DNA of 64,000 nt. Origin: Candidatus Omnitrophota bacterium (GTDB taxonomy: Bacteria > Omnitrophota > Gorgyraeia > 2-01-FULL-45-10). The translations under genes and the position numbers were made by a program. Below are positions 1 through 64,000 of the stretch, one piece after another. Location: the NCBI GenBank assembly GCA_020057115.1, contig JAGVGJ010000010.1, forward strand, positions 615 to 64,614, given 5' to 3'. Numbering within the stretch: position 1 is the stretch's first letter; every line of letters begins with the position of its first letter. Under the pieces are notes generated by a model. The model saw only the letters and a list, made by a program, of their open reading frames with translations. It did no database searches and was not told where the DNA came from.

Positions 1-26
1 TTTACGATCTCATTTCTCAAATAAGG

Positions 27-2057
27 ATGATAGAGGCATCCATGCGTCCAAAAGCCCGGCCCAGAAATGAAGACGGGACATTTAAGAACCATCCTGGTAA
101 GAGTCCGGGAGACGCATTAAAAGTCATCGCATTGTCGCGATTGTCCATCAATCAGCATTTTACATTGGAAGCATACCTGATGTTTTACGAAAAAGTACGC
201 CGAAATTATCCCGAACTCGGATTTGAGAAGCTCGCCAATAATCCCAAGACTACGGCCAAGCGGGACTTAAAAGCGCTTTTAAACCAGGGCTTCTTGGGAA
301 TGGTTTACCAGGGAGGAGTGTCCTACTATTTTCTTTCGGATAAAGGCTGGGACGAGATAGTAAAAAACCTTGGACAGAAGACTGGAAATAAAGACGAGAA
401 ACAGGCATTGATAGAAACTGTCCTTAACCGTAAGATCGCAGTATATAGCCTTCTTATAGATATATTGAGCCGCGTTCCTGGTCAGGAGAACCTGCATCTT
501 CAATATGTAAAGGAACTGCGAGATCTGTTGAAAGGCGAAAGGACTTCCGGGCAGAAAATAGCAATATGCGCGGGCCTCATAAAATCATGCAATATGAGTT
601 TCAAATATGAGGGCGTGATCATGCTGAGACAATTGCTCGCGAAAGCGCTTTATCGCGACGAACAGATAGCGATCAATAGCGCTCTTGCGGAAGCGTATAA
701 GCAGGAAACGGCCCAACTGCAACACTACGTATATGCCTTAAAAAATTTATCGGTCACGGATATAACGCTTGATCAAGAGATAGCAATATGTGCAGGGCTG
801 GTTAAGTCGCGCGACTACCCTACTAGGAGGGATTGCATAACCTCCCTGAAGAGTTTGCTTGGCGCTGGTCTTAGCGTTGACCAGAAGATAGCCGTGTATA
901 GCGCTTTCATAGAAGCGTACGGACAGGAGCATACCACTATACCCAGACAGAGTATATATGTAAGTAATCTTAAGGAGATGCTGAGCGGTAGCTTAAGTTT
1001 TGAACAGAAAGTCGCTGTCTATTCCGGCATGGCGAAGGCCATTGACGGCGATGTGCGCAAAGAAGCGCTGCTCATGCTGCTGAAAGAAGAGAAGGGGGAT
1101 AGCCAGTCCCGTGAAGCTGACGGCACGTTCGGCAGGAAGCTCGGTAGAAGCCCGGAAGACGCCATAACCATAATAGCCCGCTCCGGACTTTACATGAAAG
1201 AATCATTTACGATAGATGATTATCACGAAGCATATAATTCCGAAAAGGCGGCGCTGGGATTTTCTTCGCTTCCCGAAAATGCCGATTCACAGACCAGGCG
1301 CGATCTGGAAGCGCTTATAGAAAAAGGCCTGCTTTTTATAGAAAATCTGGGAGAGAGGGGCGTCCCTTATAGGTATAGCCCTACCCGGCAGGGGTTGGAT
1401 GTATTTTGGCACCTGGATATAGGCAGGATAATAGCACTTGTGACAGATACCGCAAAGTATATACCGACCCATCCGAACTATCGATACACGCTTCTTGTGA
1501 CATCCGAGTTCTTCGATAAAGGCGAGCTGAAGGCCCATCAGTCGAAGTTCGGGGACAGGTTCGAGCTTGACGGCGTGAGCGGTATTACAGACGGGCAATT
1601 TATCGACAATGCGCTCGCTAAGGCCAAAGATAAAGAGACCAGGACGGTCGTCCTTGTGCCGGACAATATCAATCCTGAGCAGCTCGAAAGATTGTCGAAG
1701 GCCGGGATCAGGTTCGTGCAGGTCAACGTAAGCGTGCTATTACAGTCGAAGATGGATGCGGCCAAAGACGGCGGAACCTACAGAGACGATTTTCAATTGA
1801 ATACCTATTGCATAATGCTCCTCGTACGCAGGGTAGATGACAGCATGGAGAAGGATTCTTCGATATACAGAACGCTGGAATTCTATATAAGGTCTCATTT
1901 TGATCTTACCGATAAAGTCGCCGTTACGGACTATATAAATGCTATAGTGAAAGGGGACGTGGCCCGGCTCATCAAAGGGTGCCTGGCATACAAGCCTTCG
2001 ACGTCATATATTATGCCAAGTTATAATAGTGTCTCAGCTGCGCTCATAAGCGCATAA
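27..2057 (+). CDS. hypothetical protein with an internally duplicated architecture (two winged-helix-like segments each followed by helical QKIA(I/V)(C/Y)(A/S)G-type repeats)
   Basis: Complete ORF with an AAGGA RBS 5 nt upstream of ATG at 27. Translation shows the N-terminal segment (EDGTFKNHPGKSPGDALKVIALSRL...TAKRDLKALLNQGFLG) repeated at about aa 360 (ADGTFGRKLGRSPEDAITIIARSGL...QTRRDLEALIEKGLLF). The motif QKIAICAGLIKS/QEIAICAGLVKS/QKIAVYSAFIEAY/QKVAVYSGMAKA recurs four times. No recognisable catalytic motif. Confidence 0.6.
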   Translation: MIEASMRPKARPRNEDGTFKNHPGKSPGDALKVIALSRLSINQHFTLEAYLMFYEKVRRNYPELGFEKLANNPKTTAKRDLKALLNQGFLGMVYQGGVSYYFLSDKGWDEIVKNLGQKTGNKDEKQALIETVLNRKIAVYSLLIDILSRVPGQENLHLQYVKELRDLLKGERTSGQKIAICAGLIKSCNMSFKYEGVIMLRQLLAKALYRDEQIAINSALAEAYKQETAQLQHYVYALKNLSVTDITLDQEIAICAGLVKSRDYPTRRDCITSLKSLLGAGLSVDQKIAVYSAFIEAYGQEHTTIPRQSIYVSNLKEMLSGSLSFEQKVAVYSGMAKAIDGDVRKEALLMLLKEEKGDSQSREADGTFGRKLGRSPEDAITIIARSGLYMKESFTIDDYHEAYNSEKAALGFSSLPENADSQTRRDLEALIEKGLLFIENLGERGVPYRYSPTRQGLDVFWHLDIGRIIALVTDTAKYIPTHPNYRYTLLVTSEFFDKGELKAHQSKFGDRFELDGVSGITDGQFIDNALAKAKDKETRTVVLVPDNINPEQLERLSKAGIRFVQVNVSVLLQSKMDAAKDGGTYRDDFQLNTYCIMLLVRRVDDSMEKDSSIYRTLEFYIRSHFDLTDKVAVTDYINAIVKGDVARLIKGCLAYKPSTSYIMPSYNSVSAALISA

Positions 2058-2092
2058 TATTATTCATAATTTAAGCTAATATTGATATAAAC

Positions 2093-2131
2093 GGACGCCC
2101 TTGTGCCATGCGAGGGCGTCCTCTTGTTTTT
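2093..2131 (+). terminator. rho-independent terminator-like hairpin (GGACGCCC...GGGCGTCC followed by TCTTGTTTTT)
   Basis: 8-bp GC-rich perfect stem with an 11-nt loop, immediately followed by a T-rich run. Located 36 nt downstream of the stop of the 27-2057 ORF. Confidence 0.55.
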
Positions 2132-2364
2132 ATCATGGATATGTGATACGATAACGTGAAAATAAGAATAAGCACACAGGATCGCATAATGCTCTCGTAT
2201 AGACAGAAGATATTGATAGATAGAACGCTTGGCGCGCTTGCCAGCGTTTTTATAAGCTGTTTCACAAGACTTATCAGTCTCATTTCGCTTACGGAAAATT
2301 TCTCCGCACGAAACCGCATTATATCACCGGTCATAGTTCCGCACCGAAAGACGCAGGTTCATAG

Positions 2365-3732
2365 ATGCTGATAGATACGCATTGCCATCTGGATTTCAAG
2401 GATTTTGACAACGACCGGGACGAGGTGATCGCACGCGCCAGGGATGCCGGCATTCTCAAAATAATAAATGTCGCAAGCTCCATAGAGGGGACGCGTCGCG
2501 CATCAGAGCTTGCAAAAAAATATGAGGCGGTCTATGCGACGGTCGGGATACACCCTCATGCGGCCGAGACTGTTACGGACGAAGCGATCGATGAGCTTAA
2601 GAAAATAGCTAAAGAAGACAAAGTCGTGGCTGTCGGCGAGGTCGGGCTTGACTATTACCGCAACCTCGCGCCTAAAGATAGGCAGGCGGATGCTTTTAGA
2701 AGGTTTATAAGGCTTGCCGTGGAAACCGGCAAGCCTTTGATCATCCATTCAAGAGAAGCGGATAATGACATTTTGGGCATATTGCGCGAGGAGTGCGGCA
2801 ATACGGTAAAAGGCGTAGTCCACTGCTTCGCCGGGGATGAGAAGTTCCTTGAGGATTGTCTCGGCATGGGGTTATATATATCGTTTACGGCAAATCTTAC
2901 TTTTAAGAAGGCGGATAATTTAAGGACGGTCGCGAAACGCGTTCCGATCGAGCGCCTGATGCTCGAGACGGATGCGCCGTTCCTGGCGCCGCAGGATGTT
3001 CGCGGGAAGAGGAATGAACCCGCTTACCTGACGTACCTGGTGAAGGAGTGGGAAAACATATCGGGGCTTTCCGCCGAGGATATCGCAAGGATAACGACCC
3101 ATAATGCCAACAGATTATTCGGCCTGAACATCCGCGAAGATACGAGGATCGTTTATCCGATAAGAGGATCCCTGTATCTCAACATAACCAACCGCTGCAC
3201 GAACAATTGCTATTTCTGCGTCCGCAATTCCACTGAGTTCGTAAAAGGGCACAACCTGAAGCTCGACAAGGAGCCTTCCGAGCCGGACGTCCTGGCAGCG
3301 ATGGGCGATCCTAAGAAGTATAAAGAGATAGTCTTCTGCGGGTATGGCGAGCCGACCATAAGGCTGGATGAGGTAAAGTCTATTTCACGGAAGATGAAGG
3401 CGCTGGGGCTTAAGGTGAGGCTTGTGACCAATGGCCACGGCGATCTCATAAATAAGCGTCCGATAGCCGCTGAATTGTCCGGGCTTATAGACAGGATATC
3501 GGTCAGCATGAATGCCGAAGACGCGGATAAGTACGAAAAGATATGCGAGCCGGCCTTCGGAGCTCTTTCGTACAAGGCGGTCCTGGATTTCATAAAGGAT
3601 TGCGTCAATAACAAGATCGATGTCGAGGTCACTTGTCTCGACCTTCCGGAGATCGATATGGCGAAGTGCGAATCCCTCGCGAGGTCTCTTGGGGCCAGGT
3701 TCCGCCCGAGGTCATACGGGGTGGTCGGATGA
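2365..3732 (+). CDS. TatD-family metal-dependent hydrolase fused to a C-terminal radical SAM domain (TatD-associated radical SAM type)
   Basis: N-terminus MLIDTHCHLDF plus internal HxH, HCF and ETDAPFL motifs typical of TatD DNase/hydrolase. From about aa 265, NITNRCTNNCYFCVRN (CxxxCxxC radical SAM cluster motif) and FCGYGEP resemble the small radical SAM family normally encoded next to tatD. Here both parts are in one continuous ORF. Confidence 0.8.
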   Translation: MLIDTHCHLDFKDFDNDRDEVIARARDAGILKIINVASSIEGTRRASELAKKYEAVYATVGIHPHAAETVTDEAIDELKKIAKEDKVVAVGEVGLDYYRNLAPKDRQADAFRRFIRLAVETGKPLIIHSREADNDILGILREECGNTVKGVVHCFAGDEKFLEDCLGMGLYISFTANLTFKKADNLRTVAKRVPIERLMLETDAPFLAPQDVRGKRNEPAYLTYLVKEWENISGLSAEDIARITTHNANRLFGLNIREDTRIVYPIRGSLYLNITNRCTNNCYFCVRNSTEFVKGHNLKLDKEPSEPDVLAAMGDPKKYKEIVFCGYGEPTIRLDEVKSISRKMKALGLKVRLVTNGHGDLINKRPIAAELSGLIDRISVSMNAEDADKYEKICEPAFGALSYKAVLDFIKDCVNNKIDVEVTCLDLPEIDMAKCESLARSLGARFRPRSYGVVG

Positions 3733-4811
3733 AGAAGATGCTCGAGTTCATGCGTAAAGAGAGGCTTTATCTGTTGCTTCTCTTATTCATCATTCTGGTC
3801 AATACCATAGTCATGACGGAAGGGGACGGAGAAAAGCAAAGGCCTGCTAAAACCAAAACGGAGCTCAAAACCTCCGCGGTGCCTGAGACTAAAGGCGTTG
3901 AAGAGAAGCGCCAGAACACCCTCTTCATGAAGCGCGAGCAACTCGAGGAGGCCCTTACCAAGAATAAGACGCTCGCGGCGCTATTTGGCCTCGTGTCCTT
4001 ATTTATAACGGTCATCCTTCTTCTGGGCATAGTGATAGATATCCTTCTTACATCATTACGGATGAGCAAGAAGAGCGCCGAGATCCACACCTACAGGCCT
4101 CCACCGGCCAGATGGAACATCTGGGATGTCGCGAGGGTGGTGATACTCTTCCTCTTCTTCGGCTACATGCTTGTGATAATAGAATCACTGCTTTTGCGGG
4201 TTATTCCAATACTTAAAGACGATAACTTCAGGATGATGGTAAATACCTCGATACTGGACACGCTTGCCGTAGTATTCATAATATACTTTACCGTGAACCA
4301 GTATAAAGAGGATCTCGTATCCCTCGGCCTGTCCGCAAAGAATTTCGTCAAGAACGTCTTCTACGGGCTGGTGGGGTATATAGCTGCCGCGCCTATACTC
4401 GTCTTGATACTCGCACTTGTGGCGCTAGTGGTCCAGATCACGAAATACGTCCCGGAAACGCAGCCGGTCGTGGAACTATTCCTTAAAGAGGAGAATGCGC
4501 CGTTCCTGGTATATACGAGCATATTTACCGCCGTGTTAGGCCCGGTCATAGAAGAGCTTTTCTTCAGGGCCTTCATGTATAATGCGTTCAAGAAGACGAT
4601 AGGGATATTCTGGGCGATGCTCATAACATCCGCGGTATTCGCGAGCCTCCATACGAATATCGTGGGGTTCTTCCCGATAATGGCCCTTGGCGTGCTCCTC
4701 GCGTATATGTATGAGAAGACGGGTACGCTGGTATCGTCGATAACTGTCCACATGCTGCATAATTTAAACATGGTCTTCCTGGTGTTCTTGATGAAACAGA
4801 TAAAGGCATGA
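3729..4811 (+). CDS. CPBP-family (CAAX/Abi-type) intramembrane metalloprotease, polytopic membrane protein
   Basis: Multiple hydrophobic helices. C-terminal motifs EELFFRAF (EExxxR), FASLH and HMLHN match the CPBP signature. Start placed at the ATG overlapping the upstream stop (ATGA) rather than the ORF-track start at 3633, which lies inside the previous gene. Confidence 0.75.
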   Translation: MKKMLEFMRKERLYLLLLLFIILVNTIVMTEGDGEKQRPAKTKTELKTSAVPETKGVEEKRQNTLFMKREQLEEALTKNKTLAALFGLVSLFITVILLLGIVIDILLTSLRMSKKSAEIHTYRPPPARWNIWDVARVVILFLFFGYMLVIIESLLLRVIPILKDDNFRMMVNTSILDTLAVVFIIYFTVNQYKEDLVSLGLSAKNFVKNVFYGLVGYIAAAPILVLILALVALVVQITKYVPETQPVVELFLKEENAPFLVYTSIFTAVLGPVIEELFFRAFMYNAFKKTIGIFWAMLITSAVFASLHTNIVGFFPIMALGVLLAYMYEKTGTLVSSITVHMLHNLNMVFLVFLMKQIKA

Positions 4812-5920
4812 CGTTAATGGCGAAAGTATCGATCGTGAGGTGTCAGGATTACGATAGCTCGAAGGTCTTCGAGGCCGTAAAGAGGTCGGTCGACCTTGTG
4901 GGCGGGATGGGAGAATACGTAAAGCCGGGGATGAAGGTCCTCATAAAGCCGAACCTCCTCTCTGACAGGAAGCCGGAGGACGGCGTAGATACGCATCCCG
5001 AGGTGGTGAGGGCTATAGTAAAGCTTGTAAAGGCATCGGGCGGGACCGTGATGATAGGCGATTCGCCGGGAGGATACGGGAAGAACATAGACGAGATATT
5101 CGAGTCGTCCGGCATGAAACTCGTGGCTGAAGAAGAGGGCGCAGAGCTCGTCAAATTTACGAACTCAAGGTTTGTCGACAACATACCTGTCGCCCGGCAG
5201 ATATTCGAGGTCGACAGGATCATCTCCGTGCCGAAACTTAAGACGCACTGCGTAACCGTCATAACTGCCGGGATAAAGAATGTCTTCGGCGCCGTTACGG
5301 GATTATACAAGGCGTCCTGCCATTCAAAGGCCCCGAAAGAAGAGGATCTGGCTAAGATCCTCGCCAAGGTATATTCAATAGTAAGGCCGCACCTTACGAT
5401 CCTTGACGGGATAGTCGCGATGGAAGGCGATGGCCCGTCATCCGGGACATTAAGGAAGATGGACCTTGTCATGGCAAGTGCCGACGCGGTGGCGATGGAC
5501 TCGTGCGTCGCCAGGGTGGTGGGCCTTGAACCGGGCGACATAAGGCTCATAACCGAGGCCCATTCTAACGGCCTCGGAGAGATGGACCTTAAAAAAATAG
5601 AGATAGTCGGGGATGACATAGGCTCGTTCGTCGCCAAGGATTTTAAGCTGCCGCAGACGGCGCCGCTGAAGATCCTGCCGCGCGCTTTATTGAACAGCCT
5701 TGCGGCGCTGGTCAAGTTCAACCCGGTTATAAACGCCGCCTTATGCGCCAGGTGTAACCTATGCAAAGTGACATGTCCGGTCAGCTGTATCACCATAGAG
5801 GAGAGGTCGTGCTCTATTGATTACGCGAAGTGCGTCAGATGCATGTGCTGTCACGAAGTCTGCCCGTACAGGGCGATAGATATAAAACGGAACTTTTTAG
5901 CGAAGGTCATATGGGGGTAA
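4808..5920 (+). CDS. DUF362-domain protein with C-terminal 2x[4Fe-4S] ferredoxin-type domain
   Basis: N-terminal region (VSIVRCQDYD...VKPGMKVLIKPNLL) resembles the DUF362 family. The C-terminus carries two CxxCxxCxxxCP ferredoxin motifs (CARCNLCKVTCP, CVRCMCCHEVCP). Confidence 0.75.
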   Translation: MTLMAKVSIVRCQDYDSSKVFEAVKRSVDLVGGMGEYVKPGMKVLIKPNLLSDRKPEDGVDTHPEVVRAIVKLVKASGGTVMIGDSPGGYGKNIDEIFESSGMKLVAEEEGAELVKFTNSRFVDNIPVARQIFEVDRIISVPKLKTHCVTVITAGIKNVFGAVTGLYKASCHSKAPKEEDLAKILAKVYSIVRPHLTILDGIVAMEGDGPSSGTLRKMDLVMASADAVAMDSCVARVVGLEPGDIRLITEAHSNGLGEMDLKKIEIVGDDIGSFVAKDFKLPQTAPLKILPRALLNSLAALVKFNPVINAALCARCNLCKVTCPVSCITIEERSCSIDYAKCVRCMCCHEVCPYRAIDIKRNFLAKVIWG

Positions 5921-5924
5921 CTGA

Positions 5925-6344
5925 ATGAGAAAGAGGACTAAGGCAAGGGAATGCGCGTTGCAGATACTGTATTCGATCGACTTGACGAAGGACAGCCCGG
6001 AGGAGCGGATGGAGGTCTTCTGGAAGCATATTGAGGAGGACGACGTCGAGATAAGAAAGTTCGCGAACTCGCTCGTCCGCTGCGTGATCGAGAATAGGAA
6101 GGCGATCGATGCCATTATATCGAAGCATGCCACTAACTGGCGCATCGGCAGGATGGCTGTCATAGACAGGAACATACTGCGTTTTGCGACATGCGAGCTC
6201 ATGTTCATGGACGACATACCGCCGAAGGTCTCGATAAACGAGGCCATAGACATAGCCAAGAGATACGGCGACAAAGATTCGGGGAAGTTCGTGAACGGCA
6301 TACTTGACAATATCCACAAGACCGAAGAGAAGAAGGCAAAATAG
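5925..6344 (+). CDS. nusB: transcription antitermination factor NusB
   Basis: 139 aa. ARECALQILYSIDL near the N-terminus and overall NusB-like sequence. Conserved position upstream of rib genes. Confidence 0.85.
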   Translation: MRKRTKARECALQILYSIDLTKDSPEERMEVFWKHIEEDDVEIRKFANSLVRCVIENRKAIDAIISKHATNWRIGRMAVIDRNILRFATCELMFMDDIPPKVSINEAIDIAKRYGDKDSGKFVNGILDNIHKTEEKKAK

Positions 6345-7181
6345 ATGAAATGCGCCGACCTGCACGTCCATACTTTCTATTCCGACTCCACTTTTTCCCC
6401 GGAAGAGGTGATGGCATGCGCGGCTGACAAGAAGCTATCGGCCATAGCCATCTGCGACCATGACTCCATAGGCGGAATAGGCCCGTGCGAGAGCCTGAGC
6501 GGGGAAACGGGCGTCGAGGTGATACCCGGCATAGAGATGACCGCGGAGAAAGTTGACGCGGAGATACACCTTTTGGGTTATTGCATAGACTGGAAGGCCG
6601 CGTGGTTCGTAAAGAGGCTTAAAGAGATCCAGAAGGCGAGGATAGCGCGCATCCATGTCATGGTCGAGAAGCTTAACGAGGCCGGTATAAACGTCAAGGC
6701 GGAAGAGATATTCAACCTCGCCGGCAGAGGGACCGTAGGGCGGCTCCATGTAGCCCAGGCGATGATGAAGACAGGAAAGCTTCGCAGCTATAAGGAGATA
6801 TTCGAGAAGTATATAGGTTTTCAGAAATCATGTTACGTGCCTTACGTCAAGTTCTCGCCGAAGGAGGCTATAGAGGCGATACTCAAGGTAGGAGGCGTTC
6901 CCGTCATAGCCCACCCGGCGCTCATGGGAAATGACGACTATATCCCTGAGCTCGTCGATTACGGCTTGAGGGGCATAGAGGTCTACCACACCGACCACAA
7001 GCAGGCCGCGAGGATGCGCTATGAGGAGATGGCCAGGCGCTATGGTCTTCTCATGACCGGCGGATCTGACTGCCACGGCCTGGGCAAGGGCAGGGTGTTG
7101 ATGGGTTCCGTGCGCGTGCCGTATATGCTTGTAGAGAAACTCAAAGAAGAGGCCGACTCCATAAAGCGGAGCAATAGATGA
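6345..7181 (+). CDS. PHP-domain (polymerase/histidinol phosphatase-like) metal-dependent phosphoesterase
   Basis: N-terminal CADLHVHTFYSDS motif (the HxH of PHP) and a later GGSDCHG motif. ATG immediately follows the nusB stop. Confidence 0.8.
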   Translation: MKCADLHVHTFYSDSTFSPEEVMACAADKKLSAIAICDHDSIGGIGPCESLSGETGVEVIPGIEMTAEKVDAEIHLLGYCIDWKAAWFVKRLKEIQKARIARIHVMVEKLNEAGINVKAEEIFNLAGRGTVGRLHVAQAMMKTGKLRSYKEIFEKYIGFQKSCYVPYVKFSPKEAIEAILKVGGVPVIAHPALMGNDDYIPELVDYGLRGIEVYHTDHKQAARMRYEEMARRYGLLMTGGSDCHGLGKGRVLMGSVRVPYMLVEKLKEEADSIKRSNR

Positions 7182-8263
7182 AACCAGACGAAAGATATAT
7201 GAGGATGGCGTTAAGCCTCGCTAAAAGGGCTGAAGGCATGACGAGTCCCAACCCTCTTGTCGGCGCCGTGATAGTAAGGGGCGGCAAGGTCGTAGGCAGC
7301 GGATACCATAAAAGGGCAGGGCTTCCGCACGCGGAGATAAACGCGATAGAGGATGCCGGCAGGAAGGCCAACGGCGCCGTTCTATACGTGACGCTTGAGC
7401 CGTGCGATCATTTCGGCAGGACGCCGCCGTGCACCGACGCCATAATAAATTCCGGGATAAAAACGGTGGTGATCGCAACGCCTGATCCGAACCCGCTCAC
7501 CGGAGGCAGGGGAATAAAGATGTTGAAACGCCACGGCATCAAAACGGTCGTAGGCATCCTTAAAGACGAGGCGAGATCCATGAATAAAGCGTTCGAAAAG
7601 CGCGTCACAAAAAATATGCCTTATGTGACAGTGAAGTCCGCGGAATCTATCGACGGAAAGATAGCTACAAGGACCGGAGATTCGAAGTGGATCACATCCG
7701 AAGATTCAAGGAGATATGTCCATAGATTACGCGCCTTGTCGGACGCCGTAATGGTAGGGGTGAATACAATTATAAAAGACGATCCACTGCTCACCAGCAG
7801 GATACAAGGCTCAAGGCAGCCTGTAAGGATAATAGTAGATTCGCACTTAAGGACTCCTTTAAATGCCAAAATATTCTCAAATATCAAACGCGCGCCTCTT
7901 ATCATTGTCACGATAGGCAAAAGTTCGAAAATCGGAAGGTATGTAGAGTTGGGCGCCGAGGTCATCATCGTGAAAGCCAAGGGCGGCATGGTGGACTTAA
8001 GGGCCCTTTTAAAAGAGCTTGCGAAGAGGGAGATAACGAGCATACTCGTAGAGGGCGGTGGGAATTTGAACGCTAAGCTCCTGGAAGAAAGCCTTGCCGA
8101 CAAAGTCCTGTTCTTCATATCGCCGAAGATAATAGGCGGGAGGGACGCCATTACGTCAGTAGAGGGGCGCGGAGCGAAGAATGTCAAAGACGCGGTAAAA
8201 TTGAAGAATATAAAACTGAAGAAGTTCAGGGACGACATCCTTATCGAAGCGGAGGTGGCATGA
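7178..8263 (+). CDS. ribD: bifunctional riboflavin biosynthesis protein RibD (pyrimidine deaminase / reductase)
   Basis: CMP/dCMP deaminase zinc motifs HAEINAI and LEPCDHFGRTPPC in the N-terminal half. C-terminal reductase domain (VEGGGNLNAKLL). Start overlaps the upstream stop (ATGA). Confidence 0.9.
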   Translation: MKPDERYMRMALSLAKRAEGMTSPNPLVGAVIVRGGKVVGSGYHKRAGLPHAEINAIEDAGRKANGAVLYVTLEPCDHFGRTPPCTDAIINSGIKTVVIATPDPNPLTGGRGIKMLKRHGIKTVVGILKDEARSMNKAFEKRVTKNMPYVTVKSAESIDGKIATRTGDSKWITSEDSRRYVHRLRALSDAVMVGVNTIIKDDPLLTSRIQGSRQPVRIIVDSHLRTPLNAKIFSNIKRAPLIIVTIGKSSKIGRYVELGAEVIIVKAKGGMVDLRALLKELAKREITSILVEGGGNLNAKLLEESLADKVLFFISPKIIGGRDAITSVEGRGAKNVKDAVKLKNIKLKKFRDDILIEAEVA

Positions 8264-8898
8264 TGTTTACCGGCCTTGTAAAAGAGCTTGGGAAAGTCTT
8301 AAATATCACCAGGTCCGGAGACATCCATAAACTTTCAATAGAAGCAAAGGCCGTTTCCAGGGACGCGAAGGCAGGAGACAGCATAGCTATTAACGGAGTA
8401 TGCCTGACAGTTACGGGGAAAAAGGGCGACACCCTGTCATTCGACGCCATGGAAGAGACTTTGCGCAGGACGGCTCTTGGGTCTTTGAAAGCGGGCGCTT
8501 TAGTCAACCTCGAAGGCGCGCTTAAAGCCGGCGATCCTGTCGGCGGCCATTTCGTCCTGGGGCACGTCGACTGCGTCGGGAAGATAACGGATGTTAAAAA
8601 GAGCGCTCAGAATGTCATGATAGAGGTGGCTATGCCTGAAAAGTTCGCCGGCCTTATCGTGGAAAAAGGGTCTATAGCCCTTGACGGCATAAGTCTTACC
8701 ATAGGTGAGGTGGCTCCGGGCATATTTAAGGTCTATATCATACCGCACACCATGAGCGAGACCACGTTGAAGGACAAGAAAGTCCGAAGCGATATCAATA
8801 TCGAGTTCGATATACTCGGCAAGTACATCCTGCGCCAGAAAGGTCTGGACAAGAAGACCATCACCGAAGAGTTCCTAAAAGAGCAGGGCTTCGTCTAA
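8260..8898 (+). CDS. ribE: riboflavin synthase alpha subunit
   Basis: MFTGLVKELGKV N-terminus and an internal duplicated lumazine-binding repeat (GDSIAINGVCLTV ... GSIALDGISLTI), characteristic of riboflavin synthase. Confidence 0.85.
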   Translation: MMFTGLVKELGKVLNITRSGDIHKLSIEAKAVSRDAKAGDSIAINGVCLTVTGKKGDTLSFDAMEETLRRTALGSLKAGALVNLEGALKAGDPVGGHFVLGHVDCVGKITDVKKSAQNVMIEVAMPEKFAGLIVEKGSIALDGISLTIGEVAPGIFKVYIIPHTMSETTLKDKKVRSDINIEFDILGKYILRQKGLDKKTITEEFLKEQGFV

Positions 8899-8940
8899 GA
8901 GCGCTGCACTCACTAAAGACGGGCCTCTACAGGTTACTCG

Positions 8941-9270
8941 CGCCCACAAGGAAGCAGGCTATCTTACGCGAACGCAAATTTTCCATAGAAAAATTTGCTC
9001 GGAATGTTACTATTTTCGTTGAAAAATAGCAACATTCAACGTCGCTTCAGATACCCTGCTTCCTTGTGGGCGTACGCACTAAACAAGAAAGCTCCGGCTA
9101 TCGCTCATTCTGCCTTTCGCAAGACGACCATCTGCTTCGGCGCTTAAGAGGATAGGGATGTCTGGAGCGACGTCGAAGAGCGCTAAATTACAACGAATTT
9201 AGCGCTCTTCCGAGCAAACTTTCCCTATGGGAAATTTGCGTTCGCGTAAGACATCCCTATCCTCTTAAGC
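8941..9270. repeat. nested long inverted repeats forming a highly structured 330-bp intergenic element. Candidate structured RNA or MITE-like repeat.
   Basis: Perfect 18-bp IR 8941-8958/9055-9072. A 26-bp IR 8966-8995/9226-9252 with one mismatch. Perfect 20-bp IR 9146-9165/9250-9270. A 15-bp hairpin 9173-9190/9199-9213. A small hairpin CTATTTTCGTTGAAAAATAG at 9009-9030. Confidence 0.55.
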
Positions 9271-9361
9271 GCTTCACCAGATAAAGGCGGAGAACATCGG
9301 AAATGATTTGAAAAGACGGCGTTGATATGCTATATTCGTACAAATAAAAAAGGGAGGTCAA

Positions 9362-9697
9362 ATGGCGAAGAGGATATTTTTCGTTGTCCTTATTTTGTTA
9401 TTGGTTGCGAGTTTTGCGGCTGACGCGTATTGCGATACGCCGATAAAGAAGATCGGAAGGGGTATCTGCAACATACTTACCTGCCCTCTTGAATTTGTAG
9501 CGCAGATAGGCCAGGTGAATAAATCAGACGGTCCCATGTCTGCCGTCACTTACGGCGTAGCCAAAGGCGTGGTGATGGTATTGGTAAGAGGCGTCGTCGG
9601 AGTCTACGAGACGGTGACGTTCCCGCTGCCTTTCCCGCCGGATTATAAACCGATATTGACAGATCCCGAATTCGTATTCGAGGACATGAGCTGGTAG
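9362..9697 (+). CDS. small secreted protein, paralog 1. Resembles the exosortase-system-associated small protein family (TIGR04073-like).
   Basis: Perfect SD AGGGAGG 6 nt upstream. N-terminal signal peptide. Conserved core KKIGRGICNILTCPLEF...GVAKGVVMVLVRGVVGVYETVTFPLP. Family assignment is from memory of the KLGRGxxNxxxxPxEI motif, not from a search. Confidence 0.6.
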   Translation: MAKRIFFVVLILLLVASFAADAYCDTPIKKIGRGICNILTCPLEFVAQIGQVNKSDGPMSAVTYGVAKGVVMVLVRGVVGVYETVTFPLPFPPDYKPILTDPEFVFEDMSW

Positions 9698-9707
9698 GAG
9701 GCCACAG

Positions 9708-10046
9708 ATGTTAAAGACGATCATTTCGATGCTGGTTGTTTTATCATTGGTATTAAGCTTTGCCGCTTTGGGTCATTGCGATACGGCGATACAGAAACTC
9801 GGAAGGGGAGCGAGCAATATCATGGCCTCTCCTTACGAAATATACCTGCAGAGCTCAAGGATGCATAAGACCGAAGGCCCTGTCAAGGCCATCGCCTTGG
9901 GCATGCCGCAGGGCATAGCTATGATGCTCGTAAGAGCGGTCGTAGGCGTCTATGAAGTATCGACGTTCCTCATACCTATACCTAAAGCTTACGGCCCGGT
10001 TCTCAAGGAAGAGCCGGAAGTGATACAGGATGCCCTTAAATGGTAG
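9708..10046 (+). CDS. small secreted protein, paralog 2 (tandem duplicate of 9362-9697)
   Basis: Same length and architecture as the upstream gene (QKLGRGASNIMASPYEI ... GMPQGIAMMLVRAVVGVYEVSTFLIP). Signal peptide present. Confidence 0.6.
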   Translation: MLKTIISMLVVLSLVLSFAALGHCDTAIQKLGRGASNIMASPYEIYLQSSRMHKTEGPVKAIALGMPQGIAMMLVRAVVGVYEVSTFLIPIPKAYGPVLKEEPEVIQDALKW

Positions 10047-10063
10047 AAGGTCGCTGACCGGAT

Positions 10064-10140
10064 CGGGAAGTAGCGCAGCTGGCTAGCGCGCTTGGTTCGG
10101 GACCAAGAGGTCGCGGGTTCAAATCCCGCCTTCCCGACCA
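10064..10140 (+). tRNA. tRNA-Pro (anticodon CGG)
   Basis: Cloverleaf readable by eye. Acceptor CGGGAAG/CTTCCCG. D-arm GCGC...GCGC. Anticodon stem CTTGG/CCAAG with loop TTCGGGA (anticodon CGG). T-arm GCGGGTTCAAATCCCGC. Discriminator A then an encoded CCA. Confidence 0.9.
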
Positions 10141-10145
10141 TTCTA

Positions 10146-10196
10146 AATAGGGACAGCGACTATTTTTCGCTTGAAAAATAGTCGCTGTCCCTATCT
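10146..10196. repeat. perfect 21-bp palindromic hairpin (ATAGGGACAGCGACTATTTTT-CGCTTG-AAAAATAGTCGCTGTCCCTAT). Possible terminator of the tRNA and a member of a CTATTTTCG..GAAAAATAG motif family.
   Basis: Directly follows the tRNA 3' end. Shares its core motif with the hairpin at 9009-9030. Confidence 0.5.
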
Positions 10197-10261
10197 CTTT
10201 ATAGTATAATATATGCTAATTATGATAATAGCCATCGGCGCGGTTCAAAAGACGGTAAAGG

Positions 10262-10537
10262 ATGAATAAGCGTCTGCATCTATACTGCTCGGGATCCGTT
10301 CAGGGGGTTGGTTTCAGGTACGCTGCCGAGAGGCTTGCCGAGGACCTGGGACTTGCCGGCTGGGTCAGGAATTTAACGGACGGTCGGGTCGAGGTGCTGG
10401 TTGAGGGTAAGGAGAGCGCGCTCGGGGAGTTCCTCAGTAAGATCGAAGAGATCTTTAGCGGCTATATACGCGATATCGATAAGAACTCAAGCGAAGCCAC
10501 GGGCGAGTTCGAAGGTTTTGAAGTGAGGTTTGATTGA
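10262..10537 (+). CDS. acyP: acylphosphatase
   Basis: 91 aa. GSVQGVGFRY and GWVRNLTDGRVEV motifs are classical acylphosphatase signatures. Confidence 0.8.
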   Translation: MNKRLHLYCSGSVQGVGFRYAAERLAEDLGLAGWVRNLTDGRVEVLVEGKESALGEFLSKIEEIFSGYIRDIDKNSSEATGEFEGFEVRFD

Positions 10538-10538
10538 T

Positions 10539-11261
10539 ATGAGATATGCCGTCATCTCCGACATACACGGCAACCTGGAGGCATTCCAGGCCGTGCTGGA
10601 AGCGATCTCGAAAGATAGGGTCGACAGGTACCTTTCTCTGGGCGATGTCGTGGGCTATGGCGCCGACCCATCGGCATGCATAAAGCTGCTTAAGACATTG
10701 TCTCCGGAAGTGCTGGTAGCAGGGAACCACGAATGGGGCGTCCTTGGGCAATTTGAGCTCGGGTATTTCAATGACGCCGCCAAGGCCGCTATCGAATGGA
10801 CGAAGACGAGGATCAGCAAGGAAGAGATCGAATATTTAAGGTCTTTCAAGCTTGCTTACGAGGGCAAGGATTTCGCGCTTGTTCACGGCTCATTGGACGC
10901 GCCGGAAGAATTCAGTTACATATTGAACGATTATGACGCCTACCACAACATGAAGTTCATGAAGCCTCCGGTATGTTTTGTGGGCCATTCTCACGTGGCG
11001 GGAATATTTTATTCCGGCACCAGGGTGAAGCTTGCGACCGGCAAGATAACGATCGAGCCTGACAGGAAATATGTGGCAAATGCGGGCAGCATAGGCCAGC
11101 CGCGCGACTCGGATCCGCTCGCCGCCTATGCGATATACGACGACAAAGAAGCTACCCTAGAGATCAAAAGGGTCTCCTACGACATAAAGAAAGCCCAGGA
11201 GAAGATACTGCAGGCGGGCCTGCCGCCGATACTTGCCTACAGGCTCGCCCAGGGACGGTAA
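10539..11261 (+). CDS. calcineurin-like metallophosphoesterase
   Basis: MRYAVISDIHGN, LGDVVGYG, GNHE and GHSH motifs match the metallophosphoesterase metal-binding motifs. ATG at 10539 with GAGG upstream chosen over the ORF-track TTG at 10530. Confidence 0.75.
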   Translation: MRYAVISDIHGNLEAFQAVLEAISKDRVDRYLSLGDVVGYGADPSACIKLLKTLSPEVLVAGNHEWGVLGQFELGYFNDAAKAAIEWTKTRISKEEIEYLRSFKLAYEGKDFALVHGSLDAPEEFSYILNDYDAYHNMKFMKPPVCFVGHSHVAGIFYSGTRVKLATGKITIEPDRKYVANAGSIGQPRDSDPLAAYAIYDDKEATLEIKRVSYDIKKAQEKILQAGLPPILAYRLAQGR

Positions 11262-13271
<2,010 letters not shown>

Positions 13272-13290
13272 CCTAAACAAGGAGTTATGC

Positions 13291-13920
13291 ATGAAAAGAT
13301 TTTCGAATATTTTGATAGTAACATGCCTCGCGATAAGTCTTGCCGGCTGTAGCCCGGAATGGCAGAAGAAGTTCACGAGAAAGAAGAAGGATGTCAAGAA
13401 GAGGCCCAAGATATACCAGGAGAGAAAATATCCGAAGAAACCGAGCCCCGAAATTTACAAAAAACATTATTCATACGTAGTGACATGGATGTCCGAGCTC
13501 TTATCCGACCTCGGGGGTAATCATAAAAAGGATGTCCGGTGCATGGAAGAGATAGTCTCGAACATGAAGGACATGCAGAACGTGCTTGTCCCGGAATGGC
13601 AAGACAAGTTCCAGGTGCATATAGACAGGATAATGAAAGTCAGAGAGATAATCCTTTATGAAGACCTCTCCAAGTTCAATATCGATTACGTGAAGAGCTC
13701 CCTCGAAAGGGAGGACAGGGCGATAAAGCGCGACTTCTCTTATAAGAGAGCAAAGGACCACCTTGTGAAGACTTCCGAGGAAGAGGCGCAAGTCACGCCG
13801 ACAAGCGTAGAGGCGCCCGTATCCGCATCCGTGGTCCAGACGCCGCCGGTCGAGGAAGCTAAAGCCGCAGAAAATAGCGAGGCAAAGGATGAAGCCAAGC
13901 CGCAAGGCGCTGGTCAATAG
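13291..13920 (+). CDS. hypothetical lipoprotein (lipobox LAGC), lysine-rich
   Basis: MKRFSNILIVTCLAISLAGCSPE signal and lipobox. Start chosen at the ATG just downstream of the ligA stop. The remainder is a charged low-complexity sequence. Confidence 0.55.
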   Translation: MKRFSNILIVTCLAISLAGCSPEWQKKFTRKKKDVKKRPKIYQERKYPKKPSPEIYKKHYSYVVTWMSELLSDLGGNHKKDVRCMEEIVSNMKDMQNVLVPEWQDKFQVHIDRIMKVREIILYEDLSKFNIDYVKSSLEREDRAIKRDFSYKRAKDHLVKTSEEEAQVTPTSVEAPVSASVVQTPPVEEAKAAENSEAKDEAKPQGAGQ

Positions 13921-14518
13921 GTTCGTCGTAGGACCGCTCGGGGTGAACTGCTATGTCGTGGCAGACCCGGACACAAAGGATGCCTGTGTCATAGACCCTG
14001 GCGCCGACGGAGACAAGATAAAGCGCTTCATAGACAAGAACGGCCTTAAGCTTAAGTTCATAATAAACACGCACGGCCACGGCGACCATATCGCTTCAAA
14101 TAAGGAGCTGGGCGCGCCCGTATATATCCATGCCGCAGACAAGGATTGCCTGACAGATCCGAAGAAGAACATGTCTGCCGGGATATTCATGTTCGACATA
14201 GTCTCGCCCGAAGCCGCGAGGCTTTTAAAGGACGGCGAATCAATAAGCCTGGGGTCGCTTGAGATGAAGGTATTACACACGCCGGGACATACCAGGGGCT
14301 CGATATCGCTGGTTTTGGATAATGTGATATTTACCGGCGATACGTTATTTCACGGCGGGGTAGGCCGCTCGGACCTTCCCGGAGGGGATGAAGACGAGAT
14401 CTTGAGTTCTATAAGGGAGAAACTCCTTACATTCGAAGACGATATCATTGTATACCCCGGGCATGGCGGGCCGTCGACGATAGGCGAGGAGAGGAAGAAT
14501 AATCCGTTTTTAGCATAG
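13889..14518 (+). CDS. MBL-fold metallo-hydrolase (glyoxalase II-like)
   Basis: VGPLGVNCYVV N-terminus, HGHGDH zinc motif, and downstream HTPGHTRGS and GDTLFHGGVGR motifs. The start overlaps the upstream ORF by 32 nt and is uncertain. Confidence 0.75.
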   Translation: MKPSRKALVNRFVVGPLGVNCYVVADPDTKDACVIDPGADGDKIKRFIDKNGLKLKFIINTHGHGDHIASNKELGAPVYIHAADKDCLTDPKKNMSAGIFMFDIVSPEAARLLKDGESISLGSLEMKVLHTPGHTRGSISLVLDNVIFTGDTLFHGGVGRSDLPGGDEDEILSSIREKLLTFEDDIIVYPGHGGPSTIGEERKNNPFLA

Positions 14519-14546
14519 GGTCCAGGGGCCAGGGTCAAGGGTCCAG
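14518..14546 (+). repeat. GGGTCCAGGGGCCAGGGTCAAGGGTCCAG intergenic repeat, copy 1
   Basis: 29-nt element made of GGGTCCAG/GGGCCAG/GGTCAAG units. Near-identical copies at 54694-54722 and 60889-60917 and an inverted variant at 61309-61337. Confidence 0.8.
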
Positions 14547-14564
14547 AGGTGCAAAATCAAGGCG

Positions 14565-15443
14565 ATGCTTGAAGAGTTCTTGAATTATATGACCGTAGAG
14601 AAGGGGCTGAGCAAGAACACGGTCGCCTCTTACCGGACGGATCTCGTCCATTTCATCGGGCATTTCGAGAAGATAGGCGTAAAGGATATCGACAGGATAA
14701 AGCGGCAGGATATAACCGATTACATGCTGGGCTTAAAAGAGAAGGGCCTGTCGAGCAACTCCATATCGCGGGCGCTTGTTGCCATAAAGATGTTCTACAG
14801 GTTCCTCGTCCAGGAGCATTTCATAAAGGATGATATCGCCGGTATCATCGAATCGCCGAAACTCATAAGGCCGCTTCCTAACGTGATGGGCATGCAGGAC
14901 GTGGAAAGGCTTCTCGACTCCCCGGATCTTCGCGACTGGATGGGCGTGCGTGATAAGGCGGCCCTCGAACTTATGTATGCGACCGGCATGCGCGTCTCGG
15001 AACTCGTCGAGCTGACCATGGAGGGGTTGAACCTGGACGTAGGTTTTATAAAATGCAGGGGCAAGGGCGACAAAGAGCGCATAGTCCCTATCGGCAAGAA
15101 GGCCAAAGAGGCCGTGATCCGCTATATGGAAAAGGTGAGGCCTAAGCTGCTCAAGAAGAGGCAGGACCCGCATCTTTTCATATCAAGGCTGGGAAAGAAG
15201 GTCTCGAGGGTATCTTTCTGGAAGATGATAAAAAGATGCTCCAAGGCGGCGCGCATAAAGAAGGATGTAACGCCTCATACCTTGAGGCACAGTTTTGCGA
15301 CCCATCTTTTGGAGCGCGGAGCGGACTTGAGGGTGGTGCAGGAGATGCTCGGGCATTCCGACATATCCACTACCCAGATATATACCCATATAAACAAAGA
15401 GAGATTAAAGTCTATACACAAACAGTTCCATCCGCGCCCTTAA
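14565..15443 (+). CDS. xerD: tyrosine site-specific recombinase, XerD-like
   Basis: N-terminal SAM-like domain (LSKNTVASYRTDL). C-terminal catalytic region with HTLRHSFATHLL, LGHSDISTTQIYTH and the catalytic Tyr. The HSD variant of the last motif favours XerD over XerC. Confidence 0.8.
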   Translation: MLEEFLNYMTVEKGLSKNTVASYRTDLVHFIGHFEKIGVKDIDRIKRQDITDYMLGLKEKGLSSNSISRALVAIKMFYRFLVQEHFIKDDIAGIIESPKLIRPLPNVMGMQDVERLLDSPDLRDWMGVRDKAALELMYATGMRVSELVELTMEGLNLDVGFIKCRGKGDKERIVPIGKKAKEAVIRYMEKVRPKLLKKRQDPHLFISRLGKKVSRVSFWKMIKRCSKAARIKKDVTPHTLRHSFATHLLERGADLRVVQEMLGHSDISTTQIYTHINKERLKSIHKQFHPRP

Positions 15444-15468
15444 AAGCGCGGTCATTAAAGGGGGCAAG

Positions 15469-16239
15469 ATGTCTTCATATTTTCGTGATCTAAAAGTTAT
15501 TTTTACGGTAGCGCTTGTAGCGTCATTACTTGCGGCATCGAGCGGTTGCGCTAAGAAGGCGAAGGTCCCCGCAGACGACGCGGTATTCAAGAAGGCCATG
15601 GAATATGCCAGGGATGGTAAAGCCGATGAAGCGATACTTGGATTCACAAAGGCTATAAAATTGAATCCGGAGAATGCCAACTCATACAATAATCGCGGCC
15701 ATATATATGCCGCAAGGGGCGAGATAGATCTTGCCATGGCCGATTACAATAAAGCGATAGAAGTAAATCCGAACCTTACCATGGCGTATTACAACCGCGG
15801 AGTATTGCGCGAAGGCAAAGGAGAGATCAAAGATGCTATTGATGATTATACGAGAGCCATCAATATGGGCATGGAACAGGCGCATCTGGTCTACAATAGC
15901 CGCGGACTTGCTTATGCAAAGAAGGGTAATTATGTCCAGTCGATATCAGATTGCACGAAGGCGATCGAATTAAATCCCGGATACCTGGAGGCCTATAATA
16001 ACAGGGGGCTTGCATATGCCGCTAAAGGGGATGTGGACCAAGCCATTTTAGATTTTAGCAAGATAATAATGTATAACCCGAATATCCCGCTTGCATATTT
16101 CAACCGGGCGGTGGCTTATTATAAGAAGGGGAACTACGATAAGAGCTGGGAGGATGTTTATAAAGCCCAGGCTATGGGGATGAAACCGGATCCGAGATTC
16201 CTGGATGCCCTGCAGAATGATTCCGGAAGGCGAAGGTAG
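15469..16239 (+). CDS. TPR-repeat lipoprotein
   Basis: Signal peptide with LAASSGC lipobox, followed by at least six 34-aa TPR units (AxxYNNRGxxYAxKGxxDxAIxDYxKAIELNP pattern). Confidence 0.75.
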   Translation: MSSYFRDLKVIFTVALVASLLAASSGCAKKAKVPADDAVFKKAMEYARDGKADEAILGFTKAIKLNPENANSYNNRGHIYAARGEIDLAMADYNKAIEVNPNLTMAYYNRGVLREGKGEIKDAIDDYTRAINMGMEQAHLVYNSRGLAYAKKGNYVQSISDCTKAIELNPGYLEAYNNRGLAYAAKGDVDQAILDFSKIIMYNPNIPLAYFNRAVAYYKKGNYDKSWEDVYKAQAMGMKPDPRFLDALQNDSGRRR

Positions 16240-18843
16240 ATGGACCTGATAACTACGCATGTAAATGCCGATTTCGACGCGCTTGGATCGCTTGTAGCGG
16301 CGAAGAAGCTCTATCCTGAATCGCGGCTTCTCTTGCCCGGCTCGCAGGAACAGGCGGTGAGGGAGTTTTTGTCGCTGGCAAAAGAGGCGATAATCGTTGA
16401 GTCGGAGAAGGAGTGCAGCCTCGACGGCATTGACAGGCTGATACTCGTCGATACGCGCCAGCCTTCCAGGATAGGGATAGCTGCAAAGCTGCTCGACAAG
16501 GGCGTTGAGGTCCATGTATATGACCACCATCCTCCGATGAAGGGCGATGTGGTCGCGGATAAGGATACTTCCGAAGAGGTCGGCTCGACCATCACCATAC
16601 TGGCCGACATGATAAAACGAAAGCATATCAAGCTCTCTTACCTTGAGGCCACGATAATGCTTCTCGGCATATACGAAGAGACCGGATCTTTGACATACAG
16701 GACGACGACGAACCTCGACGTTGACATGGTAAGCTTTCTCCTCTCGCAGGGGGCCAGCCTGTCCATGGTCTCAAGCTATATCAACAGGGAATTGACCGAA
16801 GCGGAGCTGTCGCTCCTCACCAGGCTCATCAATTCGACCGAGAGGGTGACCGTTAACGGCATCCACGTATCGATGATAGAGTTGTCCGGCGGGGATTACG
16901 TGGGCGAGCTCGGGATGCTGATACACAAACTTCTCGATGTGGAGAATATACCGGTATTATTCGTCCTTTTGGACAATTCCGGGCATGGCAGGGTCGACAT
17001 AATAGCGCGCTCCAAAATCCCGTCGGTAGATGTGAACAGGGTCCTGGCCTCTTTCGGCGGAGGAGGCCATCCGAGCGCTGCTGCAGCGAAGGTCCGCTCG
17101 CATGACGCCGGCGCCGTAAAAGAGAAGCTCATAAAAGTATTGAAGAGAAATATAAAACTCAAGATATGCGCGCTGGATATCATGTCCCGCGAAACGGAGA
17201 GCGTAAGGCCCGCCAGCAGGGTGGATGACACCAAACAGGCGCTTCTAAAAGCTCGCACGAGCGGCCTGCCTGTGGTGGATCGCGGCAGGATAGCCGGCAT
17301 CATCACTTTCGGGATGCTGAACAAGGCGATAAGGCGCGGCTACGGCCATTCAAAGGTGAAGGGCTACATGTCGAGTTCCTTCGTTACCGTAAAGCCCGAG
17401 ACCCCGCTTCATGAGATACACAGGATAATGCTGAAAGATAATATCGGGATACTGCCTGTCGTGAAATACGGGAAAATGGTGGGCATTATCAACAGGACCG
17501 ATGTCCTGCGCAGCGTCCACGCGTCACTCTATTCCGGCCCTAAAGTGGTAGAGAAGAAGGTGGTGGTGAACCTTGCCAAGAAGATGGACCAGTGTTTTCC
17601 CAAAAAGGTCACAACGGTTTTAAAACATATCGGAAGGCTCGCCAACTCGTTCGGATATACGGCATTCGTCGTAGGAGGGCTTGTGAGGGACCTTCTCCTG
17701 GGATGTAAGAACCTGGACCTCGATATCGTGATAGAACCGAATGCCATGGATTTCGGAAGGATACTCTCAAAAGATCTCGGAGGGACGCTCGTCGTGCATA
17801 AGAAGTTCGGCACATGCACGGTCTTCATGAAGAACGGAATGAAGATAGACCTTGCCACTGCGCGCAAAGAGACATATGAAAAGCCGGCAGCCCTTCCCAC
17901 GGTCGAATTTAGCTCTTTGAAAAATGACCTTATCCGCCGGGACTTTACGATAAATGCCATGGCCGCAAGCCTCAATAAGGAAAATTTCGGCCAGCTGATA
18001 GACTTCTTCGGAGGCGAGGCTGACCTGGCCCGCGGCAGGATAAGGGCGCTCCACGACAAGAGCTTTATAGATGACCCTACCAGGATATTCAGGGCCGTCC
18101 GTTTCGAGCAGCGCCTCGGGTTCGCCGTCGAAAAACACACCGAAGAGCTTATACTTGGGGCCGTAGAGAAGGAGATGATAGAAAAAGTCCAGCCCCAGCG
18201 CATAAGAGATGAGATAATGTTGATACTCCAGGAGGAAGGCGCGCTAAAAGCCCTTAAGAGGATGGCGGAACTGCACGAGCTTAAATTCATACACCATGAT
18301 CTTAAGCTGGATAGGAAGATGGTAGAGCTCTACGGCTCAATAGACATGACCTGCCGTGGGTACGGATCGCTTCCCGGTAAGGGGCCGGCTGAAAGATGGC
18401 TCATATACCTTATGGCGCTCCTGGAACAGCTGAGCCATAAAGAGATAGCCTCGATATGCCGCGAGTTCGTATTCCGGAAATCCGACACGATGCGGATACT
18501 CTCTTACAAGAGATACGGGAAGGCGGCCGCCCGGGCGCTGGCAGGGAATGCGAGGATGCGCCCGAGCGAGGTCTATAAGATACTGAACAAATTATCCGAC
18601 GAGGCGATGATGCTTCTTCTCGCCTCCGCTACCTCAAAACTTGCAAAGGCCAGGATAAAAGATTTCATCGGGAAGCACAGCCTTGTGCGGATAGCCGTAA
18701 AAGGCGATGATATAAAAGCGCTGGGACTGAAGCCCGGGCCGAAGTTCAAGAAGATATTGGACAAGGTATTGCATAAAAAGATAGATGGAGAGCTCAGGAC
18801 CAGGACGGACGAGCTCAAATTCATAAAGACGGAGATATCATGA
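16240..18843 (+). CDS. cca: multidomain tRNA nucleotidyltransferase (CCA-adding / poly(A) polymerase family) with N-terminal DHH-DHHA1 phosphoesterase and tandem CBS domains
   Basis: N-terminus MDLITTHVNADFDALGS and DHHPP (DHH). GGGGHPSAAAA (DHHA1 GGGH). Two CBS-like segments around aa 300-430. Then the nucleotidyltransferase head FVVGGLVRDLLLGC...DLDIV and the RF tail motif of the PolyA_pol family. This architecture is known in Aquificae/Thermotogae-type CCA enzymes. Confidence 0.8.
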   Translation: MDLITTHVNADFDALGSLVAAKKLYPESRLLLPGSQEQAVREFLSLAKEAIIVESEKECSLDGIDRLILVDTRQPSRIGIAAKLLDKGVEVHVYDHHPPMKGDVVADKDTSEEVGSTITILADMIKRKHIKLSYLEATIMLLGIYEETGSLTYRTTTNLDVDMVSFLLSQGASLSMVSSYINRELTEAELSLLTRLINSTERVTVNGIHVSMIELSGGDYVGELGMLIHKLLDVENIPVLFVLLDNSGHGRVDIIARSKIPSVDVNRVLASFGGGGHPSAAAAKVRSHDAGAVKEKLIKVLKRNIKLKICALDIMSRETESVRPASRVDDTKQALLKARTSGLPVVDRGRIAGIITFGMLNKAIRRGYGHSKVKGYMSSSFVTVKPETPLHEIHRIMLKDNIGILPVVKYGKMVGIINRTDVLRSVHASLYSGPKVVEKKVVVNLAKKMDQCFPKKVTTVLKHIGRLANSFGYTAFVVGGLVRDLLLGCKNLDLDIVIEPNAMDFGRILSKDLGGTLVVHKKFGTCTVFMKNGMKIDLATARKETYEKPAALPTVEFSSLKNDLIRRDFTINAMAASLNKENFGQLIDFFGGEADLARGRIRALHDKSFIDDPTRIFRAVRFEQRLGFAVEKHTEELILGAVEKEMIEKVQPQRIRDEIMLILQEEGALKALKRMAELHELKFIHHDLKLDRKMVELYGSIDMTCRGYGSLPGKGPAERWLIYLMALLEQLSHKEIASICREFVFRKSDTMRILSYKRYGKAAARALAGNARMRPSEVYKILNKLSDEAMMLLLASATSKLAKARIKDFIGKHSLVRIAVKGDDIKALGLKPGPKFKKILDKVLHKKIDGELRTRTDELKFIKTEIS

Positions 18844-19226
18844 CGACACAGAGGCCGGAGAGGGTCCAGGAAGCGATAAGGGAAGAGGTGGCAAAGATAG
18901 TCCAGCAGGAAATAAAAGATCCGAGGATAGGATTCATTACTATAACAAAAGTCGAGCTTACCAGGGACCTAAGGTTTGCCAGGATATATTTCAGCATCCT
19001 GGGAGATCCCAAGGACAAGCATAAGGCGCTAAAGGGGCTCAATAACGCGAAGGGCTATATCAAGGGGCGTCTGGCCGATAAGGTCAAACTAAGGTTCATG
19101 CCTGACATAGCCTTTAAGATAGACGACTCTTTTGAATATACGAAACATATATATGACCTGCTGGACAAGCTGAAGAAGGAGAGGAAAGAAGATGGACCAG
19201 ATAATCAAGACGATAAGGGCGAATAA
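18840..19226 (+). CDS. rbfA: ribosome-binding factor A
   Basis: 128 aa. RVQEAIREEVAKIVQQEIKDPRIGFITITKVELTRDLRFARIYFS is the canonical RbfA KH-like core. Overlaps the upstream stop (ATGA). Confidence 0.9.
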   Translation: MTTQRPERVQEAIREEVAKIVQQEIKDPRIGFITITKVELTRDLRFARIYFSILGDPKDKHKALKGLNNAKGYIKGRLADKVKLRFMPDIAFKIDDSFEYTKHIYDLLDKLKKERKEDGPDNQDDKGE

Positions 19227-20154
19227 TCGTTTTCTCATAACGGCGCATGTCAATCTCGAGGGAGATTCTCTCGGAAGCCAGCTTGCCATGAAGGAGCTCC
19301 TGGACGCTCTCGGCAAGGAGGCGTTCATATATGACGCCGACCAGGTCCCGGAGCATCTAAGGTTCCTTCCGAAAGCGGACCGGGTCCTGAACAAGATAAC
19401 ATCCGCGGACAAGTTCGACGTGGCGCTCGTTCTCGACTGCCCGACCTTAAAAAGGGTCGGGAAGGTCGCAGACTCCATAAAGGACAAATTCATTGTCAAC
19501 ATAGACCACCACATATCGAACGAGAAGTTCGGCAGGATAAACTGGGTCGACGCCAAGGCGAGCTCGGCAGGCGAGATGGTCTACAGGCTCTTCAAGGATA
19601 TGGATGTCGAGCTTACGAAAGAGGCGGCCCTCTGCCTTTATATAGCCATCCTGACAGATACCGGCTCATTCAATTATGATAATACGTCTAAGGTCACTCA
19701 CGAAATAGCCGGAGAGCTTTTGGGATATGGGTTGGACCCGGCCGAGGTTTCGGAGAACGTATACGAGCGCAGGGACATAGCCGACATAAAACTGCTCGGC
19801 CGCGTCCTTTCTACGGTAAAAGTGGACAAGACCGGGGACATAGCATATATGGAGCTTACGAAGAAGATGCTTGAAGAGACAGGCGCCGATATCTCGAAGT
19901 CCGAAGGCCTTGTGAATTATGCCAGGTCCATAGACAAGGTCATGGTGGCGATGTTATTCCGGGAGGACCCGAAGTATCCGGGCAAGATCCATGTCAGCTT
20001 CCGGGCCAAGGCAGATGCCGACGTGAACAAGATAGCCTCATCCTTCGGAGGCGGCGGCCACACGAAGGCCTCCGGCTGCGTTATAGACGGAACTCTTGCG
20101 GAAGTTGAGAATAAGGTGATCGCGAAAGTTGAGGAGATGCTCCATAAAGATTAA
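19192..20154 (+). CDS. nrnA: bifunctional oligoribonuclease / pAp phosphatase NrnA (DHH-DHHA1)
   Basis: ITAHVNLEGDSLGS (DHH motif I/II region), DHH at about aa 105, and C-terminal GGGGH. Typical position after rbfA. Confidence 0.8.
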   Translation: MDQIIKTIRANNRFLITAHVNLEGDSLGSQLAMKELLDALGKEAFIYDADQVPEHLRFLPKADRVLNKITSADKFDVALVLDCPTLKRVGKVADSIKDKFIVNIDHHISNEKFGRINWVDAKASSAGEMVYRLFKDMDVELTKEAALCLYIAILTDTGSFNYDNTSKVTHEIAGELLGYGLDPAEVSENVYERRDIADIKLLGRVLSTVKVDKTGDIAYMELTKKMLEETGADISKSEGLVNYARSIDKVMVAMLFREDPKYPGKIHVSFRAKADADVNKIASSFGGGGHTKASGCVIDGTLAEVENKVIAKVEEMLHKD

Positions 20155-20175
20155 GAAGAAGGCGCAGGTGAGGGC

Positions 20176-20553
20176 ATGATAAGAAAACTTCTTGTCGTAG
20201 ATGATGAACGCGATTTCGTCAAGTTCCTGAAGCTAAACCTCGAAGAAGCAGGATATGAAGTAGCCGCAGCCTATGACGGCGAGGAGGGGCTCGAGAAAGT
20301 CCTTAAAGAGAAGCCGGACCTGATGATCCTTGATATCACGCTGCCGAAGATGGACGGGTATCAGGTCTTAAGGCGCTTTAGGAGCGAAGAGAAGTACAGA
20401 GACTATAAAGATATGCCGGTCATAATGCTTACCAGTCATCATGATGCCAAAGACATAATGATGGGCATGGACATGGGCGCCGTATCATACATAGCAAAGC
20501 CGTTCCATGTGAGCGCGCTCTTGGGGATAATAGACGGTATAATCGGAAAGTAG
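20176..20553 (+). CDS. stand-alone response regulator receiver domain (CheY-like)
   Basis: 125 aa. LLVVDDERDF acidic pocket, phospho-acceptor Asp in LMILDITLPKMDG, and conserved T (LTSH) and K (IAKP) positions. Confidence 0.8.
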   Translation: MIRKLLVVDDERDFVKFLKLNLEEAGYEVAAAYDGEEGLEKVLKEKPDLMILDITLPKMDGYQVLRRFRSEEKYRDYKDMPVIMLTSHHDAKDIMMGMDMGAVSYIAKPFHVSALLGIIDGIIGK

Positions 20554-20572
20554 ACGGCTGGAGGCAGAGGGC

Positions 20573-21931
20573 ATGTCGGCAATAATCTCGATACTTATCT
20601 ATACATTGTTCATCTTCTACGTAACGCTATATCCTTTCGCGCTTAAGAGTTTCAGCCCCGCGGCGCTTCTCGAGAATACGTATAAACTTTTCCATCCTTC
20701 AAATATCAAATTCACCGACCTCGATATATTTGCTAATCTGGTGATCTTCGGTATTCTCGGAGGGTTGTGCGCCGTATTTTTCAGCGATTATAAAGACAGG
20801 GAAGAGACGGTTCTCGGGGCCCTCTATGTCGCTTTATATGCGTTCATGCTTAACTCTATAATAGAGATCCTCCAGGCGAGCATCCCCGGAAGGTTCTCTT
20901 CGCTCATTGACATAGGTACGAGCGTGATAGCCGCCGTATCCGGATACCTTAGCGTGGCAATTCTCAAGGATGTAGGGGTGATCAAGTTCCTTGCGGAAAG
21001 GTATAAGCCGATCCTCCGCGAGAATCCCGTCAGGTTGTTATGGACAACCATGGCTGCCGCATTCTTTATAGGCGGCACATACCCTTTCCGTCTTGTGCCG
21101 GATCTTTCATGCGCGGCGAAACGCATGGCCGGGTTCGGCACGAGCCTATTCCTGCCGGATATGCTGTCGTCAAGATTCTTTCTGGAAGGCATACCGTATC
21201 TTGTCTGGGGCGCAAGCGCCGTTGTGGCAAGCATGAAAGGGGATGGGGAGTTTTTGGGACGAGTCGTAAAAAAGACAACCCTGTCATTCGCATTGATAGT
21301 CTTTATCGAATCCTGCAAGCTCTTCATCGTGACACGGCAGCCATCCCTGCATAACATATGTGCCTATGCGTTCTGGATGTGTCTTGGCGCATGCATCGCC
21401 TATCCCTATGCGCTGAAATATAAAAGATATCCGATGCTCCGCTCAAGCGAAAATGCGAACAGGTCGATAGGGGAGTTCTTCCGGTTATGTTTTGTCCTGA
21501 CTGGGCTTCTGATTTTCCTCAAAGGGTTGCAACCGTTCAATTTTTGCATGGACGCGTCCTCGATCCGCGCTCAGATAAGCGGCGCTGAGCTCATACCTTT
21601 CCGGGCATATATAAATAATTTCAACATACTGACCATATGGGATGCGATGCAGAAGTCGGCGCTCTATTTTGCGCTCGGTTTAGAGATATTCTATTATATC
21701 CTGCACAAGCGTCTTATGCTGACGAATCGGGCCCTGGCTTATTCTGCTATCGCCTGTGGTCTGGTCGCAGCCTCGGTGACGACGCTTCAGTTGTTGGTTC
21801 CGGGCCGCTTGCCGTCGGTTTCCGATATATTGATAGCATCCGGAAGCGGTTTCGCCGGGGCTGTTTTTGCCAGGTACATATTTTTAAGCCATCAATATTT
21901 TAGTCCGCCGGTAAACGATGATAAAATTTAA
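20573..21931 (+). CDS. polytopic membrane protein, possibly tandem VanZ-like domains
   Basis: 452 aa with at least 10 predicted hydrophobic helices. N-terminal region (IYTLFIFYVTLYPFALKS) is reminiscent of the VanZ family. The assignment is weak. Confidence 0.5.
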   Translation: MSAIISILIYTLFIFYVTLYPFALKSFSPAALLENTYKLFHPSNIKFTDLDIFANLVIFGILGGLCAVFFSDYKDREETVLGALYVALYAFMLNSIIEILQASIPGRFSSLIDIGTSVIAAVSGYLSVAILKDVGVIKFLAERYKPILRENPVRLLWTTMAAAFFIGGTYPFRLVPDLSCAAKRMAGFGTSLFLPDMLSSRFFLEGIPYLVWGASAVVASMKGDGEFLGRVVKKTTLSFALIVFIESCKLFIVTRQPSLHNICAYAFWMCLGACIAYPYALKYKRYPMLRSSENANRSIGEFFRLCFVLTGLLIFLKGLQPFNFCMDASSIRAQISGAELIPFRAYINNFNILTIWDAMQKSALYFALGLEIFYYILHKRLMLTNRALAYSAIACGLVAASVTTLQLLVPGRLPSVSDILIASGSGFAGAVFARYIFLSHQYFSPPVNDDKI

Positions 21932-22043
21932 TATTATTATTTCAAAATATTTCTTGTAGAATATAAGATATCAGGTAAAATCAACTAAAAAGAAGCTCGC
22001 GGAATTCCTCGCGGAGAACAATGTCCTATAAAAAGGAGCCTTA

Positions 22044-22733
22044 ATGCGATCCCATCTTGTAGAGTACTTCAAGATAAACTTTGCGAGGCTCTTGATACTG
22101 ATGCTATCGATGCTCGTTATATTCATAGGGGCCGGCCGGATGGATTACTGGCAGGGATGGCTCTACATAGCGACTTCAGCGGTCCTCTTAGCGATATCTT
22201 ACGTGGTATTCCTCGAGAAGCTCGAGCTCCTGAAAGAGCGTATTAAGCCTGGACCCGGGGTCAAATGGTGGGACAGGATATTCATAGTAGCCTATATACC
22301 GGCATGCCTTGCCACTATATTCATAGCAAGCCTTGACGCGGGACGCTTCAGGTGGTCGCCGGAGCTGCCCACGATCGTTTACGTTATGAGCTCTCTTATT
22401 TACATGCTCTCCACCATCGTCAGCATGTGGGCCATGTTCAGGAACAGGTTCTATTCGAGCGCTGTCCGCATCCAGACGGACAGGGGGCACCATATTATCG
22501 ACGACGGCCCGTACCGCTACATAAGGCATCCCGGGTACCATGGAATGATCCTCTCTATCATAAGCGTGCCTTTCATCCTCGGATCGTTATGGGCCATCAT
22601 CCCGGCCGTCTTTGTAGAAAGCCTCCTCATAACGCGCGCATATCTGGAAGACAAGATGCTCCAGAAAGAGCTTGCCGGTTATGCGGAATATGCCTCGAGG
22701 GTAAAATACCGCATCCTGCCATTCGTCTGGTAG
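22044..22733 (+). CDS. isoprenylcysteine carboxyl methyltransferase (ICMT/PEMT) family membrane methyltransferase
   Basis: Multi-TM protein with the C-terminal family signature HHIIDDGPYRYIRHPGYHGMIL (RHPxY) and a trailing E in VFVESLLITRAYLEDKML. Confidence 0.7.
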   Translation: MRSHLVEYFKINFARLLILMLSMLVIFIGAGRMDYWQGWLYIATSAVLLAISYVVFLEKLELLKERIKPGPGVKWWDRIFIVAYIPACLATIFIASLDAGRFRWSPELPTIVYVMSSLIYMLSTIVSMWAMFRNRFYSSAVRIQTDRGHHIIDDGPYRYIRHPGYHGMILSIISVPFILGSLWAIIPAVFVESLLITRAYLEDKMLQKELAGYAEYASRVKYRILPFVW

Positions 22734-22760
22734 GGCAGGATACGGCGTTTTCAAGTAAAT

Positions 22761-23678
22761 ATGCCAAAAGAGATATTGAACCGCTATAGCAAGGAAGAAG
22801 AGCAGGCATTGGCTGTCAAGGTGGCCATAGCCGGATCCGCCGCGCTCTTCGTGATCGCCGCTGCGGCTGGCATTATCGCGGACTCTATAACATTGCTGCT
22901 CGACGCGGCGACGAACCTCGTCATATTAGTCACCGCCGTATTTACCCATACCTCGGTAAGAAAAGTGCACCGCCCCCCGGACCATATCTACAATTTCGGA
23001 TATACCAAATACGAGCCATTGACCATAGTGATGCAGGGCGCCCTCATAATCATGACGTGCCTTATCAGCGCGAAATTCGCCATACAGGATATGATCCATC
23101 CTGAAGACGTGGCAGGCTACGGGATCCCGGTTATAGCTGAGATAGTATCGGGCGTGATGGCGATAGCCATCACCTGGTATATAAACAGGATCGCCCATAG
23201 GACGGATTCTGCGATACTGAAGGGTTCCGTGATGCAGTGGAAGGTCGAGACGATCTTGTCATTCGGGATAGCGGCGGGTTTTCTCGCAGGGTTCGTGTTG
23301 CGCGAGCAAGGATATGCGAAGATAACTCCTTACGTAGATCCTGTAATGGCCATAATGCTTGCGCTGCTTTTAGTGCGCTCGCCGATCAAAGCCGTAGCTC
23401 ATAACATCCTCGAACTTCTGGATGCGGTGCCGGCGGAACATATCCAGGGCGCGGTGAGAAGGGTCGTGGAAAAGTACAAGCCAAGGTCATTCGGCGTCTC
23501 CAGGCTGAGGTCCCGGAAGGCCGGCAAGAAGATCTTCGTAGACGTATGTTTTATGGTGAAGAGCGACTTGACCGTCGGAGAGGTCGGAGAACTGGCGGAT
23601 AATTTTGAGAAGGACCTGAAAGAGCACCTCCCGGAGAGCGATACGGTAGTCTATTTTAAACCGAAACACGAACATTAG
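22761..23678 (+). CDS. cation diffusion facilitator (CDF) family metal efflux transporter
   Basis: Six TM helices with the CDF signature region ALAVKVAIAGSAALFVIAAAAGIIADSITLLLDAATNLV and HxxxD metal-site residues. C-terminal cytoplasmic domain. Confidence 0.8.
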   Translation: MPKEILNRYSKEEEQALAVKVAIAGSAALFVIAAAAGIIADSITLLLDAATNLVILVTAVFTHTSVRKVHRPPDHIYNFGYTKYEPLTIVMQGALIIMTCLISAKFAIQDMIHPEDVAGYGIPVIAEIVSGVMAIAITWYINRIAHRTDSAILKGSVMQWKVETILSFGIAAGFLAGFVLREQGYAKITPYVDPVMAIMLALLLVRSPIKAVAHNILELLDAVPAEHIQGAVRRVVEKYKPRSFGVSRLRSRKAGKKIFVDVCFMVKSDLTVGEVGELADNFEKDLKEHLPESDTVVYFKPKHEH

Positions 23679-23690
23679 GATAACAGGAAT

Positions 23691-24449
23691 ATGAGGAGAC
23701 GTCTCTACCCGTTTTTAATATTGGCGCTGGCAGCGATCCTGGCTTCATGCGCCAGGGCGCCGGCCCGGCCGGGCTCTTATTCCGGCCCGGTCACTTATTA
23801 TTTAGAGCCGGCAGGCGCAGCATTGCGGCAGGATACAGTCCACGTCGTAGGACCGGGCGAGACGCTATGGCGCATAGCAAAGATTTACGACATACCTATT
23901 GACGATATCATGAAAGCCAATAGATTGAGCGACTCGACGAAGCTTGAGATGGGGCAGCGTCTTCTCATCCCGAACGCCTCTCCGGTGAGGCCGGTCATCT
24001 CCATATATAAGACCGATAAATGGAAATACGTCGTAATACACCACAGCGCGACAGATGAAGGCAATGCTTTGGATTTTTATAAGGCCCATCGCGGCCGCGG
24101 ATGGGATACCATAGGCTACCACTTTGTCATAGATAACGGCACCGGGGGGAAACAGGACGGCCAGATAGAGCCTACGCCGCGCTGGACGAAACAGATGGAC
24201 GGGGCGCATTGCAAGGCAGGCGGCATGAATTCCGTCGGGATCGGCATATGCCTTGTCGGGAATTTTAACGAAGACAAGGTATCGCAGAAACAGATGGACT
24301 CTTTAGTCTGTCTGGTAAACACCTTGCGGGCAAATTACAAGATATCTTCTGCCAATACGGTCGGTCATGGCAAGGTCACCGGCGCGAAGACCGATTGTCC
24401 CGGGAAAAAATTCCCGTGGAGCGAATTTTACGCCAGGATCGGACGCTAG
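23691..24449 (+). CDS. LysM-domain N-acetylmuramoyl-L-alanine amidase (Amidase_2/PGRP fold)
   Basis: Signal peptide/lipobox (LASCA). LysM domain (HVVGPGETLWRIAKIYDIPIDDIMKANRLSDSTKLEMGQRLLIP). Amidase_2 motifs (VIHHSATDEG, GYHFVID, GHGKVTGAKTDCPG). Confidence 0.8.
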   Translation: MRRRLYPFLILALAAILASCARAPARPGSYSGPVTYYLEPAGAALRQDTVHVVGPGETLWRIAKIYDIPIDDIMKANRLSDSTKLEMGQRLLIPNASPVRPVISIYKTDKWKYVVIHHSATDEGNALDFYKAHRGRGWDTIGYHFVIDNGTGGKQDGQIEPTPRWTKQMDGAHCKAGGMNSVGIGICLVGNFNEDKVSQKQMDSLVCLVNTLRANYKISSANTVGHGKVTGAKTDCPGKKFPWSEFYARIGR

Positions 24450-24473
24450 AGAATCAGCGATGAGGAGCGGTAG

Positions 24474-25256
24474 ATGAGCGATCTGATAAAATGCGGTAAA
24501 TGCGGAAAAGAGACGAATAAGTATTCGCCTTCTTGCGAGCATTGTTTTGCGCCTTTAAAGCGGGATGATGCAAGCCAGACGAGCGAACCTGCCGAGACGA
24601 TAGAGAGTAAGGGCAAGGCTGTGCACGAAGCGTTGGAGAGATACGCTCATCCGACTAAAAGATGCCCCTTTTGCGCCGAGGAGATACAGGCCGAAGCGAT
24701 CAAGTGCAGATATTGCGGCGAGCGCATATACGACAAAAAGGCCGCCGCATCAAAAACAGGCGTATTTCTTCGGGCGGCGCTTGCGATCATCGGGATAGCT
24801 ATCGTTAGCATGCTGGCATATGCCGGATATGCCAGCATGCTCAATAAAGGCCATGCAAAGAACGGATACGATAAGAAGGTAGACCTGCCGAGCGCCGAAT
24901 TAAAAAAGGATCCGGTTAAAGCGGATTACGTAAAAAAGTACGTCGCTCTTTCCGGCACCGGGACGATCGACGAGGTAGACCCGAAATCCGCGGCCCCGAA
25001 AAAATATGTTTATGGGACCCTGAAGAATTCCGGAGATAAGCTCGTAATAAAACTTAAAGTGGCCGTCTATTATTTGGACAAGAACGGCAATATCCTCGCC
25101 GAAGGTTCGGTGTGGCCGATCTTTGGCAGCAAATCCCAGCCCGATTCGCTTAAGGCCGGCGGTTCTAAAGATTTTCAATGCCCGATAACGGATATGAATC
25201 CGGCATGGACCGGAAGGATAAAGGTCCGCGTTTCAGACATAGAATTTTTGGAATAA
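24474..25256 (+). CDS. double zinc-ribbon membrane-anchored protein with a C-terminal DUF4352-like domain
   Basis: Two CxxC...CxxC ribbons (CGKCGKE...CEHCFAPL and CPFCAEE...CRYCGERIY), one TM helix, then a beta-rich C-terminal domain. Confidence 0.5.
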   Translation: MSDLIKCGKCGKETNKYSPSCEHCFAPLKRDDASQTSEPAETIESKGKAVHEALERYAHPTKRCPFCAEEIQAEAIKCRYCGERIYDKKAAASKTGVFLRAALAIIGIAIVSMLAYAGYASMLNKGHAKNGYDKKVDLPSAELKKDPVKADYVKKYVALSGTGTIDEVDPKSAAPKKYVYGTLKNSGDKLVIKLKVAVYYLDKNGNILAEGSVWPIFGSKSQPDSLKAGGSKDFQCPITDMNPAWTGRIKVRVSDIEFLE

Positions 25257-25265
25257 CAGAATGAC

Positions 25266-26633
25266 ATGAAAATAAAGATCCGAAAAATATTATTCCCGTA
25301 CATAAAAGAGTATGATGAGGCGAAGACCGGCATCATGAGATCCCGCCTGCGCCTTTTCTGCGGCCTTACCATAGGCTTGTTCATAGGCGTGGGGATATTG
25401 GGCTTCGTTGTGGATCCTGTTTCGTATGACAATAGAGAGATATTCATAGATATCTTTCTCGTAGCGGCGGCTCTTCTGGCGATATCGGTGAGCAGGCCGG
25501 CGGCCACCCTGCTACAGGCGAAAATAGCGGCGTGGATATTCTCTCTGTCGGTCATAGCGGCCCTTACCGCGCTATTCATGATATATCCTTACTACATAAT
25601 GCAGAGTTCCGAGATATTCGCGTTAAGCGTATTTTTGATATCGTTCATAATGCCATGGGAGGTTTATGAGGTCGCGCTCACGGGCCTGTCCTTTGCGCTC
25701 GGGTATTCGGCGACATTCGCCTGGGTCGCGAAATTCGCTCCAATGGCGGAAGAGCCTATATTAAGGCCGGGCGGCTATGTGGATGGCCTGATATTTCTGG
25801 CGGTCTCTATAATTATCTGCGCCGTGATAAGGGAAAGGGACGAGGCCAGGGAGAAGGAGAACTTCCGATTATTGACGGAATTGGAGGAGAAGAACGAGCA
25901 GATGAGAATGGAACTTGCTCTTGCCAGAGATATACACAAAACCCTGATACCAAGATCGACAAAGACAGAACGGTCCGATATCGCCATTACTTACATACCG
26001 CTCTCAACGGTCGGAGGGGATTATGCCACTTTCCATACGACCAGGGACGGCTCGCTCTTCTTTTTGATCGGCGATGTCACGGGCCACGGCGTGCCGGCCG
26101 CTCTTCTCGTCAACAGGATATACGGCGAGGTCGAGAGCCTTGTGAACAAGAACCCGGAGCCCGGGCCGTTGATGAAGGAGCTGGACTCTTTCGTCCAGGA
26201 ACATTTCAGGCAGACGAACATGTACTTCAGCGTCTGTTCCGGACTTGTCGATTTCAGCAAGAAAGTGTTATACTATTCCAATTACGGCCATCCGCCTCAG
26301 ATACTGCACCGTCACGGCGACAATAATATACGCTTGCTGGAGTCGCAGACCTATTTTCTCGGCATAGACGTCGAGGGGCCGAGCTCGAAGATATTTGAAG
26401 GAAAGCTCGATTTCGGGTGCGGCGACAGGATAGTGCTGTTCACTGACGGGCTTACGGAGACAAAGGGGGAAGAGGACGAGCTGTTCGGGATGAAGAGGCT
26501 GGAGGATTTTGTCAAGATACGCGCCGGCGAGACTCCGGCAGTTTTCAATAATAGCTTGATCGAGGCGCTGAATAAATTCAGGATCGGGCCGGTCACCGAC
26601 GACATGTTCCTCGTCACGATAGATATCAAATGA
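25266..26633 (+). CDS. membrane-anchored PP2C-type serine/threonine phosphatase (SpoIIE/RsbU family)
   Basis: Five or six N-terminal TM helices, then PP2C motifs GGDYATF, GDVTGHGVPAALL, FTDGLTE and the C-terminal D in MFLVTIDIK. Confidence 0.8.
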   Translation: MKIKIRKILFPYIKEYDEAKTGIMRSRLRLFCGLTIGLFIGVGILGFVVDPVSYDNREIFIDIFLVAAALLAISVSRPAATLLQAKIAAWIFSLSVIAALTALFMIYPYYIMQSSEIFALSVFLISFIMPWEVYEVALTGLSFALGYSATFAWVAKFAPMAEEPILRPGGYVDGLIFLAVSIIICAVIRERDEAREKENFRLLTELEEKNEQMRMELALARDIHKTLIPRSTKTERSDIAITYIPLSTVGGDYATFHTTRDGSLFFLIGDVTGHGVPAALLVNRIYGEVESLVNKNPEPGPLMKELDSFVQEHFRQTNMYFSVCSGLVDFSKKVLYYSNYGHPPQILHRHGDNNIRLLESQTYFLGIDVEGPSSKIFEGKLDFGCGDRIVLFTDGLTETKGEEDELFGMKRLEDFVKIRAGETPAVFNNSLIEALNKFRIGPVTDDMFLVTIDIK

Positions 26634-27277
26634 TCCTAAAGTTATTTTTAGCGATAGCGCTGTTATCGTCGGCATATCTTCCCGGCTGCTGCGAGGCGAA
26701 GGTCGTAGAAGAGCATGTATATCTGGTGCCTGCCGGAGACATAGAAGAGAGCTTTATAGAAAAACTGAGAGACGCGATCCCGGATTCATTGCCGATGACC
26801 GCGGATGTCGAGATCGCGCCGAGAGAGGCCCTGCCCGAGAGCGCTTATGACGCTTCGCGCAAGCAGTATGATGCAGGATCCCTCTTAAATGAGATAGAAG
26901 GCCGGCTGACCGTCGATACGAGGGTCGAGCGGTACATGGCGGTAGTCGACGTCGATCTTTACGCGCCGGACCTCAGTTTCGTTTTCGGCGCAGCCGATGC
27001 CAGGAGTGGGGTCTTGATCATATCCGTTACCCGGCTTAAGAACGAGTATTACGGCTTAAAGCCCGACGACAAGCTATTTCTTAAGAGATCCGTGAAAGAG
27101 GCCGTCCATGAACTCGGGCACGCCTGGAGGCTCAGCCATTGTCCGGACAATAAATGCGTTATGTACTTTTCCAGCAGCCTCGCGGATACGGACAGGAAGA
27201 AAGACAGATTTTGCCGAGAGTGCAGGAGCAAGCTGCGCGCCAGGTACGACAGGCCGTTGATCAACATACAGTTCTAG
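26630..27277 (+). CDS. archaemetzincin-family zinc metallopeptidase
   Basis: HELGHAWRLSHCPDNKCVMYFSSSLADTDRKKDRFCRECRSKL reproduces the archaemetzincin HExxHxxGx3Cx4CxMx17CxxC signature. N-terminal signal peptide. Confidence 0.75.
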   Translation: MILKLFLAIALLSSAYLPGCCEAKVVEEHVYLVPAGDIEESFIEKLRDAIPDSLPMTADVEIAPREALPESAYDASRKQYDAGSLLNEIEGRLTVDTRVERYMAVVDVDLYAPDLSFVFGAADARSGVLIISVTRLKNEYYGLKPDDKLFLKRSVKEAVHELGHAWRLSHCPDNKCVMYFSSSLADTDRKKDRFCRECRSKLRARYDRPLINIQF

Positions 27278-27289
27278 AGGAGCAGCTAT

Positions 27290-27784
27290 ATGAACAGGAA
27301 GAACGATCCCGTAAAAAACATAGATCGCGAGAGGAGAGAATACCCCCGTTATGATACTGAGGTGAAGATATATTTTCACCTGAAATACGATATTCAGACT
27401 CGCGTCAAGTTCAAAGTTCTTGTGAGCAACCACAAGGCCTCGGACTCGCATAAATATTCGGGATTGAGCAAGAATGTCAGCGCAGAGGGCCTCTGCTTTA
27501 TTTCGAAGAAGAAGCTGGAAAAAGGAGACCTTCTCTTTATCGAGGTGTATGAGCCTAAGGTGAAAGGCCCTGTCAAGATGGAGGGGCAGGTCCGATGGTC
27601 CAGGAAGCTTCCCGGCAAGACAAGGGCAAAAGACGCCTATTTCACAGGCGTTAGGATAATACTCGTGGACAACAAGCTCGTCTCAGATACCATTTATTTT
27701 GACAAAAAATATAAAGTGATGTGGAGCACCATCCTTGAATCCCTCTTCGGTAATTTTGCAGCTACTTTAAAGAAAGCCAAGTGA
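27290..27784 (+). CDS. PilZ-domain protein (putative c-di-GMP receptor)
   Basis: RxxxR motif (RERREYPRYD) near the N-terminus and N/DxSxxG motif (NVSAEGLCF) about 60 residues later, the two PilZ c-di-GMP binding motifs. Confidence 0.65.
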   Translation: MNRKNDPVKNIDRERREYPRYDTEVKIYFHLKYDIQTRVKFKVLVSNHKASDSHKYSGLSKNVSAEGLCFISKKKLEKGDLLFIEVYEPKVKGPVKMEGQVRWSRKLPGKTRAKDAYFTGVRIILVDNKLVSDTIYFDKKYKVMWSTILESLFGNFAATLKKAK

Positions 27785-27899
27785 GCAATTCCGCGCACCG
27801 CCCTTTCTAATTAAAATATAAAAAAGGTGGTAACTTTTGTCTTGAAAGTTTAGCAAAAAGATGCTAAACTTGGTTTGACTTAACAATAAGAAAGGGTAT

Positions 27900-28001
27900 A
27901 TGGACATTGGTAAAATGTTTACATTGATCGGATCTCTGTGGCTCTTGGTCACAGGGATTTTTATTCTCGTCAACATCAATAAGACCGTTGGCAGAGGGTA
28001 A
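27900..28001 (+). CDS. candidate 33-aa single-TM small protein (MDIGKMFTLIGSLWLLVTGIFILVNINKTVGRG)
   Basis: ATG preceded by AAAGGG 6-8 nt upstream, in an otherwise unannotated 327-bp gap. Strongly hydrophobic core. Below the ORF-track size cutoff. Confidence 0.25.
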   Translation: MDIGKMFTLIGSLWLLVTGIFILVNINKTVGRG

Positions 28002-28111
28002 TCCCGGCAAATATCTGCGGATAAAGCATTGATGCGAGTCCGCATTTACAAAAACGATCCCAGGCAGAATATGCTTGGGATTTCGTATTTTAAGAGGTAT
28101 AATCCATATAT

Positions 28112-28807
28112 ATGGATGGGATATTAGCAGTAGACAAGCCGCAGGGAATGACAAGCCACGATGTCGTAGATTTTATACGCAAGCGTTTCGGCCTTAAAAA
28201 GGTCGGGCATGCGGGGACGCTCGATCCCATGGCTACGGGCCTTCTTATTATGTTGATCGGTAAAGCCACGAAAGAGTCGAACCGGCTGATGGCGCATGAT
28301 AAAGAGTATCGCGCCGAGATGACCCTCGGCCAGAGCTCCGATACCGGAGACGCGTGGGGAAAACTCTCTGCATCTGACAACACGATCGAGGTCACGGCAA
28401 AAGAGATAGAAGAGGCCTTCAAAAAGTTTACGGGAGAGATCGAGCAGATGCCGCCCATGTATTCGGCCGTGAAACATAACGGCAAAAAACTTTATGAACT
28501 CGCCCGAAAGGGCATAAGCGTCGATGTAAAACCGAGAAAGGTCACTATCTCAAAGCTTAAGATACTTAGCATGTCGCTCCCGCAGATAGAATTCGACGTG
28601 ACTTGTTCTAAGGGCACGTATATACGCCAGCTCTGCGTGGATATCGGCGAGAGTCTGAACTGCGGCGCCCACCTTTCAAGGTTGAGAAGAACGCGTTCCG
28701 GCGATTTTTCCGTAGACCAGGCGCTCGCACTCGACGAGCTTGCCCGAATGGACTCTAGCAGCCTCGCGAGGAGACTGGAAGCCCGGGAGCCTGCGGCAGC
28801 CGTATGA
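28112..28807 (+). CDS. truB: tRNA pseudouridine(55) synthase TruB
   Basis: MDGILAVDKPQGMTSHDVV, GHAGTLDP (catalytic Asp) and C-terminal PUA-less short form, 231 aa. Confidence 0.9.
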   Translation: MDGILAVDKPQGMTSHDVVDFIRKRFGLKKVGHAGTLDPMATGLLIMLIGKATKESNRLMAHDKEYRAEMTLGQSSDTGDAWGKLSASDNTIEVTAKEIEEAFKKFTGEIEQMPPMYSAVKHNGKKLYELARKGISVDVKPRKVTISKLKILSMSLPQIEFDVTCSKGTYIRQLCVDIGESLNCGAHLSRLRRTRSGDFSVDQALALDELARMDSSSLARRLEAREPAAAV

Positions 28808-29742
28808 AGATAATCCACGGTTTAAAGGCGCTCGATATACCTGCAAAAGGTTCCGTTGTCACTGTCGGTGTTTTTGACGGCGTCCATGTCGGGCATAAAA
28901 AGATAATATCGCATGCTGTGGCGCGCGCCCGGGCGCTTGGTTTAAAGAGCGTCGCCGTCACATTCGACCCGCACCCGCTTAAAGTCCTATATCCCAAAGT
29001 AAAGATACCGAGCCTCATATCATTGGAGCACAGGATCCGGACCATAAGGGCCCTTGGGATAGATTATGTGGCCCTTCTTGCTTTCACCAGGGCGATGTCC
29101 CGCATCTCTCCGGAGAAGTTCGTAAAAGATATCCTCATAGGTAAGCTCGGCATGAAGGAGATATATGTAGGAGACAACTTCTTCTTCGGAAGAGGGGCCA
29201 GGGCGGGCACGAGGATGCTGGAGAAGCTTTCATCCGAGACGGATTTCAAGGCCGTCGCCTTAAAGCATGTAAAGATAAACGGCCGCATAGTAAGCTCAAG
29301 CCTTATAAGACAGCTCATAGTGAAGGGCGATCTTAAACAGGCCTCCAGGATGCTTGGAAGGCCGGTATCGATACTCGGGACAGTGGTCCACGGCGCCAAG
29401 CGCGGCAGGCTATTGGGATTTCCCACGGCTAACATAAACCCCCACCATGAGGCTATACCGCCTTCGGCGGTCTATGCGGTTACCGTAAAGCTCAACCGAA
29501 AAATCTATAAAGCGGTATTGAACATAGGCATAAGACCGACATTCCACAGGTGGTCTCATGAGCTTGAGCCTACCGTAGAAGTCCATCTATTAGGATTCAA
29601 TGAGGATATTTATGGTAAAGATATAGAGGTAATATTTATAAAGAAGATGCGCGATCAGTTCAAATTCAAGACAAAAGAAGCCCTGATGGCCCAGATACAC
29701 AAGGACGTGAAGAGGGCGAGAGCCTATTTTGGCCATTCCTGA
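28804..29742 (+). CDS. ribF: bifunctional riboflavin kinase / FAD synthetase RibF
   Basis: N-terminal adenylyltransferase motifs (VTVGVFDGVHVGHKKII). C-terminal riboflavin kinase motifs (GRPVSILGTVVHGAKRGRLLGFPTANI, PTVEVHLLGFNEDIYGKDIEV). Confidence 0.9.
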   Translation: MKIIHGLKALDIPAKGSVVTVGVFDGVHVGHKKIISHAVARARALGLKSVAVTFDPHPLKVLYPKVKIPSLISLEHRIRTIRALGIDYVALLAFTRAMSRISPEKFVKDILIGKLGMKEIYVGDNFFFGRGARAGTRMLEKLSSETDFKAVALKHVKINGRIVSSSLIRQLIVKGDLKQASRMLGRPVSILGTVVHGAKRGRLLGFPTANINPHHEAIPPSAVYAVTVKLNRKIYKAVLNIGIRPTFHRWSHELEPTVEVHLLGFNEDIYGKDIEVIFIKKMRDQFKFKTKEALMAQIHKDVKRARAYFGHS

Positions 29743-29754
29743 CATAAAAATATG

Positions 29755-29783
29755 TTTACAAAAAATATGTCCTGTGTTAATAT
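29755..29783 (+). promoter_or_regulatory. sigma70-like promoter candidate for rpsO-pnp (TTTACA - 17 nt - TAATAT)
   Basis: -35 TTTACA at 29755-29760 and -10 TAATAT at 29778-29783 with a 17-nt spacer, about 48 nt upstream of the rpsO start. Confidence 0.35.
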
Positions 29784-29831
29784 CTTACAAAAGAGAGAAA
29801 ACTAAAGAGAAGATCAAGAAAGAGGTGTAAA

Positions 29832-30101
29832 TTGGCTTTAGCAAAAGAGAAGAAGACATCATTAATAGGCAGTTATAAAATAAACGAAAAAGATACGGGC
29901 TCACCCAATGTGCAGATAGCCTTGTTGACGGAGAGGATTAACTCTCTTTCAGACCACTTCAAGGCGCACAAAAAAGACCATCATTCCAGGCAGGGGTTGC
30001 TGCGCATGGTAAGCATAAGGCGCAGGCTCCTGGAGTATATAAAGCGAAAAGACCGCAAGGGTTATCAGGACCTTATCAAGAAGCTTGACCTGAGAAAATA
30101 G
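29832..30101 (+). CDS. rpsO: 30S ribosomal protein S15
   Basis: 89 aa. [47 protein letters not shown] is the canonical S15 sequence. Apparent TTG start. Confidence 0.9.
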
Positions 30102-30155
30102 TCCGCTTGAACGTTTTTTAACCGCAAAAACAACAAACCACACAAGAAAGAGAAT

Positions 30156-32297
30156 ATGATAAAAAAATTTGAGATAGCCCTGGGGGATAATAACCTTATA
30201 ATCGAAACCGGCAGGATGGCGAAACAGGCCGATGGCGCAGTTACAGTGACCCTGGGCGGGACCGTGGTGCTGGTCACGGCCGTATCATCCGAACCAAGGC
30301 AAGGGATAGACTTTTTCCCGTTGACTTGCGAATACCAGGAGAAGACATACGCCTCCGGCAAGATACCGGGCGGGTTCTTTAAGAGAGAGGGACGGCCCAC
30401 GGAGAAAGAGATACTTTCGGCGCGCTTGATGGACAGGCCCGTAAGGCCGCTATTCCCCAAGGGATTTATAAACGAAGTGCAGCTCGTCGCCATCGTCCTG
30501 TCGAGCGATGGAGAAAATGATTCCGACGTTCTTGCCATGGTGGGCGCTTCGACAGCCCTTACCATATCAGACATACCTTTCGACGGCCCCATAGGCACGG
30601 TAAGGGTCGGGAGGATAGACGGAAAGTTCGTTGCAAACCCCACGTTCCAGCAGCTCGGGTCAAGCGACATAGATATCATCGTTACAGGCACGCGCAAAGC
30701 CGTGGTGATGGTCGAATCGGGTTCCAACGAGCTTAGCGAAGAGGTCATATTTGACGCGATAAAGTTCGGCCACGAAAATCTCCAGGTTATCATAGATCTC
30801 CAGGAGAAGATGCAGAAAGAGATCGGCAAGAAGAAGAAAGACGTGAAGCTTTTCATAGTAGACGAGGGCCTTCTCAATAAGGTCAAAGAGCTGGCGGTCG
30901 CCAGGCTGGCCGAGATCAACAGGATGAACACCAAAGAGCAGAGGGAAGAAGCGATAAGCATCCTCTCCAAAGAGATCGACGAGAAGCTTGTTACCGACGA
31001 TTCAGAGATCGAGGCGAAAGATGTGAAGGCGGCCCTCCTCGAAGTAGAGGAAGAAGAGGTAAGGAAATTCATCATCACCCAGAAGAAGAGGGTCGACGGA
31101 AGGAAGTTCGACGAGATAAGGCAAATAACCTGCGAAGTCGGGGTATTGCCGAGGACGCACGGTTCAGGGTTATTTACCCGCGGCCAGACGCAGAGCCTCT
31201 CCGTTACTACCCTGGGGACGAGCGCCGACGAGCAGATGATAGAGTCTCTCGAGGGCGAGCTCCAGAAGAGTTTCATGCTCCACTATAATTTCCCGTCTTT
31301 CTCGGTAGGCGAAGTAAGGCCGATGAGGGGACCGGGAAGGCGCGAGATAGGCCACGGCGCGCTTGCCGAGAGAGCGCTTAAAGCCGTCATGCCGTCCAAG
31401 GAGCAGTTCCCATATACCGTAAGGGTCGTTTCCGAGATACTTGAGTCGAACGGCTCATCCTCCATGGCTACCGTCTGCGCGAGCACTCTTTCGCTCATGG
31501 ATGCCGGCGTTCCGATAAAGGAGCCTGTGAGCGGCATAGCGATCGGCCTCATAACAGGAGGCCCGGAGCCGATAATACTCACGGATATCGGCGGCGTTGA
31601 GGACCATTTCGGCGACATGGATTTCAAGGCTGCAGGCACGAAGAACGGCGTTACGGCGCTCCAGATGGACCTCAAGGTCCAGGGTATCAGCATGGATACG
31701 ATAAAGAAGGCCCTCGAGGTAGCAAAGAAGGCCAGGCTCTTCATCCTTGATAAGATGGTCTCCACGATATCAAGGCCTAAAGAGGCCGTATCAACATTTG
31801 CCCCGCGCCTTGTCAGCATAAAGCTTCCCGAAGACAAGATCGGCACGGTCATAGGGCCGGGCGGAAAGATGATAAAGAAGATCATACAGGAGACAGGCGC
31901 CACGGTAGATATCTCAGATGACGGCATGTGCCAGGTCGCTTCTGTCGATTCAGCATCCGTAGATAAGGCCGTTGCAATGATAAGAGGCCTTATAGAGGAG
32001 CCGATCGTAGGTACTGTCTATAATGGCACGATAAAGCGCATCATGGCGTTCGGCGCTTTCTGCGAAATAATGCCGGGCAGGGAAGGGTTGATACATGTCT
32101 CCGAATTATCCGGCACGTTCGTCAAGAACGTTGAGGATGTCGTGAAACTCGGCGACAAGGTCACCGTGAAACTTTTTGAGATAGATGATCAGGGCCGCCT
32201 GAACTTATCGGTAAAGAGAGCTGACCCGAACTGGAAGCCGGAAGAGGGTGCGAGCGAACAGGGCGGTGGTGGGCGCGATTCGCGCCGTAGAAGATAG
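30156..32297 (+). CDS. pnp: polynucleotide phosphorylase (polyribonucleotide nucleotidyltransferase)
   Basis: 713 aa. Two RNase PH domains, KH (GPGGKMIKKIIQETG) and S1 (GTVYNGTIKRIMAFGAFCEI) domains. Conserved rpsO-pnp order. Confidence 0.95.
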   Translation: MIKKFEIALGDNNLIIETGRMAKQADGAVTVTLGGTVVLVTAVSSEPRQGIDFFPLTCEYQEKTYASGKIPGGFFKREGRPTEKEILSARLMDRPVRPLFPKGFINEVQLVAIVLSSDGENDSDVLAMVGASTALTISDIPFDGPIGTVRVGRIDGKFVANPTFQQLGSSDIDIIVTGTRKAVVMVESGSNELSEEVIFDAIKFGHENLQVIIDLQEKMQKEIGKKKKDVKLFIVDEGLLNKVKELAVARLAEINRMNTKEQREEAISILSKEIDEKLVTDDSEIEAKDVKAALLEVEEEEVRKFIITQKKRVDGRKFDEIRQITCEVGVLPRTHGSGLFTRGQTQSLSVTTLGTSADEQMIESLEGELQKSFMLHYNFPSFSVGEVRPMRGPGRREIGHGALAERALKAVMPSKEQFPYTVRVVSEILESNGSSSMATVCASTLSLMDAGVPIKEPVSGIAIGLITGGPEPIILTDIGGVEDHFGDMDFKAAGTKNGVTALQMDLKVQGISMDTIKKALEVAKKARLFILDKMVSTISRPKEAVSTFAPRLVSIKLPEDKIGTVIGPGGKMIKKIIQETGATVDISDDGMCQVASVDSASVDKAVAMIRGLIEEPIVGTVYNGTIKRIMAFGAFCEIMPGREGLIHVSELSGTFVKNVEDVVKLGDKVTVKLFEIDDQGRLNLSVKRADPNWKPEEGASEQGGGGRDSRRRR

Positions 32298-32340
32298 TGG
32301 TTAATGTAGAGGCCGCGCCTCTGCAAATCTGGATTATTAC

Positions 32341-32790
32341 TTGGACAGTGTAAAGGTTCACCTTAAGAGAAAAGAAGGTTGCGAGGACCTGCCGCTTCCT
32401 AAATACGCCACGAACGGGTCGAGCGGGATGGACCTGTGCGCCGACGTAGAAGATGAAGCGATAATATTGCCAGGCGAGATAAAGCTTATCTCGGCTGGCA
32501 TTTATTTAAGTATTCCTCAGGGATACGAAGCCGAGATCCGCCCGCGTTCGGGGCTTGCGCTAAAGCACGGCATAAGCCTGGTGAACGCGCCAGGCACCAT
32601 AGATTCGGATTACCGCGGGTTATTGAGCGTGATCATGATAAACCACGGCAAAGAGCCCTTTAGGATAAAGCGAGGCGACAGGATAGCCCAGATGGTCATA
32701 AAGAAAGTGATAAGGGCTGACATAGAAGTCATGCCTGAGCTCGACGATACCGTAAGGTCGCACGGCGGTTTCGGCCATACCGGAAAGTGA
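32341..32790 (+). CDS. dut: dUTP diphosphatase
   Basis: NGSSGMDL, IRPRSGLALKHGI, GTIDSDYRG and RIAQMVI motifs (dUTPase motifs I-V). Start codon uncertain (TTG at 32341, no ATG available). Confidence 0.85.
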   Translation: MDSVKVHLKRKEGCEDLPLPKYATNGSSGMDLCADVEDEAIILPGEIKLISAGIYLSIPQGYEAEIRPRSGLALKHGISLVNAPGTIDSDYRGLLSVIMINHGKEPFRIKRGDRIAQMVIKKVIRADIEVMPELDDTVRSHGGFGHTGK

Positions 32791-32794
32791 CAGG

Positions 32795-33568
32795 ATGTCT
32801 ATAGTCGAAGCAGTAGTGTTAGGCGTTATTCAGGGTATCACGGAGTTCTTTCCCATTTCAAGTTCCGGACATCTTGTGATATTCCAGGGTCTGTTCGGGA
32901 TCAAAGAACCGCGGATCGCATTCGACATATTCCTGCATCTGGGCACTTTGGTCTCGATATTGTTATTCTTCTATAAAGACATACTCGCGCTCTTTAACAA
33001 AGAGAGAAAAACGCTCCTTTTTTTGGTAATAGCTTCAGTGCCGACATTCATAATAGCGCTTTTGTTTAAAGATGCGGTCGAGAATGCTTTCGGCGCGCCC
33101 AGGTTCGTCGGGTTCATGCTTCTGGTCACCGGGATATGGTTATTTATCTCAAGCGCTCTCTCGTTTTACTATGGCAAAAAAGGCTCAAGAAAAGAGCTAG
33201 GGTTTATCAGCTCTATTATGATAGGGATAGCGCAGGGGATAGCGATATTGCCTGGCATATCAAGAAGCGGCGCTACTATCGGCGCCGGCCTGGCCGCGGG
33301 GCTCGAGAAAGAGAAGGCCTTCAGGTTCGCGTTCCTTCTGGCGATACCGGCGATACTGGGAGCGAGCGTTTTTAAGGCGCGCGACATAACGGCCAGTTTG
33401 ACAGGAAGCGAGATGGTGTATTTTGCGGCAGGCGGGCTTGCCGCCATGTTGACAGGGCTTGCCGCCATAAAGATGCTTTTAAATATAATAAGAAGAGACA
33501 GGCTTTACATATTCGGCATATACTGTCTTATCGCCGGCGCGTGCGTGGTCTTTTTCTATAAAGGATGA
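32795..33568 (+). CDS. uppP: undecaprenyl-diphosphate phosphatase (BacA/UppP)
   Basis: MSIVEAVVLGVIQGITEFFPISSSGHLVI N-terminus and PGISRSGATI motif. Eight TM helices. Confidence 0.9.
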   Translation: MSIVEAVVLGVIQGITEFFPISSSGHLVIFQGLFGIKEPRIAFDIFLHLGTLVSILLFFYKDILALFNKERKTLLFLVIASVPTFIIALLFKDAVENAFGAPRFVGFMLLVTGIWLFISSALSFYYGKKGSRKELGFISSIMIGIAQGIAILPGISRSGATIGAGLAAGLEKEKAFRFAFLLAIPAILGASVFKARDITASLTGSEMVYFAAGGLAAMLTGLAAIKMLLNIIRRDRLYIFGIYCLIAGACVVFFYKG

Positions 33569-33572
33569 TATC

Positions 33573-35882
33573 ATGGCAAGAATACAGGAAGAGAAGACGA
33601 ACAGATGGAATGAGATACAGGCTGTAATACTCTTTGCCATAGTCATACTTATGTTCATAAGCCTGGCATCATTCGATTTCGCGGACCTGTCGATATTCAC
33701 GTCCAGGATAAATGCGCCCGCCAGGAATTTCGCGGGGCTCGTAGGGGCGTATCTCGGAGCCGCGCTATTCTTCGTTATGGGGATGAGCGCTTACGTGATG
33801 CCGCTATTGGTATTGAGCTGGGCCATAGCAAGGTTCTACGGCGTGACGCCGCAGAAGCTCTACTTCAAAGCATTCGGCACATTCTTCCTGATACTCGCTT
33901 CCAGCGCGATGTTCTCGATAATAGCCGTAGGCGACAATGCGTACCGTTTCCGCCTGGGAGGGATGCTCGGCCTCATATTCTCCGACTTTTTAATAAAATA
34001 TCTGGGCTACGCCGGATCGATGGTGGTCATAGGAGTCCTATTTTTACTGTCAGTCCTTCTTGCGACGGAATTCCTGCTCCTTCCGTTCTTGTCAGGCATA
34101 TTCAACAGGGTCAGGAATATCTCCGAAGATGTAGTCGAGCGGATGCCGAAGCCCAAAGAATCTACCAGGGTCGCAGTCAAGAGGCCTGTCACGGCGAACG
34201 TAAAGACTGAAGACAGATCCAACGGGTCCCTAAAGACCGAGAAGCCGAAGCTTCCGGACAAGCCGGTCAAGATAAATATCCCAGACATGAAGAAAGAGCC
34301 CGTGGCGCCGCCCAAGCCGGGCGTGAAAACGAACCTTCCTGCGCCTGTAACAAATGCGGCGGTCATCAATAAGCCGCAGGTGATCACGCCGGCCAAAGAA
34401 CCTGCCGCGGCCCGTAAGGCGCCGCCGGAGCTAAGCGAGTATAAGCTTCCGAGCATCAACCTGCTCCAGTCTCCGCCGGTTTCGGACACAAGAGTGGCAA
34501 AAGAAGATTTTAGCGCAAATGCCGCTACTCTCGAAGAGACGCTGGCAAGCTTCGGCATAGAGGCCAAGGTCATCGAGATAAGCCAGGGCCCTGTCGTGAC
34601 ATTGTATGAACTTGAGCCGGCGCCCGGAGTCAGGGTGCAAAGCGTCATGTCATTGTCGGACAATATAGCGCTTGCTATGAAAGCCGTATCCGTAAGGATA
34701 ATAGCGCCGGTCCCGGGCAAGGGCACGATAGGCGTGGAAGTGCCGAATGCCAAAGCCTCGCTAGTTTACCTTAAAGAGATCGTGGCATCAAAGGAATATG
34801 CCGAGCACACCGGTAAATTGAAGCTCGCGCTGGGCAAGGACATAGCCGGGAAACCGGTCATAGCGGACCTCGCCAAGATGCCGCATCTTTTGATCGCCGG
34901 CACTACGGGATCCGGAAAGAGCGTGTGCATCAACGCGGTCCTGACATCGCTCCTGTTGTCGTATTCGCCCGACGAATTGAAGTTCATCATGGTAGACCCT
35001 AAAAAAGTAGAGCTGTCGAATTTCAACGGCTTGCCGCACCTCTTGGCGCCGGTAGTGACGGATTCAAAGAAGGCTGCCGCGGTGCTTGAATGGGTCATCG
35101 GCGAAATGTCTAACAGGTTCGAGCTCCTCGCCGCTGCGGGAACGAAGAATATAGAGATATACAATGAGAAGGCCTCCAAGGGGACGGAGCCTAAGCTTCC
35201 GTACATGATAATAGTCCTGGATGAACTCGCCGATCTCATGGTCGTTGCGCAGGCCGAGGTCGAAGGCGTGATACAGAGGATAACGCAGCTTGCAAGAGCC
35301 GTCGGCATACATATGATAATAGCCACGCAGAGGCCTTCGGTCGACGTCATAACCGGCGTCATAAAGGCGAATCTGCCGGCGAGGATAGCGTTCAAGGTCG
35401 CTTCGAAGGTCGATTCGCGCACGATCCTGGACGATAACGGCGCCGATAAGCTGCTGGGCAAGGGCGACATGCTGTTCATAGAGCCCGGGTCGGAGAAACC
35501 GATGCGCGCGCAATGCAGCCTCATCGGGGAAAAAGAGATCGAGGCGATAACCGATTTCATAAAAAGCCAGCGGGAACCCAACTACATAGCCGAACTTGTA
35601 GAAGTGGATTCGAAAAGGGGCTCGTTCAAGAAATTCGACAAGGATGAGGTCTATGAAGAAGCGGTCAGGATGATACTCGAATCGAGGCAGGCCTCGGTTT
35701 CGGTCTTGCAAAGGCGCCTAGGGTTGGGATATACTAGAGCGGCAAGGCTCATAGACATGATGGAGGACGAGGGCATCGTGGGGCCGTATCAGGGCTCAAA
35801 GCCCCGGGACCTTTTAACTACGCTAGAGGAGTACCAGTCAAGAAGTGGAACAGCCGAATCCCCAGCAGATACAAGCAAGTAG
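33573..35882 (+). CDS. ftsK: DNA translocase FtsK
   Basis: N-terminal 4-TM domain, a Pro/Lys-rich linker, and a motor domain with Walker A GTTGSGKS and Walker B IIVLDELADLM. C-terminal gamma wHTH domain (GYTRAARLIDMMEDEGIVGP). Confidence 0.9.
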   Translation: MARIQEEKTNRWNEIQAVILFAIVILMFISLASFDFADLSIFTSRINAPARNFAGLVGAYLGAALFFVMGMSAYVMPLLVLSWAIARFYGVTPQKLYFKAFGTFFLILASSAMFSIIAVGDNAYRFRLGGMLGLIFSDFLIKYLGYAGSMVVIGVLFLLSVLLATEFLLLPFLSGIFNRVRNISEDVVERMPKPKESTRVAVKRPVTANVKTEDRSNGSLKTEKPKLPDKPVKINIPDMKKEPVAPPKPGVKTNLPAPVTNAAVINKPQVITPAKEPAAARKAPPELSEYKLPSINLLQSPPVSDTRVAKEDFSANAATLEETLASFGIEAKVIEISQGPVVTLYELEPAPGVRVQSVMSLSDNIALAMKAVSVRIIAPVPGKGTIGVEVPNAKASLVYLKEIVASKEYAEHTGKLKLALGKDIAGKPVIADLAKMPHLLIAGTTGSGKSVCINAVLTSLLLSYSPDELKFIMVDPKKVELSNFNGLPHLLAPVVTDSKKAAAVLEWVIGEMSNRFELLAAAGTKNIEIYNEKASKGTEPKLPYMIIVLDELADLMVVAQAEVEGVIQRITQLARAVGIHMIIATQRPSVDVITGVIKANLPARIAFKVASKVDSRTILDDNGADKLLGKGDMLFIEPGSEKPMRAQCSLIGEKEIEAITDFIKSQREPNYIAELVEVDSKRGSFKKFDKDEVYEEAVRMILESRQASVSVLQRRLGLGYTRAARLIDMMEDEGIVGPYQGSKPRDLLTTLEEYQSRSGTAESPADTSK

Positions 35883-35889
35883 AGTGGTC

Positions 35890-36765
35890 ATGCAGACCAT
35901 AGGCCACATGCTTAAGAAGACCAGGGAGTCGAAGTCTCTTACCGTCGACCAGGTCAACAAGAAGACGCGCATACACGCCGACGTCCTCGTCGCGCTTGAA
36001 GAGGGCTCGTGTGACCAGATACTGAGCTACACCTACGTAAAGAGCTTCCTGAAAAAATACTGCGATTTTCTGGGGCTAAACCCCGCGGAGATACTCCAGG
36101 GATATCCCGTGGCCCGTCAGGAGAAGATGTCCGACAGGCCCGTCCATCCGAAACCGGTGGAAGTAAACAGGACCGAGCCGGTCTCACCGGACAAGAAGCC
36201 TGTCGTCGCGGTATCCCGCCAGGAGGTGGAGGCGGCCAGGAGGGATCAGGCGTACGGCTTGCGCCCGGAGACCATAGTCAAATTCATATATGTCGCGACT
36301 TCGGTCATTCTTGCAGTATTGCTCATCTTCGCGGTCGGATTCATAGGAAAGAAGATAGCCGGCGCATTCAATAAGAAAAAGCCCAAGATAGTTTATACGA
36401 TAAAAAATAAGAGCGCGGCCCCTAAAAAGAAGGCTGCTGCCAAGCCGGCACCGGCGCCGCAAAAAACTGCCGCGGCCGTGAAAGACGAGACCTCCAAAGA
36501 GGCCGCCGCGAAGAGCGCGCCTATCACAGTCTCTATAAAGACGAAGCGCTCGGTCCTCGTCAAAGTGAAAAATGACGGCGTCCTGATAATGGAGAGGGTC
36601 CTGCCGAAAGGCGCGCACGAATCTTTCAAGGCGCAGGAAAAGATAGACCTCTATGTCGCCAGAGCCGAAGCGGTGGAAGTATCCTTGAACGGCAATCTTC
36701 TCGCGTCGCCTGGAAAAGGCATCAAGAATCTTGAGATAACCAGAAAAGGGATGAGGGCGCGCTAA
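35890..36765 (+). CDS. rodZ: RodZ-like cytoskeleton protein (XRE-type HTH, one TM helix, C-terminal DUF4115-like domain)
   Basis: MQTIGHMLKKTRESKSLTVDQVNKKTRI HTH. TM helix IVKFIYVATSVILAVLLIFAVGFI. Lys/Ala-rich linker and C-terminal VKVKNDGVLIMERVLPKGAHESF...YVARAEAVEVSLNG. Start at 35890 chosen over 35845, which overlaps ftsK. Confidence 0.65.
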   Translation: MQTIGHMLKKTRESKSLTVDQVNKKTRIHADVLVALEEGSCDQILSYTYVKSFLKKYCDFLGLNPAEILQGYPVARQEKMSDRPVHPKPVEVNRTEPVSPDKKPVVAVSRQEVEAARRDQAYGLRPETIVKFIYVATSVILAVLLIFAVGFIGKKIAGAFNKKKPKIVYTIKNKSAAPKKKAAAKPAPAPQKTAAAVKDETSKEAAAKSAPITVSIKTKRSVLVKVKNDGVLIMERVLPKGAHESFKAQEKIDLYVARAEAVEVSLNGNLLASPGKGIKNLEITRKGMRAR

Positions 36766-36780
36766 CCCCTTAAGCTCCCC

Positions 36781-38115
36781 ATGCCGAAAGTCGCCATAAC
36801 AAGCCTCGGTTGTCCAAGGAATCTCGTAGACTCCGAAGTCCTCCTCGGTACCCTTAAAAGACACGGTTACACCGTATCCGGCGCTGATAAGAACCCGGAT
36901 CTTTTGGTGATAAACACCTGTTCCTTCATCCAGTCGGCCCGCGAAGAATCCGTGGACGCCATAATGGAAGCCGCCAACCTTAAGAGAGAGGGGAAGGTCG
37001 GGCGCATCGTGGTCTGCGGTTGCCTGCCCCAGCTGTATAAAGGCAAACTTCTAGACGAACTTCCTGAAGTGGACGCTGTTTTCGGAACGAGCGATTTTGC
37101 GAAACTGTCGTCCTATCTTAAAAAGATAGAGCGCGGAGCAAGACACGAGGTCGTATCGAAAAAAGTCGACTACCTGTATGATGATAGTTCTCCGCGAGCG
37201 CTATTAACACCGAAACACTACGCATATATAAAAGTATCGGAAGGCTGCGACAATTTCTGCAGTTACTGCATAATCTCCCGCCTGCGCGGCCGCCTGAGGT
37301 CCAGGACGGTCGAATCTGTCTTGAAAGAGATAAAAAATGTGTCTCGCTCCGGATCCGTAAAAGAGCTCGAGATCGTCGGCCAGGACACCACGCTATTCGG
37401 CAAGGATAATTACGGAAGACCCATGCTGGCCGAGCTTTTAAAGAGGGCCTCATGCCTCAAGAACAGCGTCGAGTGGATAAGGGTGCTCTATACGCATCCC
37501 GCGCATTATACGGACGAACTTATCGATACAATAGCAGGCGAAGATAAGATCTGCAAGTATCTGGACATCCCCATACAGCATGCGAGCGACAGGATGCTTA
37601 AAAACATGAACAGAAAGACGAAAAAAAGAGATATAATGGACCTGATCGAAAAGTTGAGGGCGCGCATCCCGGGCATAGTCTTAAGGACGTCTGTCATTGT
37701 GGGATTCCCGGGTGAGACGGATAAGGACCTCAAAGAGCTTTTAGATCTTATTAAGGAAGTGAAGTTCCAGCGGCTTGGCGCTTTCAGCTATTCTAAAGAG
37801 GATGGTACCCCTGCATCTAAGATGCGCCCGCAGGTGCCGGAGAAAGTGAAACTACAGCGCCTCGACGAGGTCATGAGGGCCCAGCAGAAGATATCAGAAG
37901 CATATAACGCCTCTCTCGCAGGCAAGACCCTGAAGGTCCTAATAGATGAAAAGGTCGAAGGCGAACGAGGCGAGTTTTTAGGCAGGACAGAAAGCGACGC
38001 TCCCGAGATAGACGGCATAGTCTATGTGGCCGGCAAGGGCCTGAAGACAGGGCGTTTTTATGATGTCAAGATAACGGATTCTTTAGAATACGACCTGGTA
38101 GGAGAGGCTGTATGA
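36781..38115 (+). CDS. rimO: ribosomal protein S12 methylthiotransferase RimO
   Basis: MPKVAITSLGCPRN (MTTase N domain), radical SAM CDNFCSYC and a C-terminal TRAM domain. Size (444 aa) and N-terminal pattern favour RimO over MiaB. Confidence 0.85.
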   Translation: MPKVAITSLGCPRNLVDSEVLLGTLKRHGYTVSGADKNPDLLVINTCSFIQSAREESVDAIMEAANLKREGKVGRIVVCGCLPQLYKGKLLDELPEVDAVFGTSDFAKLSSYLKKIERGARHEVVSKKVDYLYDDSSPRALLTPKHYAYIKVSEGCDNFCSYCIISRLRGRLRSRTVESVLKEIKNVSRSGSVKELEIVGQDTTLFGKDNYGRPMLAELLKRASCLKNSVEWIRVLYTHPAHYTDELIDTIAGEDKICKYLDIPIQHASDRMLKNMNRKTKKRDIMDLIEKLRARIPGIVLRTSVIVGFPGETDKDLKELLDLIKEVKFQRLGAFSYSKEDGTPASKMRPQVPEKVKLQRLDEVMRAQQKISEAYNASLAGKTLKVLIDEKVEGERGEFLGRTESDAPEIDGIVYVAGKGLKTGRFYDVKITDSLEYDLVGEAV

Positions 38116-38702
38116 CGCTTCCCGACAAACTGACGATATCGAGGATATTCCTGACATTCGTATTCATGTTTTTTCTCTTCTGCGGCGGCGTTCTTGCGAA
38201 ATCACTCGCGCTCTTCACGTTCCTGATAGCCTCGTTCACAGATTTTCTAGACGGATTTATCGCAAGGGAGCAGAATATCTCCACCGATTTCGGGAAGCTC
38301 ATGGACCCGATAGCCGACAAAATACTCATACTTGCGGCATTCATGGCATTTGTGGAGTTAAAGCTCGTGCCTGCCTGGATGGTGGTCATTATAATGCTCA
38401 GGGAGATAACGATAACCGGCTTAAGGCTCTTCAGCCTCACGAAGGGCAAGGTGATACCCGCGGATATCGGCGGAAAGCAGAAGATGGTATCCCAGGTCGC
38501 TTCAATACTGGCGATACTCATATTCCTCATATTAAGGGAGGCTGGCATCAAGGTCTTCGGTTTCTGGACAGACAGGACAGAGATGATATACAAGGATACG
38601 ATATTTGCGCTCATGCTTGTCACGACCGCCCTTACCGTCATAAGCGGCGTCGGGTATCTGGTAAAGAACAGGGACGTATATTTCAATGCAAAGCATCATT
38701 AA
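38112..38702 (+). CDS. pgsA: CDP-diacylglycerol--glycerol-3-phosphate 3-phosphatidyltransferase
   Basis: CDP-alcohol phosphotransferase motif DGFIAREQNISTDFGKLMDPIADK (DGx2ARx8Gx3Dx3D). Membrane protein. Confidence 0.85.
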   Translation: MTLPDKLTISRIFLTFVFMFFLFCGGVLAKSLALFTFLIASFTDFLDGFIAREQNISTDFGKLMDPIADKILILAAFMAFVELKLVPAWMVVIIMLREITITGLRLFSLTKGKVIPADIGGKQKMVSQVASILAILIFLILREAGIKVFGFWTDRTEMIYKDTIFALMLVTTALTVISGVGYLVKNRDVYFNAKHH

Positions 38703-39138
38703 ATTTGTCACGAGTTTTCTTTATATCGGATATGCGCCGGTCGCTCCCGGGACATTCGGGAGCATAGGCGGGCTCGCGGTCTATCTTCTCGTAAAAGATA
38801 GCGCGGCCCTTTATGCGATATCATTTATCGCCATATTCGCACTTGGGATGGCATTTTCAGGAGAGGCAGAGAACCTCTTTAAGAGGAAGGACGCCGGGCA
38901 GATAGTTATCGACGAGGCCTGCGGCATGATGTTATCCCTGGCATTTTTACCATGCAAGCTATGGATAATAGTTGCAGGATTTTTACTCTTCAGGTTATTC
39001 GATATAATAAAACCTCCACCCATCAAAAGCCTTGAAAAACTTTCTGGATCTCTGGGCATAATGTTAGACGATATAATTGCAGCATTATATACAAATATCA
39101 TTCTCCAAATAATAGTTAAAATACAAAAAAGCTTGTAG
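38686..39138 (+). CDS. pgpA: phosphatidylglycerophosphatase A
   Basis: YIGYAPVAPGTFGSIGGL N-terminal PgpA signature. Downstream of pgsA. Confidence 0.8.
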   Translation: MQSIIKFVTSFLYIGYAPVAPGTFGSIGGLAVYLLVKDSAALYAISFIAIFALGMAFSGEAENLFKRKDAGQIVIDEACGMMLSLAFLPCKLWIIVAGFLLFRLFDIIKPPPIKSLEKLSGSLGIMLDDIIAALYTNIILQIIVKIQKSL

Positions 39139-39145
39139 CATTGAC

Positions 39146-39174
39146 TTGACATTCCCTGTCAATCATGGTATATT
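39146..39174 (+). promoter_or_regulatory. near-consensus sigma70 promoter with extended -10 (TTGACA - 17 nt - TGgTATATT) upstream of the giant ORF
   Basis: TTGACA at 39146-39151, a 17-nt spacer, TG at 39166-39167 and TATATT at 39169-39174. Lies 70 nt upstream of the ORF start in an AT-rich gap. Confidence 0.45.
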
Positions 39175-39243
39175 TTAGCTTATATTTACTAGGATATATT
39201 TATATTCTAGTTTTTTTAATCCACAAACGTTAAAAGAACAAAA

Positions 39244-42200
39244 TTGAAGACAAATAGACAAATAAAAAAATTCCCATTATTCATCAGGATCATTGCGACT
39301 ATATTACTGGTCACTTTTTTAGTCCAGGATATAGCGTGGGCGCATCCTGACCCATTTACAAAAGATCCTTCCCGTCATGCAACACTTGCTCCGGAGCCGA
39401 TGTTTGACCATCCGGAAGACAAAGTTACGGCAATTTCAACATTACTCCAATCAAAGATAGAAAGTCACGGCGTCTTTAAGGGTAATGTATCGCTTACTGC
39501 CGTTGAACACATACTGGATCTTGAGGATATCTCCAAATGGTGTGACGAAAACAAGATCGCTATTTCCACGGAGCACACGTTCACGGGCAAACCTACGGAG
39601 ATACGCCTGGTGATGCCGCACGGCCGCGTGCTGCGTTATTATGACCCAAATATAAAGACACACGAGAATAAGGATACGGCTGCTCGCGGTACGGTAGTTC
39701 GCATTAATGCCAATTTATCTAAGCAGGCCATCGAATCAAATGATTTTTACAAGAAAAACTCGCAGGTCGGCACAACCTCAACGCATGTTGATCTTCAGGC
39801 GGCGATACGAAAAGAAAAGTCATCCGCTCACATCTCTCCGTTCCAGAAAGTCCACCCATCTCTGTACGAGCGCATATCCAACTACGGATTGATCGCCGTT
39901 TCGGCAGGGCTTATCCTTGCGTATTGGCTCATAGATACGATAGCGTATATGTATGTATTCTCAGATTCAGACGTCCTCTCCGCCCTTATGCCAAGCGACC
40001 CGTACAGGTATTTTACACGCGCGGTAACCGCATGCATGATCTTTCTTTTTGGTTCGGTTATTCAATTTTTCGTGAACAGGAACAAGAAGAGGTCCATAGC
40101 GCTGTCGGAGAGAAACCATATGTTCTTCCAGGTATTTATGGATATGGGCGTGGCTGCGCACAGGCTGGACATTTCCGGTAATATACTGGATGTAAATACC
40201 AAGTGGTGCGAGTGGATGGGGTATAAGCGCGAAGAGGTCATAGATCGACCCATATTTGATTTTATAGACCCTGAGCATAGGGGCAATGCAAGGGACCGTC
40301 TACTTGGCAGGATAAGGGGATTTACTGAGGTCGAGATACCGCAGAGGACAGGCGACAGGAGATATATAAGGAAGGATGGCACGGCGATACTTTCCGACAC
40401 ATTCCATACGATATTAAAAGACAGGTTCGGCCGTCCGATAGAGATATTGACCCAATTCAGGGACATCACGGAACAGCGCAGTATGGAAAAGGAGCTTGAG
40501 AAGAGCTTGAAGGAGCTGAAGCTTGTGAGCGATACAGATAAGCTGACAGGCGCGTATAGCAGGAACTTCTGGGACAGGCAATTCAATGCCATACTTGAGG
40601 CATTCAGCCGTACGAAGATACCGATATCCGCGATAATGTGCGATCTGGACGATTTTAAAATCGTGAATGACACGCATGGTCATGCAACCGGAGATGAAGT
40701 TTTGAAAGAATACGCCAGGGTCATGCTAGCAGACCGCAGGAAGACAGACTTTGTCATACGAGCCGGCGACAAGGGAGACGAGTTCATAATAATCCTTTTC
40801 AATACAGATGCCAAGGGCGCGTCTATAGCGGCTAATCGTATTCTTGAAAATCTAGCCACGGATCATAATGTGTTAAGTCCTGACGGAAAGCCCATATCCA
40901 TAAGGGCGAGCATGGGGGTCGCCCAGTTCCGCGAAGGCCAGACGAAGGAAGATCTTGTAAAGGCGGCGGATGAGGCCCTTTATATTGCTAAACAGTCCGG
41001 AAAGAGCAAGGTAGTAGTGACGGCGCCTTCTTCCGCGCTTAGCGAAGGGGATGCTTCGCCTGAGAGCAAGATGGCCTTCAAGCGCGTAGTTGAGAATATA
41101 AGGACAAAGCCGCGCAAATATTCCGATATCACCATAAGCGAAAAGTTTATATCCAACATGGCAGAGATAAGAAACAGGCTCCGCAAACTTGGCATCGAGG
41201 ATATCCTTGGAGACTTAAGAGATCTGCGCGTTCTGACGACAGATGCGGTGGTCTTGGGGCACGGAGATTTTTCTGTAGGTTTTTATTCAAAGGCTGAGGA
41301 CGATAAAAATAATCTTATCTCCGTGCTCGGTGAAGACGGGTTCAATAAACTCTTCCCAAGGCCTACGCTCGTCCTGCCCAGGGAGATGTTCGATGAATAC
41401 GACGAGCTTATACAGCAGGATTACATACTCCACAGGATAATATGCCATTCCAAGGGGCATCATACTTCCATGTTCATACAGCAGGCGGTCTATCCCGAGA
41501 ATTACAATTATGGGGCGTATGAAGAGGAGGCCGGCAAAAAATATATGCCTGGCTGTAAGGGCGACCCCTCCAAGCCGTTTAAAGGGCGGACCGGAGAGGC
41601 TATACAAAATATCATAAACGCCATCACAAAAGACCCTATCACCACGGTAATTATGCATGACCTGAAGAACAAGATACAGGGAGGATATGTCCTCGACCTG
41701 GTATTGAATAAATACAAAAAAGATGGTTCGGCGTTATCCGAGGACCTGCTAATGCTGAAGAAATACAGAGATATGATGGGATCTATGGGCAAGACGACGC
41801 TATCATTCTATGCAAATGGCGCCAATGAGACCGAGGCCATCACGGCGCTCAGCGATATGCTCCCAGAGCTTAAGAAGATGACGACTGCCATCAAGTTAAA
41901 GCTTCGATACGGGGCATTCGACTATGACATGGAAGATAAAGAAAAAATAGCGATAGTCATAAAGAACAGCGAAGAAGGGGTTGTCCCCGGCATCAATACA
42001 GCCATCAATATGCTCGGCCGCTCTCCGGAAGAGATCGACGTAGGGAGATTCATAGAAGATATAATTTCCAGGGCAAAATCGATCTTTATAATACCGGAAA
42101 ACACGAGAGTGGATCTGTCCATACCAAGCGAAGTAAGGCGTCTCAGCGGTATCCTTACATACAAGCTTATACTAAAGCTGACGCTTGAAGAGCTTTTAAA

Positions 42201-45200
42201 GAATGCCTCAGTGGACGGTCAAGCCAACAGGATAAAGGTCTCGGTCTCTGCAACAAGCGAGGGAGAGCTTAAGGTCATGGTGAGAGATTACGGCAAGGGC
42301 ATGTCCGAGGAGAGCTTAAAACGGCTCTTCATGCCCGGTAATGCCGCAGTCGAAGATAAGCGTTACGGCTCGGGTTACGGCCTGGCTGTCCTCAAAGAGG
42401 CCATAGATTCCGTTGGGGGGACCATAATTTACGACAACAAGGTCACCGATGGGCCCTCTTTTACATTCACGCTTCCTTTGGATGCCCCGCTGGACAAACT
42501 TAAGCGGCGTGCGCTGAAAGAGCCGCTCATGGTCGCCATGTGCGGGCGCCGCGGGTCAGGCAGGAGCACGGTCGGCCGCATGATCGCAGCCACTTTCGGT
42601 TTGCGCTATGTCAACTCCGGGTTCATATTAAGGGCGGTGCTGTATAAGCTTATTGAGGCGAAGAAGAGAGGCTCCCCGGTTGATCTGGGTGATCCTAAAG
42701 CTGTCGGCGCATTCGCGCAGGATTTCTTTGAAAAGAAGAGGATAGACTATTCAAAAGAGCCTGTCGGGATAGATGGCGTGGATAGCGCCAGTATCCTTGT
42801 GGATGGCTTAAGCCTGCGCGACAAGATAAAGATGCTTATATCGAATAAAGAATTCACAGACGGGCAGTCGAACGAGGAGTGGATGCACCGAGTGGCCGGC
42901 TATAAGACCGTCGACGAAGCCCTTGAAAATTTTATAAGGACGCTTGCCGTAGAGACAAAGGCATACGGCAAGTATAACGGCATAATAAGGATGGCTTCGG
43001 ACCCTGTCAAGAACGAGGATATTATCAATATAATGCTCGACGCCCCTACCTATATAAGGGCCAAGAGGTCCAATACCCCCATAGAAGAGATAGAGAAGCT
43101 TGATAGCGCTACCGGCAGAAAGAGCATGACCGGCAGGTATGCCAGGGTGGACATGATGATAGATACTGCGCACCTTACTGTGCGGCAGGCAGCCATACAG
43201 GCCATACGCTACATAGACGCAAGGGTGCTGTCGAAGGAGGCTGCCGATGGATTTATAAGCCAGGGCGACGCGGCATTTACAAGGATGGCTGAAAATATCG
43301 CATCCGGCAAGGTCGTGGATGCGACGCACGACCCGAGAATAGTGCTTGATATAGAGCGCCTGAAGAACCGCTTGGGTTTGCGTTCGATCGACGATCTCAT
43401 GGGAGCAGGATCGGCAGTGCGCATACTCGTGACCAATGATGTCGTGATAAACGAAAAAGATTTTGCGCTGGGGCTCTATTCCGAATCGCCTGCCGTCAAG
43501 GCGCGGCTTATCCAGGTAATGGGAGAGGAAAAATTTAAACTGGCTTTTCCCAGACCTACCCTGGTATTGACGACCGAGGTGCTTCTTAATAAAGATGAGA
43601 ATATAAGGCAGGAATATATCTATCATGAGGCGATATGCCATGCGAAAGGGCATTATGAGGCCATCCTCGCCCAACAGAAGGTATTCCCGAAAAATTATAC
43701 GGGCGACTGCGAGGAGGGAGCAAACGGCCTTAAGTATGTGCGGGGTTTTGCCGGAGTGAAGGATAAGCCGTTCAAAGGCCGGTTAGGGAGCGCTCTTACA
43801 GCCACGATCAAGATGGCTACCGATCCTATAATAAGAGAGGTGCTGCATGATCTTAACAGTAAGTTCAGTACCGCGGGCGGCTTTGCTTTATACTCCGTAT
43901 TAAAGCGGTATTCGGAGGAAGAGATCGAAGCAGACAAAAGGCTCAAATTGCTTAAAGAATATTGTGCCCTGACGCTGGAGCTCAGGAACGCGTGTATCGG
44001 TTATCTTAGCGGGGAAGCGACCATGTCGGATGTCATGGATATATTTAATGAGCACCTGAAGAGGTTCACGTCATTGACCAGCAGCATTACCGAAAGATTT
44101 AATAACAACGAATATAACGATACCGAGAGGTCCAAGAACGGCATGAAAGTGCTGGTCGAGTATAGCGGCGTATCCATAAACCTCATGAACAGGGCCATGA
44201 ACTGGATAGGCAGGTCTATGGACTCTGTGGATGTAGAAGGCTATCTTGCAAATATCATAGGATCATACAGGGCATCGTTAAAAGAGAGCGCCACGCACGG
44301 AAATAAGTATGTAGAGATAAATGACGCCAAGATATCTCCCGAAGCAAGGCGCCTGAAAGATATCTTCACCTATAAAGAAGTCTTGCGCATGACCATAGAG
44401 GAGCTCGTAAAGAATGCTTTAAAATACAGCGGTACGGATAGTATCGATATAGAGGCATCTCTCACCAAGGACGGCGATCTTGAGTTCAAGGTCATAGACC
44501 ATGGTAAAGGCATCCCTGCGGATACGCTGAAAAAATTATTCACCCCGGGTTTCACGGAAGCTAAAGATTCCAGGATAGGAACAGGCTACGGCCTCGTGTC
44601 TCTCAAAGATGCCATAGGATCGGTAGGGGGCTCGATAAATGTAGAGAGCAAGGTCGGCGAGGGGACCACCTTCATATTTACTCTGCCGGCTAACGGAGAG
44701 ATAGGCGCCCTTAACAGGCCCAAGCTCTATGACCCGATCATAGTAGCCGTGAGCGGCTTGAGAGGGTCGGGTAGGACGGTGGTGTCGCGCTGGATCGCTT
44801 CAAGGCTGGGCTTGAGATATATAAATCCGCGGTTCATGATGAGGGCCATGGTAGCGACGCTTCTCGAAGCCAGAAAGAATGGCCGCGCCATCGACCTGAA
44901 AGACGGGGATGCCGTAGCCGCATTCGCCGAAGAGTTCTTCGGCAAAAGGAGGCTCGACTATTCTGTTGAACCTGTAAAGCTGGACGGCGTCGATACTTCT
45001 GTTCCGGATGAGAAGGACGGTCTCTCGCTGCGCGACAAGATAAAGACAGAGATAGACGACGGCATTACCGATGGAGAACCGAATACCACCATACTTGACA
45101 ATATAGCGCACTATAAAGGGGTCCAGGCAGCGCTTGAGAAGTTCATAAAATCGATCGCAAGCGAAGTAAGGGCATCCGGCAAATATAACGGCGTCATCCG

Positions 45201-48200
45201 GCCCGGGACGGAACCCGTAAAAGATAATGAAGTCATAAATATAATGCTGGACGCTTCGTCCTATATAAGGGCCTCCAGGGCCAATAGGGGCATGGATTGG
45301 ATAGCGTCAAAGGACGAACTCACTGACAGGAAAAATATGGCCGACAAGCATCCGTATATTGACATCATAGATACTTCATACAGCACGGTCGAGGAGACAG
45401 GAGCGCGCGCGCTGGGTTATATAATGGGACATATCCCTATCACAGACGGTATGGTGAGAAAAGGCGACAAGGCGTTCCGCAGGATGGTAGGCAATGTCAT
45501 TGCCGGGAATTTCGCGGAGACAGGGCTCATGGTAGCGCCTGACCTCGAGAATGTCGCGAAGATAACAGGGGCCTCATGCATGGAAGAGCTGATAGGAAGC
45601 GATAAGCCGCTCCGCGTCCTTGTCACCAATGCCGTTGTCTTGAACCAGTCCGACTTTTCTTTCGGGTTCTATTCGCATGCTCCGCCCATAATGGCAAAGA
45701 TAATCTCTTTAGTGGGCGAGGATACCTTTAATAGCACATTCCCGGAGCCGACACTTATCCTATCGGCCGAGATACTCGCCAATCCCAGTCCTCAGATCCG
45801 CCAAGAACACATCCTTCACGAGATATTCTGCCATACTAAAGGCCATTCTCCGGCTGTCTTCGAAGAGCAGAGGCTCTTCCCCGGAAATTATAGTGCCGGT
45901 ACGTTCGAAGAGCGCGGCAGTAAAAAATATATAGCAGGCTACGCCTGGAATGAGGCGATGCCTTTTGACGGCGCGTTCGGGGATGCCCTACGCCAGGTGA
46001 TCGACAAGAAGCTTGCCACGACCACGACCGGAGAATTTGCCCGGCCCAAGGGGAAGGAACATACGAAGACCAGCGCCGCCTTTATGACGGCCGATCTGAT
46101 CGCGCAGGCCGAGAAACTTAAAACGACGAGCATGCAGGAGCAGGCATGTGCTCTTATATTGAAGGCCTTGAGCATCGTCGCGGAATCAGACCAGCCTGTG
46201 CCGTACGAAAACATAGCAAATATCAGGGCTTTTATCTGGGACGAAAGATCCAGCGGGCACGTGCCGGTGAATTTCGATGTCCTGTTGCCGGTCATCGATG
46301 AATATATGAATGACTGCAACCTGACGAAATTTCGCATAAAACTGAGCGCTTTGCGCAAGCACATAGAGTCGACATATACCAATATCTTGGCGATGTATAT
46401 CTATAAACAGCTGTCTCATCTATTTTTCAATTCGCTCCCGACCATCACGAGGTTTACCATATTGATATCTTCCAGGAAATACCCGAACGATCCGTCGCTT
46501 AAAGAGATGATAGAGCTCTCAAGCGAGATGGATCGTTCCATGCGTAACCTCGGCGATGAATCGAACAGGTTAAGGAGCGTCGATTCTCTTATGAATTTTC
46601 TTACGGTATCCGATGAATCACTTTCAAGACAAAGGGCGCTCCTAGATGCGTTCAGAGCCGAGCATCCGGAGCTGCTGCGTCTCGACAGCCGCCTCAGGGG
46701 CAACATAGAAGCTATAAACGCTGAGCTCGAGAAGCTCGCGAGAGCGCGGAGCTTGCTGGCGCTTACGCTCGGTAACAAGCCTTCGCTCGAAGAGATAGCG
46801 GAGAGGGTCGATCTTGTAGTCGCCAAGATGGAGACCGGCGTTAAGACGCCGCGCATCGCATGGGTGGGCGGTCTGGTGCCATATTCCAATACTCTCTCCA
46901 CGGTGAAGGAAGGCGAGCCGGTCAAGGTAAGCATGCGTGTATATATACCGGGCTTTACTCCTCAGGAGATAGACTCAAAAACAGGTATCAAGAAATTTGC
47001 CGAAGGCTTCATAAGGGCCGAGATATGGACGAATGCCATATCTGATCCGGAGGCCAGTTCGGTGGAGGCCTTCAAACCGATAGATATGCGTTTTGACGGC
47101 GTAGGAGGGCGGGAAGGGCATGATTACATATTTACAGGCTTTATCCCTGCAAAATATGCCAGCCAGATAGACAGTAATGGCAGGCCGAAAGAATTCCGTT
47201 TTACGGCCCGAGCCGCTATAAAGAATGAGCTCGGAGGTATAGAAGGGGAATGGGCATATTCCGATAATCCGTATAAGACGAATGTCAACTGGCATGGCGA
47301 CGGAAGGATCGTCGTTCTGTCCAGGGATCCGGAAGAGGACCGCGGCAATCTGGTTGGGAGGGTCTTCAGCGATACGAACGGCAAGGATCAGGTGACTCAT
47401 AAGATATCCGGAAGGATCGAGAAGGGCTTCCTCAACAACGACTACCTCGTCCTTTACGGCGAGGATGGAAAGGTCTTATACGCTAAGGATGGCAAAGAGG
47501 CGCGTGTTAAACTTGAAAGTCCGGCCGTTAAGACAGATCTTGGCTATATTGTATACATGCTTGAGCCAAATGACCATATTCACGGTTTCGCCAGCCGCGA
47601 TAAAGTATTTATGGCAGATTTCATGTTCTATGACAGGGTCCTTTCGTATCATGAGATGAAAGAGGCATACTATAGCGTCCATCCGGATGAGGTTCCTGAA
47701 GGCATAGAACCGCACACTTATTTAAGAGGTTGCGGCAAAGGCATTAGGAACACGGCCGCTTATGCGGTACGTTACGAAAACCTTGATAAAAATTTTACCG
47801 CCGGTCAGCTTAAAACATGGATGAAAAATTCTCTGGCGCCTGAGGATAGGGGCACAGATTCCGAGATGCGGCTCATCGAACATAACGCTTCCAAGGGCAA
47901 GAAGGGCATGGAGCTTCTGTATGGTGAGCAGGACAGGGTATTCGGCCCGAAAGCCAACATGAGGGCCACGGAAAAGATATCAGGGAAGATAAAGAACAGA
48001 AATGATTATAGCCTAAGCAGGGACAAGGTCGTCCTTGTGGTAGAGTTGATGAAATTAAGGCCCGAGGCATTCCCTAACAGCATCGATGCAACCGTCAAGA
48101 TGTTGGGCGAAGGTTTTGATGTATTCAAGAAATATGATTTCCAGGGGCATACGCCTGTTGATGCGGCGCATTATCATTCGGACTACAAGAAGTGGCATGG

Positions 48201-51200
48201 AGCCTTGCTAAAGCTTATAGAATCCGATCCGTCCGTCCCGGCGCATTTTGATAGCATCTCAATGTCCTCCTTGCTTGAAGCCTTGCGCGATCAATACGGT
48301 TATATCAATGCCAAACTCAATTGGGCATGGGCTATTGAGGGCATGTGGAAAGATACGCTTGACGGTATGGAAAAGTATCCCAGAGAGAGCCAGATGGCGA
48401 GGTTCAAGGGCTTGGGCATATTTAAGCGGCACGATGATTTCATGAAGGATTATGCGGGTTCATATTATATAGAGAATGACGATGCTGTTAATAAGGCTAT
48501 GAAAGCGGTGGAAGAGACGCTAGGTTTTATAAATTCACGGGTGCCGTCGATATTTGTTAAGGACGAAAAGCCTGATGGGTCTGCTCCGGTAGCCGCCATA
48601 AAGAAGAATGCTCCACTGGGAGAACGTGCTATCAATTTTATGAAGAGCGGCAGGGCCAGCGAGATCGCCCAGTTCGTAGCGCTCGCTTTCATAATCTCTA
48701 TCGCATTATCCTGGGTTCTTCCGGCTAATTGGCTCACATTGTCTATAGCTATCATAGTTCCTATTACGCTCTTCTTCTTGTTGCCATGGACATGGAAGAC
48801 ATTGCTTGTGAATGTCGCGATAAGCGTCGTACTCTGGTATTGGCTGCCCTTGCCATGGTTCGGGCTCTCTATGGCCATTCTTACGATCGCAAACGTCGCT
48901 AAACACAACATAAAATTAAAGCCCCATCTTAAGCCTGAGGCTGTCCCTGCGGAAAGATCGGTTTTAGAGGAGAAGAAAGCCGAAAAAATATTATCCGATA
49001 TAACCATAGATAGAGAAATATTGGCCCGCATCCTGAAAGCGATAGAAGTTTCCAAAGAAGGGACCGATAAGGCCGATGCCAATGATGCGTTAAAGAAGCT
49101 CGACGATGCCGATATCATAACGCAGCTATTCGATTTCGGTTCAGGGACAAAAGGGTATGAAAAACCCGTTAAAGAAACCAAGGAGAAGCTGCGGCTCGGC
49201 GTAAGAAGGGCGTTCGATGATATCAAGGGCGGTCTCAACATAGAGTACAAGGATATGATAGAGCGCCTCAAGAACTGGAAGAATGAGAATGATGAAGCTT
49301 TAGCCGGAGCTCTCCAGGACCTGTCCCAGGAAGTCATGGATTTTATTATAAATTCGAATCATGCGGCAGACAATAAAGTCGACAGGCTTGCCGTAAGAGA
49401 GCTTATAGCCGAAGAGTGCGGGATAGATGCCGCGAGGTCAGAAACTATAAGGCTAAGGATGGCGCTGGATGTGCAGAAGGATGACGTAGCTTCAAATGAG
49501 ATGATAGGATCCGCATCAGCGAATGACCATTTCTTCCTGGCCGCTCTCCAGCTCAAATTTGGGAATTACATCAAGGCAGAGGAGAGCTTCGGACGCGCAG
49601 TAGACCTTGACCCGACCAATGCCGATTACAGGCTTGCGCTCGGGCTCGTTGAACATATATTTAGAAAATGGATGGCTGCGCGGACAGCTTATAATGCTGC
49701 TTCGAACTTCTATGATATCGAGGCCGGTGTATCGAAAGCCGCAAAGGCCAAGAAGGAACTTGCGGAATTCCTGAGGGAGAAAGCGCGCGCCGAAGCGCCT
49801 CTCATTATGGAGAAGAAAACCAACGGCAACTTGATCGGGAAACTATTCATAGACAAAGCCGCTACCGTTCAGATCAAAGAGGGCGTTATAGCCAAAGAAG
49901 AGATGGGCATCCTTAAGTTCTTCGCCCCCAATGGAGATATCCTTTATACCAAGAGCGGCGTTCCGGCGGCAGTGAAACTGACCGGCCAGATAATAAAGAC
50001 AAAGTCAGGCCACCAAATAAAGATCGTAGAGGACAATGAACATATACGCGGGTTCGCAGATAAGGATAATGCTTATCTTGCAGACTCCTTCGCAAAGAAT
50101 CCCATCGCCAAATACCATGAATTACAAGAGTCACATTACGCCGCCCACCCTGAAGAACTTCCCAAAGGCGTCAATTCCCATACCTATATAAGAGGATGCG
50201 GCAATGATGCCAGAGAAGCTTTAAGGACATCAAGAAAGAAAGATCTCCAGGATATCACCGCAGACGACCTCATCAAATACTTGAAGAAGAGGCTGCCGAA
50301 AGAAAGGCATAATGAGAATGAGTTCAACCTCATCAGATATAACGGCGAGCAAGGTAGAAAAGGGCTTGACCTTATATATGGCCTGCAGGATAGGGAATTC
50401 GGAGTAGAGGCAAATGAGCTATTCAGCGATGCGCTTATTATATTAGAGAAGCCTGAGCCTGCCGCCCAAGCTGCGCCTAAGACACAGCTAAGGACTGCTG
50501 ACGAAGTATTGTTCCGCGACTATTTTGAGGACCTGTTCGAGAAAAATATAGAAATGTTCATGCTCCTGTCGGTAAGGATGATGGGTAGCGATGCCGAAAA
50601 GAAGAGCGTTTTAAAGCGCCGGAATGCGCTCGTGCAGGAGCTTCTCGCGCTGACCGATAAATACAGGTCGCAGGATTTCGCAAAAGAGGAATACAGGAAA
50701 GTAGTCACATTTGTAAATGAAAAGATATTAAGGACTGTCGAGTTGGTAGACGGTGACAATGAACCGGCTGCTGCCTGGTGCTTGTTCGGCGCCATAAATG
50801 TGATAAGCGATACGCGCCTTGAGATGCAGGCCAAATGGCTCTCGGGAATAAAAGAACGCCGCGCCAGGATCTGGCGAAACGGCGGCATACTCACATATCC
50901 GAGAGGCGGCTATCGCATATTGGAAGGCTCGAAGCGCACTGTTATCGACCGCACGGAAGCCACGTTCAGCTCCATGTGGGAGGTTATGCGCTCGCTGTTC
51001 CATCAGGTGGACGGAGAGCTTGAAGAGAAGCGGAAAGTGTCCGGCCTGATATATGAGATAGACGGTTTCATGCTGGAGCTTTTCGACAAGAACTATGAGC
51101 TTAATGACGATGAGCGCGCCGCTATGAGCAAAAAGATCGGCCTCCTGGCAGCTTCCATGGCAAAGGAGAAAGGCGAGCTGAAGTATGAAGATAAGCGTAT

Positions 51201-54138
51201 AGCCAAACTTCTTTTGAATGCATCAGGCATGATCACGCGGCTAGGCGATCGTCACCTGAAGAGCGTCAAGGGCTTCCTTGAAATGGCGATGAGCCATCTC
51301 AGGATCAGGGAAGCGGATGCGATATCTATAGCCACTCATTGCAATAATTCCGGTCTCAACTGGGTATGGGTAGAGTCTTTAAAACGGGATTCCAGGATCA
51401 GGAACTTGGCCATTTCAGCCCTGAAGAGCATAGAAAGAAAAGACCGCAGGTCCGCGCTAGGCGCTATAAAGGGTATCACAAGATTAAATGAGATAAAGAA
51501 TGAGCCGGAATATAAGCCCATTTATAATATCCTCTGGCCTGTAGTAAAAGCCATAGAGGAAAATAAAAAGCCTCTCGAAAGCGCTATAGCCCCGCTCAAC
51601 CTCGTGTTGGAAAAATATAATAATTCGCGCCTTCTGCACAATATGCTTAGAGAATACAGGGATAAGCTTGTCGAAAAAGAGATGGCGTCGCTCGAACCTA
51701 TTGACAGGGATGCGTTCCTGAAAGATATATTTGACATGTCTGCAAAACAGAGCGACTTCCCCAAAACACCTAATCCGGTCCAGGCCCGCGCCAGATGGTG
51801 GGCAAAGCTACACCAGGCGGTGAATATACCGCTTATGATAGACGATCCTGTCAAACGCGGAGAGCGCATCCCTAATCCGGTATTTGAGGCGGCTTCGGAC
51901 TATGCGTATATCCTGGAATTCGGGAAATTGGATGAGCTGGTGAAGATGCCATTCATGCAGGCCGCTAAGCTCGGTGTGACAAGGCCGTATCTGGAGAATA
52001 TACTGAAGCGCCGGCCTTATAGCCATTTGATCCGTACGGATATGCCGAACCTTGTAGCGGCGCTATCCAAAGATTATGGCCTTGATCCTGACCAGGCAAG
52101 ACTTCTTGATGGATGTATCAGGATAGAAGAGTTTAGCGGCGCCACGCCTGCGGTTACGGCCGGGCCTCAGGTTCCTTCGATAGTTTCGCCTTTAAAGGTG
52201 CTTGATGGTATGCGGATAACAGATGAAAAGAGAGAGTCCTTCAGGCTGCGCATAGGGCGGTCGCTGAATAATAATAAATACTCGGACACCATATTCATCA
52301 CAAGAGAATCGGATGGCGAGTCGGTAGGCATGATAGAGACCATAGTGGCTGAGGATAGCAAAACCGGCTCGTGGTCGATAGAGCTTGGCCTTGCCAAGAT
52401 AAATCAAGACGTAAAAGGAACGAACTATAGGAATAGAGGCATATTCCTTAGAGTTATGAACCTCTTGGGCAAGGTCATACCCGAAGGGTCTGAGATGAGC
52501 ATAACCTCTGTCGAAGAGACCAGGACATTAAAGACCCTTGCCGGAGGAAAGAGCTGGTATCAGACCATGATGGGCAAGACATTATACAGGAGCGGCTGGA
52601 AGCTGCAGGAACTATTCATATTCGACAGGGGCAGCTCCAGTACTTATGTCTCTTTCGACAGGCTGGAGAAATGGAAAAGCGATTTTCCTGTAGATAAGGG
52701 CGGTTTTCAAAGCGCGCTCGCTCAGGCGATAAAGGATATCGACAAGACCGATGCGATAGATGATGCTACCGTAGGCGCGGTGTTATCTAAGATAGATAGG
52801 AGCGCAGTGGCTGAGGGCAAGGCCCGTATTGTGCAGCAAGCCGATAAAGGCATTCCTTCCGACAAACAACTTGTATGGATAAACATCCATGGTTTCGTTG
52901 ACCAGGCCAAAGGGCCTTTAGAGAAGAGGATACGGGAATCGATCGCAAAACAAGGTCTTATAAAGAATATACATGATGTCAGCTTGGGAGTGCTTCCCGA
53001 TGAAGTGCGTTCGCACGTGAAGAGCGTATTGGAAGACGAGGCCAAGCCTGTAAGCAATATAGTGCTATCGGGACATTTCTTTGCTACGATCTCGGAATAC
53101 CCCGGATGTATCGAGAGCGCGATACGGGGCGTCTGTGATGCGCTTGGGACCAGCGGCTATAGGATCATCCTGCCGCTCGACCTGATAGATAATAGCGATG
53201 AGACGGTCACGCCCGCCGATCTGGTATTTCTTTTGGGATTCACCCAGTTAGATAAAGAGAATAGCCTCGTATATATAGATGATGCTCCTGTGGCCAAATG
53301 GAGCGAGGCCAAGGCGGATAAAGGCGCTCCTGTCGAGGTCAGGTTATATACCACAAGTGAAAAGATGAAGGCGTATCTTGAAAAGAACGATGTCTCTGCG
53401 GGATCTTCGCGTGCGCCGGAGAGCAAAACATTGCCGGTGCCGAAAGAATCTCCCGAAATATTGTTCGCCAGATTTATGTCGAAGGCGGATATGATAAAAT
53501 ATTCCGCAGGCCAGGCGCTCGAAGGGTTTAGGCCGGGAGAATTCATAAAAGAGAAGGGCCTGATACTTTACGCCGACAGCATCCTTGAACATGGCGCTGT
53601 TGCAGAACTTGAAGATGCCTTGAAGAATACAGGGATATTTAATGAGATGAACATAGTGGTATATGGAAAGAAGCCCGGCATGGCCTGGCTCCTTGAAAAG
53701 ATAATAAGAGGGGCGAATAGCACAGTCAATGTAATAACCGTAAGCGAGGCAGATCTTATAGAAAAGTCCGGCACCAAAGAGATATACATAGATGAGACAA
53801 AGGAGCTTGATTCTATAATCAAATATGCCGGAGCCAAGGGGATAAATAACGGGAACCTCCTCGGCGTCATAAAGGGCTCTACGGCAGCCGCAAGCATAGG
53901 GAAGATAAGAGAGCTCTTAAGCGAGCGCAAGGTCCCGGTCGTCTCATTCGAATCCGCTGATGGCGTATACTCATTTGCAGCGGCCATCGGCATATTAGCA
54001 AAGTTAAAGAATAACATCGACCCGAAGATGAACAACTACTTCGCGGTACTTCCTCCGATAAAGAAGCTTTCGATAGAGTTGGACAGGACCTACCGGGAAT
54101 ACAGGGAAGCGCTCAAGAAGCTCCTCTCAAGCGCCTAA
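39244..54138 (+). CDS. giant multidomain membrane-associated signalling protein (4,964 aa). Domains: N-terminal TM, PAS, GGDEF-like, 2x [novel HExxCHxKGH domain - HATPase_c - cytidylate-kinase-like] supermodules plus a third novel-domain copy, 2x a second novel domain, an internal 3-TM cluster, TPR-like region.
   Basis: Uninterrupted 14,895-nt reading frame (apparent TTG start). A hydrophobic N-terminal anchor and two to three TM helices lie at 39880-40075. PAS spans about 40110-40500. The GGDEF-type domain spans about 40540-41010, with RAGDKGDEF at 40759-40785. Large internal repeats with about 2.2 kb periodicity lie at 41050-46000. HATPase_c N/G1/G2 boxes (ELLKNA...DYGKGM...GSGYGL and ELVKNA...DHGKGI...GTGYGL) lie at about 42150-42480 and 44350-44690. 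Cmk-like domains (CGRRGSGRST...GLRYVNSGFILRAV and SGLRGSGRTV...GLRYINPRFMMRAM) lie at about 42524-43120 and 44735-45300. Three TM helices lie at 48655-48900. Confidence 0.85.
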   Translation: MKTNRQIKKFPLFIRIIATILLVTFLVQDIAWAHPDPFTKDPSRHATLAPEPMFDHPEDKVTAISTLLQSKIESHGVFKGNVSLTAVEHILDLEDISKWCDENKIAISTEHTFTGKPTEIRLVMPHGRVLRYYDPNIKTHENKDTAARGTVVRINANLSKQAIESNDFYKKNSQVGTTSTHVDLQAAIRKEKSSAHISPFQKVHPSLYERISNYGLIAVSAGLILAYWLIDTIAYMYVFSDSDVLSALMPSDPYRYFTRAVTACMIFLFGSVIQFFVNRNKKRSIALSERNHMFFQVFMDMGVAAHRLDISGNILDVNTKWCEWMGYKREEVIDRPIFDFIDPEHRGNARDRLLGRIRGFTEVEIPQRTGDRRYIRKDGTAILSDTFHTILKDRFGRPIEILTQFRDITEQRSMEKELEKSLKELKLVSDTDKLTGAYSRNFWDRQFNAILEAFSRTKIPISAIMCDLDDFKIVNDTHGHATGDEVLKEYARVMLADRRKTDFVIRAGDKGDEFIIILFNTDAKGASIAANRILENLATDHNVLSPDGKPISIRASMGVAQFREGQTKEDLVKAADEALYIAKQSGKSKVVVTAPSSALSEGDASPESKMAFKRVVENIRTKPRKYSDITISEKFISNMAEIRNRLRKLGIEDILGDLRDLRVLTTDAVVLGHGDFSVGFYSKAEDDKNNLISVLGEDGFNKLFPRPTLVLPREMFDEYDELIQQDYILHRIICHSKGHHTSMFIQQAVYPENYNYGAYEEEAGKKYMPGCKGDPSKPFKGRTGEAIQNIINAITKDPITTVIMHDLKNKIQGGYVLDLVLNKYKKDGSALSEDLLMLKKYRDMMGSMGKTTLSFYANGANETEAITALSDMLPELKKMTTAIKLKLRYGAFDYDMEDKEKIAIVIKNSEEGVVPGINTAINMLGRSPEEIDVGRFIEDIISRAKSIFIIPENTRVDLSIPSEVRRLSGILTYKLILKLTLEELLKNASVDGQANRIKVSVSATSEGELKVMVRDYGKGMSEESLKRLFMPGNAAVEDKRYGSGYGLAVLKEAIDSVGGTIIYDNKVTDGPSFTFTLPLDAPLDKLKRRALKEPLMVAMCGRRGSGRSTVGRMIAATFGLRYVNSGFILRAVLYKLIEAKKRGSPVDLGDPKAVGAFAQDFFEKKRIDYSKEPVGIDGVDSASILVDGLSLRDKIKMLISNKEFTDGQSNEEWMHRVAGYKTVDEALENFIRTLAVETKAYGKYNGIIRMASDPVKNEDIINIMLDAPTYIRAKRSNTPIEEIEKLDSATGRKSMTGRYARVDMMIDTAHLTVRQAAIQAIRYIDARVLSKEAADGFISQGDAAFTRMAENIASGKVVDATHDPRIVLDIERLKNRLGLRSIDDLMGAGSAVRILVTNDVVINEKDFALGLYSESPAVKARLIQVMGEEKFKLAFPRPTLVLTTEVLLNKDENIRQEYIYHEAICHAKGHYEAILAQQKVFPKNYTGDCEEGANGLKYVRGFAGVKDKPFKGRLGSALTATIKMATDPIIREVLHDLNSKFSTAGGFALYSVLKRYSEEEIEADKRLKLLKEYCALTLELRNACIGYLSGEATMSDVMDIFNEHLKRFTSLTSSITERFNNNEYNDTERSKNGMKVLVEYSGVSINLMNRAMNWIGRSMDSVDVEGYLANIIGSYRASLKESATHGNKYVEINDAKISPEARRLKDIFTYKEVLRMTIEELVKNALKYSGTDSIDIEASLTKDGDLEFKVIDHGKGIPADTLKKLFTPGFTEAKDSRIGTGYGLVSLKDAIGSVGGSINVESKVGEGTTFIFTLPANGEIGALNRPKLYDPIIVAVSGLRGSGRTVVSRWIASRLGLRYINPRFMMRAMVATLLEARKNGRAIDLKDGDAVAAFAEEFFGKRRLDYSVEPVKLDGVDTSVPDEKDGLSLRDKIKTEIDDGITDGEPNTTILDNIAHYKGVQAALEKFIKSIASEVRASGKYNGVIRPGTEPVKDNEVINIMLDASSYIRASRANRGMDWIASKDELTDRKNMADKHPYIDIIDTSYSTVEETGARALGYIMGHIPITDGMVRKGDKAFRRMVGNVIAGNFAETGLMVAPDLENVAKITGASCMEELIGSDKPLRVLVTNAVVLNQSDFSFGFYSHAPPIMAKIISLVGEDTFNSTFPEPTLILSAEILANPSPQIRQEHILHEIFCHTKGHSPAVFEEQRLFPGNYSAGTFEERGSKKYIAGYAWNEAMPFDGAFGDALRQVIDKKLATTTTGEFARPKGKEHTKTSAAFMTADLIAQAEKLKTTSMQEQACALILKALSIVAESDQPVPYENIANIRAFIWDERSSGHVPVNFDVLLPVIDEYMNDCNLTKFRIKLSALRKHIESTYTNILAMYIYKQLSHLFFNSLPTITRFTILISSRKYPNDPSLKEMIELSSEMDRSMRNLGDESNRLRSVDSLMNFLTVSDESLSRQRALLDAFRAEHPELLRLDSRLRGNIEAINAELEKLARARSLLALTLGNKPSLEEIAERVDLVVAKMETGVKTPRIAWVGGLVPYSNTLSTVKEGEPVKVSMRVYIPGFTPQEIDSKTGIKKFAEGFIRAEIWTNAISDPEASSVEAFKPIDMRFDGVGGREGHDYIFTGFIPAKYASQIDSNGRPKEFRFTARAAIKNELGGIEGEWAYSDNPYKTNVNWHGDGRIVVLSRDPEEDRGNLVGRVFSDTNGKDQVTHKISGRIEKGFLNNDYLVLYGEDGKVLYAKDGKEARVKLESPAVKTDLGYIVYMLEPNDHIHGFASRDKVFMADFMFYDRVLSYHEMKEAYYSVHPDEVPEGIEPHTYLRGCGKGIRNTAAYAVRYENLDKNFTAGQLKTWMKNSLAPEDRGTDSEMRLIEHNASKGKKGMELLYGEQDRVFGPKANMRATEKISGKIKNRNDYSLSRDKVVLVVELMKLRPEAFPNSIDATVKMLGEGFDVFKKYDFQGHTPVDAAHYHSDYKKWHGALLKLIESDPSVPAHFDSISMSSLLEALRDQYGYINAKLNWAWAIEGMWKDTLDGMEKYPRESQMARFKGLGIFKRHDDFMKDYAGSYYIENDDAVNKAMKAVEETLGFINSRVPSIFVKDEKPDGSAPVAAIKKNAPLGERAINFMKSGRASEIAQFVALAFIISIALSWVLPANWLTLSIAIIVPITLFFLLPWTWKTLLVNVAISVVLWYWLPLPWFGLSMAILTIANVAKHNIKLKPHLKPEAVPAERSVLEEKKAEKILSDITIDREILARILKAIEVSKEGTDKADANDALKKLDDADIITQLFDFGSGTKGYEKPVKETKEKLRLGVRRAFDDIKGGLNIEYKDMIERLKNWKNENDEALAGALQDLSQEVMDFIINSNHAADNKVDRLAVRELIAEECGIDAARSETIRLRMALDVQKDDVASNEMIGSASANDHFFLAALQLKFGNYIKAEESFGRAVDLDPTNADYRLALGLVEHIFRKWMAARTAYNAASNFYDIEAGVSKAAKAKKELAEFLREKARAEAPLIMEKKTNGNLIGKLFIDKAATVQIKEGVIAKEEMGILKFFAPNGDILYTKSGVPAAVKLTGQIIKTKSGHQIKIVEDNEHIRGFADKDNAYLADSFAKNPIAKYHELQESHYAAHPEELPKGVNSHTYIRGCGNDAREALRTSRKKDLQDITADDLIKYLKKRLPKERHNENEFNLIRYNGEQGRKGLDLIYGLQDREFGVEANELFSDALIILEKPEPAAQAAPKTQLRTADEVLFRDYFEDLFEKNIEMFMLLSVRMMGSDAEKKSVLKRRNALVQELLALTDKYRSQDFAKEEYRKVVTFVNEKILRTVELVDGDNEPAAAWCLFGAINVISDTRLEMQAKWLSGIKERRARIWRNGGILTYPRGGYRILEGSKRTVIDRTEATFSSMWEVMRSLFHQVDGELEEKRKVSGLIYEIDGFMLELFDKNYELNDDERAAMSKKIGLLAASMAKEKGELKYEDKRIAKLLLNASGMITRLGDRHLKSVKGFLEMAMSHLRIREADAISIATHCNNSGLNWVWVESLKRDSRIRNLAISALKSIERKDRRSALGAIKGITRLNEIKNEPEYKPIYNILWPVVKAIEENKKPLESAIAPLNLVLEKYNNSRLLHNMLREYRDKLVEKEMASLEPIDRDAFLKDIFDMSAKQSDFPKTPNPVQARARWWAKLHQAVNIPLMIDDPVKRGERIPNPVFEAASDYAYILEFGKLDELVKMPFMQAAKLGVTRPYLENILKRRPYSHLIRTDMPNLVAALSKDYGLDPDQARLLDGCIRIEEFSGATPAVTAGPQVPSIVSPLKVLDGMRITDEKRESFRLRIGRSLNNNKYSDTIFITRESDGESVGMIETIVAEDSKTGSWSIELGLAKINQDVKGTNYRNRGIFLRVMNLLGKVIPEGSEMSITSVEETRTLKTLAGGKSWYQTMMGKTLYRSGWKLQELFIFDRGSSSTYVSFDRLEKWKSDFPVDKGGFQSALAQAIKDIDKTDAIDDATVGAVLSKIDRSAVAEGKARIVQQADKGIPSDKQLVWINIHGFVDQAKGPLEKRIRESIAKQGLIKNIHDVSLGVLPDEVRSHVKSVLEDEAKPVSNIVLSGHFFATISEYPGCIESAIRGVCDALGTSGYRIILPLDLIDNSDETVTPADLVFLLGFTQLDKENSLVYIDDAPVAKWSEAKADKGAPVEVRLYTTSEKMKAYLEKNDVSAGSSRAPESKTLPVPKESPEILFARFMSKADMIKYSAGQALEGFRPGEFIKEKGLILYADSILEHGAVAELEDALKNTGIFNEMNIVVYGKKPGMAWLLEKIIRGANSTVNVITVSEADLIEKSGTKEIYIDETKELDSIIKYAGAKGINNGNLLGVIKGSTAAASIGKIRELLSERKVPVVSFESADGVYSFAAAIGILAKLKNNIDPKMNNYFAVLPPIKKLSIELDRTYREYREALKKLLSSA

Positions 54139-54687
54139 TAATTTTGCTTCATGCAGTTTTGTGTATATCGAGCCTTTAGGGGTAAGCGTGCTCTTAAATA
54201 AGACGATCTCATTTATCTTGCAGCTTACAGCTGATAGCTTATAGCTTAACATCTTTTCTTTCAGCTTCTCTTTATTTTTTGGAGAGCGGACCCTTCCTAT
54301 CGTAAGATGAGCGGCGAATGACCTCGTCTCTTTCTCGAATCCCAGCTTAGACAGCGCCTCATCTACTTTTTCTGCAATTATTTTCAATTCACCGGCGCCT
54401 TTATCGATGCCGCCCCAGACGACTCTCGGATATTCAATTTTAGGAAATGCGCCCAGGTCTTTGATCGTAGTTTCGAAGGGTCTTGTCCCGGAGGCTATGT
54501 TATCAAGAATAGCTTTTATTTCTTCGACCTTCTTCTCATCCACCTCGCCTAAAAATTTCAGAGTAAGGTGGATATTATCCTTCTCGACCCATTTCACATC
54601 AGCTCCGGAATATTTAAGGTGGGCCTCTGCCTGGGCGAGGGATTCTTTGATCTCTTCGGAAAAATCTATGGCGATGAAAATGCGCAT
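54127..54687 (-). CDS. thpR: RNA 2',3'-cyclic phosphodiesterase (2H / LigT-ThpR family)
   Basis: 186 aa. Two HxT/S motifs (HLTLKF and HLTIGR) spaced about 80 residues apart, typical of 2H phosphoesterases. The 3' end overlaps the giant ORF stop by 12 nt (convergent). Confidence 0.8.
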   Translation of the reverse strand: MRIFIAIDFSEEIKESLAQAEAHLKYSGADVKWVEKDNIHLTLKFLGEVDEKKVEEIKAILDNIASGTRPFETTIKDLGAFPKIEYPRVVWGGIDKGAGELKIIAEKVDEALSKLGFEKETRSFAAHLTIGRVRSPKNKEKLKEKMLSYKLSAVSCKINEIVLFKSTLTPKGSIYTKLHEAKLLGA

Positions 54688-54693
54688 AATTTA

Positions 54694-54722
54694 GGGTCCA
54701 GAGGCCAGGGTCAAGGGTCCAG
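54694..54722 (+). repeat. GGGTCCAGAGGCCAGGGTCAAGGGTCCAG intergenic repeat, copy 2
   Basis: 28/29 identity to the copy at 14518-14546. Sits in the 52-bp gap between thpR and cinA. Confidence 0.8.
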
Positions 54723-54739
54723 TAAATGAATAAAATGGA

Positions 54740-55870
54740 TTATATGTTTCGTCTGATCATGTCCAGTGCGATCTGGGATGCCTGGAATTTCACTTCTTCG
54801 CGCGAGCCTTTGAACCTTAGCTCACGGACAACCTTCTTATTCTTTGCGGCGAGGGCTATGTAGACTAGACCCATCGGTTTTTTCTTCGTGCCGCCTGTCG
54901 GGCCTGCGATACCGGTTATCCCTACGCCGATATCAGAGCCGGCCTTTATGCGTATGCGATCTGCCATGGCAAGCGCGACAGGTTCCGACACTGCGCCAAA
55001 GTCTTTTATTAATATCTCAGGCACTCCGAGTATATCAATTTTAGCCGCATTAGAATATGTGATAAGTCCCATTAAAAAATAGTCCGAGCTCCCGCTTATA
55101 TTTGTGATGCGGTGGGCGAGAAGGCCCCCGGTGCAGGATTCGGCTGTAGCTATGGTCAGGCGTTTTTTGGAAAGGATCTTTCCGACAGCGCTTTCAAGCG
55201 TTTCGTCATCGTATCCGAATATCCGGTCTTTTAATTTTAGGCGTATCTTTCTTTCTATTTTTGCTATGGATCTTCGCGCAGCAGCTTTATCATTAGCCTT
55301 TGACATTATCTTGAGCTCGACCTGGCCAAGCTTGGCATAGATGCCCACGGTCGTAGGCGGCTTTAGTGCGAGGAGGTCTTTCACAAGGCCATTTACCTGC
55401 GATTCGGCAAGGCCCGTGGTCTTTATCGAGCGCGATATCATCGATACTTTTGCTCCGGACAGCCTCTTCAGGTAGGGGATGATATCTTTTTCGAACATCG
55501 GCTCTATCTCTCTAGGGGGGCCGGGCAAGGCGATGAGCGTCTTTCCTATATATTCTGTGATAAGCCCCGGAGCAGTGCCCACATTATTCCTTATCCACTT
55601 TACGCCTTTGCGCTTGATGAGCCTTGCGATCGTCTCGATGGTGATATCATCTACCGTGGGGCCGAGGCCGCCGGAAGTTATGACTATATCAGAACGAGCC
55701 GCAGCCTTCTTTATCGCTTCTTCCAGGCGTCCGGGATTATCGCCGACGGTGGTCTGGTAGTATACGTCGATGCCTATCTCGGCAAGTTTTTGAGACAGGA
55801 ATGCAGCGTTCGTATTAACTATATGTCCGAGCAAAAGTTCCGTGCCTATCGCGATTATCTCAGCTTTCAT
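54740..55870 (-). CDS. cinA: CinA-family competence/damage-inducible protein (MoaB/MogA-like N domain plus PncC nicotinamide-nucleotide amidohydrolase C domain)
   Basis: MKAEIIAIGTELLLGHIVNTNAAFLSQKL N-terminus is the hallmark of CinA. 376 aa two-domain length. Confidence 0.85.
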   Translation of the reverse strand: MKAEIIAIGTELLLGHIVNTNAAFLSQKLAEIGIDVYYQTTVGDNPGRLEEAIKKAAARSDIVITSGGLGPTVDDITIETIARLIKRKGVKWIRNNVGTAPGLITEYIGKTLIALPGPPREIEPMFEKDIIPYLKRLSGAKVSMISRSIKTTGLAESQVNGLVKDLLALKPPTTVGIYAKLGQVELKIMSKANDKAAARRSIAKIERKIRLKLKDRIFGYDDETLESAVGKILSKKRLTIATAESCTGGLLAHRITNISGSSDYFLMGLITYSNAAKIDILGVPEILIKDFGAVSEPVALAMADRIRIKAGSDIGVGITGIAGPTGGTKKKPMGLVYIALAAKNKKVVRELRFKGSREEVKFQASQIALDMIRRNI

Positions 55871-56014
55871 ATATTCGGATTATATATCATTGTCGTCGGA
55901 GGGTCAAGGATATTGCAAAATGTAGCGGTAAGATAAAAAAAAGCTAGCTGTCTTGCTATTGTAGATGTCGAGTATTATAGGTATACTTATAATTGAAAGA
56001 AGAAAGATGTTCTT

Positions 56015-56240
56015 TGCAACTCGAATACAATCGCAAACCCGAGGAAACTCGGCGACGTCCCACCAAAAATGCTGGGACCGCGCCTACGCGAAAACGCGGG
56101 CGTGGCAAAACTACAGGGCCTAACCCTCCAGCACGGAGATAATGGCAGCCAGTTGCCGTAGTAAAAGCTTACGTTAAAGCTAAATTGAGGAGTGTATCTA
56201 TTTCCAATCGATATGACGTTGGTTGGGATTTTTTTTATTT
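56015..56240 (+). ncRNA. candidate structured RNA / cis-regulatory leader (element R1) upstream of PEP-CTERM gene 1. Paralogous to 60515-60840.
   Basis: GCAAACC followed by a CGAG-GAAA-CTCG GNRA hairpin (56043-56065). Further GAAA-capped hairpins. Conserved blocks CAAAACTACAGGGCCTAACC (56116-56135) and ATGGCAGCCAGTTGCCGT (56152-56169, identical to 60749-60766). A T9 run at 56229-56240 lies about 20 nt before the RBS/ATG of the PEP-CTERM gene. Confidence 0.35.
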
Positions 56241-56261
56241 GTAAGATCCAAAGTCCAGGAG

Positions 56262-58741
56262 ATGAATATGAAAAAACTAACCATAGCGTTAATGATCCTC
56301 GCGGCGATCGGCATATTTGGATGCCTGTCGACCGCCTATGCCGAAAATAACACATGGGATGGTTCTGAATCTAATCTATGGAGTGCCCAGGCAACTGGAG
56401 CCTGGGTCATGATCCTAACCATGCCGGCTATGGCGGTGAAGTTGCCAGCCTAACATCATCTTATTCAGATCCGGTCCTTAACATGACTACCCCCGCACTC
56501 TCCGGCCTTACTATAGATTCAACGAACCTTACGGCGTCGGCAAGCGGTTTTACGCTCAACGTAGGAAGCGCCTCTTCATCCGCCAATATGATACTTAATA
56601 ACACGGCAGACACGCAAATGAATATTGGCAGTTCGGACTCTAGTTACAACTTTACCACGAAGGTATATGGCAACCTTACCGCAAATGATGACAAGATCAC
56701 CGTGTACAGCACTATAGACTTGATCACAGCTCCAAATAGTATTGAATTCAGGAACCCCGGCGGAGCGATATTTAAAAATGTAATTATGGAATTTAATGGC
56801 GGCAATACTAGTCGCATCGTTACCATGTATAACAATACCACGATAGATGGGAATCTGACCCTGCGGAATAATTTCTCAGGGAACGGAGGCATTAGTCTTA
56901 TGGGCTACGGCTCCCCGATCGTGGCAGTTATCGGTAATTTCGACATGCCATATTCAAGCGCCAACGCTGGTTTTAACAGATTCGGAGACGGCGGGCATAA
57001 TTTAAATTTTAGGTTAGGCGGTAACCTAACCGTGGGGGAGTATTATTCCGCAGCCCCTACCACCGAGATACTATTAGATGATATCACTTTCAATGGGACT
57101 GGCAACCAGGCGGTGAATATTACGCCAAACAATAGCATCGTCGGCACAAACCAGAAATCCGTATTCATCGTTAATAAAGATAGCGGCGCTGTGGCTTATG
57201 AGACAGGCAGCTATGCTCAAAAATATCTGCCCTGGTATATTAATAAAGGAGAGCTGGCCGGCACTATTGCGTCCGGCACTATAACGTCCGGAGCTATAAC
57301 TGCATATAATCATTTTGCCGCAACAACAGACGCGGTATTTAGCGGATCGTTATCGTCCAATCCGTCAACCGTAACATTAGATCCTATTTACTCAAATATA
57401 GAAGTTGATAATCCGAGCTCTACGGGGTTCACAAGGGTCGCATCGTTGCTTGGAGCAGATTATAAAGCCCCGGGCGGTGAGCATTTTAATGATCTTACGC
57501 TAATCACAGGGGCTGTTGGTTCCGGAGCTGGAGTTGGTCATGTCGCTTTTTACGGAAACGCAAGCACTAGCGATATCGATCTTTACGTAGACGGAACATT
57601 TAAGGTAGACAGGCCTGCCGGAGCCACGAATACCCTGTATGTCGATGGGTCAGCTAATAAACCGACGCTTCAGGTCTATGACGCCGTTTTTACAGGCACA
57701 AGCGGGACTTTTTCTGTAGGATCTGCATATGGCATGGACATAAATATAAGTAATGATTTTACGTTGAGTTATGCCAATGGTTCTATTAACAACACCACTT
57801 TAAAGTTTAACGGCGCTGACGAACAATTGTTTACATATACGGCGGGCACTATTCACGCTACTTCCTCGTTGGTGGTAGACAAACCGTCAGGCACGCTTAA
57901 ATTTATGAGTGATAATAAGACGAGCAATGCCTCGCTCACGGTTTCAAGCGGCACACTCGATCCTAACGGTAATACATTTACCGTCTATCAAAAAAATATC
58001 TCTATAGGAGCTGACGGCGTGATCCAGGGTAAAGGTACTATCGGTATTACGCAAGATGTTCCAAAGTCTTATACCTTCACCAATAACGGCAAGGTCATAG
58101 CCGATGGCGGCGGGGCTGACAGCACGCTAACCATCAACACTACGGGCGCGATCAAAAACACTTTTGATAATACCGGAGATTCCGGATGGTATGCTTTGAA
58201 TAAGGGCATGCTCGCGCTGCCCGGCCAGAGCATTACTACCGGATCGAATAAGACCGTCTATTGGGGTGAAGAGGCTGATGCCGATGCATTGCCTGATATG
58301 GTCAATAGCGCCAAGCTTACCTTTAACAATGTAAGTTCGGTAGGTACTTTCAGCATCAACCTTATGGCTTCGGATAGAAGCGATATCGAGGTCTCTCTGG
58401 ATAATCAAGCCTATGCGAGTTATTGGGATGTCAATTTTACCGGCGCCTTCAATTATGTTGACATGATATTTAAATATGACGATTCTATGGTTCAATCCCT
58501 TGGTATTGAGGAATCGACGCTGAAGTTCTACCACTTTACCGGTGGGGAATGGGTCGATGTCACCACACAGCTTGATACCGAAAATAATCTCCTCTATGCG
58601 TCTAATGTTACTTCGTTCAGCGATTTCAGCGCGCAAGGTAACATTACAGCCAATGTCCCCGAGCCCGCAACGATGGTGAGCTTATTGAGCGGACTGGCGA
58701 TGATAGGTTTCAGGAGAGTGCATAGATCAGGTAAGAAATAA
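56262..58741 (+). CDS. PEP-CTERM sorting-signal surface protein 1, with an apparent frameshift between signal peptide and body
   Basis: C-terminus VPEPATMVSLLSGLAMIGFRRVHRSGKK is a PEP-CTERM motif followed by a TM helix and Arg cluster. The Ser/Thr/Asn/Gly-rich body reads in one frame from 56378. A canonical signal peptide (MNMKKLTIALMILAAIGIFGCLSTAYA, SD AGGAG upstream) is encoded 56262-56350 in a different frame that terminates at 56453. Confidence 0.6.
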
Positions 58742-58801
58742 TAGCGTTCTTTATAAAAAGTGATAAAAAATAATTAACGAGAGCTAAAAAACGAGGCGGT
58801 T

Positions 58802-60445
58802 ATGAAAGCAAAATTGATGACGAGATGTTTGATCCTTACGATTGCAATAATCGCGTCTTTCGCGTTTACTACCGGTGCTCATGCGACCGATTTCACTGGG
58901 AATAATTCCAATGTCTCGAATATAAGCGAGGGCAACTTTTATGATACCAGCACTAATCTCTATCCAAACGGTAGAGTGACTACGGGTAATTTCTACAATT
59001 CGAGCAAGAATTACGGCACTGTCACGACCGGCATCTTCAACAATACCAGCTATAATTTAGCGACCGCCTCATTTAGGGGTACCGTTGGTACTGCCACATT
59101 TAATGGCGGAGCTAGTATAGCCCTTTCCAGTTACAACTTAGGCGACGTCACCAATGGCACATTCAATGCGTACAGCCGCAATACGGCGAACGGTGCTATC
59201 AGAGGTAATGTGGGCACCGGCATATTCAATGATAATAGCTACAACGCAGCCGACGTCACGAACGGCACATTCAATGAGGATAGCAGGAATTCCGGTATCG
59301 TTACCACGGGCACATTCACCGGCTATAGTTATAATGCTAGCAGCGGTACCGTAGGTACCGCCACGTTCCATGATTGTAGCGCGAACGAAGGCACCGTTAC
59401 CGGTACTGCGAAATACATGTACGCGGATGGAGGCCTTATTACTATAGGTAATGGCATGTACTGGGGCAGCGGATCGGCAGGATCTAATGTTGATCAGGAT
59501 GATAGCGCTATTACACAGTGGGTATTCACCGGGGATGATCCTTATGCGGCGGGCTACAATGACGGCGATCTCGAAGGGGCCACATTCAATGGTTATAGCT
59601 ACCACAACATGGGCGTTGTAACTACTGCAACATTCAATGACGATAGTTATAACTGGAATGAAGTCGTAAATGCCACATTCAATGATAACAGCTTCAATGC
59701 TTATGACGAATGGGGTATCGTCACCAATGCCACATTCAATGACAATAGCTACAACGCAGTCGGCGGCGAGATTGAGAATGCCACATTCACCGGTACAAAT
59801 GTCAATGACGGCGCCATCACCGGCACCACGACGATATCGGCCGGCGCGACGCTTAGCGGTACCGGCACGCTCGGCACCTTGATACAAGGATCAGGTACGA
59901 TCTCCAGCATGGATGTTGTTATAGGAGACGGCGTTATGATGTCTCCGGGCTCTAGCCCCGGCATCTTAACAATAAGCGATGGCACGCTTACTTGGGAAGG
60001 TGGCGGAACAGTGGTGTTCCAGATATATGACACCTCATTAGAGGCCGGAACAGGATGGGACCTGATAAGATTGACAAATGGGGCTTTGCTTGATATTACA
60101 GCTACTTCAGATGATAAGTTCAACATAATATTTGAAGGTCTGTCAGGATTACCTGATACATTGGGGCAGCCATTGAACTTTAACCCCGCGCAGAACTACA
60201 GCTGGCTATTTGTAGATAGCTCTGATGGTTTAATATCAGGATTTAACTTAAATAAATTCAATATTACGTATAGAGGATTTACGGATCTGGCAGGTGGTGG
60301 TTTTACATTGGAAGAGGGGAGTATTAGGACCAAGTTCGAAATAGGGGCAAGCCCGGTCCCCGAACCGGCGACGATGGTGAGCATATTGAGCGGACTGGCG
60401 ATGATGGGTTTCAGGAGAGTGCGTAGATTGGGGAAGAAGAGATAA
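58802..60445 (+). CDS. PEP-CTERM sorting-signal surface protein 2 with about 20-aa G-x-V-T-x-G-T-F-N-x-x-S-x-N repeats
   Basis: Signal peptide MKAKLMTRCLILTIAIIASFAFTTGAHA. At least 12 tandem TFN/FN-containing repeats. C-terminus PVPEPATMVSILSGLAMMGFRRVRRLGKKR is nearly identical to that of the upstream gene. Confidence 0.8.
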   Translation: MKAKLMTRCLILTIAIIASFAFTTGAHATDFTGNNSNVSNISEGNFYDTSTNLYPNGRVTTGNFYNSSKNYGTVTTGIFNNTSYNLATASFRGTVGTATFNGGASIALSSYNLGDVTNGTFNAYSRNTANGAIRGNVGTGIFNDNSYNAADVTNGTFNEDSRNSGIVTTGTFTGYSYNASSGTVGTATFHDCSANEGTVTGTAKYMYADGGLITIGNGMYWGSGSAGSNVDQDDSAITQWVFTGDDPYAAGYNDGDLEGATFNGYSYHNMGVVTTATFNDDSYNWNEVVNATFNDNSFNAYDEWGIVTNATFNDNSYNAVGGEIENATFTGTNVNDGAITGTTTISAGATLSGTGTLGTLIQGSGTISSMDVVIGDGVMMSPGSSPGILTISDGTLTWEGGGTVVFQIYDTSLEAGTGWDLIRLTNGALLDITATSDDKFNIIFEGLSGLPDTLGQPLNFNPAQNYSWLFVDSSDGLISGFNLNKFNITYRGFTDLAGGGFTLEEGSIRTKFEIGASPVPEPATMVSILSGLAMMGFRRVRRLGKKR

Positions 60446-60480
60446 TATTTGTAAAATGCACAAAAGCAAGATTTTACCTC

Positions 60481-60508
60481 TTGCATAATTTTTTCTTCAG
60501 GGTATACT
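60481..60508 (+). promoter_or_regulatory. sigma70-like promoter candidate (TTGCAT - 16 nt - TATACT) for the R2 RNA-like element
   Basis: -35-like TTGCAT at 60481-60486 and -10-like TATACT at 60503-60508. No protein-coding ORF of at least 60 aa follows. Only a 41-codon ORF without SD lies at 60547. Confidence 0.3.
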
Positions 60509-60514
60509 TAAAAT

Positions 60515-60840
60515 TAGGAAGAGAGAAAAACTGAAATCGTTCTTTATGAAGTACTTGGCTACCCATCCGAAAGGGTGTCCGCCTAAAACGGCGGAGCGGC
60601 TAATGCAAGCGAAGATGCCGTGGACATCCCGACGAAGAAATAGTAGACGGGATGGCGAAGGCGCGAGATAGCGCAGATTCGTCGCAAAGCTATAGGGCCT
60701 AATACCGCAGGATATCCGAACCTAAGGACAAGATATCCGCCAACGGTGATGGCAGCCAGTTGCCGTTCGCGTTAACGTATAACGCGAACACGGGATTACT
60801 CCAAGCCCGCTTATGAAAACATAGGCGGGCTTTTTATTTT
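60515..60840 (+). ncRNA. candidate stand-alone structured small RNA (element R2, about 300 nt) ending in an intrinsic terminator. Paralog of R1.
   Basis: Multiple hairpins (CCGCC-TAAAA-CGGCGG, ATCCCG...CGGGAT, GCGCGAGATAGCGC, GGATATCC...GGATATCC, CGCGTTAACGTATAACGCG). Conserved blocks GTCGCAAAGCTATAGGGCCTAATACC (60681-60706) and ATGGCAGCCAGTTGCCGT (60749-60766). Both R1 and R2 begin near a shared GTTCTTT motif. Confidence 0.4.
60804..60840 (+). terminator. rho-independent terminator (GCCCGCTTATG-AAAA-CATAGGCGGGC followed by TTTTTATTTT)
   Basis: 11-bp stem with one G-U pair, a 4-nt loop and a 10-nt T-rich tail. Confidence 0.7.
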
Positions 60841-60888
60841 AAAATAGTTTGCAACAATTTGGGGGTTTTGAGCGTCTTATATAGTAGG

Positions 60889-60917
60889 GGGTCCAGGGGC
60901 CAGGGTCAAGGGTCCAG
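60889..60917 (+). repeat. GGGTCCAGGGGCCAGGGTCAAGGGTCCAG repeat, copy 3 (left flank of the four-helix-bundle gene)
   Basis: Identical to the 14518-14546 copy. 40 nt upstream of the four-helix-bundle gene start. Confidence 0.8.
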
Positions 60918-60956
60918 GGTGAATAATCCGGAATAAAACAAAAAGAAGGGGTAGAA

Positions 60957-61334
60957 ATGAGCGAAGGCTTTAAAAATTTAATAGTATGGCATAAAGCATA
61001 CGAATTAACGTTGGAAATATACAAAATGACTGCAAGATATCCAAAGCACGAACAATATGGATTGGTTTCGCAGATCAGAAGAGCGGCTATATCGGTTAAT
61101 GGCAATATCGCTGAAGGATATGAGAGGCGCCACAGAAGAGAATATATCCAATTTTTGAATATGGCGAAAGGATCCCTGGGAGAGGTGGAAGCCTATCTCT
61201 TGTTTTCGCAAGACCTAGGATATATAAGCATGGAACTCTACCGCGATGTGGACCTAAAACGAAAGGAGGTGGGTAAATTGTTAACAGGACTCCTGCGTTC
61301 ATTATGTTCTGGACCCCGGACCCTGGCCCCTTGA
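60957..61334 (+). CDS. four-helix-bundle protein of the 23S rRNA intervening-sequence protein family (TIGR02436-like, Avd-like fold)
   Basis: 125 aa. LIVWHKAYELTLEIYKMTARYPKHEQYGLVSQIRRAAISVNGNIAEGYERRHRREYIQFLNMAKGSLGEVEAYLLFSQDLGYI matches the family consensus (VWQKA..L...IY..T..FPK.E.YGL.SQ.RRAA.S...NIAEG..R.....F..FL..A.GS..E). SD GAAGGGG upstream. The last 9 codons run into the flanking repeat. Confidence 0.8.
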   Translation: MSEGFKNLIVWHKAYELTLEIYKMTARYPKHEQYGLVSQIRRAAISVNGNIAEGYERRHRREYIQFLNMAKGSLGEVEAYLLFSQDLGYISMELYRDVDLKRKEVGKLLTGLLRSLCSGPRTLAP

Positions 61335-61337
61335 CCC
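61309..61337 (-). repeat. inverted, unit-shuffled copy of the GGGTCCAG/GGGCCAG/GGTCAAG repeat (right flank of the four-helix-bundle gene)
   Basis: Plus-strand reads CTGGACCCCGGACCCTGGCCCCTTGACCC. Its reverse complement is GGGTCAAGGGGCCAGGGTCCGGGGTCCAG, built from the same units as the other copies. Confidence 0.7.
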
Positions 61338-61352
61338 TTCGTGAATTTGACT

Positions 61353-61382
61353 TTACAACAAGGAGGTGATAAATGTATAATA
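61353..61382 (+). promoter_or_regulatory. promoter candidate upstream of recA (TTACAA - 18 nt - TGtATAATA extended -10)
   Basis: TG at 61374-61375 and ATAATA at 61377-61382 (TGTATAAT overall), with a weak -35 TTACAA at 61353-61358. Lies 66 nt upstream of the recA ATG, which has a GGAGAAG SD. Confidence 0.3.
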
Positions 61383-61447
61383 TTTTACTCAAGTAGCATA
61401 ATTATGATATAAAATATAATGTAATATAACCTATAAGGAGAAGCTAA

Positions 61448-62524
61448 ATGTCGTTTAAAACAAAAACCGTTGATAAGGAAGATGTTAAGAAGAGAGAAGT
61501 GACGGAGAAGAAAGACCTTTCTATAGAACAGAAGGTGAAGGCCCTTGATCTGGCCGTAGAACATATCGAGAAGCAATTCGGAAAGGGCGCCATAATGAAG
61601 CTCGGGCAGGATTTTAAGGTAGACATACCGGCCATATCTACCGGGTCTGTCACGATAGACCTGGCTTTGGGCGTAGGCGGAGTGCCGCGCGGCAGGGTCG
61701 TAGAGATATTCGGGCCGGAATCGAGCGGAAAGACGACGCTAACCTTGAGCATAATTGCGCAGGCGCAGAAGCTGGGCGGCCAGGCGGCATTTATTGACGC
61801 TGAGCACGCATTTGACGCCGCGTATGCCAAGAAGATCGGAGTCAATCTCGACAATCTCCTCATGTCCCAGCCTGATACCGGCGAACAGGCGCTTGACATA
61901 GCCGAGACGCTCGTAAAATCCAGCGCCATCGACGTTCTCGTAATAGACTCTGTCGCGGCTCTGACGCCGAAGGCGGAGATAGATGGGGAGATCGGCGCTT
62001 CGCATGTGGGTTTACAGGCGCGTCTCATGAGCCACGCCCTAAGAAAACTCTCCGGTTCCATATCAAAATCGAAGACATGCGTCATATTCATCAACCAGAT
62101 AAGGGAGAAGATAGGCGTCATGTTCGGGAACCCTGAAACGACTCCGGGTGGAAGGGCGCTAAAGTTCTACGCCTCCGTCAGGATAGACCTAAGGCGCATC
62201 GCGTCGCTCAAGAAGGGCGAAGAGGCTGTCGGCAACCGCGTCCGCGCATCGATAGTGAAAAATAAAGTAGCGCCGCCGTTCAGGAAAGCCGAGTTCGACA
62301 TAATGTTCGACGAAGGCATTTCCAGGGCGGGAAGCATTCTTGATATGGCGGAAACTCTCGCTATTATCTCAAAGAGCGGCACATGGCTCACTTACGGCGA
62401 AGATAAGCTCGGCCAGGGCAAGGAGAATGCAAGGGTGTATCTGAAAGAGAACCCGAAGATCCTTGAAAAACTGGAAAAAGAGATAAGGAATAAGGGCGAT
62501 GTCGCAGTATCCGTTAAAGAATAA
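61448..62524 (+). CDS. recA: recombinase RecA
   Basis: 358 aa. [12 protein letters not shown], Walker [10 protein letters not shown], and L1/L2 loop regions all canonical. Confidence 0.95.
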
Positions 62525-63920
62525 GGTCATAGCGGTATCTCTGGCTGCACTGACTCTGTGCCTCGCGCCTAGTGCGTGGGGCGCAGATGTCAGGGCGCTG
62601 GAGAATGACTTCACTAAGGTAGCCGAGACCGTTGGGCCTGCAGTCGTCACTGTCGCGATGGAGAGGACAGGCAAGGTAAAGATATTCGGGCCTGACCAGA
62701 TATTCAGGAACTATTTCGGGCAATTGCCGGAAAGGGAGGTCAAACAGCAGGGGCTCGGAAGCGGCGTCATATTCGACAAGCGCGGATATATCCTTACGAA
62801 TCAGCATGTCATAGAAGGCGCAAGCTCCATAGCCGTGATACTTCCTGACGGCAGGGCATTTCCTGCAAAATTGCTTGGAGAGGACAGGAGACGGGATATC
62901 GCGGTCCTTAAGATAGAAGGCGAAAATATCCCCGTAGCGGAGCTGGGCAGTTCGGATAAACTGAAACCCGGACAATGGGCTATAGCTATCGGTAATCCAT
63001 TCGGCCATATAGTCAAGAGCCCCCAGCCGACCGTTACGGTCGGCGTGATAAGCGCGCTCCACCGCTCGCTTCCTGTTGCGAACCAAGCCTCAGACAGGAT
63101 CTATGTCAACCTCATCCAGACGGATGCGGCGATAAATATCGGTAATTCAGGCGGGCCGCTGTGCGATCTAAACGGTAAGGTCATAGGGATAAATGTCGCG
63201 ATGCTTGGACAGTCAGGCGGAAACGTCGATATAGGATTTGCAATACCGATAGATACGGTGAAGTCTGTCCTGGATGATCTTATTAGCGGAAAGAAGATAG
63301 CTTATGGCTGGATCGGCATCGGAGCGCAGGATATCACCCCTGAAATGGCGAAGTATTTCGGCCTCGACTCCACGACAGGAGCATTGGTAGCTGCCATCGA
63401 TAATAACGGACCAGGGGCTAAAGCCGGGCTTAAGGCAGGGGATGTCGTTCTGAAATTTAACGGCGAGGCTGTGAACGGCAGCCAGTCGCTGATAGACAAG
63501 ATCAATAATTCAAAGGTAGGGGGCGCGGCCACCCTTGATATCATGAGGGATAAAAAACCTTCTGTTATCCGGGTCATAGTGGGCTTAAGGCCTGACAACC
63601 GCCCGATCGCTCCAGAGACTGAAAAGGCCCCATTAGGCAGAGAGTCTAAAGCAGAGTGGAGGGGCATGAGGGTCTCTTCCGTAACCGATGAACTTGCTAA
63701 GAAGCTTAATATCTCGGACAGGCGCGGGGTAGTGATAACAGACATGGCTTCCGAAGGCGCGGCATATGCTGCGGGCTTGAGGCCGGGCGATGTCATAAGA
63801 GAGATAAACAGGCGCGGGATAATCGGCGTGAATGATTTTGCGGTTGTCGCAAGGGCGGTAAAGGGGAATGCCCTTGTGAGGACGGACAAAGGTTATTATA
63901 TCGTAGGAGAAGGTAATTAG
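62499..63920 (+). CDS. htrA: Do/HtrA-family periplasmic serine endoprotease with two PDZ domains
   Basis: Signal peptide. Catalytic triad context (TNQHVIEGA His, DIAVLKI Asp, GNSGGPL Ser). Two C-terminal PDZ-like segments ([20 protein letters not shown]... and [18 protein letters not shown]...). Confidence 0.85.
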
Positions 63921-64000
63921 TTTGGAGACCGACAAGAAGAAGCAGAAGGCGCGTAACAATGCTTATTGCCTGATCCGTTCAAGACCGCGGAGCGAGCGCG

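Follow-up and report, generated by a model that had tools for sequence, protein, structure and literature searches.

The window, a stretch of 64,000 nucleotides (64 kb), carries at 60957..61334 on the + strand a gene for a basic protein of 125 aa (pI 9.4), and this gene sits between two inverted arrays of four to five tandem heptamers. An earlier note on this DNA had placed the gene in the 23S rRNA intervening-sequence (IVS) family of four-helix bundles, and domain searches agreed: the protein scored 128 bits on PF05635 (cut-off 33.8) and 119.9 bits on TIGR02436 (cut-off 24), the families of the 23S rRNA IVS protein (S23p). It is a member of this family by its conserved core motif S..NIAEG ... 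GS..E, of which S46, N50, I51, A52, E53, G54, S73, and E76 are invariant in an alignment of 15 diverse PF05635 members (alignment A2). PF05635 and TIGR02436 were the only matches above cut-off, and two Pfam matches below cut-off were at chance level. No transposase family was matched even at E<=10, no nuclease or recombinase family was matched, and a HEPN or defence protein was discarded as a candidate, with no match in Pfam at E<=10 and none in PADLOC. The closest solved relative is XCC0516 (2GSC, E 5e-19). The depositions 2GSC and 2RLD contain 5 chains each, and S23p is described as a homopentameric toroid in the part of PMC4990558 that cites Lin 2006. Judged by sequence, the window protein appears to be related to homopentameric four-helix-bundle rings.

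The gene and its arrays, hereafter the cassette, are placed between recA (61448-62524) and a PEP-CTERM gene with its terminator. The genes around the cassette encode a PEP-CTERM protein, RecA, and an HtrA-like protease, and none of six surrounding genes tested contained a reverse transcriptase (RT) domain. In line with the earlier note, an Rfam search detected no rRNA in the window and returned one tRNA as the sole match. The 5' arm (60889..60923, +) consists of the units GGGTCCA, GGGGCCA, GGGTCAA, and GGGTCCA plus a degenerate fifth unit, GGGTGAA; it is G-rich in the coding strand, and its four-unit core stops 39 nt 5' of the start codon. The 3' arm (61309..61337) reads GGGTCAA, GGGGCCA, GGGTCCG, and GGGTCCA on the - strand and is complementary to the 5' arm at 26 of 29 positions. 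The framing of the gene by inverted copies, proposed in the earlier note, is real, though the 3' arm overlaps the gene, supplying the codons for its nine C-terminal residues (CSGPRTLAP) and the stop codon.

The arm sequence of the cassette is also a dispersed short repeat elsewhere in the window. A pattern search confirmed the four 29-nt copies listed before, the last of them inverted and with shuffled units: GGGTCCAGGGGCCAGGGTCAAGGGTCCAG is located at 14518-14546 (+) and 60889-60917 (+) with 0 mismatches, at 54694-54722 (+) with 1 mismatch, and in inverted form at 61309-61337 (-) with 3 mismatches, compared with 0.00 copies expected by chance in 100 dinucleotide-preserving shuffles. The repeat is composed of the heptamer GGGKCMR four times in tandem, and the window holds four arrays of 4 units, compared with 0 in the shuffles. 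The three + copies, 6-46 kb apart, agree in unit order (TCCA-GCCA-TCAA-TCCA) and match at 28-29 of 29 positions, whereas the order in the inverted copy is TCAA-GCCA-TCCG-TCCA. Beyond the array, similarity between the window copies is weak and A-rich, so that the array accounts for essentially all of the repeat. The copies contain five G3 tracts separated by 4-nt loops, and in the copy at 54694 one of these tracts is broken (GAG).

Both solo arrays lie between genes, and domain searches bore out the neighbours named before, an MBL hydrolase and xerD in one case, thpR (LigT) and cinA in the other. The array at 14518..14546 (+; 29/29 identity with the 5' arm) begins on the final base of the MBL-hydrolase stop codon, and its end is 18 nt short of the xerD start. 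The one at 54694..54722 (+; 28/29) falls within the 52-nt cinA-thpR spacer, 6 nt away from the thpR start codon, and is C-rich in the cinA/thpR transcript because both genes are on the - strand. An inverted partner is absent within 600 nt of each. With tandem 7-nt units, few per array, many copies, and a mostly intergenic position, the repeat has the properties of a dispersed heptanucleotide array, and it occurs both as solo arrays (14518, 54694) and, at other loci, as convergent pairs (hairpins L146, L157, L174, L198).

Immediately 5' of the cassette, a block at 60846..60888 (+; AATARTTTGCAAYAATTT ... CGTCTTATATAGT) is kept in two orthologous loci, and the array starts a few bases 3' of a TATA(G/T)T-like hexamer in this block. 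We regard the block as a possible promoter or operator for the cassette; a simple sigma-70 scan called no promoter for it. Directly 3' of the 3' arm, a recA promoter-like site (TTTACA-N18-TATAAT, 11/12; 61352..61381, +) is also conserved in orthologous loci, which suggests that recA need not depend on transcription through the cassette. In predicted folds of 60880-61350, the arms were paired in both the MFE and the centroid structure (z = -4.66). The cassette has an ORF between inverted repeats predicted to pair into a stem, as in an rRNA IVS, and does not lie inside a 23S rRNA helix.

Orthologues of the gene share 71% (P0002 in locus L001) and 65% (P0005 in loci L002-L006) protein identity with it, and these loci have a common gene order, with thpR and cinA in one direction and the gene, recA, recX, and alaS following in the other. 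They also carry one heptamer array in the 5' UTR and a second, inverted one across the final codons, so that the proteins end in array-encoded tails (GPWVLASGP, GSWALATGP). Orthologous arms in L001 and L002 contain just three G3 tracts. In L001, an array additionally lies in frame within alaS; alaS was sought in the window to date this array, and an 867-aa ORF found there is not AlaRS. The cassette upstream of recA is old and fixed in this lineage. Because synteny and arms are kept at 65-71% protein identity, it has not been recently mobile, which contradicts the idea of a recently mobilised minimal cassette. Target-site duplications, which the earlier note had proposed as a check, were likewise not visible, with no direct repeat beside the arms (TATAGTAGG ... 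TTCGTGAAT). A further check named there was whether the flanking copies persist in orthologous loci; they are present, and the cassette reading survives it.

Arrays of this kind are widespread away from the gene. A scan found at least 120 metagenome loci with a GGGKCMR-type motif, and 117 of 120 arrays, among the matches listed, had no PF05635 gene in the locus. Scanning genome contigs for GGGKCMR x3+GGG gave, among the matches listed, unrelated taxa including Nostoc, Streptomyces, and Planctomycetes, and a PF05635 gene near an array only at locus L007. The arrays mostly comprise 3-5 units, with 3-4 dominant, and 36 of 47 clear arrays were located at ORF boundaries in a crude test. Elsewhere, arrays precede genes for L24, MetRS, an Iso_dh-family dehydrogenase (IDH), an ABC permease, and a hydrolase. 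Since these neighbours are functionally unrelated, we rejected a specific regulon of repair or recombination genes (xerD, cinA/thpR, recA), and with it the operator common to unlinked loci that had been offered as one option, given how abundant the arrays are and how few of those listed accompany PF05635. Rehm 2015 described 186 GGGAATC arrays in Xcc, mostly of 4 units and including 70 convergent pairs, and reported that both array orientations are transcribed and that GGGAATC arrays form G-quadruplexes (G4) in vitro (PMC4692102). No gene partner was reported for the arrays of Xanthomonas and Nostoc (PMC4692102) or Beggiatoaceae (PMC4679880). A literature search of incomplete coverage found no link between PF05635 and heptamer arrays beyond a remark on Coxiella (PMC4990558), and a prior description is possible.

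Viewed from the gene family, the picture is reversed, and the architecture is general: PF05635 genes are very strongly enriched for bracketing by heptamer arrays. Calling an array wherever a 28-nt window had at least 76% period-7 self-identity, we detected one in 52 of 84 flanks of 42 PF05635 loci and in 22 of 985 background windows taken from these loci (odds ratio 71, Fisher p 2.5e-48), in a locus sample biased in that plasmid matches were mostly cyanobacterial and two loci were found via the array itself. An array was present on at least one side in 30 of the 42 loci and on both sides in 22, other periods were rare, and 12 loci had no clear array. Among the first loci collected, the complementarity of a locus's own arms exceeded the 95th percentile for arm pairs drawn across loci in 17 of 24 cases. 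Inverted arms were aligned for twenty loci. Unit sequence varies between loci, and the two arms within one locus match; two paralogues on a single contig (L247) even have different arms, of GGGGCAA and GAAACCA type. Many arms are not G-rich (AGTCAGA, AAAGCTA, GGTTCAA, CGTTACA, GAAACCA). Arm-arm mismatches comprised 21 sense-compatible changes, 15 antisense-compatible changes, and 39 transversions, without a G-U bias, a pattern that gives no sign of selection for an RNA stem.

PF05635 genes framed by inverted heptamer arrays also lie between co-directional genes of operons in Omnitrophota, Cyanobacteria, Xanthomonadales, and Bacteroidota, where the cassettes are mostly co-oriented with the host operon and inserted at points such as cas10|cmr3, cas6|cas4, accB|accC, and ACR_tran|ACR_tran. 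Exceptions are one locus with arrays of 10-15 units in direct orientation (L256), two with an array on one side only (L258, L261), and three with 8-nt periods (L254, L255, L264). ORF-less versions occur as the short hairpins mentioned above and as two arrays separated by about 300 nt that contain no ORF (L247:6228-6718), and nested arms at L248 and L259 resemble insertion into a pre-existing hairpin. The link to rRNA IVSs drawn in the earlier note is borne out by a true 23S IVS in Azospirillum (L262), which lies inside bacterial LSU rRNA (1707 bits) and has the same layout, with ACAGAGG/ACGGATG arms. Likewise, the Coxiella IVS has tandem GACAGAT heptamers 5' of the S23p ORF, and its stem is cut by RNase III (PMC4990558). 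In Xanthomonas, orthologues of XCC0516 are located between accB and accC and carry inverted GGGAATC-type arms; in the XCC0516 orthologue, these arms are the GGGAATC repeat dispersed in the genus.

These results have to be reconciled with several competing explanations. Rather unlikely, in our judgement, is a role for the RNA stem only, in which the arms would serve solely to form an RNase III-type stem for excising or insulating an inserted selfish ORF, the function of the protein would be unrelated, and solo arrays and short hairpins would be decayed relics or slippage by-products of former cassettes. The predicted stem closing the mRNA, the RNase III excision documented for the Coxiella IVS (PMC4990558), the ORF-less hairpins and the array pair on L247, and the usual co-orientation of cassettes with the host operon all fit such a role. 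However, any complementary sequence would serve it, which leaves the tandem 7-nt units of nearly every lineage unexplained, as it does the same unit order in three distant window copies; the direct orientation of the L256 arrays also speaks against a stem-only role, as may the lack of a G-U bias in arm mismatches. Improbable, too, is a generic dispersed repeat (REP- or SSR-like) that is unrelated to the gene, with PF05635 genes landing in or persisting at array hairpins. It would account for the many arrays that lack a PF05635 gene and have functionally diverse neighbours, for the Xanthomonas, Nostoc, and Beggiatoaceae arrays without a reported gene partner, and for the nested arms, but not for the extreme enrichment at PF05635 flanks, for arms that enter 23S rRNA together with the ORF and are not part of the host sequence there, for the different arm types of the two L247 paralogues, or for an arrangement conserved in orthologues, including those of Xanthomonas. 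The earlier note had offered a REP-like element as one option, which comes close to the mark, and had named abundant copies away from this gene family as grounds for abandoning a specific link. That part stood only by half: arrays are abundant away from PF05635 genes, and the repeat belongs to the generic, dispersed heptamer arrays, yet PF05635 genes are very strongly enriched for such brackets.

The remaining alternatives fare worse. G-rich arrays could fold into G4 in DNA or RNA and modulate transcription or translation, as the G3 tracts and 4-nt loops of the window copies and the in vitro folding of GGGAATC arrays, most often of four units (PMC4692102), would allow. We reject G4 as a general principle because arms of orthologues (L001, L002) and of other lineages lack four G-tracts, and, with one tract broken in the 54694 copy as well, we consider such an element very improbable. 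The chances of a currently active DNA transposon or an integron-like cassette, in which the arrays would serve as terminal inverted repeats or recombination sites, are slim indeed. Inverted terminal arms, the close fit of the cassette between operon genes of many genomes, and the in-frame array within alaS of L001 recall such elements, but synteny is kept here at 65-71% identity and across Xanthomonas species, target-site duplications are not seen, a transposase or integrase is not a regular neighbour, and the protein matches no nuclease or recombinase family. As for an Avd accessory protein of a diversity-generating retroelement (DGR), to which the earlier note had also pointed, the weak similarity (PF22296, 7e-8; PHROG 'Avd protein of DGR', 5.5e-13) stays below the family thresholds (NF033474, 40.1 vs cut-off 80; PF22296, 33.3 vs gathering threshold 40), and the neighbours, with no RT among them, make this next to inconceivable.

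The reading that we favour, with about even confidence, is a fixed free-standing IVS-type PF05635 cassette whose arms belong to the genome's dispersed heptamer family and which would act through a stem and through protein binding. In the first step, the purine-rich 5' arm would pair with the pyrimidine-rich 3' arm in the transcript, and an imperfect stem of ~29 bp would close the whole mRNA; by analogy with known IVSs, this stem probably serves as an RNase III-type processing and insulating element. In the second step, the basic protein would recognise the tandem heptamers, roughly one unit per subunit, so that a homopentamer would bind 4-5 tandem units. The protein would bind its own message or DNA first and, in addition, the scattered solo and paired arrays; the gene and the dispersed repeat would then be partners inherited vertically, in a relationship that formally resembles that of RAYT and REPINs. 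That the protein reads tandem heptamers in such a partnership is possible, and we put it forward tentatively. As most arrays have no PF05635 gene in the locus (117 of the 120 listed), such a partnership would, if it exists, have to work in trans. A model of RNA binding alone does not sit easily with the 54694 array, which is antisense to its flanking genes; Rehm 2015 found both array orientations transcribed (PMC4692102).

Among known systems, the cassette is closest to ORF-bearing 23S rRNA IVSs (Leptospira, Coxiella, Brucella, Xanthomonas; Azospirillum L262), with which it shares a PF05635 ORF in sense orientation, long-stem inverted repeats, and tandem-heptamer arms (L262; GACAGAT in Coxiella). 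Unlike these, it is intergenic upstream of recA with its own conserved upstream block, its 3' arm is translated as a protein tail, and its arm sequence also occurs as solo copies. Cyanobacterial STRRs are dispersed heptanucleotide arrays. With the dispersed arrays of Xanthomonas (GGGAATC), Nostoc (GGGGAYT; both PMC4692102), and Beggiatoaceae (TAACTGA; PMC4679880), the window arrays share tandem 7-nt units, typically 3-5, a mostly intergenic location between co-directional genes, and occurrence as solos and convergent pairs; they are G-rich with G4 potential. New are the unit GGGKCMR and the Omnitrophota-like host lineage, and here the arrays form the arms of a PF05635 gene. Rehm 2015 (PMC4692102) and PMC4679880 leave PF05635 genes unconnected, whereas for the XCC0516 orthologue such arms are present. 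As in REP/REPIN-RAYT systems (PMC3116915), the window lineage and Xanthomonas each have a vertically inherited gene with inverted copies of the genome's dispersed repeat on either side, the repeat variant is lineage-specific, and hairpin doublets and singlets coexist. In contrast to RAYTs, the window gene encodes a small, non-enzymatic-looking four-helix bundle and not an HUH/Y1 tyrosine transposase, and its repeat is a tandem heptamer array rather than an imperfect palindrome, with no evident mobility mechanism.

A looser likeness, by analogy, is to TRAP and HutP, in which a homo-oligomeric ring may be compared with a similar number of evenly spaced repeats in the 5' transcript region. TRAP has 11 subunits for 11 G/UAG triplets, and HutP recognises UAG every 7 nt. 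They have no homology to the window protein, window-type arrays also occur antisense and downstream of genes, and binding here would be presumed from the arrangement. The bAvd protein of DGRs is a homologous, basic, pentameric four-helix bundle that acts on nucleic acid with a partner, whereas the window protein falls below the family cut-offs and has no RT nearby. To our knowledge, no heptamer arms are known for Avd genes.

S23p/IVS proteins became known in the early 1990s; crystal structures of them have been solved, and dozens of copies are present in some genomes. We know of no accepted answer to what the S23p protein does, or to the purpose and spread of dispersed heptamer repeats. The evidence ties the two together by the bracketing of S23p genes at rRNA and non-rRNA sites across phyla and, in two distant lineages, by cassette arms that are the genome's own dispersed repeat. 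It also explains oddities of annotation, namely array-encoded C-terminal tails on PF05635 and neighbouring ORFs and small genes wedged in cas, acc, and efflux operons. More broadly, PF05635 homopentamers might be the protein partners of dispersed heptamer repeats (STRR, GGGAATC, GGGKCMR) across many phyla, a proposal that is still doubtful. Each ring would then read 4-5 units, the bracketed gene would be the 'master copy' and the other arrays its targets or progeny, and ORF-bearing 23S rRNA IVSs would be a special case of a RAYT/REPIN-like symbiosis of protein and repeat. Taken together, these sequence comparisons suggest that the PF05635 family and the scattered heptamer repeats may work together.

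A search of the window confirmed the 29-nt repeat GGGTCCAGGGGCCAGGGTCAAGGGTCCAG of the earlier note, with three copies on the + strand (14518 and 60889, exact; 54694, one mismatch) and one inverted copy (61309-61337, - strand, three mismatches); zero matches are expected in shuffled sequence. Its unit is a heptamer, GGGKCMR in general form, which occurs four times in tandem. When the full 64 kb was scanned for a period of 7, only these four sites and one unrelated array were returned, and nothing in shuffles. The copies at 14518 and 54694 are solo, with no partner within 600 nt. The unrelated array (54217-54249; AGCTTGC AGCTTAC AGCTGAT AGCTTAT AGCTTAA) lies within the thpR coding region (residues 147-157, LSYKLSAVSCK), lacks an inverted counterpart within 600 nt, and may be either a chance occurrence or an in-frame array.

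The cassette-like framing by inverted copies held up, as the arms at 60889 and 61309-61337 bracket an ORF of 125 aa (60957-61334, +). Its product is basic (pI 9.4) and matched the 23S rRNA intervening sequence (IVS) protein models PF05635 (128 bits) and TIGR02436 (120 bits). The 3' arm is coding rather than placed behind the gene, and supplies the stop codon together with the nine residues before it (CSGPRTLAP); directly 3' of it, recA retains its own promoter-like site, TTTACA-N18-TATAAT. The neighbour genes had been named correctly, and rRNA is absent from the window, which contains a single tRNA.

Downstream of its promoter-like site and ahead of its start, recA has a perfect palindrome, CATAATTATG (61397-61406, +), which is kept in the orthologous loci L001 and L002, with a ATATAATTATAAT-like form in L001, and is a candidate SOS/LexA-type operator of the lineage. 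On the other side, the interval from cinA to the cassette holds genes for a 787-aa protein without Pfam match (56378-58741, +) and a 547-aa PEP-CTERM protein (58802-60445, +). The stretch separating the PEP-CTERM gene from the cassette contains a near-threshold c-di-GMP-I riboswitch aptamer (60644-60767, +; 34.1 bits, E 3e-5, with the gathering threshold at 35; matched over the whole model with a 36-nt insertion) and, downstream of it, a strong intrinsic terminator (60803-60832, +; 13-bp stem and T-run); transcripts running past this terminator would reach the four-helix-bundle gene and recA. Both protein genes are missing from the interval in relatives whose gene order spans it, including the orthologous loci L002-L004, and the block with its riboswitch-like element looks, from gene order, like a lineage-specific insertion.

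The closest homologues of the framed protein carry the name Candidatus Omnitrophica. For two of them, 71% and 65% identical to it, the gene order is unchanged: giant ORF, thpR and cinA in reverse orientation, the gene, recA, recX, alaS and hisD. In the window the giant gene is a single ORF of 4964 aa (39244-54138, +), and a relative's contig carries one of at least 2583 aa at the same position relative to thpR/cinA; giant ORFs are in keeping with Omnitrophota. At both orthologous loci the upstream block is conserved with the window, a heptamer array lies in the 5' UTR of the gene, and the last codons are an inverted array (tails GPWVLASGP and GSWALATGP), so that the flanking copies, whose absence where the gene persists would by the earlier note have refuted its reading, are present on both sides. 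Unit flavour varies by genome, with GTAGCCA and GAAGCCA units in the orthologous loci that are absent from the window. Since gene order, upstream block and arms are common to these relatives, and no target-site duplication is visible at the window cassette, the cassette is old and fixed in the lineage.

The array is also dispersed, in line with the REP-like option of the earlier note. A pattern covering all four window copies gave at least 120 matches in metagenome contigs of 38-74% G+C, where we estimate about 15 by chance. A PF05635 gene was present at 3 of 120 loci among the matches listed, all three arranged as in the window, with an inverted array at the 3' end and, upstream, an array that is G-rich on the coding strand. 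The remaining arrays were either solos in short spacers or convergent pairs of about 80 nt, forming hairpins with loops of about 18-27 nt (loci L146, L157, L174, L198); 3-4 units was the commonest length. The orthologue contig L001 carries four arrays in 5.5 kb, one of them in the recA|recX spacer. Another, in frame in its alaS (L001:3011-3038), encodes GSRSQGPGSR in a variable stretch ahead of the conserved IADHIRA motif, and so resembles Rickettsia palindromic elements, which insert in frame as well. C-terminal tails likewise come from arrays, for example in an upstream ACR_tran ORF of L247 and in the four-helix-bundle proteins of L251, L252 and L257. Array-adjoining genes are functionally unrelated (L24, MetRS, an Iso_dh-family dehydrogenase, ABC permease, hydrolase), and the arrays are not a specific operator.

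At 42 PF05635 loci, a period-7 array was found at 52 of 84 flanks versus 22 of 985 control windows drawn from these loci (odds ratio 71, p 2.5e-48). Both sides had one at 22 loci, and one side or more at 30; other periods were rare. The earlier note's refuting condition, abundant copies without association to the gene family, is borne out in part, by the metagenome matches but not by the flanks of the family itself. At 17 of the first 24 loci, complementarity between the two arms exceeded the 95th percentile for arm pairs taken across loci, and twenty inverted-arm loci were aligned. Exceptions were L256:870-1500, with directly oriented and far longer arrays (about 15 AAAGCTA units upstream, about 10 AAAGCCA downstream), L258 and L261, with a one-sided array, and L254, L255 and L264, with a period of 8 nt.

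Plasmids of named bacteria share the array-gene-array layout with quite different units: GGGTGTA (Calothrix), AGTCAGR (Trichormus and two Nostoc plasmids, where the end of the ORF again contains the 3' arm), AGGGAAG (Geminocystis), AGGGCAG (Stanieria), GGTGACA (Anabaena 90) and GGTTYAA (Riemerella). As a rule their PF05635 genes sit tightly between co-directional neighbours, either in conserved operons, as with cas10/cmr3 (L255:1495-1851, Picosynechococcus) and cas6/cas4 (L256:992-1351, Pseudanabaena; L259:992-1360, Anabaena 90), or among conjugation genes, and the cas adjacency may account for the earlier statistical 'cas association' of the family. On an Omnitrophica MAG contig (L247), tight spacers of efflux-pump genes hold a pair of paralogues at a distance of 5 kb, with arms of GGGGCAA/GGGTCAA in one and GAAACCA type in the other. 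An array pair without ORF, about 300 nt apart, gives three heptamer flavours in one 490-nt spacer (L247:6228-6718), and cassettes at L248:9900-10480 and L259 are nested, with outer and inner arms of unlike unit types (in L248, GTCAC outside and GGGKCAA inside); these cases suggest array elements inserted into one another. In Azospirillum, L262 lies within the LSU rRNA gene (1707 bits), has ACAGAGG/ACGGATG arms and is a genuine helix-45-type IVS, so the proposed kinship with rRNA IVS stands. Another 17 distinct PF05635 loci, drawn from 18 viral-contig matches, showed the same picture.

The nearest solved structure to the framed protein is Xanthomonas XCC0516 (2GSC, five chains); the X. campestris protein is described as a homopentameric toroid (PMC4990558). 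Its orthologues occupy the accB|accC spacer in several Xanthomonas species (e.g. L265:3001-3330), with GGGAATC GGGAGTG GAGAATC GGGAATC upstream and an inverted array downstream. Rehm et al. described 186 GGGAATC arrays in Xcc, mostly of four units, with 70 convergent pairs and 89% intergenic, in a paper that mentions neither XCC0516 nor S23p (PMC4692102). Because the Xanthomonas arms are this repeat, in two very distant lineages the heptamer repeat that is dispersed through the genome also brackets, as inverted copies, a PF05635 gene. The Coxiella IVS carries three to four tandem GACAGAT heptamers ahead of its S23p ORF and an inverted-repeat stem cleaved by RNase III (PMC4990558), and MacGregor proposed an unknown RNA-binding regulator for TAACTGA arrays upstream of start codons (PMC4679880). 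Within our incomplete literature coverage, no link between the PF05635 family and dispersed arrays was found.

Beyond the established part, the architecture of the cassette and its conservation, we infer a mechanism. RNA folding of 60880-61350 paired the arms in both MFE and centroid structures (z = -4.66), but arm mismatches showed no G-U bias (21 sense-compatible, 15 antisense-compatible, 39 transversions) and so give no sign of selection on the RNA. By analogy with the IVS, the predicted stem could be an RNase III substrate and insulating element. We considered that only the stem matters and solo arrays are relics; stem formation would need no 7-nt period, and this period, in arrays of 3-5 units, is the most conserved arm property across phyla. 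Given that period, the unit number and a basic protein whose family forms homopentameric rings, the most economical interpretation would be that a pentameric ring reads the tandem units by putative binding, like the ring proteins TRAP and HutP. The protein would then also have sites at arrays elsewhere, solo and paired, a pairing of gene and repeat formally like that of RAYT genes and REPINs. Against ring reading, the arrays can run with or against transcription, and most lie far from any PF05635 gene.

Such distant arrays would also suit a generic repeat with an insertion-site preference, against which stands the enrichment at PF05635 flanks. An active transposon was weighed as well, and the mobile cassette of the earlier note is not recently mobile, with synteny and arms kept in relatives as divergent as those above. 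The protein is not an Avd, with scores under the cut-offs of both Avd models, and a G-quadruplex cannot be the general principle, since four G-tracts are missing from the orthologous arms and from those in most other lineages. The element belongs to known kinds: it is a cassette of IVS type that lies outside rRNA, with arms formed by a dispersed heptamer repeat. This general link between gene and array renders two long-standing questions testable, that of the role of the S23p/IVS protein and that of the dispersed heptamer repeats.
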